The notes: a model not told the origin generated them from the letters alone. A DNA stretch of 32,655 bases from Acidobacteriota bacterium (GCA_030609975.1 JAUWSR010000002.1:1-32655), one strand, 5' to 3'. Counted from the stretch's first letter, positions 1-32,655 are shown. Program-made: numbers and translations.

Positions 1-1558
1 CCGGGGTCATGTAACCCTCGAGTGAGACGGCGGCACTTCCACGGATCAGAGGAGAAGGATCCTGCAGGGCATTTATGAAGGCCGGCCAGATCTGGGGAGA
101 GGGACAGGTCCGCAGGAGGCGGATCATAGAGTTGGCGAAGATCTCATCACGGTCGGGCCGTTTCACATAGGTGAGCATCTCGGATAGACGTCTCCAATCC
201 TGTTTTCGTGCGGCTTCGATAAGACCCGCTGTATAGATCCGCGATTTTTGAAAATCCTTGGCACGCCACTCGCGCACCCAGCCATCGGCCCATGCCGCAT
301 CCTGGTCGTCGTGGCAGAGGTTGCAGGCATTGGGGGATTCGAATTGTATTGTGGCTGCGGGTGTGGGAGGTAAAAAGGAGTGGTCGCTGCGCCGCATACG
401 GGCGAATTCGGTCATGGGCATATGACAGGCGATACATTGACTTCCCTTGGATTCCGCTTCGTGAAAAGAATGATCCGTGACATTCTCGACCCGTTCCTGA
501 TGACAGGGGAGACAGGCCTCATTGGGCGAGTCCTTTTGCCGGAACCGTCCACTCGAGGTGTGGCAGTGCATGCAGTCGAGCTGCCCGGAAAGCGAACAGG
601 GATTCATGCGCCACAGGGTATAGGTGTAGTTTTCTCCCAGGTCGCGTCCATCCGGATAGAAATCGGGATGTTCGAAGGTGACGAGATCAAAGTGGTCGAA
701 GTATTCGTCCCCCGGTTTAAAGCTGGAAGTGACCAGAGACATCTTGGCATGACAGGGGACGCAGTTGCTGTCGACCTGATGAGGGGTGTAGCCATTCTTC
801 TGCATAATGACAGGCAATTTTAAGTCTTCGGGAACCTGGCCCTCAGGAGCAGCCAGACAAACCCGGATGTGTTCCTGAGCGGGCCCGTGGCAGGTCTCGC
901 AGTTGATACCCGGTTCGATCCAGGTTGTATGGTAAGAATCATTTTTCAGCGTGTAATTCGTCTCCAATTGACTTACGTGGCAGCCGTGGCAGGAAGTATT
1001 GAAGGTGTATTCGAGATCGGTCCAGTGCAGAGGTTCATCCGGAGACATCCCCGGAAAATGACGGATACCGCTGGCGGCCGTGTCAAACCACTCCCGGCGG
1101 TTGAGGTCATAGGCCAATGGAAGGGTTTGCAGTTTACCTTTCTCCCAGGGAGTGAGGAAATAAAATACATTCTTGCCGCCCAAGGCGTGCTCGATCTTGA
1201 GCTCTTTTTTACCATCCGGACCCTTCTCCAAAACCCATCCTTTCCCGTTTTAGATCTCCGCTCGATAGTGGTAGCTGCCGATGGTGATCTCCTGAGTGTG
1301 GGGAGTGAGCTTGTCTGCAGCCAGTGTCTCGGTGTACGGCTGCATGGCCAGTCCGTGATGGGAGGTCGCCCAGAGCTGATAGAATCTTTCATGGCACTCC
1401 TGACAGCTCTGCGAGCCTGTATAGTCTTGAGTCGGGGCCCCCCCGGACATCTCTGCGAGCTGATCCGGGGATTCCTTTTTACACGCGTTGAATGCGGCTA
1501 TTCCGCTCAACAAGACGATAGTTAAAAATATGCCCATGATTCCGGTTTTGTATTTCAT
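1..1558 (-). pseudogene. Multihaem (at least 8 CXXCH) c-type cytochrome lipoprotein with C-terminal HEAT-like repeats. The frame is interrupted by an in-frame TAA at 1250-1252, and the 3' end lies beyond the window start.
   Basis: My translation of the minus strand is open from 1558 to position 1 except for one TAA. The N-terminus MKYKTGIMGIFLTIVLLSGIAAFNAC reads as a signal peptide plus a lipobox-like Cys. Haem motifs are CQECH, CHGCH, CETCH, CVPCH, CMHCH, CLPCH, CIACH and CNLCH. The tail ...DPSPLIRGSAAVSLEGY resembles HEAT/PBS-lyase repeats. Confidence 0.75.
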
Positions 1559-1783
1559 AGCTCCGATTCTCCTCTGCTTACTCTTTTATAATAACAAAAT
1601 CAGACGTTATTGGAAGCAGAGAAATGTTTGTGTCAGAGAGCTTGTTTTTATAGGTTGTATTTCCAAATCCGTGATACAGCATCGTGACAAGAAAAAAACG
1701 AGGACGGATGGGATCTTGTCTATAAGTACTGTATCTATCAAATGACATCACCGCGGATTGCTTGATTTACCGAGTGTGGTGTC

Positions 1784-2458
1784 CTAAAACGACTTGGAAT
1801 TTTTGTAGCTGATGGCCAAGCCGCTCCCGCGGCTGTCAACCGTGGTTTCAAAGTTGGGCAGGCTGTCCAGGTATTCCAGATATCCGCTGCTTCCGCCCCC
1901 TCTTCTCCCTCTTCCCCTTGAGACATTGTGAGTGGTGTAACAGCCGCCCACTTCCAGCTTGGGCTCCACTGCAATAAAGTAGTTCTTGTACCAATACTTG
2001 TCGGCGTCACTGAAAACGAAGTCGAAGGGCCCTTCCAAAGCCGGGACGATCTCGTGGGCATCTCCGAGACGGGCATCGATGAATTCCGAGAGGCCGGCCG
2101 CTTCGAAGTTCTCCAAGGCCTGGTGGTGCCGCCGCTCGTCGATGTCTATGGTGATCAGTTTGCCTCCGGTCTTGCTCAGAGCCCAGGCGATCCAGATCCC
2201 GGAACGTCCGGTGGAAGTGCCGATCTCCAGTGCGCGAGTGTACTTGTTCTTAACGATGATGTCGTGGAGGGTCTGGCCGTCTACAGCCGGTACGTTCATG
2301 TCACCTCGCCCCCATCGCTGTGAATCGAGAAATTTCTTGACCTTGGAATCAAGATCTTGAGTTTTCGTTTTAACAGCTGAGTTGGCAACAAGCAGAGGAG
2401 CCGTCAGTAAGGTGGTTATGAGAAACAAGGGGAAATATTTTTGTGCCGCCTTCTTCAT
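1784..2458 (-). CDS. Class I SAM-dependent O-methyltransferase (family 3, caffeoyl-CoA OMT-like) with an N-terminal signal peptide or anchor
   Basis: The hydrophobic N-terminus is MKKAAQKYFPLFLITTLLTAPLLVANSA. The SAM-binding core is ALEIGTSTGRSGIWIA...KLITIDID...DFVFSDADK...GGCYTTHNV. Confidence 0.7.
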   Translation of the reverse strand: MKKAAQKYFPLFLITTLLTAPLLVANSAVKTKTQDLDSKVKKFLDSQRWGRGDMNVPAVDGQTLHDIIVKNKYTRALEIGTSTGRSGIWIAWALSKTGGKLITIDIDERRHHQALENFEAAGLSEFIDARLGDAHEIVPALEGPFDFVFSDADKYWYKNYFIAVEPKLEVGGCYTTHNVSRGRGRRGGGSSGYLEYLDSLPNFETTVDSRGSGLAISYKNSKSF

Positions 2459-2538
2459 GTTTTCCTCCCGTTTGATCTTCCGTTGGTCATATCTTTAGAC
2501 TCTCTAGAAAGGAAAATCTTCCCGAATGATAACGCGTC

Positions 2539-3747
2539 TTACAATGGCTTTAGCGAGGGATAAAGAACCGCTCCTTCGATCTCCACCAAAAGTTCCGGTC
2601 GGCAGATATCGGATACGACGTATAGTATAGGCACTCGGCCGTAAGCTTTTTCGCAGATACTTTTAACCAGGGGAATATCTGGAGCGTATTTGACATAGAC
2701 CCGTAGGTAAGAAAAAGGATCGGGTTCGGATTCGGGCTGGAATCCGGCTTGTTCAAGGTTCTGCCGGGAGGTGAGTTCGGCGATGTTCTCAATGGTGGTT
2801 TGAGTCTGTGCCGCGACATCCCCTATACCAACGGTTTTTTGCCCCCGGATCGAGGCGGTTCCTGAGACATAGATCAAGCCAGAATTGTTGTCACTGACCA
2901 ATTTGGCCCGTTCGAATTTTGGGGAGGTTTTTTTAGGGACGGATGAGATGGGTACTCCCACTAAAACCTCTTGAGAATAACGATGTGCATCCTGCTGCTG
3001 AGGGTTGGAGAGAGGCACGATGTTCAGGCTTTGGTCCGCAGCCAGGGCAAAACATTCCAGGACGATCCCACCTGCGTTGGCGCCGATCCCGGTGGCTGAA
3101 GGGTAGCCGTGCTTGAAGTCAGACGGAGCGTAAAACGTGGTTCTCACGTCATTGAAGACTTGATAATTTTGCCGTTCCCCTTTTCCTTCGTGTTTTCTGC
3201 CGACGATGTTTTCGACATAGTTCCACTGCCGGACGATGCTGCTGAAATCCATGTCCTCGGCACAGAGTATTTCTGACAGGATCTCAAATGCACCTTGGGA
3301 TTGTGTAAGGATCCGGCTGGATCTGTTTCCAATGGTCAGCCCTGCGGCATAGATCTCCCTCCGATCGGGATATTGCACCAGAGTATAGGCGATCTTTTCC
3401 CGGCTTTTGTAGAAAACCGAAACGTTTGGGTCGGGTCTTCTCAGCACCGTGGCCTCGAGAGACACCTGTCGCTCCTGTTCAGGAGGTTGGGCTACAAAGC
3501 TGACGGCAGGCATCTTCTCCGGGAAATAGTCCTGTAGTTCCGAGTGGAGAGCCGCTTTTGTTTTAAAATAATCGAGATTATCTTTAGATTTCAAAAAAAA
3601 AGTCAGCTTAAGGAGTTTTTCTTGTTGGTCTGCAGTGCCTGCGATCGCTGCTTTGAGCTGACCCAGACATTCCCGCATCTCGGCAGCGGGCGATGGGCCG
3701 GCGCCGGGAACAAAGCGCAAAAAACCTAAACTCGAAATCCTTGTCAT
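2539..3747 (-). CDS. Chorismatase (chorismate pyruvate-hydrolase) of the FkbO/Hyg5/XanB2 family, with a tandem YjgF/RidA-like fold
   Basis: Family-typical blocks are present: IVRQWNYVENI, ERQNYQVFNDVR, YPSATGIGANAGG, SPKFERA, IYVSGTASIRGQKTVGIGDVAAQTQTTIENI, LRVYVKY and VVSDICRPELLVEIEG. The start ATG overlaps the aroC stop (ATGA at 3744-3747). Confidence 0.7.
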   Translation of the reverse strand: MTRISSLGFLRFVPGAGPSPAAEMRECLGQLKAAIAGTADQQEKLLKLTFFLKSKDNLDYFKTKAALHSELQDYFPEKMPAVSFVAQPPEQERQVSLEATVLRRPDPNVSVFYKSREKIAYTLVQYPDRREIYAAGLTIGNRSSRILTQSQGAFEILSEILCAEDMDFSSIVRQWNYVENIVGRKHEGKGERQNYQVFNDVRTTFYAPSDFKHGYPSATGIGANAGGIVLECFALAADQSLNIVPLSNPQQQDAHRYSQEVLVGVPISSVPKKTSPKFERAKLVSDNNSGLIYVSGTASIRGQKTVGIGDVAAQTQTTIENIAELTSRQNLEQAGFQPESEPDPFSYLRVYVKYAPDIPLVKSICEKAYGRVPILYVVSDICRPELLVEIEGAVLYPSLKPL

Positions 3748-4739
3748 GATTTCCAGATCCGAGGGATGAGTTGTTCGAGGAGCAACAAGTCCGCAAGCAC
3801 GATGGCCGTGGCCGCTTCGAATATAACCGGCATTCTAAGGGCGATACAGGTATCGTGACGTCCTGAAACTTGGAGCTCGACCGGTCCCCCCGTGGTGATA
3901 TCGACGGTTTTTTGTTTGAGTGAGATGCTGGAGGTCGGTTTGACCGCAGCACGAAAAACCAGGGGATTCCCATTGCTTATTCCGCCGTTTATTCCGCCGG
4001 CGTGGTTGGTCTCGGTTTTCCCCTCGGGATCGAGAATGTCATCATTGTGTTCACTGCCGGTCATTTTTGCCGCTTGGAAGCCGGCGCCGAATTCGATTCC
4101 CCGGATCGCGGGAATACTGAACAGCAGATGGCTGAGCCGTGCATCCACGGCATCGAAAAAGGGCTCACCCAGACCAACCGGGACATTTTGTGCCGTGCAC
4201 TCCACCAAGCCTCCGATAGAATCGCCTGAATGGATAGCCTGCTCCACGGCTGCATCGATATCTTCTCTTCCCCCAACTTCAAGCAGACGGGCAGCGATGC
4301 TGACAGGCTGGATGAGTTTTTTGGCAATAACTCCTGCCGCTACCATAGATGCTGTCAAGCGTCCTGAGAAATGGCCGCCGCCGCGGTTGTCCGCAAAGCC
4401 GCCAAACTTTCGCCGGGCCACAAAGTCGGCATGTCCCGGGCGGGGCGTGTGTTTTATCCTTTCGTAAACTTCGGATTGGAGATCGCGGTTAGCGAAACTG
4501 ATATGCAGGGGAGAGCCCGTGGTCTTCCCTTGATAGAGTCCGCTCGTGATCCGAGGCCGGTCATCTTCTTTTCTGGCTGTGGTTCCGGCAGTTGGGGGAT
4601 TCCGGCGTCCGAGGTCCGCCTCGAAATCCTCCACTGCCAAGGGAAGTCCGGCGGGACAGCCGTCGACAACGATACCGACGTCGATCCCATGGGATTCGCC
4701 ATAGATACTGATCCTGAACAGTTTTCCGAAGCTATTCAT
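3744..4739 (-). CDS. aroC: Chorismate synthase
   Basis: The N-terminal signature is FGKLFRISIYGESHG. GGGHFSGR and SGRHDTCIA blocks are present. The length of 331 aa fits, as does the operon context. Confidence 0.92.
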   Translation of the reverse strand: MNSFGKLFRISIYGESHGIDVGIVVDGCPAGLPLAVEDFEADLGRRNPPTAGTTARKEDDRPRITSGLYQGKTTGSPLHISFANRDLQSEVYERIKHTPRPGHADFVARRKFGGFADNRGGGHFSGRLTASMVAAGVIAKKLIQPVSIAARLLEVGGREDIDAAVEQAIHSGDSIGGLVECTAQNVPVGLGEPFFDAVDARLSHLLFSIPAIRGIEFGAGFQAAKMTGSEHNDDILDPEGKTETNHAGGINGGISNGNPLVFRAAVKPTSSISLKQKTVDITTGGPVELQVSGRHDTCIALRMPVIFEAATAIVLADLLLLEQLIPRIWKS

Positions 4740-6000
4740 CGATTTTCCCTCCCAGTTGGGCTAGATCCTCGAAAAAACGAGGATAGGACTTGGCTATACA
4801 TTCGGCCTCCTCGATGATCACACAACCCTCAGCACCCAGGCCGGCAATGGCCAATGCCATAGCTATCCTGTGATCATTGTGTGAGTGCACCTTTCCGCTC
4901 TTCAGCTTGCCTCCCAAAATCTCCATGAGGTTTCCTCGGATACGGATATCAGCCCCCAGTTTACCGAATTCCTGGGATAGAGCCAAGGCCCGGTCGCTTT
5001 CTTTATGCTTGAGCCTTTCCACACCGGTGAGAACCGTCTTGCCCCGGCAGAAACATGCCAGGGCTACCAAGGGGGGGAAGAGGTCGGGACAATCGCTGGC
5101 ATCGAATTGGAACGCTGTTAATTCGCTCTTTTCCGATTGGACGGAATCTCGGCTGGAAGAGACGTTTGCCTGGGCTCTGTCCAAAGCTTCCAGGATCCGC
5201 CTGTCTGCTTTTAGAGAATCGAGCTTGAGTCCGGTCACTTTGATCTTTCCGCTCCAGGCACCCGCCGCCAACCAGAAAGCGGCCGCACTCCAGTCACCAT
5301 TTACCCTATACTCCCCGATCTCATACGTTTGCCCGCCTTTGATCTTGAAGTTTTTGTAGCCATCATGGTCGATGTCGATTTGGAAGTCTTTGAGCATCTC
5401 GAGAGTCATGTCCACATAGGGGAGGCTCTTTAAATTCTGTATGCTCAACTCCGAGTCTGCCTGCACTGTGGGGAGTGCGATGAGCAGGCCCGTGATGAAT
5501 TGGGAGCTCAGGGAGCCATCGATCTCAGCCCGACCTCCCCGCAGTGGTCCCCTGACCGTGACGGGTGGAAATCCGTTTTGGGTCCGACAGTGGGCTCCCA
5601 GGTCCCGCAAAGGTCCCTCCAGCATAGCTACCGGCCTGTGCAGGAGGCCCGGTTTTCCGGTCAAGCGAAGCTCCTGGTCGCAGAGCGCCGCAACGGCTGA
5701 AAACATCCGCAGACTCAATCCGGATTCTCCACAGTCCAGTTCAGCTCCCCTCGGATTCATTCCACCTCTGATGAAAACCGCTCCCTCTTCCTGTCTGACT
5801 TCAGCGCCGAGTTTTTCAGCGATCCTCAATCCCGCCAGAGAATCCTGACTGGTGGAAGGATTGAGTATCCTGGTTTCTGAGCCCTCAGCCAACAGAGCGG
5901 CGGCTGTGATCCGCTGCATCAGGCTTTTGGAAGGGGGAGCCGTGACCTCCCCTGTGATGGGTGTAGGATTAATCGATCTCTGCATAGATGCCATCCACAA
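4732..6000 (-). CDS. aroA: 3-phosphoshikimate 1-carboxyvinyltransferase (EPSP synthase)
   Basis: Motifs are PPSKSLMQR and HNDHRIAMALAIAGL. The length is 422 aa. It overlaps aroC by 8 nt. The exact start is uncertain (M1, M3 or M6), and it overlaps the upstream gene by up to 32 nt. Confidence 0.9.
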   Translation of the reverse strand: MWMASMQRSINPTPITGEVTAPPSKSLMQRITAAALLAEGSETRILNPSTSQDSLAGLRIAEKLGAEVRQEEGAVFIRGGMNPRGAELDCGESGLSLRMFSAVAALCDQELRLTGKPGLLHRPVAMLEGPLRDLGAHCRTQNGFPPVTVRGPLRGGRAEIDGSLSSQFITGLLIALPTVQADSELSIQNLKSLPYVDMTLEMLKDFQIDIDHDGYKNFKIKGGQTYEIGEYRVNGDWSAAAFWLAAGAWSGKIKVTGLKLDSLKADRRILEALDRAQANVSSSRDSVQSEKSELTAFQFDASDCPDLFPPLVALACFCRGKTVLTGVERLKHKESDRALALSQEFGKLGADIRIRGNLMEILGGKLKSGKVHSHNDHRIAMALAIAGLGAEGCVIIEEAECIAKSYPRFFEDLAQLGGKIDE

Positions 6001-7264
6001 TGTCCTCGGGAGTGCCTTCGCTGCTTAAGACCATATCTGAGGCCTGGGCATAAAGCGGGAGGCGTGCATGGAGGAGCTCCGTCGCCACTTTTTTGGATGC
6101 TTCCCCATCCAACAGCGGTCGGGTTCCCGGTTCGATCCTCCGGAAACTCGTTGCGAGAGATGAATAGAGCCAGATCACCAAAGCATTGTCTGCTAAAACC
6201 TTATGATTACCGGGGTCCATCACACTGCCGCCGCCGCAAGCCCAAATATATCCCTGTCTTTCCTCCAATTTACCCAAGATCCTCTTTTCCACTCTCCGGA
6301 AATAGGCCTCTCCTTCGCTGTGGAATATTTCAGGGATGGTGCGGCCTTCCTGTTCCTCGATGAGAGAGTCGGTGTCTTGAAATTTGTAATTCAGTCTGGC
6401 TGCCAGCCCCTTTCCGATCGTGGTTTTCCCGCAGCCCATAAATCCGATCAGGGCGATGTTCCTGGGTTTGTTTGTCAAGGTGTTACAGGAAGCCAAGACT
6501 TCTCTCATCAGGTTTTCGTCTGGGATTTTTCCCGTAAACAGCTCGAAGACCGGAATGGCCTGGTTCAGGAGCCACTCCTCTCCCCGGATGACTCTACATC
6601 CCCGTTTTTCAGCTTCATCACACAGATGTGACTGAGGATACTTCGCGTCGAGGACCACAAGGCTGGATCTCAACCACTCCGCCTTGACAGGACTCAGGCG
6701 TGCGGAAACGGCTGAAACCAGGATGTGGGCGGAATCCAAATGTGTTTCAAGCTCTTCCCAAGGGTGTGCCTGACAGTTTAATATCTTTGCTGCGTCTTGT
6801 GCTTTCGCATACGTTCTGTTTACCAGGACCACCACAGCGCCGTTGTGAAGAAGCCCGTAGGCCGCCGCTCTGGCCGCGGCTCCCGCTCCCAAAACCAGGC
6901 ATCTCTGGTTCCGGGTCGGAATGTCTCTTTTGTGAAGAGAATCGACCACTCCCCGGTGATCGGTGTTGCGGCCTTTGAGGGCCTCTGCGGTTCGTTGCAC
7001 AACGTTAACCCCTCCGATCTTTGCAGAAGCGCTGTCGATATCGGAGAGCCGTTCGAGCATATCCTGTTTTAGCGGGGCGGTGATATTCATCCCGGACATG
7101 CCCAGCTCCTTAAAGAGAAACAGAGCCTCCTCTGCGGATCGGGCAGAAAGGCGGGTATAAACAGACGATATGTTTTGCTGTGCAAACAAGGCATTGAAAA
7201 TATCCGGACTCTTGCTGTGCAGGATGGGACGGCCGCTTACGGCATACAATTTGGGTTCAGCCAT
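5969..7264 (-). CDS. aroE-aroK: Bifunctional shikimate dehydrogenase / shikimate kinase fusion
   Basis: The N-terminal half has GRPILHSKSPDIFNALF and the Rossmann motif LVLGAGAAARAAAYGL. The C-terminal half has the Walker A motif IGFMGCGKTTIGKGLA, plus DTDSLIE and ACGGGSV. Confidence 0.9.
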   Translation of the reverse strand: MAEPKLYAVSGRPILHSKSPDIFNALFAQQNISSVYTRLSARSAEEALFLFKELGMSGMNITAPLKQDMLERLSDIDSASAKIGGVNVVQRTAEALKGRNTDHRGVVDSLHKRDIPTRNQRCLVLGAGAAARAAAYGLLHNGAVVVLVNRTYAKAQDAAKILNCQAHPWEELETHLDSAHILVSAVSARLSPVKAEWLRSSLVVLDAKYPQSHLCDEAEKRGCRVIRGEEWLLNQAIPVFELFTGKIPDENLMREVLASCNTLTNKPRNIALIGFMGCGKTTIGKGLAARLNYKFQDTDSLIEEQEGRTIPEIFHSEGEAYFRRVEKRILGKLEERQGYIWACGGGSVMDPGNHKVLADNALVIWLYSSLATSFRRIEPGTRPLLDGEASKKVATELLHARLPLYAQASDMVLSSEGTPEDIVDGIYAEID

Positions 7265-7895
7265 TGTTCAGGATTTTGAGCAGATTTTCCAACTTATCTT
7301 TATCGAACTGCCCTTCGGCCGTCTCATGGCCCGGCACCGAAGCGGCATAGGTGAAAGGGGCTCCCAACAGAGGCGCTGCCATGCGGGTTATACGTCCTCT
7401 ATTTCCCATTCCCAACGCAATGATCTTCCTGTCGGTATCGTAAAGAGAGAGCAGCCGGGCACAGTCTCTCTGGGAATCTACCTGGCATGCGATCTTGGCG
7501 ATATCGGCACCACGGCTGAAACAATCTTCTAAAATCTGCTGAAGAAATCCCGGGGAAGGTGTTTCTTTGAAATTGTGATAGGACATAATGATACAACACT
7601 CGTTTTTCCGTGCGATATCGGTAAGATATTCTCGAAAGGTTTTTTCTGCATCGAATTCGATGTCCACATAGCTGGCACCGGCTGTGATGGCGGTTGCCAG
7701 CTTCTCCCGGCGCTGATCCAGGGTGAAAGGCCCCGGCCGGCAGGTCGCGATGAGGACCGGCTTTAGAGCAAAAAGCACAGCGATCTCCTCCCGGCTAAAG
7801 CGGGTTTTATCCAGGCGGATCTCAGCGCACTCGACGGATTCCAAGGCTTTCCGGCAGGCAGCAAAATTCAGATCCGCCAGGCTAACACAGATCAT
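7257..7895 (-). CDS. aroD: 3-dehydroquinate dehydratase, type I
   Basis: Motifs are AEIRLD, YVDIEFD...IIMSYHNF and IAKIA. The length is 212 aa. It overlaps both neighbours. Confidence 0.85.
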   Translation of the reverse strand: MICVSLADLNFAACRKALESVECAEIRLDKTRFSREEIAVLFALKPVLIATCRPGPFTLDQRREKLATAITAGASYVDIEFDAEKTFREYLTDIARKNECCIIMSYHNFKETPSPGFLQQILEDCFSRGADIAKIACQVDSQRDCARLLSLYDTDRKIIALGMGNRGRITRMAAPLLGAPFTYAASVPGHETAEGQFDKDKLENLLKILNNG

Positions 7896-8910
7896 GGATA
7901 ACCATCTCCAGTTCGCTCATGCTGATCTCAGTGATCACAGGCTGACCGATGCCCCGGAGACACACAAAATGGAGTGTATCCCCGATCCTCTTTTTGTCTT
8001 TGTTGATAGCATCGAAAATAAGGGCCATGTCCAATTCTGTTTTTACAGGAAGCTTAAGATTAAACAAAAGGCTTTTGATGCGGCGGGCTTCACTTTCGGA
8101 GAGAAGCTGGGATCGGACCGAGAGGTCGACCGCAAAAGCCATACCGAGACTTACCGCTTTCCCATGTGAGATAGACTGTGTCCTTTCCAAAGCATGACCG
8201 AGCGTATGGCCGAAATTGAGCTTGCGGCGCTCGCCTTTTTCTTTCTCGTCCCTGTTTACGATATCGGCTTTTACCTGGATGGAGGCTGTGATGATCTTCT
8301 CCAGCAGGTCCTTCCGCAAGGACAGGGCGGATTCCGGATTGCGCTCCAGGGTTTCAAACAGCTCCGGATCTCCGATCACTGCATGTTTCACGATCTCTGC
8401 CATTCCGCTCAAGATCTCTTCCGAGGGTAGAGTCTCCAGCAGGTTCAGGTCGCAAATTACAAAACGGGGCTGATTGAAAACGCCCACCAGGTTTTTGTAC
8501 CCTTGGAGGTTGACTCCGGTTTTTCCCCCGACGCTGGCGTCGACCTGAGCAAGAAGAGTGGATGCCACGTAGCCGAAATCAAGCCACCTCAAGTAGGTCG
8601 AAGCGGCAAACCCGGCCAGATCGCAGACAATTCCTCCTCCCACCGCCGCAATAAAAGTTGTGCGATCAGCTTGATATTCCAGTAGCTTTTGGTAGATCGA
8701 TTCGACTGTTTGGAGTGTTTTTATATTCTCTCCCGTCTCCAACTCGATCAGATCAAAGCCGGAGAGCAAGGAGCCATGGTGTCGGCTTACGTTTTTATCC
8801 GTAATGATGATGGTCTTGGCGCCAGGGACATAGTTGGAGAGATTCCGCAGGCTTTCGCCGATAAGGATGCGGGAAATTCCGCTTTGACCTTGGATTTCAA
8901 GGATGTTCAA
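7882..8910 (-). CDS. aroB: 3-dehydroquinate synthase
   Basis: Motifs are GGGIVCDLAGFAASTYLRWLDFGYVASTLLAQVDASVGGKTGVNL and NFGHTLGHALE. The ribosome-binding site AAGGGGA lies directly upstream of the ATG. Confidence 0.92.
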   Translation of the reverse strand: MNILEIQGQSGISRILIGESLRNLSNYVPGAKTIIITDKNVSRHHGSLLSGFDLIELETGENIKTLQTVESIYQKLLEYQADRTTFIAAVGGGIVCDLAGFAASTYLRWLDFGYVASTLLAQVDASVGGKTGVNLQGYKNLVGVFNQPRFVICDLNLLETLPSEEILSGMAEIVKHAVIGDPELFETLERNPESALSLRKDLLEKIITASIQVKADIVNRDEKEKGERRKLNFGHTLGHALERTQSISHGKAVSLGMAFAVDLSVRSQLLSESEARRIKSLLFNLKLPVKTELDMALIFDAINKDKKRIGDTLHFVCLRGIGQPVITEISMSELEMVIHDLC

Positions 8911-9188
8911 TCCATGTCCCCTTTATCCTGAATCATTCATAAGAAATGTCAATATATACTGTAACCATAGTATTATTGGAATTCTATGTTAGCTTTAGAA
9001 ATAAGCATTCAATTTTTTTCGGTTTCGATGTTAGTTTTGTTATTAATCGACATTTCTTACCCTTCGGGCGAGCTGATCTCACTGTACCTGTTTCGTTACA
9101 AAGGATTCGCGGTGGACCACCACAGCCTCATCCTTTGTGCCTCGCATCTACAGTAATCTCAACTCGTGAATAATCCAGGATAGATGAG

Positions 9189-10019
9189 CTAGGGTTGAAT
9201 TTCATTCATTAATTGCTTTATTTTTTTCAGTTTTGGAACCAGACGTTCAAAAGCATCCGGGCTGATTTGCTGCTCTTGGTCGCTCAGGGCACAGGAGGGT
9301 TGGTTATGGACTTCGATCAGGAGTCCGTCCGCCCCGGCCGCGATGGCGGCCAGGCACATGGGCTCGATCAAATCCGCCCGCCCTGTTCCATGCGAGGGAT
9401 CTACGATCACGGGCAGGTGGGTGATGCGCTTGGCGGCTGGTACAATACTCAGGTCAAGCGTGTTGCGCATGGAGGTTTCGAAAGTCCGGATTCCACGTTC
9501 ACATAGGATCACATTGGGATTTCCACCTGCCAGCAGATATTCCGCGCTGTTGAGCCAATCCTCCAGCGAGGCATTCATGCCTCGCTTCAACATGATCGGC
9601 TTTTTCACTTTGCCCAACTCTTTGAGCAAGGTGTAATTCTGCATGTTGCGGCTGCCCACTTGCAGGATATCGGCGCAGGCGCTTACGGCTTCGATTTGCC
9701 GGCTGTCCATGACCTCCGAGATCACGGGAAGTCCGGTTTCCTCTTTCGCCTTCTTAAGGATCTCCAAGCCTTTTTCTCCGAGGCCTTGAAAGGAGTAAGG
9801 AGATGTTCGGGGTTTAAAAGCCCCTCCCCGGAGAATGTGAGCTCCGGATTTTTTTACTTTTCGTGCGATGGATAGGGTCTGTTCTTCGGATTCGACTGCA
9901 CAGGGACCGGCCATGATCACGAAATCCCTACCAATACGCAGAGAACCCACAGCCACAACGGTCTTCTGCCCGTTTTGTGCCTCAATCCGTGCCAGTTTCA
10001 GCTCTTTCATGGTATACAT
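9189..10019 (-). CDS. aroF: 3-deoxy-7-phosphoheptulonate (DAHP) synthase, type I-beta, with no regulatory domain
   Basis: Motifs are [50 protein letters not shown] and VIVDPSH. These match the Thermotoga/Pyrococcus-type DAHP synthases rather than KDO8P synthase. The start could also be the fourth codon (10010). Confidence 0.85.
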
Positions 10020-10038
10020 ATATTTCTTAAGTGACCAT

Positions 10039-10067
10039 ATTTTAGCGCTTTAAGCAGATAATATCAA
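10039..10067 (-). promoter_or_regulatory. Candidate sigma70-type promoter of the aro operon (TTGATA-17-TAAAAT on the minus strand)
   Basis: The -35 element is at 10062-10067 and the -10 at 10039-10044, with a 17-nt spacer. It lies about 20 nt upstream of the DAHP synthase ATG. This is sequence inspection only. Confidence 0.4.
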
Positions 10068-10104
10068 TAGGAATTAGCCGTCAGATAATTTTCATAATTT
10101 GAAT

Positions 10105-10121
10105 TTGGGGACAGTCCCCAA
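10105..10121. promoter_or_regulatory. Perfect 17-bp palindrome TTGGGGACAGTCCCCAA (8+1+8), copy 1
   Basis: I read it directly. It sits in the AT-rich intergenic region about 40 bp upstream of the candidate aro -35 element. An identical copy, apart from the central base, is at 19239-19255. Confidence 0.6.
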
Positions 10122-10292
10122 GATAAGTTTGATTTTAAATAAGTTAGCTGGAATTTTCATGCAAAAATGAGCTTAAAATTGAGTTTTTACCCCCAAAACC
10201 TGGAAGCTAAGCTAAGATATGGAAAAGAACTTTCAAGAAAATCCCACGGCATCCGAAAACAAACAGGAATCTTTACATTAGCTAGGTTTGAT

Positions 10293-12245
10293 CTAATCTA
10301 TGGGAGGACGGTTTTCTTTTGGCAGCCACACCGCCATTTCCCCCGGTCCCCGGTGAGCCCAAGCATAATAGGGGATAGCCGTGAAGTTGTCTCCTTTGAT
10401 AACCATTATTCCATTCAATACATCTGGCCAAGGTTCTACTTGGAATTCGATCTTATCTGAAATCGCTAGATCAAACACGCTCCCTTCGTTGTCCGGCCAT
10501 TCCGCACAGTAAACCAGAGGCCCTCGTTCTAGAGCCATGCGTCCGCGGTTGGCTTCAACATTCTTGTGGGCGAGTACTCTTCGGACCGGCATGGGCAAGT
10601 CGATCTCGATCTGATCTCCCTGTTTCCATCTGCGTCGAAATGTGGCAAAACCTTTAACCACCTCATATTCTACCGCCTCACCGTCGATGGCTATCTGGGG
10701 GCGACCCTTGTTTTCTTCCAGGTAACGATAGAGATCGCTGGGAACAGGACGATTCCGGGTCCAGCCTGGGATCCGGATATTCAGTGTGAATTCTCCTTCT
10801 CTCTCAGGCGTCACAGTGATCCGAATCTTCCCTTCCCAGGGATAGCGGGTTTCCTGTTCGAGCCGGAGCTTGTGGTTGGCAAGCTCCAGGTTAGCCGCAC
10901 TTTGTACAAAAAGATTGATATAGAGAACGTCGTTTTTCTGTGCGTAGATATATCCCGGAACCGAAGGCAGGAACCGGGTGATATTGCCCGGGCAGCAGGA
11001 AACCTCGAACCAGGGGCTGCGCTTGTATCTTCCTGAAGATGCCAGCGGATTTTGATAGAAAAAGCAGTTGCCTTCAAGACCCACTCCCGAGATCGAGCCG
11101 TTATAAAGGACACGCTCCAGGACGTCGAGATACTTTGCGTCTCCGTGCAGCAGGAACATGCGGTGGTTCCAAAAGATGTTCCCGAGGTCTGCGCAGGTTT
11201 CTGTGTAGGCGCTTTCATTTGGGAGCTCGTAGCTATCTCCAAAGGCCTCTGAAGTGTGTCGCGCTCCGATTCCCCCGGTTAGATAAAGCTTTTTGGACAC
11301 CACATTTTCCCAGAGCCTGTCGATAGCCTGAATATATTCGGGATAGCCTCCTAACGCCGCTACATCGGCCATTCCGGAGTACATATAGGAGGCTCGCACT
11401 GCGTGGCCTACGGCCTCCTCCTGTTCCGTGATGGGTTTATGATCCTGCATATATTTGCGTTGGTTGTAGATCGCATAGGGAGTGTCCTCCGGATAGAGTC
11501 CACTCGCATGCTCTGCTCCCCGTTGGTCAAGGAAAAATTTGGCCAGTTCCAAATACTCCTTTTTCCCTGTTACCCGGTAGAGTTTGGCCAAGCCGATCTC
11601 GATCTCTTGGTGGCCGACGATATCCTGTCTCTTGTCAGGCCCGAAAACCTGCAGCAAAAGTTCTGCGTTTTTAATAGAGACGTCCAGGAGTTCTCTTTTC
11701 CCGGTGGCTTGATAGTAAGCCACCGCCGCTTCATAAAGGTGTCCCGCATTGTAGAGTTCATGGCTTCCACGCAGCCGTGACCAACGCTCTGGACCGGCGC
11801 CAGGCGCAGGATTTTTGGGATCCGCAGTGCGGGCAGCATATATGTAACCATCGTCTTCCTGGGCGGCCTCTATCAGGTCGATCAAGTCATCCAACTGAGA
11901 CTCCAGCTCCGGATCGGGATGGAACCGGAGCGAATAGGCGGCCCCTTCGATCACCTTATAAACGTCGGTATCGTTGAAACGGCGACCTTGATATTTCCCT
12001 TCTTTCAGCCCGGCAGCAACGGCAAAATTGGCTACCCGCCCTGTTTCTTCATTCATCTTCAGGGCGAAAGGGATGGTGACTGTGCGATTGGTCTCGATGC
12101 GGGGCAGCCAGAAATCATCCTGGATCTGCACCTCGGTAAAAGGAACGGGCTGTACCGGGTAATCTGGAGGCTTGTTTTGCGTGCATCTGCCCATAAAAAT
12201 CAAAGATGTAACACTCACGATCAATATGCGTTTATGGTGATTCAT
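10293..12245 (-). CDS. GH127 glycoside hydrolase (beta-L-arabinofuranosidase-like, HypBA1 family), probable lipoprotein
   Basis: Motifs are HELYNAGHLYEAAVAYYQATGK, YTETCADLGNIFW and WFEVSCCPGNITRF (the Glu/Cys Zn-site pattern of HypBA1). The N-terminus is ...LIFMGRC. Confidence 0.88.
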   Translation of the reverse strand: MNHHKRILIVSVTSLIFMGRCTQNKPPDYPVQPVPFTEVQIQDDFWLPRIETNRTVTIPFALKMNEETGRVANFAVAAGLKEGKYQGRRFNDTDVYKVIEGAAYSLRFHPDPELESQLDDLIDLIEAAQEDDGYIYAARTADPKNPAPGAGPERWSRLRGSHELYNAGHLYEAAVAYYQATGKRELLDVSIKNAELLLQVFGPDKRQDIVGHQEIEIGLAKLYRVTGKKEYLELAKFFLDQRGAEHASGLYPEDTPYAIYNQRKYMQDHKPITEQEEAVGHAVRASYMYSGMADVAALGGYPEYIQAIDRLWENVVSKKLYLTGGIGARHTSEAFGDSYELPNESAYTETCADLGNIFWNHRMFLLHGDAKYLDVLERVLYNGSISGVGLEGNCFFYQNPLASSGRYKRSPWFEVSCCPGNITRFLPSVPGYIYAQKNDVLYINLFVQSAANLELANHKLRLEQETRYPWEGKIRITVTPEREGEFTLNIRIPGWTRNRPVPSDLYRYLEENKGRPQIAIDGEAVEYEVVKGFATFRRRWKQGDQIEIDLPMPVRRVLAHKNVEANRGRMALERGPLVYCAEWPDNEGSVFDLAISDKIEFQVEPWPDVLNGIMVIKGDNFTAIPYYAWAHRGPGEMAVWLPKENRPPID

Positions 12246-12326
12246 TTTATATCTTTCTGCCTCATAACGTTTACGTTGTGCAATCGGAGAATAAACACTA
12301 TAGCCAAGATTGTGACAGGTCCAGGC

Positions 12327-14738
12327 CTATTTCACTTTCCACTCATGAATACCTGCGGAAAACTTTTCCTGGAGCTGCAGCTCAAGCCGCAAAGCTGTGG
12401 TCCTGACCGGAGTAAATATTACTTGGTTGAAGCTGTCCTTTTCCACTCCGTACTTGGCAGCGCCCTTGACAGGCAGCCAATTGTCGCCTTTTTTATACAA
12501 AATTTGCCAGGATCCAGGAACGCGGCATTCGCCACGTCCGGTATCATCGAACCAATACACCTTCACCTCGGAGACAGTGGCTGCCATGGGAAAATCGTAC
12601 TGCACCCATTCTTTTGTGCCTTTCCGCGGCCACCAATGGAGGTAGGGATGGGAGTGATCGTTGGAATCACTGGGTTCCCACTGGTCGTTAATGGATTCTC
12701 CCTTCTTATCCTCGGAAACAGTCAACCGGCTTTGGGAAGCCAAGGTTGGCTTGGGAAGGGGGCGGGCCCCGGCTTTTTCACGCGGCAACCAGACAGCCAT
12801 CTCTCCTTTGCCGCGATGGGCCCAGGCATAATAGGGAATGGCCATAAAATCCTGCTGTTTCGCGAGAGAGGGCTCACCTTCACCTTGACCGAATAATGCT
12901 GTGGCTTTACCCGTGATGACAGTGACTCCGTCAAAGAGGCCCTCACGGAACTCAGCTGTCAGTTGATTCTCATCCGGCAGCACCAAATGGCTGACGCTGC
13001 CACCGTTATCCGGCCACTCGGCGGTGAAAACAAGGGGTCCTCGCTGCAGTGCCACACGTCCCCGATTGTCTTCGACGTTATCATGGCTTAGAACTCTACG
13101 GACAGGCATAGGCAGTTCCAGCTCGATGGTATCTCCGCTGGCCCACTTGCGCCGGAGAGGAATATAACCGTTTTCCAGTTCAAGCGCTTCCTCTTCCCCG
13201 TTGACTTTGAGCCTGGGTTCTTTCTCCACCTCTTCCATAAAGGTGTAAAGGTCGCTGGGCAGGGGCGAATTCCGAGCCCATCCCGGGATGCGGACAAAAA
13301 TGGCGAACGTGCCGGTTTTTTCGGGCTCTACCGTGATCCGGATCTTCCCGTCCCAGGGGAAATCGGTTGTTTGTTTGAGTGTCACTTTCTGATCGGCCAG
13401 GTTCACATGGACCTGACTTTGCACAAAGAGGTTGACGTAGAGATCGTTATCCCTTTGTGCATAGACATAGCCAGGGACTGAGGGCATGAACCGGGAGATG
13501 TTGCTGGGGCAGCAAGCGCAGTTGAACCAAGGACTGCGTTCATGCTGACCATAGGAGGCCAAGGGGTTGGGGTAAAAGAACAGATCACCGCTGAGTGCGA
13601 CTCCTGATATCAGGCCGTTGTAGATCACTCGCTCCAGCACATCGATGTATTTGGCATCTCCATGCAGCAGAAATTGTCGGTGGTTCCAGAAGGCGTTGCC
13701 GATGGCGGCACAGGTCTCGGCATAGGCCGAGGCGTTGGGTAGATTATAGGGACCGCCGAAAGCTTCCCCTGAGCTGGTGGCGCCGATGCCTCCAGTCAGA
13801 TAAAGTTTGCCCGTGACCACATCATTCCAGATGCGGTCGATGGCGGCGATGTAATCGGCATCTCCTGTAAGCGCGGCCACATCTGCCATGCCGGCGTACA
13901 TGTAAGTGGCCCGCACCGCGTGGCCCACGGCTTCGCTCTGCTCGATGACCGGCTTATGGTCCTGCGAATAGGTGCCGTAGAGTTTGCGAAACTCATCATC
14001 CCCGCGTTCATCCAGGAAAAACTTGGCAAGGTCGAGATATTTTTGTTCTCCGGTCACGCGATAGAGCTTGGCCAGCCCCATCTCGATCACTTGATGGCCG
14101 GGGGCACCGCGTTTTTTTCCTGGTCCGAAGACCGAGTCGATAAGGTCGGCGTTTTTGAGCGCGATATCCAGCAAAGAGCGCTTACCGGTGGCTAAATAGT
14201 GGGCGACAGCCGCCTCATATAGATGACCCATGTTGTAAAGCTCATGACCCATATACAGGTTGTCCCAGCGGGGCCCTTCGGTCCAGCGCACCGGCTCTTC
14301 CGACTCGATGCTGCGGGCTGTGTAGAGATAACCGTCCTCTTCTTGTGCGGCTGCGATCTTAGTGATCAAGTCGTCTAAATATTTATCCAATTCCGGATCG
14401 GGATAGATCTGCAGCGAATAGGAAGCGCCTTCGATGATCTTGTAGACATCGGAGTCATCGAAGGGATAAACGGTGCAGAATGAACCCTCCCCAATACCAG
14501 CAGCCAACTCGAAATTTTTAACGCGTCCGGTTTCCTCGCACTGTTCAAAAGCATAGGGGACGGTGACCTTGCGGTTGGTCTCCATCCGCGGAAGCCAAAA
14601 CTGGTCGCTGAGCTGGACCTGGGTGAAGGGGACCGGCTGCACCGGGTAATCTCCGGCCGCCTTTTTCTGACATCCGGTTCCCAGACCGATCCAGGTCCCT
14701 ATCAACAGAAAAGACAGTAAGCCTGCAGTTTTTTTCAT
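12327..14738 (-). CDS. GH127 glycoside hydrolase paralogue with an extra C-terminal discoidin/F5-8-type-C-like carbohydrate-binding domain; lipoprotein
   Basis: It is collinear with the 10293-12245 product: YPVQPVPFTQVQ, HELYNMGHLYEAAVAHY, YAETCAAIGNAFW and WFNCACCPSNISRF. The lipobox is GLGTGC. The C-terminal approx. 150 aa include EWVQYDF...VKVYWFDD...ALRLELQ...GIHEWKV. Confidence 0.88.
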   Translation of the reverse strand: MKKTAGLLSFLLIGTWIGLGTGCQKKAAGDYPVQPVPFTQVQLSDQFWLPRMETNRKVTVPYAFEQCEETGRVKNFELAAGIGEGSFCTVYPFDDSDVYKIIEGASYSLQIYPDPELDKYLDDLITKIAAAQEEDGYLYTARSIESEEPVRWTEGPRWDNLYMGHELYNMGHLYEAAVAHYLATGKRSLLDIALKNADLIDSVFGPGKKRGAPGHQVIEMGLAKLYRVTGEQKYLDLAKFFLDERGDDEFRKLYGTYSQDHKPVIEQSEAVGHAVRATYMYAGMADVAALTGDADYIAAIDRIWNDVVTGKLYLTGGIGATSSGEAFGGPYNLPNASAYAETCAAIGNAFWNHRQFLLHGDAKYIDVLERVIYNGLISGVALSGDLFFYPNPLASYGQHERSPWFNCACCPSNISRFMPSVPGYVYAQRDNDLYVNLFVQSQVHVNLADQKVTLKQTTDFPWDGKIRITVEPEKTGTFAIFVRIPGWARNSPLPSDLYTFMEEVEKEPRLKVNGEEEALELENGYIPLRRKWASGDTIELELPMPVRRVLSHDNVEDNRGRVALQRGPLVFTAEWPDNGGSVSHLVLPDENQLTAEFREGLFDGVTVITGKATALFGQGEGEPSLAKQQDFMAIPYYAWAHRGKGEMAVWLPREKAGARPLPKPTLASQSRLTVSEDKKGESINDQWEPSDSNDHSHPYLHWWPRKGTKEWVQYDFPMAATVSEVKVYWFDDTGRGECRVPGSWQILYKKGDNWLPVKGAAKYGVEKDSFNQVIFTPVRTTALRLELQLQEKFSAGIHEWKVK

Positions 14739-14795
14739 GACAATTGAACTCCTTTAAAGAGGGATTGAATATGAGGAGGTCTCTTGGATAAGTGT

Positions 14796-14824
14796 TTGAC
14801 CATGATTCCTGCGTTGAGTAATAT
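14796..14824 (+). promoter_or_regulatory. Candidate sigma70-type promoter of the GH51 gene (TTGACC-17-TAATAT)
   Basis: The -35 element is at 14796-14801 and the -10 at 14819-14824, about 50 nt upstream of ATG 14877. Confidence 0.45.
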
Positions 14825-14876
14825 AACAGATGTGAAATCTCATGTGAAATGTCTTTTACTAAAAGGAGGGGAAGCC

Positions 14877-16436
14877 ATGTCTGTCAGGCGTCTTGCTATA
14901 TTTCTTCTGGGATTATGTCTTCTCTGTGTTAATTTTATGCCCGAGGAGCAACAAGCAATGAACAGTTTGGTCATCGAAGCTGATGCCGGGAAACATACGA
15001 TCAACAAAAACATCTACGGCCATTTTTCCGAGCACTTGGGCCGCTGCATCTATGAAGGCTATTGGGTGGGGGAGGACAGCTCCATCCCCAACGTCCGGGG
15101 GATCCGCCAGGATGTGGTGGAGGCGCTGAGAAAGATCGAGATCCCTGTGCTGCGCTGGCCGGGAGGTTGTTTTGCGGACGACTATCACTGGATGGATGGG
15201 ATCGGACCCCGGGGAGATCGCCCTACGCTGATCAACACCCACTGGGGCGGAGTGACCGAAAACAATCATTTTGGGACTCATGAGTTTTTAGATCTGTGTG
15301 AACAGCTGGGATGTGAGCCCTATGTCTGCGGCAATGTGGGGAGCGGTTCGGTCAAGGAAATGCGCGACTGGGTGGAGTACATCACCTTTGACGGCACGAG
15401 CCCCATGGCAGACCTCCGCCGGGGAAACGGCCGCAATGAACCTTGGAAGCTCAAATACTTTGGAGTGGGCAATGAAAACTGGGGCTGTGGGGGGAACATG
15501 CGGCCTGAGTTTTATGCCGACGTTTACCGGCGCTTCCAGACCTATGTGAGAAATTTTTCTGGGAACCGGATATATAAGATCGCCTGTGGGAGCTATGGGG
15601 AAAATTATGAATGGACCGAAGTCCTGATGCGGGAAGCCGCCTCCCAAATGCACGGATTGAGCTATCATTACTACACCGTTCCCGGCGGCTGGGGCAACAA
15701 AAATTCTGCCACCGAATTCGACGAATCCGATTGGTTTGAAACCATGAGGCTGGGTTTGAAGATTGATGACTATATTGCCGAACACAGCACCATCATGGAC
15801 CGCTATGATCCCGAAAAACGGGTGGGGATGATCGTGGATGAGTGGGGAGCCTGGTACTTGGTTGAACCCGAAACCAATCCGGGATTTCTCTATCAGCAGA
15901 GCACCTTGCGGGATGCGCTCATGGCCGGGTTGAACCTGAACATCTTCAATTCCCACTGTGAACGGGTGCAGATGGCCAATCTGGCCCAAACCATCAATGT
16001 GCTGCAGTCGTTGATCCTGACCAAAGACGAGAACATCGTGCTGACTCCCACATATCATGTATTCGATATGTACAAAGTGCATCAGGATGCGATAATGCTG
16101 CCGGTGCGGATTCAGTGTCGCGATTATGTCTTTGAAGAAGAAAAAATTCCCTGTCTGAATGTTTCGGCCTCCCGAGATGACGAGGGCAAGATCCATGTTT
16201 CTTTGTGCAATTTTGATCCGAACAAAGCTGTCAAAGTGACGTGTGAACTGCGGGGTTTCCCCCCCCCAAATTTGAAGGGACACGTGCTCACAGCAGACCG
16301 GATAAACTCGTTTAACACTTTTAAAAATCCGAACGAAGTGAAGCCGCGGAAATTTGATGCCTTCAGCCTGAAAGGCAGCACTGTCACGATCAACCTGCCT
16401 GCCAAGTCGGTGGTTGTAGTAGAGATCTCCAAATAA
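14877..16436 (+). CDS. GH51 alpha-L-arabinofuranosidase with a signal peptide
   Basis: Motifs are [31 protein letters not shown], the acid/base block [12 protein letters not shown] and the nucleophile block [11 protein letters not shown] moved the start from 14784 to ATG 14877, which is preceded by AAAGGAGGGG and followed by the signal-like [18 protein letters not shown]. Confidence 0.9.
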
Positions 16437-16454
16437 CGGTGGATAATCTGAATA

Positions 16455-18428
16455 TTATTTGTGGATGCGGGCGGCCCAACCGCCGCCGGGCGCCAGCTGG
16501 ATCTGCCAGGTATCGCTCTTCTTGACATTTTTGACCTGCTTCCTGTAATCGTTGCCATATCGATCTGCGTTAGGTCCATCCTGGTAGATCTCGATCGTGT
16601 ATTCACCAGGTCCCAAGAAAGAGAAGTCAACGGTGAGATCTCGGGGTGTCAAATCGGTGAGGGCACCCACGTACCAGTCTTGGCCGCTTTTGCGTGCGAT
16701 CAGGACATAGTCCGCGACTTTGGCATCCAACACCCTCGTCTCATCCCATACTGTAGGTACAGGTCCTAAGAATTCCATACATTCCGTTTCTCTAAGATAG
16801 AGAGAGGGGCTGTCGCTGAGCATCTGGAGGGGACTCTCGAAAACCACGTACAGGGCCAGCTGATGACAACGGGTTCCCAAACTCATGGGGCGGGTGAAGA
16901 CCGAACGGAAGTTTTTTTCCTGAGCGTTGATCATGGCGCCGGGTGTGTAATCCAGGGGGCCGGCCAGCATGCGCGTGAAGGGCAGGATGAGATTGTGTTC
17001 AGGTGTAGGCTGCTTGCTCCATTTGGTATTTTCCAGTCCTTTGACGCCTTCGCGGGTGAGGACGTTGGGATAGGCGCGTCTCAAGCCCGAAGGTTTGTAA
17101 GAGCCGTGAAAATCCACCAGCATGTGCCGCTTGGCCGCCTCGGCTGCGATTCGCCAGTAGTAATTCACCATCCACTGGTCATCCCGCTGCATAAAGTCGA
17201 CCTTAATGCCTTTGATGCCCCAGCTCTGAAAAACATCCAAAGCCTCCTGCAGCTGGTCATCCAAAGTCTTCCACACCACCCAAAGAATAATACCGACTTC
17301 TTTCGCCTTGGCATGGGCCAAAAGCTGAGGCATGTCGATGTTTGGATCGATCTGGAGCAGGTCCGTGGTGTCCGACCAGCCCTCGTCCAGGATGATGTAT
17401 TCGATCCCATAGCGGGCGGCAAAATCGATGTAATATTTGTAGGTCTCGGTGTTGATCCCGGCTTGAAAGGGAACATCGAACACATTGTTGGCATTCCACC
17501 AATCCCAGGCCACTTTACCAGGTTTGATCCAGGCGGGATCCTTAATCTGGAGAGGCCTGGCCAGTTTGAAAACGGTCTGGTTCGTTAGCAGTTGTCCGTC
17601 GTTTTGCGCCACGATCAACACACGCCAGGGGAAGCTACGTGTCCCTTGGGTCTTGGCGATATAATCTGCGCGTTCAGCGACTTCGACGGTGCGGTCCCTT
17701 GTCTGAATCTCCTTGAGCGCATAGGCCGGGAATTTTCCCCTGAGGGCAGGGGAGCGAGTCCCGCGCAGGTAAAGCCCCGGGTAATCGTACAGGTCAGCTT
17801 CAGTGAAAGCCAGTTTGAGTTTCTCACCGGCTTCTACCAGGATGGGCAGGTGAGCCATCTTCTCCCAGGGGATTTTGCTAAGAGGTTCGTATTCGTAGAG
17901 CCTTTCCGAATGGGTCAGAAAGCTTTCTTCGGTGGGGAAATAGAGTGAGTGGTCCTCCGGGAAGTTGAGCACCACCAATTCGGAGGCTACGGTGATTTTT
18001 CCTGGGAAATGGGTAAGGAAGCGGTATGCGGCGGCATCATCGTACGCCCGAAAATCGACGGAAAAATTCCCCTCGAATTCAAGCTGGAGTTCATTGTAAT
18101 GGTCGGTGATCTCCTTGGTTTTGACAGGCACTACCGGCCTCAGGATCTGGTTGGAGCTCCTGCGCACCACTTTTTTGAGTGTCGAAGATATTCCCAAGAT
18201 CCCGACCTCGCTGACCGTTAAGCTTAAAGGAGAGGGAGCAAGCACCTGTTGGTTGTCAAAGTCTACGGAATAGAGGATTTTGTCCTGGATCGTTACCCGA
18301 ACGAGGAGCTTCCCATCGGGGGAGCTTAGCTGATATTCCTCCGGACTGGCCATCAATGGAGTTACAGCCAGGCGGAGTCCGATCAACAGAAACATAAGAC
18401 CTTTTGCTTTTGTTGGCTGGTTTTTCAT
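16455..18428 (-). CDS. GH97 glycoside hydrolase (alpha-glucosidase/alpha-galactosidase family, SusB-like) with a signal peptide
   Basis: Motifs are GIEYIILDEGW, IKVDFMQRDDQ, VDFHGSYKPSGLRRAYPNVLTREGVKGLE and FESPLQMLSDSP. The length is 657 aa. Confidence 0.85.
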   Translation of the reverse strand: MKNQPTKAKGLMFLLIGLRLAVTPLMASPEEYQLSSPDGKLLVRVTIQDKILYSVDFDNQQVLAPSPLSLTVSEVGILGISSTLKKVVRRSSNQILRPVVPVKTKEITDHYNELQLEFEGNFSVDFRAYDDAAAYRFLTHFPGKITVASELVVLNFPEDHSLYFPTEESFLTHSERLYEYEPLSKIPWEKMAHLPILVEAGEKLKLAFTEADLYDYPGLYLRGTRSPALRGKFPAYALKEIQTRDRTVEVAERADYIAKTQGTRSFPWRVLIVAQNDGQLLTNQTVFKLARPLQIKDPAWIKPGKVAWDWWNANNVFDVPFQAGINTETYKYYIDFAARYGIEYIILDEGWSDTTDLLQIDPNIDMPQLLAHAKAKEVGIILWVVWKTLDDQLQEALDVFQSWGIKGIKVDFMQRDDQWMVNYYWRIAAEAAKRHMLVDFHGSYKPSGLRRAYPNVLTREGVKGLENTKWSKQPTPEHNLILPFTRMLAGPLDYTPGAMINAQEKNFRSVFTRPMSLGTRCHQLALYVVFESPLQMLSDSPSLYLRETECMEFLGPVPTVWDETRVLDAKVADYVLIARKSGQDWYVGALTDLTPRDLTVDFSFLGPGEYTIEIYQDGPNADRYGNDYRKQVKNVKKSDTWQIQLAPGGGWAARIHK

Positions 18429-18517
18429 GCAAATATCATATCATAACAGGCTTTTTCCATAGCAAGCCAATTCTTTGCTCTGTCCTGCCAAGCCCTTGTG
18501 TCTTTGCTCCTCTCTGT

Positions 18518-18546
18518 TTGCTTCGTCCCCATGAGTATGCTATATA
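18518..18546 (+). promoter_or_regulatory. Candidate promoter of the HAD gene (TTGCTT-17-TATATA). Only 9 nt separate the -10 element from the ATG, which would give a near-leaderless mRNA.
   Basis: The -35 element is at 18518-18523, the -10 at 18541-18546 and the ATG at 18556. Confidence 0.3.
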
Positions 18547-18555
18547 TTCGGCAAC

Positions 18556-19209
18556 ATGGATTATGGGGCCATTTTTGATATGGATGGGGTGATCGTCAAC
18601 AACATGGGCTATCACGCTCAAGCTTGGGCGGGATTTTTTAAACGATACAATCCCCCCATGGAATTTGAAAAATTCATGTTGCATTTCGGTAGGACCAATA
18701 GAGATCTCTTCGGCGTACTCTTCGATCGGGATCTGACTGAGGAGGAAGCAGAGCGTTATGGAGAAGAAAAAGAAGCCCTTTACCGAGAGGTTTATGCTCC
18801 CTATGTCGAACCTGTTCCCGGGCTGGTTGACTTTTTAAAAGAACTTAAAGAGAACGGAGTTTTAACTGCGGTTGCGACCTCGGCACCCCGGGTGAATCTG
18901 GACTTTATTTTCGATCACATTCCGATCCAGCCTTTCTTCGATGCCGCTGTCGATTCCTCGGATGTGACCATCGGAAAACCTGACCCAGAGATCTTTCTGA
19001 AGGCGGCAGCCAAATTGAATTGCGCAGTTTCGCAGTGCGTTGTTTTTGAAGACTCCTTTGCCGGGATCCAATCCGGGAAAAATGCAGGGATGAAGGTCGT
19101 GGGATTGGCCACCTCGCATGCCCCCGAGAAGCTTAGGGATACCGACTGGGTCATATGTGATTTTTCGGAGATCACATTGGAAGATATGAAAAGATTATTG
19201 GCTATTTAG
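18556..19209 (+). CDS. HAD-IA family hydrolase (beta-phosphoglucomutase / sugar-phosphatase-like)
   Basis: Motif I is FDMDGVIV, motif II is VATSA, and motifs III/IV are KPDPEIF...VVFEDSFAGIQSGKNAGM. Confidence 0.8.
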   Translation: MDYGAIFDMDGVIVNNMGYHAQAWAGFFKRYNPPMEFEKFMLHFGRTNRDLFGVLFDRDLTEEEAERYGEEKEALYREVYAPYVEPVPGLVDFLKELKENGVLTAVATSAPRVNLDFIFDHIPIQPFFDAAVDSSDVTIGKPDPEIFLKAAAKLNCAVSQCVVFEDSFAGIQSGKNAGMKVVGLATSHAPEKLRDTDWVICDFSEITLEDMKRLLAI

Positions 19210-19238
19210 TTTTAGGGAGTCATTTTTAGCAACACTTC

Positions 19239-19255
19239 TTGGGGACTGTCCCCAA
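19239..19255. promoter_or_regulatory. Perfect 17-bp palindrome TTGGGGACTGTCCCCAA, copy 2
   Basis: I read it directly. It lies 30 nt after the HAD stop and 26 nt before the symporter ATG at 19281. Confidence 0.6.
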
Positions 19256-19280
19256 ATGCACAAATGCAGATGGAGAGATC

Positions 19281-21071
19281 ATGGTACTACAAGCGATCGA
19301 TTGGGCTTTTATCATTGGATTTTTTGTTTTCTCCCTCATTGTGGGCTTGGCGGTTACCAAGCGTGCCGGATCCAGCGCCACCGAATTCTTTCTCTCCGGC
19401 CGGAATATGCCCTGGTGGCTGTTGGGCGTGTCCATGGTGGCCACCACTTTTTCCACGGATACACCCAACCTGGTGACGGATATTGTCAGGCAGAATGGTG
19501 TGGCGGGAAACTGGGTGTGGTGGGCCTTCCTGCTGACAGCTATGCTCACGGTTTTTGTGTATGCCAAGCTGTGGCGTCGCTCCCAGGTTGTCACCGACCT
19601 CGAATTCTACGAGCTCCGTTATTCCGGCAAGCCTGCCGCATTCTTACGCGGCTTTAGAGCGCTTTACCTCGGCATCTTTTTTAACGTGCTGATCATGGCC
19701 ACCGTATCTCTGGCCATCATCAAGATAGCAGGAGTCATGCTCAAGCTGACCCCTTTGCAGACACTCCTGATCGCCTGCGTGGTGACCACTCTCTACAGCA
19801 CCTTAGGCGGCCTCCGCGGGGTTCTCATCACGGATTTTTTCCAGTTCGGAATAGCCATGATCGGTTCCGTGGGAGCGGCCATTGTGGCTCTCAGGCTTCC
19901 CCAAGTAGGCGGCCTCGGTTCTTTGCTCACGAATGAGAATGTGGCGGGTAAGCTCAGCTTGCTCCCGGATTTTAACAATTTTGAGATACTGGTCCCACTG
20001 TTTATTCTGCCCCTGGCCGTGCAGTGGTGGAGCGTGTGGTATCCTGGAGCGGAGCCTGGAGGCGGAGGATACATCGCACAGCGGATGCTGTCAGCCCGCT
20101 CGGAAAAGCATGCCGTGGGCGCCACCTTCCTGTTCACGGCCACCCACTATGCCTTGCGTCCCTGGCCCTGGATCATTGTGGCTCTCTGCAGCCTGGCGGT
20201 CTTCCCCAACCTGGAGTCTTTACAGGCCGCCTTTCCCCACGTCGATCCCAGTGTGATGAGGCACGATCTGGCTTACCCCGCTATGTTGACCTTTCTCCCC
20301 GCCGGACTGTTGGGATTGGTCGTGGCTTCACTGATCGCGGCCTTCATGTCCACCATTTCCACCCATCTCAACTGGGGCTCTTCTTATATTGTCAACGATT
20401 TTTATAAGCGCTTCCTCAATCCGGAGGCAAGCGAAAAACAACAGGTCCGGGTAGGCCGGATCTCAACGGTCGTGTTGATGCTGCTCGCCTGTGCCTTAGC
20501 TTTACTTCTGAGCAATGCTCTTCAGGCTTTTAACATTCTGCTGCAGGTGGGGGCGGGAACCGGGCTGATCTTTATCCTGCGTTGGTTTTGGTGGCGGATC
20601 AATCCCTACAGTGAGCTCACAGCCATGGTCGTGTCATTCTTGATCGCTCTCTACCTACAGGCCATCCATCCCCGGCTGGGGCTGCCGATATTGGCCAACC
20701 ACATCCAGCTCCTGCTGGGAGTGGGGATCACCACGGTGTGTTGGGTCGCGGTCACTCTCTTGACCAAGCCTTCAGACGCCCCGACGCTGCGCTCCTTCTA
20801 CCGTCTGGTAAAACCAGGAGGACCGGGTTGGGAAAAAGTGATCGCGGCTGCTGCGCTGGACAATGATCCGGTGGAAGAGCCCGGTCAGGGATGGGATGTT
20901 CCGGCAGGAGTTGTGTGTATGGCGCTGGGCTGCCTGGCGATCTACAGTGCGCTCTTTGCCATCGGCTCCTGGATCTACGGGAGGAGTTCTTTGGCGGCGG
21001 TCTTGACGGCTATAGCCGTGGTCTCCATGTATACTCTGGTGATTGCCTGGAAAAAGTTGAGAATTTTTTAG
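19281..21071 (+). CDS. Sodium:solute symporter family (SSF) transporter
   Basis: It is polytopic throughout, with the SSF-typical GGGYIAQRMLSARSEKHA and a LAVTKRAGSSATEFFLSGRNMPWW N-terminal block. I moved the start from TTG 19239, which lies inside the palindrome, to ATG 19281, which is preceded by GGAGAG. Confidence 0.8.
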   Translation: MVLQAIDWAFIIGFFVFSLIVGLAVTKRAGSSATEFFLSGRNMPWWLLGVSMVATTFSTDTPNLVTDIVRQNGVAGNWVWWAFLLTAMLTVFVYAKLWRRSQVVTDLEFYELRYSGKPAAFLRGFRALYLGIFFNVLIMATVSLAIIKIAGVMLKLTPLQTLLIACVVTTLYSTLGGLRGVLITDFFQFGIAMIGSVGAAIVALRLPQVGGLGSLLTNENVAGKLSLLPDFNNFEILVPLFILPLAVQWWSVWYPGAEPGGGGYIAQRMLSARSEKHAVGATFLFTATHYALRPWPWIIVALCSLAVFPNLESLQAAFPHVDPSVMRHDLAYPAMLTFLPAGLLGLVVASLIAAFMSTISTHLNWGSSYIVNDFYKRFLNPEASEKQQVRVGRISTVVLMLLACALALLLSNALQAFNILLQVGAGTGLIFILRWFWWRINPYSELTAMVVSFLIALYLQAIHPRLGLPILANHIQLLLGVGITTVCWVAVTLLTKPSDAPTLRSFYRLVKPGGPGWEKVIAAAALDNDPVEEPGQGWDVPAGVVCMALGCLAIYSALFAIGSWIYGRSSLAAVLTAIAVVSMYTLVIAWKKLRIF

Positions 21072-21140
21072 GGGACGGTTCTATTTATTTTGTGATAAGG
21101 TTGATCGTTAAATATGGCTAAAATAAATAGAACCGTCCCC
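21071..21140. repeat. Perfect 21-bp inverted repeat (21071-21091 / 21120-21140) enclosing the permease start codon in a 28-nt loop
   Basis: The left arm is GGGGACGGTTCTATTTATTTT and the right arm is AAAATAAATAGAACCGTCCCC. The left arm begins at the last base of the symporter stop codon. The right arm covers codons 3-9 of the permease. Confidence 0.8.
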
Positions 21141-22466
21141 AATAAAGGACCGTCCCCAATAATTGAATTAAAAAAAGAATTTACACTTTATGGCCTCACC
21201 ATGGTGGCTATCGGTTCTTGTATCGGATCAGGCATCTTTCTCACTCCCTCCCAGATCGCCGGTCACCTGCCCACCCCCCTTCTGATTCTTTTGGTATGGG
21301 CTATCGGCGGAGTCATAGCACTCACCGGGGCCCTGACCTTTGCCGAACTGGGATCCATGTTCCCTCAGGCAGGAGGCGTTTATGTCTATCTCAAAGAAGC
21401 CTACGGAGACCTGTTTGGTTTTATGTATGGCTGGGTCTATCTGGTGGTCATTACCTCCGGAGCCAATGCGGCCCTGAGCATCGCCTGCGCCTACTATCTT
21501 GCCTTCATCTTCCCTTTGAGCCAGACCGGGATCAAGCTTGCAGCCATCGGGGCCTTGATCGTAGTTACCATCATCAACATCGTGCGAGTCAAGGCCGCCG
21601 AGATCTTTGCCAGTGTCTTCACCAGCCTGAAGCTCCTGGGCGTGGGAGCCATCATCGTGATCGGGATCGTATTCGGCAAGCAGGAGTTCAGTTTTTTTGA
21701 ATCCCAAGCCGGGGCTCCCTCCGGGAGTCTGCTGTCCGCCTTCGGTCTGGCGATGATCGGAGTGCTCTGGTCCTACGGGGGCTGGCAGCATGCCTCTTTT
21801 GTGGCGGGTGAAGCCAAAGATGCCTGCCGCATGGTCCCCCGCGCTATGATCCTGGGTGCTATCGTGGTATCTGTGGTCTATCTTTTGGCCAACCTGGCTT
21901 ATCTCTTCCTGCTTCCGGTGGAAGCCATCGCCTCCTCCCAGAGCCTGGCGGCCGATGCCGTCTCCACCATCCTGCCCTTCGGGGGAGTGCTTATTGCAGT
22001 GCTCATTGCGATTTCCACCTTTGGCACCTTGGGAATCTACACGCTCTCTGCGCCTCGCATCTATTATGCCATGTCGCGAGACGGTCTCTTTTTTAAAAAA
22101 CTTGCCTATGTCCATCCCCGCTTCCGGACCCCCATCTATGCCATTTTGGCCCAGTCTGTTTGGGCCGTGGTCCTGCTGCTTTTTTGGGGAACTTTCGAGG
22201 ATCTCATCACCTATGTCGTCTTCACTGATTGGATCTTTTTTGGTTTGACTGCCGTGGGAATCTTTATTTTTCGGCGTACCCGCAAGGACATGCCGCGGCC
22301 TTATAGGACTCTGGGTTATCCGATCGTCCCTCTGATATTTATCACCATTACCTTTGGATTTGTGATCAATGCCTTGATCGCAAAACCCGTTCATGCCTGG
22401 GCGGGACTGATCCTGATGGTCGTAGCCCTGCCTATATATTTTTCCTTCAAACGCCGGTCCAATTGA
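21114..22466 (+). CDS. APC-superfamily amino-acid permease
   Basis: The TM1 signature is LTMVAIGSCIGSGIFLTPSQIA, and about 12 hydrophobic segments are present. The length is 450 aa. The only in-frame start that preserves TM1 is ATG 21114. Confidence 0.85.
   Translation: MAKINRTVPNKGPSPIIELKKEFTLYGLTMVAIGSCIGSGIFLTPSQIAGHLPTPLLILLVWAIGGVIALTGALTFAELGSMFPQAGGVYVYLKEAYGDLFGFMYGWVYLVVITSGANAALSIACAYYLAFIFPLSQTGIKLAAIGALIVVTIINIVRVKAAEIFASVFTSLKLLGVGAIIVIGIVFGKQEFSFFESQAGAPSGSLLSAFGLAMIGVLWSYGGWQHASFVAGEAKDACRMVPRAMILGAIVVSVVYLLANLAYLFLLPVEAIASSQSLAADAVSTILPFGGVLIAVLIAISTFGTLGIYTLSAPRIYYAMSRDGLFFKKLAYVHPRFRTPIYAILAQSVWAVVLLLFWGTFEDLITYVVFTDWIFFGLTAVGIFIFRRTRKDMPRPYRTLGYPIVPLIFITITFGFVINALIAKPVHAWAGLILMVVALPIYFSFKRRSN
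21132..21162 (+). repeat. Direct repeat ACCGTCCCCAATAA (21132-21145 and 21149-21162) carrying the GTCCCCAA half-site twice
   Basis: I read it directly. Both copies lie within the first 17 codons of the permease ORF. Confidence 0.7.
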
Positions 22467-22491
22467 CCCTGATGAGTACCTGTGTTATAAA
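22463..22491 (+). promoter_or_regulatory. Candidate sigma70-type promoter (TTGACC-17-TATAAA) upstream of the 1330-aa ORF
   Basis: The -35 element at 22463-22468 overlaps the permease stop codon. The -10 is at 22486-22491, about 60 nt upstream of TTG 22551. Confidence 0.4.
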
Positions 22492-22550
22492 ACTTATCCC
22501 CAGAGGATTGCTGCAGTGAAACAAGAGATCAGCATGAAGAGAGAGAAGCC

Positions 22551-25500
22551 TTGAAAGACCCATTGAAGATTTCCTGGTCTTTTCTTTTTTCGCTGGCGCT
22601 CTTGACTGTGAGTCTGGCTGCGTTCACTCAGATCCTCTTCTATGTGCGGTATGAATCGTCTTATGACAGGTTTCATACCCAACATAAAGCTATCTATCGT
22701 GTTGAGGGGGAGCTGGTTCTGGAAACCGGCGCAAGTTACAAGCAGGCCACCACTCCCATGCCGCTCGCCCCTGTGCTGGTTGAGGAATTCAGCGAGATCA
22801 CACATGCCGTACGCTTCACTCGCCCCTATCCCAAGACGATCCTTTCCTCAGGGGAAAACCTCAAGTTCAGCGAGCGAGGTGGGATATGGGCGGATGCGTC
22901 CTTTTTTGAGATCTTCACCTTCCCTTTTATTTCTGGAAATGCGGAAACAGCGCTCTCGCAGCCGGGCTCTATCGTTTTGACGCGCTCGTTGTCCGAGAAG
23001 TACTTCCCGGACAGTGATGCCGTTGGACAGATCCTCAAGATCAATAATCTTACGGATTACTTGGTGACCGGAGTGGTGCAGAACGTCCCCCTCAGGTCTC
23101 ACTTTAGGTTTGATTTTATCGTCTCCTCGGATTTCTCCGGCAGAGTTGTAGGCAGCTGGCAATCCAGTACGGTCTTCACTTATATCCTGCTGCAGGCCCC
23201 GGCGAAAAATCCGTTAGAGGAAAAACTCAGCCGGGTGTTAGCTGACCATGGAGCCGGCGGCAACAAGCTTCTCCACTTGAAGCCTCTGACTCAAATCCAT
23301 CTTGGCTCCGATGTGCGCTTCGAATTTGAACACAATCAAACCAAAGGCATGATCGTGCTTTATCTGTGTTTGGCAGTCCTTCTCCTGATCCTGGCGGGCA
23401 TGAATCTGACAAATCTCTTTTTGTCCCAGGCTTCAGCTCCTGATCTTAAAGCCCTGCTGCGCCGTACCGTCCTTCTCGCTCTTCCTTCTGGGATTTTTGC
23501 ATCTCTACTGGCCGTTTTTTTTCTCCCGAGCTTTGGTCACCTGGTTCAGCTGCAGTGGGAGATCGTTTTGACGCGTTCCCTGTCCATGGTGCTGGCATCT
23601 CTTCTGGTGGCGTGGGCTCTGTGTTTGGGGACCGCCTTTTTTGCCAATCTGCTCCGAAAGACTTCGGCAGCTTCCCCTCAAGAGGACGAATCCGACCGAA
23701 GGCGGGAAGACGTTCTTTGGTTTAAAAGGCTGACTGTGGTGTTCAGCTTCTTTGTCGTATCCGTGCTGCTGCTTGCCGCGCTCCTTATCTTTCGTCAGTT
23801 TCAGCATCTGGAAAAGCAGGATTGGGGCATGCCGGACGGCCAGATAAAGATCATGGACCTTTCCAGTGTCAGCACAGAGAAGGAAAATCGTACTGCGCTT
23901 TTTCGGAACGAGTTGCTAAGAAATCCCAACGTTCTCAGCGTGACCAACGCCTTAAGCCTGCCTTTTACGCTGCATGGAACCTCGACTGCATCCATGAACG
24001 CGGTTGCCCCGGATCATGAGATCTTGGTCGACATAAATTTTGTGGATGAAGGATTTGTGGATACCTTTGGACTGGAATATCTTGAAGGGGGCGGCAACAC
24101 TGCCGTGCCGGAAGGAGTTTGGATCTGTATTTTTAATGAGAGCGCGGCGCGAGCTTTTCTCCCTGAACAAGAGATCCCTGAGTACAGTGACCTTGTAGGA
24201 AAAGAGGTGAGATTCAGCGGCAACGCTTTCTCCACCGTGATTGGTGTGGTCAAAGACTTTCCCATTTCTTATAAAAAGGACCGTATCGAACCTCTGATCC
24301 TGATTTCTCAGCAGGGACGATTCTCCTCGCATCCTCAGGTTGCTATCAGGCTGTACACCGCAGGAGTCCCAACCACACTTGAATTTATCCAGAATCGGTT
24401 TGAATTCATTTTTCCTGAGGATGTATTCGAGATTTGGTCTTTTTCGGATACATCCCAAGGTTTTTTTCGAGCTGAACAGGTTCATGCGCGTATCTTATTT
24501 TATGTTTCTTTGGCAGCCCTCTGTCTGGCGCTCTTGGGTTTGGGCGGCATGGAGGTGTCCGGTCCTTCGTGGCAGAGAGAAAACAAGATCAGCCTGATCC
24601 TGGCGGGAAACCTGATCGCATGGCCTCTGGTATATCTGGCGGTCGAGTCCTGGTTGGGCCGCTTTGCCTTGAAAGCCGAGATTCCTCTCTGGCTGTTCCT
24701 GGCCTCGGGTCTAGTTCTTTTGCTCCTGGCCTTGTTGATTGTCAATGTACGCATGATTCCCTACTGGCTGCGGGGGATCAAGTGGGTGATTTTTTATCTG
24801 TGTACCTGGTTGATCATCGAGCCCCGCTTTATCTACAGTGGCTTTGGCATTATGCAAGAGATGCCCGCCTTTCGACCTGAGGATTCCCTGCTCCAAGCCC
24901 TTGTGGAGAGGCCGGGAGGGATGATCGAGACGCTGTCAGGCTTTTTATCCCAGTTTTACTATATTCCCTGGGTGGGAGCCTTGATTATCACTGTGGTTGC
25001 CTGGGCGCTCAGTTTGTGTTTAGGGCAGCTGCTCCTGCGGGTAACAGGCAAGCGTTCCAGATTCTTTCGTTATGTGCCGGCTCTGCTTGTCTTCATGCTC
25101 TCTAACCAGTACGAACATGTGTTGGCAATGGCCCTGGCGCTGCTGGTCGTCCTCCTTTCCGCCTGTGGATTTGATAGACTTCCCCTTTCCCGTAGCAAAG
25201 CTAAAGCGGCTCTTTTTGTCCTGTTTTTTGTCGGTCTTTATCTCTTAGCGGGCAGTGCGTGTTTGATATTTGCGGCTGTAGCTGTGCTGTTTGTTGTCTT
25301 TCAACATCGGGATTACATCTTGGCGGGTGGAATGAGTCTTTTGTCTTTGCTGCTGTGCTTTGTTTTGCATATGCTTTTATTTGATACGGGCGTTGTGCCT
25401 TTTTTTGGTGATCTTCCAGCTATGCTTTTGGGGAAAACCACGTCCTTGGTAACCCTGCTCCGAGTGTGTCTGTTCCTGGCCGTCCCGGTGATATTGGCAG

Positions 25501-26543
25501 CCTGGTTTTTAGGCAAATCGCTGGGTTTCCACAAATTCTCTCTGCCCCGTGTCAGGTTATGGTCGGCTGCCGGTTTGACTCTGCTGTTTATCCTTACGGT
25601 ATGGATATCTTCAAATCCTGAACAAAAGATGCTGCATAAGATGATCCACTATGCCAGGCATGAGAATTGGTCCCAGATCCTGGAGCAAGCGCGGGAAATG
25701 CCGAGGGGTTTGTACAATATGTACATGAATTATCAGACCAATCGTGCCCTATACCATACCGGCCGCTTAGGAGATGAGATGTTCGTTTTTGTCCAGGATA
25801 TGGAGGCCCAAGCTCTGATCGCTTTGGAAGATGAGCGCTATGTCATGCGGGATATCGCCATCTCCGATATCACCTCGGATATGGGGGCGTTGAATATATC
25901 CGAACATCTTTCTCATGAACTCATGGAGGTTTCGGGAACCAGCCCGTTTCTAGCAGAGCGATTATTTTGGATAAATTTTGGAAAAAAACAGTATGAGAAC
26001 GGTCGTATTTTTTTGAATGCTTTTTCGAGAGATATTGTCCACGGAGACAGAGGCCGCGACGTGTTGCGAAGATTAGAAGTCGATCCTCAATTGACCGGAT
26101 CCGGGAAGGTCAGATATCTGAACTCCGTAGTGCTGGAAACGGACTATGCCAACATCGATGTTGAAACCCTGCTGCTGGCCTTGCTGGAGAAAAACAGGTA
26201 TAACCGGATGGCCTTTGAATATCTTATGGGCTACTATCTCATGACGAGGCAGGTGGACAAGGTGGTCGAGAATCTGGGCCGCTTGGATGACTTCGGCTAC
26301 ACAGAGATCCCTATCCATTATGAGGAAGCCATCTATTTGTATGCTTTAAATACCGGAGAGGATATCGAGCTGGGATGGCGCAGTATAAGGCCCGATACCA
26401 TCCGGCGTTTTGAGGCATTTGCCCGCATCATGGCCGATGTCAACCGGCCCAGTCAACAGGAGGCGTTGTTGAATCTTGCCCGGGAGCATCCCGGCAGTTA
26501 TTTCATCTATTACTCCTTCGACAGATCCGGGGTGATCGAATGA
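22551..26543 (+). CDS. Fusion protein. The N-terminal approx. 740 aa are a degenerate duplicated MacB-periplasmic-domain/FtsX-like permease. The C-terminal approx. 590 aa are a polytopic membrane domain plus a helical-repeat domain (DUF6057-like from memory only).
   Basis: It is a single open frame with a TTG start. FtsX-type blocks are YDRFH, NELLRNPNVLSV, VDEGFVDTFGLEYLEGG and LIAWPLVYLAVESWLGRFALKAEIPLWLFLASG, which parallels the fragment at 31977-32312. The KEIGIRKxLGA-type cytoplasmic motif is absent from both modules. After about 24774 there are further TM helices (FLSQFYYIPWVGALIITVVAW...) and then a soluble helical C-terminus. Confidence 0.6.
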   Translation: MKDPLKISWSFLFSLALLTVSLAAFTQILFYVRYESSYDRFHTQHKAIYRVEGELVLETGASYKQATTPMPLAPVLVEEFSEITHAVRFTRPYPKTILSSGENLKFSERGGIWADASFFEIFTFPFISGNAETALSQPGSIVLTRSLSEKYFPDSDAVGQILKINNLTDYLVTGVVQNVPLRSHFRFDFIVSSDFSGRVVGSWQSSTVFTYILLQAPAKNPLEEKLSRVLADHGAGGNKLLHLKPLTQIHLGSDVRFEFEHNQTKGMIVLYLCLAVLLLILAGMNLTNLFLSQASAPDLKALLRRTVLLALPSGIFASLLAVFFLPSFGHLVQLQWEIVLTRSLSMVLASLLVAWALCLGTAFFANLLRKTSAASPQEDESDRRREDVLWFKRLTVVFSFFVVSVLLLAALLIFRQFQHLEKQDWGMPDGQIKIMDLSSVSTEKENRTALFRNELLRNPNVLSVTNALSLPFTLHGTSTASMNAVAPDHEILVDINFVDEGFVDTFGLEYLEGGGNTAVPEGVWICIFNESAARAFLPEQEIPEYSDLVGKEVRFSGNAFSTVIGVVKDFPISYKKDRIEPLILISQQGRFSSHPQVAIRLYTAGVPTTLEFIQNRFEFIFPEDVFEIWSFSDTSQGFFRAEQVHARILFYVSLAALCLALLGLGGMEVSGPSWQRENKISLILAGNLIAWPLVYLAVESWLGRFALKAEIPLWLFLASGLVLLLLALLIVNVRMIPYWLRGIKWVIFYLCTWLIIEPRFIYSGFGIMQEMPAFRPEDSLLQALVERPGGMIETLSGFLSQFYYIPWVGALIITVVAWALSLCLGQLLLRVTGKRSRFFRYVPALLVFMLSNQYEHVLAMALALLVVLLSACGFDRLPLSRSKAKAALFVLFFVGLYLLAGSACLIFAAVAVLFVVFQHRDYILAGGMSLLSLLLCFVLHMLLFDTGVVPFFGDLPAMLLGKTTSLVTLLRVCLFLAVPVILAAWFLGKSLGFHKFSLPRVRLWSAAGLTLLFILTVWISSNPEQKMLHKMIHYARHENWSQILEQAREMPRGLYNMYMNYQTNRALYHTGRLGDEMFVFVQDMEAQALIALEDERYVMRDIAISDITSDMGALNISEHLSHELMEVSGTSPFLAERLFWINFGKKQYENGRIFLNAFSRDIVHGDRGRDVLRRLEVDPQLTGSGKVRYLNSVVLETDYANIDVETLLLALLEKNRYNRMAFEYLMGYYLMTRQVDKVVENLGRLDDFGYTEIPIHYEEAIYLYALNTGEDIELGWRSIRPDTIRRFEAFARIMADVNRPSQQEALLNLAREHPGSYFIYYSFDRSGVIE

Positions 26544-28084
26544 AAATGCAGGGTATATCGTCTGGGTACCTGAGAAAAGGATTTTTCCTGCTGATATTGA
26601 TCCTGGGCTCTTTTTTCTGCAGAGCCGGTGTCGATCTGGATGAGGTGGACGAGGTGCTGCGCTTTCCTCAGATCCAGCCCGACTATACTCGAACGGTGAT
26701 TCCCCCCAATATCGCCCCACTGAACTTTGCCGTGCTTGAACCAGGCGAGCGCTATTTTGTTAGGATCGGTTCTATCAAAGGGAAAAGCATCGAGGTGAAC
26801 AGTCGCGATTCCCGTATCATTATTCCCTTAAAATCATGGCGAGCATTGCTTGCTGAAAACCGCGGCAATTCCCTGTTTTTTGATGTCTATGTGAAAGACG
26901 ATGGCCTGAACTGGAAACATTTCAAGACCATACCCAACCAGATCGCAAACGAGGATATCGATGGGCACATGGCCTACAGAAAGATGAAGCCCATCTACAG
27001 TTTCTGGAGGAATATCGGGATCTACCAGCGGAGTCTGGAAAATTACGATGAATCCGTTATTCTGCATGGAAAAAGCTATGGGAACGGTTGTGTTAACTGT
27101 CATACCTTCAACCAGAACAGTCCGGATCGGATGTTCATCGGGATCCGGAGTCTCGACTACGGCAGCTCCACCCTCCTCGTCGAGAATGGGGAGGTACAGA
27201 AGATCGGAGCTAAATGGGGATATACCTCCTGGCATCCCAGCGGCCGCTGGGCCGTTTATCCAGTGATGAATGTCCACCAGTTTTTCCACTCAGGCGGCCT
27301 GGCCGTCCGGGATGTGATCGACCTGGATTCGGTCATGGTCTACTATGATCTGGAGGAGAAGAAGGTCAAGATAGAGGACGGGTTTTCGGATAAAGACCGC
27401 TTGGAGTCTTATCCCTGTTGGACTCCCGACGGCCGTACTCTCTACTTTTGCAGTGCCGCCATACCCTGGACGGACCGGACGCAGATCCCACCTGAGAATT
27501 ATGACCAGGTGAAGTACGACCTGAGGCGTATCAGTTTCGATCCCTCCACCGAGACCTGGGGAGAGACTGAGGAAGTCTTGTCCTCCCTTGAGACGGGAAA
27601 AAGCATCCTTCTCCCCCGCATTTCACCCGATGGTCGTTTTTTACTCTTTTGTATGTGCGACTATGGGGTTTTCCCGGTTTTTCGACCGAGCAGCGATCTA
27701 TATCTCATGGATCTGCAGACCATGTCCTACCGCCGTTTGAGCATAAACACTCAGTATTCCGAGTCCTGGCATTCCTGGTCGAGCAACAGCCGTTGGATGG
27801 TCTTCAGCAGCAAAAAGCAGGGAGGTGTGTTCACACGTCCCTATTTCAGCTACGTGGATTATAGCGGCAGAGTCTACAAATCCTTCGTGCTCCCACAGAA
27901 TGATCCGCTCTTTTATGCTTCCTTTCTCAAAACCTACAGCGTCCCCGAGTTTATTACGGGACCGATCAAGGTGAACACTCGGGCTCTCGCTCGGGCTGTG
28001 CGGTCGTCTGATATGATCAAGGTGGATACCTTCAGTTCGGCTTCACCGCAGCCGGGAAAGTCGAAAGCGCTTATCCGTGAATAG
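26540..28084 (+). CDS. Exported protein with one haem-c attachment motif (CVNCH) and a TolB/PD40-like beta-propeller
   Basis: The start overlaps the upstream stop (ATGA). The N-terminal hydrophobic segment is GFFLLILILGSFFC. CVNCH is at 27089-27103. Blade-like repeats are WHPSGRWAVY, WTPDGRTLYFCS, ISPDGRFLLFCM and WSSNSRWMVFSS. Confidence 0.6.
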   Translation: MKMQGISSGYLRKGFFLLILILGSFFCRAGVDLDEVDEVLRFPQIQPDYTRTVIPPNIAPLNFAVLEPGERYFVRIGSIKGKSIEVNSRDSRIIIPLKSWRALLAENRGNSLFFDVYVKDDGLNWKHFKTIPNQIANEDIDGHMAYRKMKPIYSFWRNIGIYQRSLENYDESVILHGKSYGNGCVNCHTFNQNSPDRMFIGIRSLDYGSSTLLVENGEVQKIGAKWGYTSWHPSGRWAVYPVMNVHQFFHSGGLAVRDVIDLDSVMVYYDLEEKKVKIEDGFSDKDRLESYPCWTPDGRTLYFCSAAIPWTDRTQIPPENYDQVKYDLRRISFDPSTETWGETEEVLSSLETGKSILLPRISPDGRFLLFCMCDYGVFPVFRPSSDLYLMDLQTMSYRRLSINTQYSESWHSWSSNSRWMVFSSKKQGGVFTRPYFSYVDYSGRVYKSFVLPQNDPLFYASFLKTYSVPEFITGPIKVNTRALARAVRSSDMIKVDTFSSASPQPGKSKALIRE

Positions 28085-28231
28085 CATCCTCCAATTTCTA
28101 GTCAACACATCGCCGCTTTTCGATTCGTTGACCTTGTCGTTTTGGGTGTGATAGGCTCAGTTTAGGATGGCTACGGGTATAAATCGCAGAAAATAGCGAC
28201 GGATCGGAGCAAGCCCAAAAAGGAAATTCTT

Positions 28232-28591
28232 ATGTTTCTCATTCCTTCTGGCATTCTCCTGCATTACATCTCTGGAAAGCCGGCTTTTCTTAACGATCCG
28301 ACTTATCCCTATGATGGCATCACAACGTGTGCCCACTGTACCGCTCCCAGGAAGATGAACGGCAGAGACTACGAGCCGGCGAAAATCGTCACACACTTTG
28401 AGTCAAATTACGGCGCTACTCCGAAAGTTGAATTCAGCAAAGGCCAGGTCATAACAAACCTCATCCCCAGTTTCAGTTCTAAGAAATGGATAGGATTCAG
28501 GGGGAAAATCACAGACCATCCCTTCTATGACATCTGCCGCTCACAGATTGATCTGGAGATTGACCGGAATTGGGAAATCGCAGGGGATTAG
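28232..28591 (+). CDS. Hypothetical protein, 119 aa, no family recognised
   Basis: It is an ATG-started ORF with AAGGA 8 nt upstream and contains a CAHC motif. I found no recognisable domain, and coding status is uncertain. Confidence 0.3.
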   Translation: MFLIPSGILLHYISGKPAFLNDPTYPYDGITTCAHCTAPRKMNGRDYEPAKIVTHFESNYGATPKVEFSKGQVITNLIPSFSSKKWIGFRGKITDHPFYDICRSQIDLEIDRNWEIAGD

Positions 28592-28704
28592 ACGCAAGGG
28601 ACTTAGAATCCTCCGGGAAAAGATTTCGAGGATGTAGTCATTTCCACATGCCTGGTATTTGTAAAAAGGCAGGTTCATTAAAAATGATTTCTAAAAATGG
28701 CCTC

Positions 28705-29888
28705 TTAAATCCTGTTCAATGCCTGGTCAACATCACTTATGATATCTTCCGGATCTTCGAGACCCAACGAAAATCGAATCATCTGGGGAAGGACTTTGGC
28801 AAGCTCCAGCTCCTCCGGCGTCTGCCAGGCATGGATGATATGACCGGAATACTCACCAGAGTTTCGACTCTCCCCAGGCTGGTTGCATTAAGACATAGCT
28901 CAAGGTTGTCCACAACCTTCATGGTTTCTTTCTTTCCGCCTTTTACAACGATGTTTACCATGCCTCCGAAACCTTTCATCTGTTTTTTTGCTGTCTTGTG
29001 ATAGGGATCATCGGGAAGGCCGGGATAATTAACATTCTCGACTTTCGGGTGGTTTCTTAAAAATTCTGCCAGTTTCATGGCATTTTCATTCTGACGTTGG
29101 ACGCGAACTTCAAGCGTTTTAAGGCTGCGCAGCAGTAAGAATGAGGCAAACGGATCCAATGTGGGGCCATACATGTGCATTCTCTCATTGCATTCGTGAA
29201 TAAAATCTTTCGGCCCGACTGCAGCACCTGCGAGGACATCACTGTGACCCCCCAGGTACTTTGTTCCGCTGTGAACCACATAGTCGACACCCATGGTGAT
29301 TGGCTGCTGATTGACAGGGGTGGCAAATGTATTATCGATCATCGTCTTTAAGCCGAGATCACGGGCCTGCTTTGTAATCTCCTCAATATCGATTATCTGC
29401 AGAATCGGATTGGTGGGCGACTCGAAGTATAAGAGTTTGGTCCGTGGGGAGACATGTCTTTCAAGCGTATAGAGGTCTTCCACCATTAAGAATTTCGAAT
29501 GAATCCCATACTCCTCAGGCAGCCCTTTGCGGAGAAAATTGAGGGTCTGCCCATAAAGTGTGGCCGGTGCAATCACCTCATCCCCCTTTTTCACAACCGA
29601 AAGAATGGCATTTGTAATCGCTGCTACACCTGAAGAAAAAACAAGGGCATCCTCTGCCGACTCCAGCAGCGCCAACCGTTCGTTCAGCACATCCTGAGCC
29701 GGATTGCCGAACCTTACGTATTCATGCTGGTTCATCTCCCTGTGTACGATACAGCGCTCCATAGCATCTGTGTTCGGAAAAATATAGGTCGATGATTGAT
29801 AAATCGGCACAGTCACAGGTGCGCTTTTGCCCTTGTTGGATTCGTTGCCGTGAATAGCTCGTGTTGCAAAACCATATTCTAAAGCCAT
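28705..29888 (-). pseudogene. Cys/Met-metabolism PLP-dependent enzyme (cystathionine gamma-synthase/beta-lyase/methionine gamma-lyase family) with a frameshift near 28841-28848
   Basis: The PLP-lysine block is VVHSGTKYLGGHSDVLAGA. The listed ORF ends in the unrelated ...SSMPGRRRRSWSLPKSFPR. In another frame the conserved family C-terminus QTPEELELAKVLPQMIRFSLGLEDPEDIISDVDQALNRI continues to TAA at 28705-28707. The span of 1184 nt is 2 mod 3. Confidence 0.8.
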
Positions 29889-29968
29889 TTTGTCCCCTGA
29901 AGTTTAATTGTGATTATCCGAAAACATTAAGCAAGAAGAATAACTTGCCTCTAGGTATTTTTTTCCAT

Positions 29969-31711
29969 TCACTGAAGCCCTTTTTTTCCGAAGCGGAGGA
30001 TTCTTCCTGAGCCGATCTCCACATAATCATCGCCATAAGCATTTCTGAATAACTGAATGGCCTGATCACCCGTACAGTGGGTGGCGCCGCATTTTTTTAC
30101 ACCCAGTTCCCTGAAATCTTTTATGATAGCCTCGACCTGCTCTTCTGAATGCCTCATCAGATGAAATCCGCCGAAGACAAGATAAATATCTCGATTCAAT
30201 ATTTCTTTTGCCCTCTTCAGGATGTTGACGATGCCCTGGTGGGAGCAGCCGGTAACGATGATCAGGCCCAGAGGGGTGTTGACGATGAGGGACTGTTCCT
30301 TGATGCTCTCCCCCATCTGTCCCGTCAGGTAGACGTGATCACAAACTGCGACCGCCTCGTTGACCGGAACAACCTTTGCGCCGGAAACTTCTACCTGGCG
30401 GACAAAATCGTAGGGAAAACTAAAGGGGATGTAGAGCGGAGCATGCGTGTTGGTCTCAAAAACAACGGGTAGCCCTCCGATATGATCCCAATGTTCATGG
30501 GAGAGGACGACGGCATCTGCAGCCTGAAGATCGACGGCAAGGTGCTGCACATTGTGTCTGAATGTATCCGGGTTTCCTCCCGTGTCGAAAAGGATTGTGT
30601 CCTTGGTGCCTTGGATCAGACAGGAAAATCCCCACTCCGCTTTGGTCCCTTCGGCAGCCACATAGTTGTCATAGAGGACAGTCATTGTAATGGGCTTAGT
30701 TTCCCCCTGGCCGATATTTGCAGGGACCTCCTGTCCACCCATAGATTTTATGTCCTTAGAGCTCGGTTGGCCTCCTCGGTCTTTGAGAAACTGAACGGCC
30801 TCTGATTGTCCGGCCATAATGGCGTAATCCGGAGGTGTTCGGCCCTGATCGTTTTTGGCGTTATGGCCGGCGTTTTTATCGAGCAGCGCGGCAGCGGCTT
30901 TGGTGTTTCCATGCCAGGCCGCGCCATGGAGGGCTGTATCGCTGTTTGAGTCGGTCCGGTCGGCTTTCGCACCCGTTTCGACAAGATACGCAACAAGGTC
31001 TCCTCTGTTGTAATAAGCTGCCAGAGACAGGGGAGAGAGGTCATGGCTGTCTGCCAATTCGATATCGGCGCCTTCAGCGATTAAAAGCTTGGCCAAGTCC
31101 GTTCTTCCGTCAATGCACATCTGATGAAGCGGCGAATAACCTGTTGTATCCTTTTTGTTGACGTCGGCACCCTTGGAGATTAAGAGGCGGGCGAGCTTCT
31201 CATGGCCGCCCCATAAGGCATAGAGTAGAGGGCCGCGTTTGAAGTTGTTGTAAACATCGACAGTAGCGCCTTTGTCCAGCAGAAGCTGGAAGATCTGTTC
31301 GTTGCCTTGTCTGGCGTTAAAAAAGAGAGGCGTTCTCCCGTTGACTTCCCGGGCATTCACATCCGCGCCTTTTTCGAGCAGCAAGTGCGCACATTCCGGA
31401 CGGCCGTAGGATGCGGCAAAATGAAGAGGAGTCATTCTATTGTTGTCTCCTGCATCAATATCCGCCCCTTTTTCGATCAGGAAGCCGACGATTTCGGTCC
31501 TGCCCAGTACGGATGCAAGCAGAAGCGGTGTCAGGTTATCGGGGCTTCTGGCTTCTAAAAGCCGAGGGTTTTTTTCCAGTATAGTCTGGATGGCTTTGAG
31601 GTCTCCACTGGCTACAGCCTCGTGAATGTCTGCTGTCCAGGAAAAGGAGGCAGAGACAAAAAGAGTAACTAAGAATCCAAGAATTAAGATGTGAAAAAGA
31701 TAAGTCTTCAT
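29969..31711 (-). CDS. Secreted ankyrin-repeat (about 9 repeats) / metallo-beta-lactamase-fold fusion protein
   Basis: The start is set at ATG 31711, with GGAGG 6 nt upstream. The signal peptide is MKTYLFHILILGFLVTLFVSASF. Repeated TPLH..A...G......LL..GAD.. units are present. The C-terminal MBL domain has SHEHWDHIGG and VTGCSHQGIVN. Confidence 0.8.
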   Translation of the reverse strand: MKTYLFHILILGFLVTLFVSASFSWTADIHEAVASGDLKAIQTILEKNPRLLEARSPDNLTPLLLASVLGRTEIVGFLIEKGADIDAGDNNRMTPLHFAASYGRPECAHLLLEKGADVNAREVNGRTPLFFNARQGNEQIFQLLLDKGATVDVYNNFKRGPLLYALWGGHEKLARLLISKGADVNKKDTTGYSPLHQMCIDGRTDLAKLLIAEGADIELADSHDLSPLSLAAYYNRGDLVAYLVETGAKADRTDSNSDTALHGAAWHGNTKAAAALLDKNAGHNAKNDQGRTPPDYAIMAGQSEAVQFLKDRGGQPSSKDIKSMGGQEVPANIGQGETKPITMTVLYDNYVAAEGTKAEWGFSCLIQGTKDTILFDTGGNPDTFRHNVQHLAVDLQAADAVVLSHEHWDHIGGLPVVFETNTHAPLYIPFSFPYDFVRQVEVSGAKVVPVNEAVAVCDHVYLTGQMGESIKEQSLIVNTPLGLIIVTGCSHQGIVNILKRAKEILNRDIYLVFGGFHLMRHSEEQVEAIIKDFRELGVKKCGATHCTGDQAIQLFRNAYGDDYVEIGSGRILRFGKKGLQ

Positions 31712-31976
31712 GTTGACCTCCAGGAAATGATATTTCAACATGCATAAATAGCAAATAACATGCCAGTTTCACATTCTTGGGTATTCTAACACTTAAGAAA
31801 CATACGTGTATCATTAATTCACAGTTAATGTCCGTATTCGAACAGAAATAAATATTCCCCATATCAACTTTGTGACAGAGATTGGAATCAAAACGTCACC
31901 AAAGATGTCATGAGCACCTATTAACTTACCATCCTCATCAACCTCATAGGGATTTGTCGGATCGCTCATATCTGAA

Positions 31977-32312
31977 CTATTCGTACCGAAGGGAATCTAT
32001 CGGGTTGGCAACCGCTGCTTTTATGGCTTGATAGCTCACTGTCAACATGGAAATAACCAGTGCCAACGCTCCTGCCAATAAAAGTATCCACCAGCTAATT
32101 TCAATCCTAAAAGCAAAATTTTGCAGCCAATTTTTCATGGCATAAAAAGTAAGAGGCCAAGCGAGCACATTTGCCAGGATAACCCATTTAGTAAATTCCT
32201 TTGAAAGGAAAAAAGCAATTCCGGATGCAGAGGCACCCAACACTTTACGGATACCGATCTCTTTTGTACGCTGTTCGGAAATAAATGAGGCTAGTGTCAC
32301 GTCAATCATCAA
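31977..32312 (-). pseudogene. 3' fragment of an FtsX-family ABC transporter permease, truncated at its 5' side by the IS630-family element
   Basis: Only the last approx. 105 aa of an FtsX domain are present: LASFISEQRTKEIGIRKVLGAS...VLAWPLTFYAMKNWLQNFAFRIEISWW...AVANPIDSLRYE. Homology starts at about 32297, immediately after the transposase stop. Confidence 0.75.
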
Positions 32313-32655
32313 TTGTCGGATAAAGGCGTGATAATTTTATTCGAGCATCCTTGGTGGCAAACTGCCACTTCACCTTGGCGTCTTTGTTGTTTCTAAATTT
32401 CTGCCATGCCTGCACCTCTTTCCTGACAACCTCGATGTCGTCGATTCTTCTTTTCAAGCATTGTCCCGTGAGCACGTTCAACTCTATCTCTGCCATGTTC
32501 AGCCAGCTTCCATGCTTCGGGGTGTATACAAATTCAAATCGGTCCCATAACTCTTTTGCTTTGTCAGGCTGAAACGTTTCATAAAGCGCCCCTGGCTCAT
32601 GCGTGTTAAGGTTATCCATAACCAAGGTTATTTTTTCCACGCTCTCGTATCGGTC
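32302..32655 (-). mobile_element. IS630-family (Tc1/mariner-like DDE) transposase, C-terminal part. The element continues beyond the window end.
   Basis: Motifs are ITLVMDNLNTH and YTPKHGSWLNMAEIE...ARIKLSRLYP. The frame stays open upstream to position 32655 (DRYES...). Confidence 0.8.

Follow-up and report, generated by a model that had tools for sequence, protein, structure and literature searches.

In type VII ABC permeases of the MacB/LolCE/FtsX group, the ATPase is contacted by two elements, a major coupling helix that lies between TM2 and TM3 and a minor coupling helix at the C-terminus (PMC5985334). In the ADOP-type members of about 800 aa, the order TM1, MacB_PCD domain and three TM helices occurs twice over, and the same order is found in the first part of the 1330-aa protein described here. 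Its last part corresponds to the stand-alone DUF6057 proteins (about 630 aa), which are also accompanied by the propeller gene. TolB and CpoB (YbgF) of the Tol-Pal system likewise bring together an exported PD40 propeller, preceded by a non-propeller domain, and a TPR-type periplasmic domain, and one CXXCH motif and a propeller are likewise combined in exported proteins such as cytochrome cd1 nitrite reductase, hydrazine synthase and the quinohaemoprotein dehydrogenases. No paper, solved structure or Pfam family was found that explains DUF6057 or the partner, and a full-text literature search for DUF6057 returned no paper, in agreement with the earlier note on this DNA, which knew of no described system of such composition.

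The fusion gene, its partner and their conservation

The positions of the features are given in Table 1; the window is the whole stretch of DNA analysed (32,655 nucleotides). As the earlier note had read it, the 1330-aa protein is encoded by a single unbroken ORF, which begins with TTG. In the alignment, its homologues P0002 and P0004 begin at the same point, both with a Leu, and may therefore share the TTG start. The ORF of 514 aa begins within the stop codon of the first one (ATGA, 4-bp overlap), an arrangement also kept in the related loci L001, L007, L086 and L087, and its description as an exported CVNCH/PD40 protein could be confirmed, the latter by Pfam matches. The sigma70-like promoter proposed upstream (22463-22491) is present as the sequence TTGACC-17-TATAAA. 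However, the last base of its -10 hexamer fails the rule of the promoter scan, and promoter-like sites are fewer in the region than in shuffled sequences, so this promoter carries no weight.

Table 1. Coordinates of the gene pair, its domains and motifs, and a chorismatase-like gene in the window
Feature	Position	Strand	Remarks
1330-aa fusion protein	22551..26543	+	degenerate duplicated MacB/FtsX-type permease (aa 1-740) and complete DUF6057 (aa 741-1330)
Periplasmic core domain 1 (MacB_PCD), aa 33-262	22647..23336	+	PF12704, 54.7 bits
Degenerate FtsX module 1 (TM2-TM4), aa 263-368	23337..23654	+	no PF02687 match
Site of lost major coupling helix, module 1	23421..23465	+	SQASAPDLKALLRRT, then 16-residue deletion relative to canonical permeases (alignment)
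Periplasmic core domain 2, aa 419-642	23805..24476	+	PF12704, 25.8 bits alone
Degenerate FtsX module 2 (TM6-TM8), aa 643-740	24477..24770	+	alignment
SWQRENK, at site of 21 missing residues including RTKEIGIRKVLGA	24567-24587	+	alignment
DUF6057 membrane domain, aa 741-1022, about 7 TM helices	24771..25616	+	Pfam, alignment, AlphaFold2 model
DUF6057 C-terminal helical-repeat (TPR-like) domain, predicted periplasmic	25617..26540	+	alignment, model, positive-inside rule
514-aa exported partner: N-terminal hydrophobic signal, beta-sandwich domain, CVNCH motif, PD40 beta-propeller	26540..28084	+	
CVNCH, residues 184-188, candidate haem-c attachment site	27089..27103	+	family-wide motif conservation
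Chorismatase-like gene (FkbO/Hyg5 N-terminal and RidA domains)	2539..3747	-	ends shikimate operon, 19 kb from pair

The fusion is real and conserved. It is intact as one frame in the window and in loci L001, L002, L007, L086 and L087, and the partner gene adjoins it in all five intact-fusion loci examined. Among 1.84 billion representatives, intact fusions form five 50%-identity clusters reaching down to 34% identity. With the partner neighbourhood kept as well, this survey of relatives bore out the fusion as a conserved architecture.

All domains evolve with dN/dS between 0.11 and 0.42, and the value for the whole fusion protein against L007 is 0.17. The periplasmic core domains are under strong purifying selection: dN/dS is 0.13 for domain 1, which with 52% identity to L001 is the best conserved part of the fusion (the two fusions as wholes are 37% identical), and 0.18 for domain 2. 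FtsX block 2 and the partner both show 0.11. The FtsX transmembrane blocks were judged to be under the least constraint, the most relaxed segment being FtsX module 1, with a dN/dS of 0.42 and 25% identity to L001.

The permease half

The first 740 aa are a duplicated MacB/FtsX-type permease which retains both periplasmic core domains. Two copies of MacB_PCD were found, scoring 78 bits together for aa 1-750 against a cutoff of 27; these include the first domain well above the cutoff and the second slightly below it when taken alone, which classes them as MacB-like core domains. Identity to canonical duplicated permeases amounts to 28-30% across aa 1-740, and the plan proposed for this part in the earlier note is borne out by the two domains and the alignment. 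For the FtsX family (PF02687, cutoff 25.5 bits), no match was obtained with aa 1-400, 401-750 or 1-750, even at E<=10, and the family is recorded for none of the six fusion homologues but for each of the 114 canonical relatives listed. The truncated paralogue (31977-32312), in contrast, scores 41 bits with this model. This paralogue and the second FtsX module align without gaps over 54 residues, but at 35% identity and 69% positives the likeness is weaker than the 'almost residue for residue' previously claimed.

The coupling segments were judged by alignment with 16 canonical duplicated permeases. In module 1, LSQASAPDLKALLRR and a 16-residue gap stand in for the canonical STARSxxRAKEVGMRKVxGAxRxQLIxQF, while in module 2 a gap of 21 residues takes the place of RTKEIGIRKVLGAT...LLSK and leaves SWQRENK. 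At the C-terminus, where canonical permeases end in an NPxxxLRxE tail, the frame runs on into the first helix of DUF6057. The N-terminus is shorter by about 8 residues. The alignment therefore places no coupling helix of a type VII ABC permease in either module or at the C-terminus; the loss of both TM2-TM3 segments and of part of the cytoplasmic N-terminus had been foreseen, and the minor helix is gone too. In the divergent fusion clusters P0365-P0368, the match to the permease profile breaks off before FtsX module 2 is complete, between positions 662 and 690 of about 800, and P0006 lacks TM7-TM8 in the alignment; the topology is changed by neither.

The earlier observation that no ABC ATPase gene is adjacent holds for the whole 32.7-kb window, and in L001, L002, L007, L086 and L087, too, none of the called genes is listed under an ABC ATPase family. 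Duplicated permeases of the ADOP-like type are often encoded apart from their ATPase, so this absence weighs little when taken alone. By its sequence, the permease half may be independent of an ATPase, although one that docks in another way is conceivable.

DUF6057 and the CxNCH propeller as the conserved unit

A complete DUF6057 domain makes up the C-terminal 590 aa (PF19529; aa 771-1323, profile positions 35-568 of 569). With 244.8 bits against a cutoff of 29.8, the resemblance to DUF6057 suggested in the earlier note was right, and its sketch of TM helices followed by a soluble helical-repeat domain agrees with Pfam and the model. The family's own first helix is retained (WVIFYLCTWLIIEP; consensus FFxLFxLYLWLxxEP in an alignment with 101 homologues), as are the periplasmic loop motif PGGxxE...FLSQ and the motifs of the helical domain. 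Seven hydrophobic peaks were counted in this part, and a strongly positive loop (net +7.8), present family-wide, lies just before the last helix, which by the positive-inside rule puts the C-terminal domain on the outer side. On the basis of hydrophobicity and charge counts, with model helix 99-112 counted as non-crossing for consistency, DUF6057 is predicted to have about seven TM helices, its N-terminus inside and its TPR-like domain in the periplasm. Most of the invariant polar residues of the family are found in the helical-repeat domain. The membrane domain has almost no conserved polar residues, and its role may therefore exceed or differ from anchoring.

The only Pfam matches of the partner are PD40 repeats, and its export is predicted from an N-terminal hydrophobic segment (residues 9-27) that is modelled as a helix. 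The motif CxNCH occurs in 119 of 120 partner homologues and in 89 of 90 close genome ORFs (CVHCH in the remaining one); C184, N186, C187 and H188 are invariant in the family, and distant paralogues carry CGNCH. The propeller is by far the most conserved component of the module: it has over 6,000 homologues, keeps 55-60% identity even between phyla, and contains numerous Trp, His, Asp, Glu and Cys residues that are invariant. A CXXCH motif in a protein with predicted export is what characterizes c-type cytochromes, and haem is probably attached at CxNCH. The haem-c propeller enzymes named above gave no sequence match and TM-scores of about 0.3, so that only the generic propeller fold is shared with them. 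Unlike them, the partner has no separate cytochrome domain, and its motif is situated between the beta-sandwich domain and the propeller.

On the same strand and in either order, DUF6057 adjoins the propeller gene in 73 of the 78 genome loci, which come mostly from Planctomycetota, whereas the 740-aa permease-derived extension is confined to the fusion lineage (0/78). The conserved unit is DUF6057 with the CxNCH propeller, and the permease, which joined it late and in one lineage, is not part of the core of the module. The linked genes of the 'coupled pair' in the earlier note are real, but the pair that is conserved is not that of FtsX and a haem protein. In some loci the pair is repeated in tandem as many as four times, or a single propeller gene accompanies four DUF6057 genes. 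The distant CGNCH propeller paralogues are fused directly to classical TPR repeats, which supports a partnership of propeller and TPR. Glycan-active genes are often seen near the pair. A chorismatase-like gene is present in 14 of the 78 loci, in 11 of them within 700 bp and in the same orientation as the pair. Among the fusion loci, it directly adjoins the pair in L001, L086 and L087, and in L007 the two are 6.6 kb apart. Within the fusion lineage, this link could reflect inherited gene order rather than function.

Proposed role and alternative explanations

The explanation which we favour, and to which we give an even chance, is that a fused, decayed permease serves as a scaffold on a DUF6057-propeller envelope complex. 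The two genes would encode this complex, with DUF6057 and the exported CxNCH protein as its core. The computations show its architecture: in one lineage, an upstream gene for a duplicated MacB/FtsX-type permease was fused in frame to DUF6057. The ATPase-docking parts, i.e. the two major coupling helices and the minor one, decayed after the fusion, and most fusion lineages also lost the last part of the second FtsX module (P0006 its last two helices), while both periplasmic core domains stayed under strong purifying selection. As to the mechanism, the permease half would no longer pass on ATP-driven movement and would provide two periplasmic binding or scaffold domains, anchored in the membrane next to the TPR-like domain. 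The latter may keep the propeller protein on the inner membrane's outer face, a contact suggested by gene linkage and the fused paralogues. The propeller would be the catalytic or redox subunit with one c-type haem, and the variable, often multiplied DUF6057 subunit would supply anchoring and specificity. The weakest step concerns the substrate or cofactor, which may derive from hydroxybenzoate made from chorismate, judging by the chorismatase-like gene that recurs beside the pair.

It is hardly credible that the long ORF was created by the assembly or represents a recent, functionless pseudogene fusion, as the TTG start and the relative L006, with its gene split into ORFs of 532 and 804 aa, might indicate. 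The split in L006 lies inside periplasmic domain 2, away from the junction, at a run of seven G, and is therefore typical of a long-read sequencing error. At about 24774, where a stop or frameshift in orthologues had been considered, the same intact junction was found in five independent loci and in the five clusters, while dN/dS is far below 1 throughout and the TTG start may be shared by P0002 and P0004. The N-terminal half might also be a still working ABC permease with its ATPase encoded elsewhere, as with other orphan duplicated permeases, driving DUF6057 or the propeller by mechanotransmission. A profile made from 92 canonical duplicated permeases matches aa 14-734 (E 5e-137), weak NCBIfam matches to ADOP and the DarB permease were obtained, all eight permease TM helices are present in the window's own clade, and FtsX block 2 has a low dN/dS. 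However, the ADOP model (TIGR03434) gives 95 bits for the whole protein and 104 for aa 1-750, far from its curated cutoff of 622. Added to the deleted or replaced coupling segments, DUF6057 in place of the minor helix, the lack of PF02687 matches in both modules, the early end of the permease match in other fusion clusters, the missing TM7-8 of P0006 and the ATPase genes found neither in the window nor among those listed for the five loci, this makes a working permease improbable.

Slightly less probable still is that DUF6057 is itself an enzyme, e.g. a GT-C-like glycosyltransferase or a polymerase/ligase, equipped with a periplasmic TPR domain and active on an envelope glycan, with the propeller as accessory. 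The plan of a polytopic membrane domain and a periplasmic helical domain recalls such enzymes, and glycan-active genes are often close by. Nevertheless, Foldseek with the AlphaFold2 model of DUF6057 (pLDDT 92) found no solved structure in the PDB below E 0.07; its matches were all TPR proteins, via the C-terminal half, and no GT-C enzyme was among the 50 listed. Pfam scans of 43 members gave weak TPR matches only, a PDB profile search gave none, and the membrane domain contains no conserved acidic or basic residues. A somewhat stronger, although still unlikely, candidate is a CxNCH motif that forms a structural disulfide or metal site, the pair being a non-redox envelope scaffold akin to TolB with the TPR protein CpoB. 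The PD40/TolB blades as sole family matches of the partner are consistent with this, as are the generic propellers returned by the fold search (hydrazine synthase beta subunit and thiocyanate dehydrogenase being among the weak matches), the position of CVNCH in the AlphaFold2 model on a beta-strand beside a low-confidence loop and not in the usual helix, and the TPR-like association, which recalls Tol-Pal operons. On the other hand, the His straight after the second Cys is invariant in more than 200 sequences, distant paralogues included, and fits haem ligation better than a disulfide, and the cross-phylum identity and many invariant residues are more enzyme-like than scaffold-like. The TolB models (TIGR02800 / NF002183) reach 26-27 bits over two blades only, against cutoffs of 343-405, and TolB chains in the PDB match at E 0.36 or worse. 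We know of no CXXCH motif in TolB. In the gene tables examined, no called gene is assigned to a Tol or Pal family, and the TPR-like domain of the present pair forms the end of a protein with seven TM helices.

Returning to the decayed permease as a scaffold, in our reading the permease was added, in one lineage, to an envelope module that is as yet uncharacterised. More tentatively, DUF6057 and the CxNCH propeller, often with the chorismatase-like enzyme, might represent an undescribed, widespread envelope redox or processing system of Planctomycetota and several candidate phyla, with a membrane fold that has no solved relative, acting on or with a chorismate-derived aromatic. The window would in that case present a mechanotransmission ABC permease that lost its motor interface and came to serve this system as a passive periplasmic scaffold.

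Architecture of the fusion protein and its ATPase-facing elements

The window encodes a decayed type VII ABC permease that is conservedly fused to DUF6057. The reading frame, described in the earlier note as single and uninterrupted, was called unbroken over 1330 aa, and the ATG of the partner gene overlaps its TGA stop, as had been proposed. The resemblance to DUF6057 suggested there was borne out by a Pfam match at residues 771-1323 (245 bits versus a cutoff of 29.8). Scanned alone, the N-terminal 750 residues gave two Pfam matches to MacB_PCD (78 bits) and none to the FtsX domain model, even at E<=10. NCBIfam matches of the permease half to duplicated permeases (ADOP and DarB) were all below threshold, with 95-104 bits for ADOP versus a cutoff of 622, and a PDB sequence search returned a single weak match, of the periplasmic domain, to 3is6.

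In MacB, the ATPase is touched by a major coupling helix, which follows TM2 and precedes TM3, and by a minor one at the C-terminus (PMC5985334). The fusion and four of its homologues were aligned with 16 canonical duplicated permeases of about 800 aa. In module 1, LSQASAPDLKALLRR and a 16-residue gap were found in place of the conserved 'STARSxxRAKEVGMRKVxGAxRxQLIxQF', and in module 2 a 21-residue gap lies at the expected 'RTKEIGIRKVLGAT...LLSK', with 'SWQRENK' as all that is left. The C-terminal 'NPxxxLRxE' tail is also missing from the permease half, after which the chain passes via 'RMIPYWLRG' into IKWVIFYLCTWLIIEP, a segment that corresponds in the alignment to helix 1 of stand-alone DUF6057 proteins (consensus FFxLFxLYLWLxxEP). 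Based on these gaps and the helix positions in MacB, the fusion lacks all three ATPase-contacting elements known from that transporter. The loss of coupling motifs claimed for both FtsX modules was thereby confirmed, and all known ATPase contacts are lost from the permease half.

The likeness to the truncated paralogue at 31977-32312 is gapless over 54 residues, but with an identity of 35% it is not "almost residue for residue", as had been stated. This 111-aa fragment still matches PF02687 and abuts a DDE_3 transposase fragment; probably, an insertion sequence has cut short a permease paralogue here, at the end of the contig. The "good sigma70-like promoter" reported before the pair failed a consensus scan.

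Features of the window and dN/dS of the fusion segments and the partner, calculated against locus L007, which carries a related fusion
Feature	Position	Strand	Details	dN/dS
Complete shikimate operon	1784-10019	-
O-methyltransferase	1784-2458		At the operon end, with the chorismatase-like gene
Chorismatase-like gene (FkbO/Hyg5 + RidA)	2539-3747	-	End of the shikimate operon
Island of about 12 kb	10293-22466		Between shikimate operon and fusion gene
Fusion ORF	22551-26543	+	1330 aa, TTG start, no interruption
Periplasmic domain 1				0.13
FtsX block 1				0.42
Periplasmic domain 2				0.18
FtsX block 2				0.11
DUF6057 membrane part				0.20
DUF6057 helical part				0.12
Partner ORF	26540-28084	+	514 aa, ATG start	0.11
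CVNCH motif of partner	27089-27103	+	Residues 184-188
Canonical FtsX permease C-terminal fragment and DDE_3 transposase fragment	31977-32640	-	Permease fragment of 111 aa

Conservation of the fusion and of the DUF6057-propeller pair

A search of 5.8 billion proteins revealed six proteins with the fusion architecture (five full-length, one partial), ranging from 100% to 36% identity. PF19529 was present in all six and PF02687 in none, while the latter was found in all 114 canonical relatives among the matches listed; PF12704 was missing only from the partial sequence. Among 1.84 billion cluster representatives searched exhaustively with HMMER, the fusion formed five clusters at the 50% identity level (P0002 and P0365-P0368), the most distant at 34% identity, and one fragment was also found. 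Besides the window, five loci (L001, L002, L007, L086 and L087) carry an intact fusion followed by a partner of about 510 aa, four of them with the same 4-bp overlap.

The domains are not conserved evenly. In addition to the dN/dS values in the table, periplasmic domain 1 was the most conserved segment of the protein in comparison with the 37%-identical L001 fusion (52% identity), and FtsX block 1, at 25%, was among the lowest. In the fusion clusters P0365-P0368 the permease profile match ends at position 662-690 of about 800, and in the homologue P0006 TM7 and TM8 are deleted; loss of this helix pair leaves the orientation of DUF6057 the same. Together, these results indicate that selection retains the periplasmic domains and releases the ATPase-facing parts.

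The genome survey covered a single genome for each species and yielded 78 loci, in which ORFs were called and searched with profiles built in this analysis. Most belong to Sedimentisphaerales, Phycisphaerae and Pirellulales, and Latescibacterota, Aegiribacteria, Armatimonadota and Sumerlaeia were also represented. In 73 of the 78, DUF6057 is the direct same-strand neighbour of the propeller gene (49 times upstream, 24 times downstream); the other five include two that break off at a contig end and two with DUF6057 adjacent but on the opposite strand. With the propeller gene also next to the fusion at five other loci, the neighbourhood is conserved. No permease was fused to DUF6057 in any of the 78 loci, which makes the permease a lineage-specific addition. 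The "coupled pair" of the earlier note thus stands insofar as fusion and propeller are linked, but the conserved unit is DUF6057 plus propeller. A separate permease gave a single weak, distant match in the 78 loci, and the idea of the fusion as a 'Rosetta stone' for a general permease-pair partnership was therefore rejected. The pair is often multi-copy per genome in glycan-degrading Planctomycetota. Some Pirellulales MAGs carry tandem arrays: four DUF6057-propeller pairs in L042 (1-12328), and four DUF6057 paralogues followed by a single propeller gene in L004 (1-9551) and L008 (1799-11509).

The CxNCH propeller partner is very conserved and tightly linked. The PD40/TolB-like blades and CVNCH motif attributed to it were both found, PD40 repeats being its only Pfam match. 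It has more than 6,000 homologues, which even in other phyla, such as Planctomycetota, keep 55-60% identity; the best match in the genome collection has 61% identity. In an 18-sequence alignment C184, N186, C187 and H188 are invariant, as are many Trp, His, Asp, Glu and Cys residues. CxNCH was present in 119 of 120 homologues. Among 90 close genome ORFs it was found in 89, with CVHCH in the remaining one, and distant paralogues have CGNCH. The AlphaFold2 model (pLDDT 80, pTM 0.81) consists of an N-terminal helix, a beta-sandwich domain and the propeller. The distant paralogues with CGNCH and a PD40 propeller are encoded near plain DUF6057-propeller pairs, at L055 2570-7602 (-), L081 4834-7302 (-), L059 11796-14102 (+) and L051 5589-7277 (+). 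They measure 766-822 aa, with one more ORF cut by a contig end, and in the three full-length ones scanned, classical TPR repeats are fused C-terminal to the propeller, an independent link of the propeller to TPR-type domains.

The DUF6057 part was modelled with confidence as all-helical (pLDDT 92, pTM 0.91). No solved structure matched at E<0.07 in the fold search; the matches above this value were all TPR proteins, via the C-terminal half, and an idea of a GT-C fold was dropped on this result. The DUF6057 profile found nothing in the PDB sequence search, and a Pfam scan of 43 members gave weak TPR matches only. Seven hydrophobic peaks, a positively charged N-terminus and a family-mean net charge of +7.8 in the loop preceding the last helix suggest that DUF6057 has its N-terminus inside, seven helices and a periplasmic helical domain. 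The whole fusion would then possess 15 helices, eight from the permease half, and three large periplasmic domains.

Genomic context

Clustering of all ORFs of the loci revealed a third recurrent gene near the pair, encoding a chorismatase-like protein of about 370 aa with FkbO/Hyg5 N-terminal and RidA domains, below the TIGR04444 cutoff. It was found in 14 of the 78 genome loci, in 11 of these on the same strand and within 700 bp of the pair; the link is statistical. LamG-domain proteins and sulfatases also recurred, and were set aside since both families are very abundant in these genomes. In the fusion lineage the chorismatase-like gene stands at the end of a shikimate operon, which abuts the pair in L001, L086 and L087. 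The operon of the window encodes DAHP synthase, DHQ synthase, type I DHQase, a shikimate dehydrogenase-kinase fusion, EPSP synthase and chorismate synthase; the chorismatase-like gene and the O-methyltransferase at its end point to a diversion of chorismate into a product of the hydroxybenzoate type. An HMGL-like gene (pyruvate-lyase/aldolase family), absent from the window operon, separates the chorismatase-like gene from chorismate synthase in L001 (16572-17516, -), L086 (12813-13808, -) and L087 (12329-13273, -).

In the window, a glycan-use island separates the chorismatase-like gene from the pair, with two GH127 genes, an alpha-L-arabinofuranosidase, a GH97, a HAD hydrolase, a sodium:solute symporter and an amino-acid permease. 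It looks like an insertion, since in L007 the operon lies just upstream of the fusion gene, about 650 bp apart. Outside the pair, the window includes glycoside hydrolases, two transporters and a PLP enzyme.

Some further observations were made around the pair. A divergent 370-aa gene lies upstream of the fusion gene in L001 (8701-9813, -), L086 (4859-5971, -) and L087 (4281-5393, -); it gave no Pfam match, and the window has no such gene there. DUF5128 genes were called on the same contigs, two in L001 and one in L087. Two ORFs of 119 and 143 aa 3' of the partner (28232-29001, +) gave no Pfam or NCBIfam match; the longer, which overlaps a Cys/Met PLP-enzyme gene of the opposite strand (28779-29888), is probably no true gene. 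In a 590-aa protein (29969-31741, -), several ankyrin repeats are joined to a metallo-beta-lactamase-fold domain, an architecture unusual for bacteria.

Interpretation and significance

The permease half would function as a scaffold in the periplasm, independently of an ATPase; the TPR-like domain would hold the propeller, and the propeller would be the active subunit, carrying a putative haem, which its motif makes probable. A chorismate-derived compound may take part. That an ATPase encoded elsewhere still drives the permease is improbable, the known ATPase contacts being gone. No ABC ATPase gene was found in the rest of the window, in keeping with the claim that none is adjacent. For the partner, Foldseek returned generic propellers only (TM about 0.3), its profile found weak TolB blades only among PDB sequences, and homologues are named just 'TolB family' or 'PD40 domain-containing'. 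A Tol-like scaffold whose motif binds no haem is rather unlikely; the motif itself is nearly invariant.

That DUF6057 is itself an enzyme is improbable as well. Its invariant polar residues are concentrated in the helical domain (motifs NRALYHTGRL, NRMAFEYLMA and IPRHYEEA), the part with TPR-like matches, and the membrane part has almost none. The chance that the ORF is an artefact is close to negligible, with intact fusions at five other loci and in five clusters at 50% identity. L006 (8406-12415) comes from a relative with 84% identity, and its fusion gene is broken into ORFs of 532 and 804 aa inside periplasmic domain 2; the break falls at a run of seven G, and the split, probably a long-read homopolymer sequencing error and not a true pseudogene, was therefore set aside.

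As preferred here, the gene is a MacB/FtsX-type permease scaffold joined to an already catalogued DUF family. The evolutionary course of events is clear and the module occurs widely; the function proposed is a guess from sequence. The claim that no such system has been described agrees with a full-text search, in which zero papers mention DUF6057, and no family or structure accounts for the pair. Nothing useful was found in the literature on orphan duplicated FtsX permeases or on chorismatase in Planctomycetes. Tentatively, the two or three genes of the module behind it could together form an envelope system of a new kind.

The fusion leads to a gene pair with a large family of homologues, no literature and a membrane part that has no solved relative. 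One of the 78 loci, a plain pair, comes from a cultured strain, Novipirellula herctigrandis CA13, which offers an experimental route. MacB/FtsX permeases are understood as machines that relay the movement of an ATPase to periplasmic domains. The fusion is a natural test of this scaffold, with the periplasmic domains strongly selected and the known ATPase contacts removed, and raises the question of what these domains can do alone.
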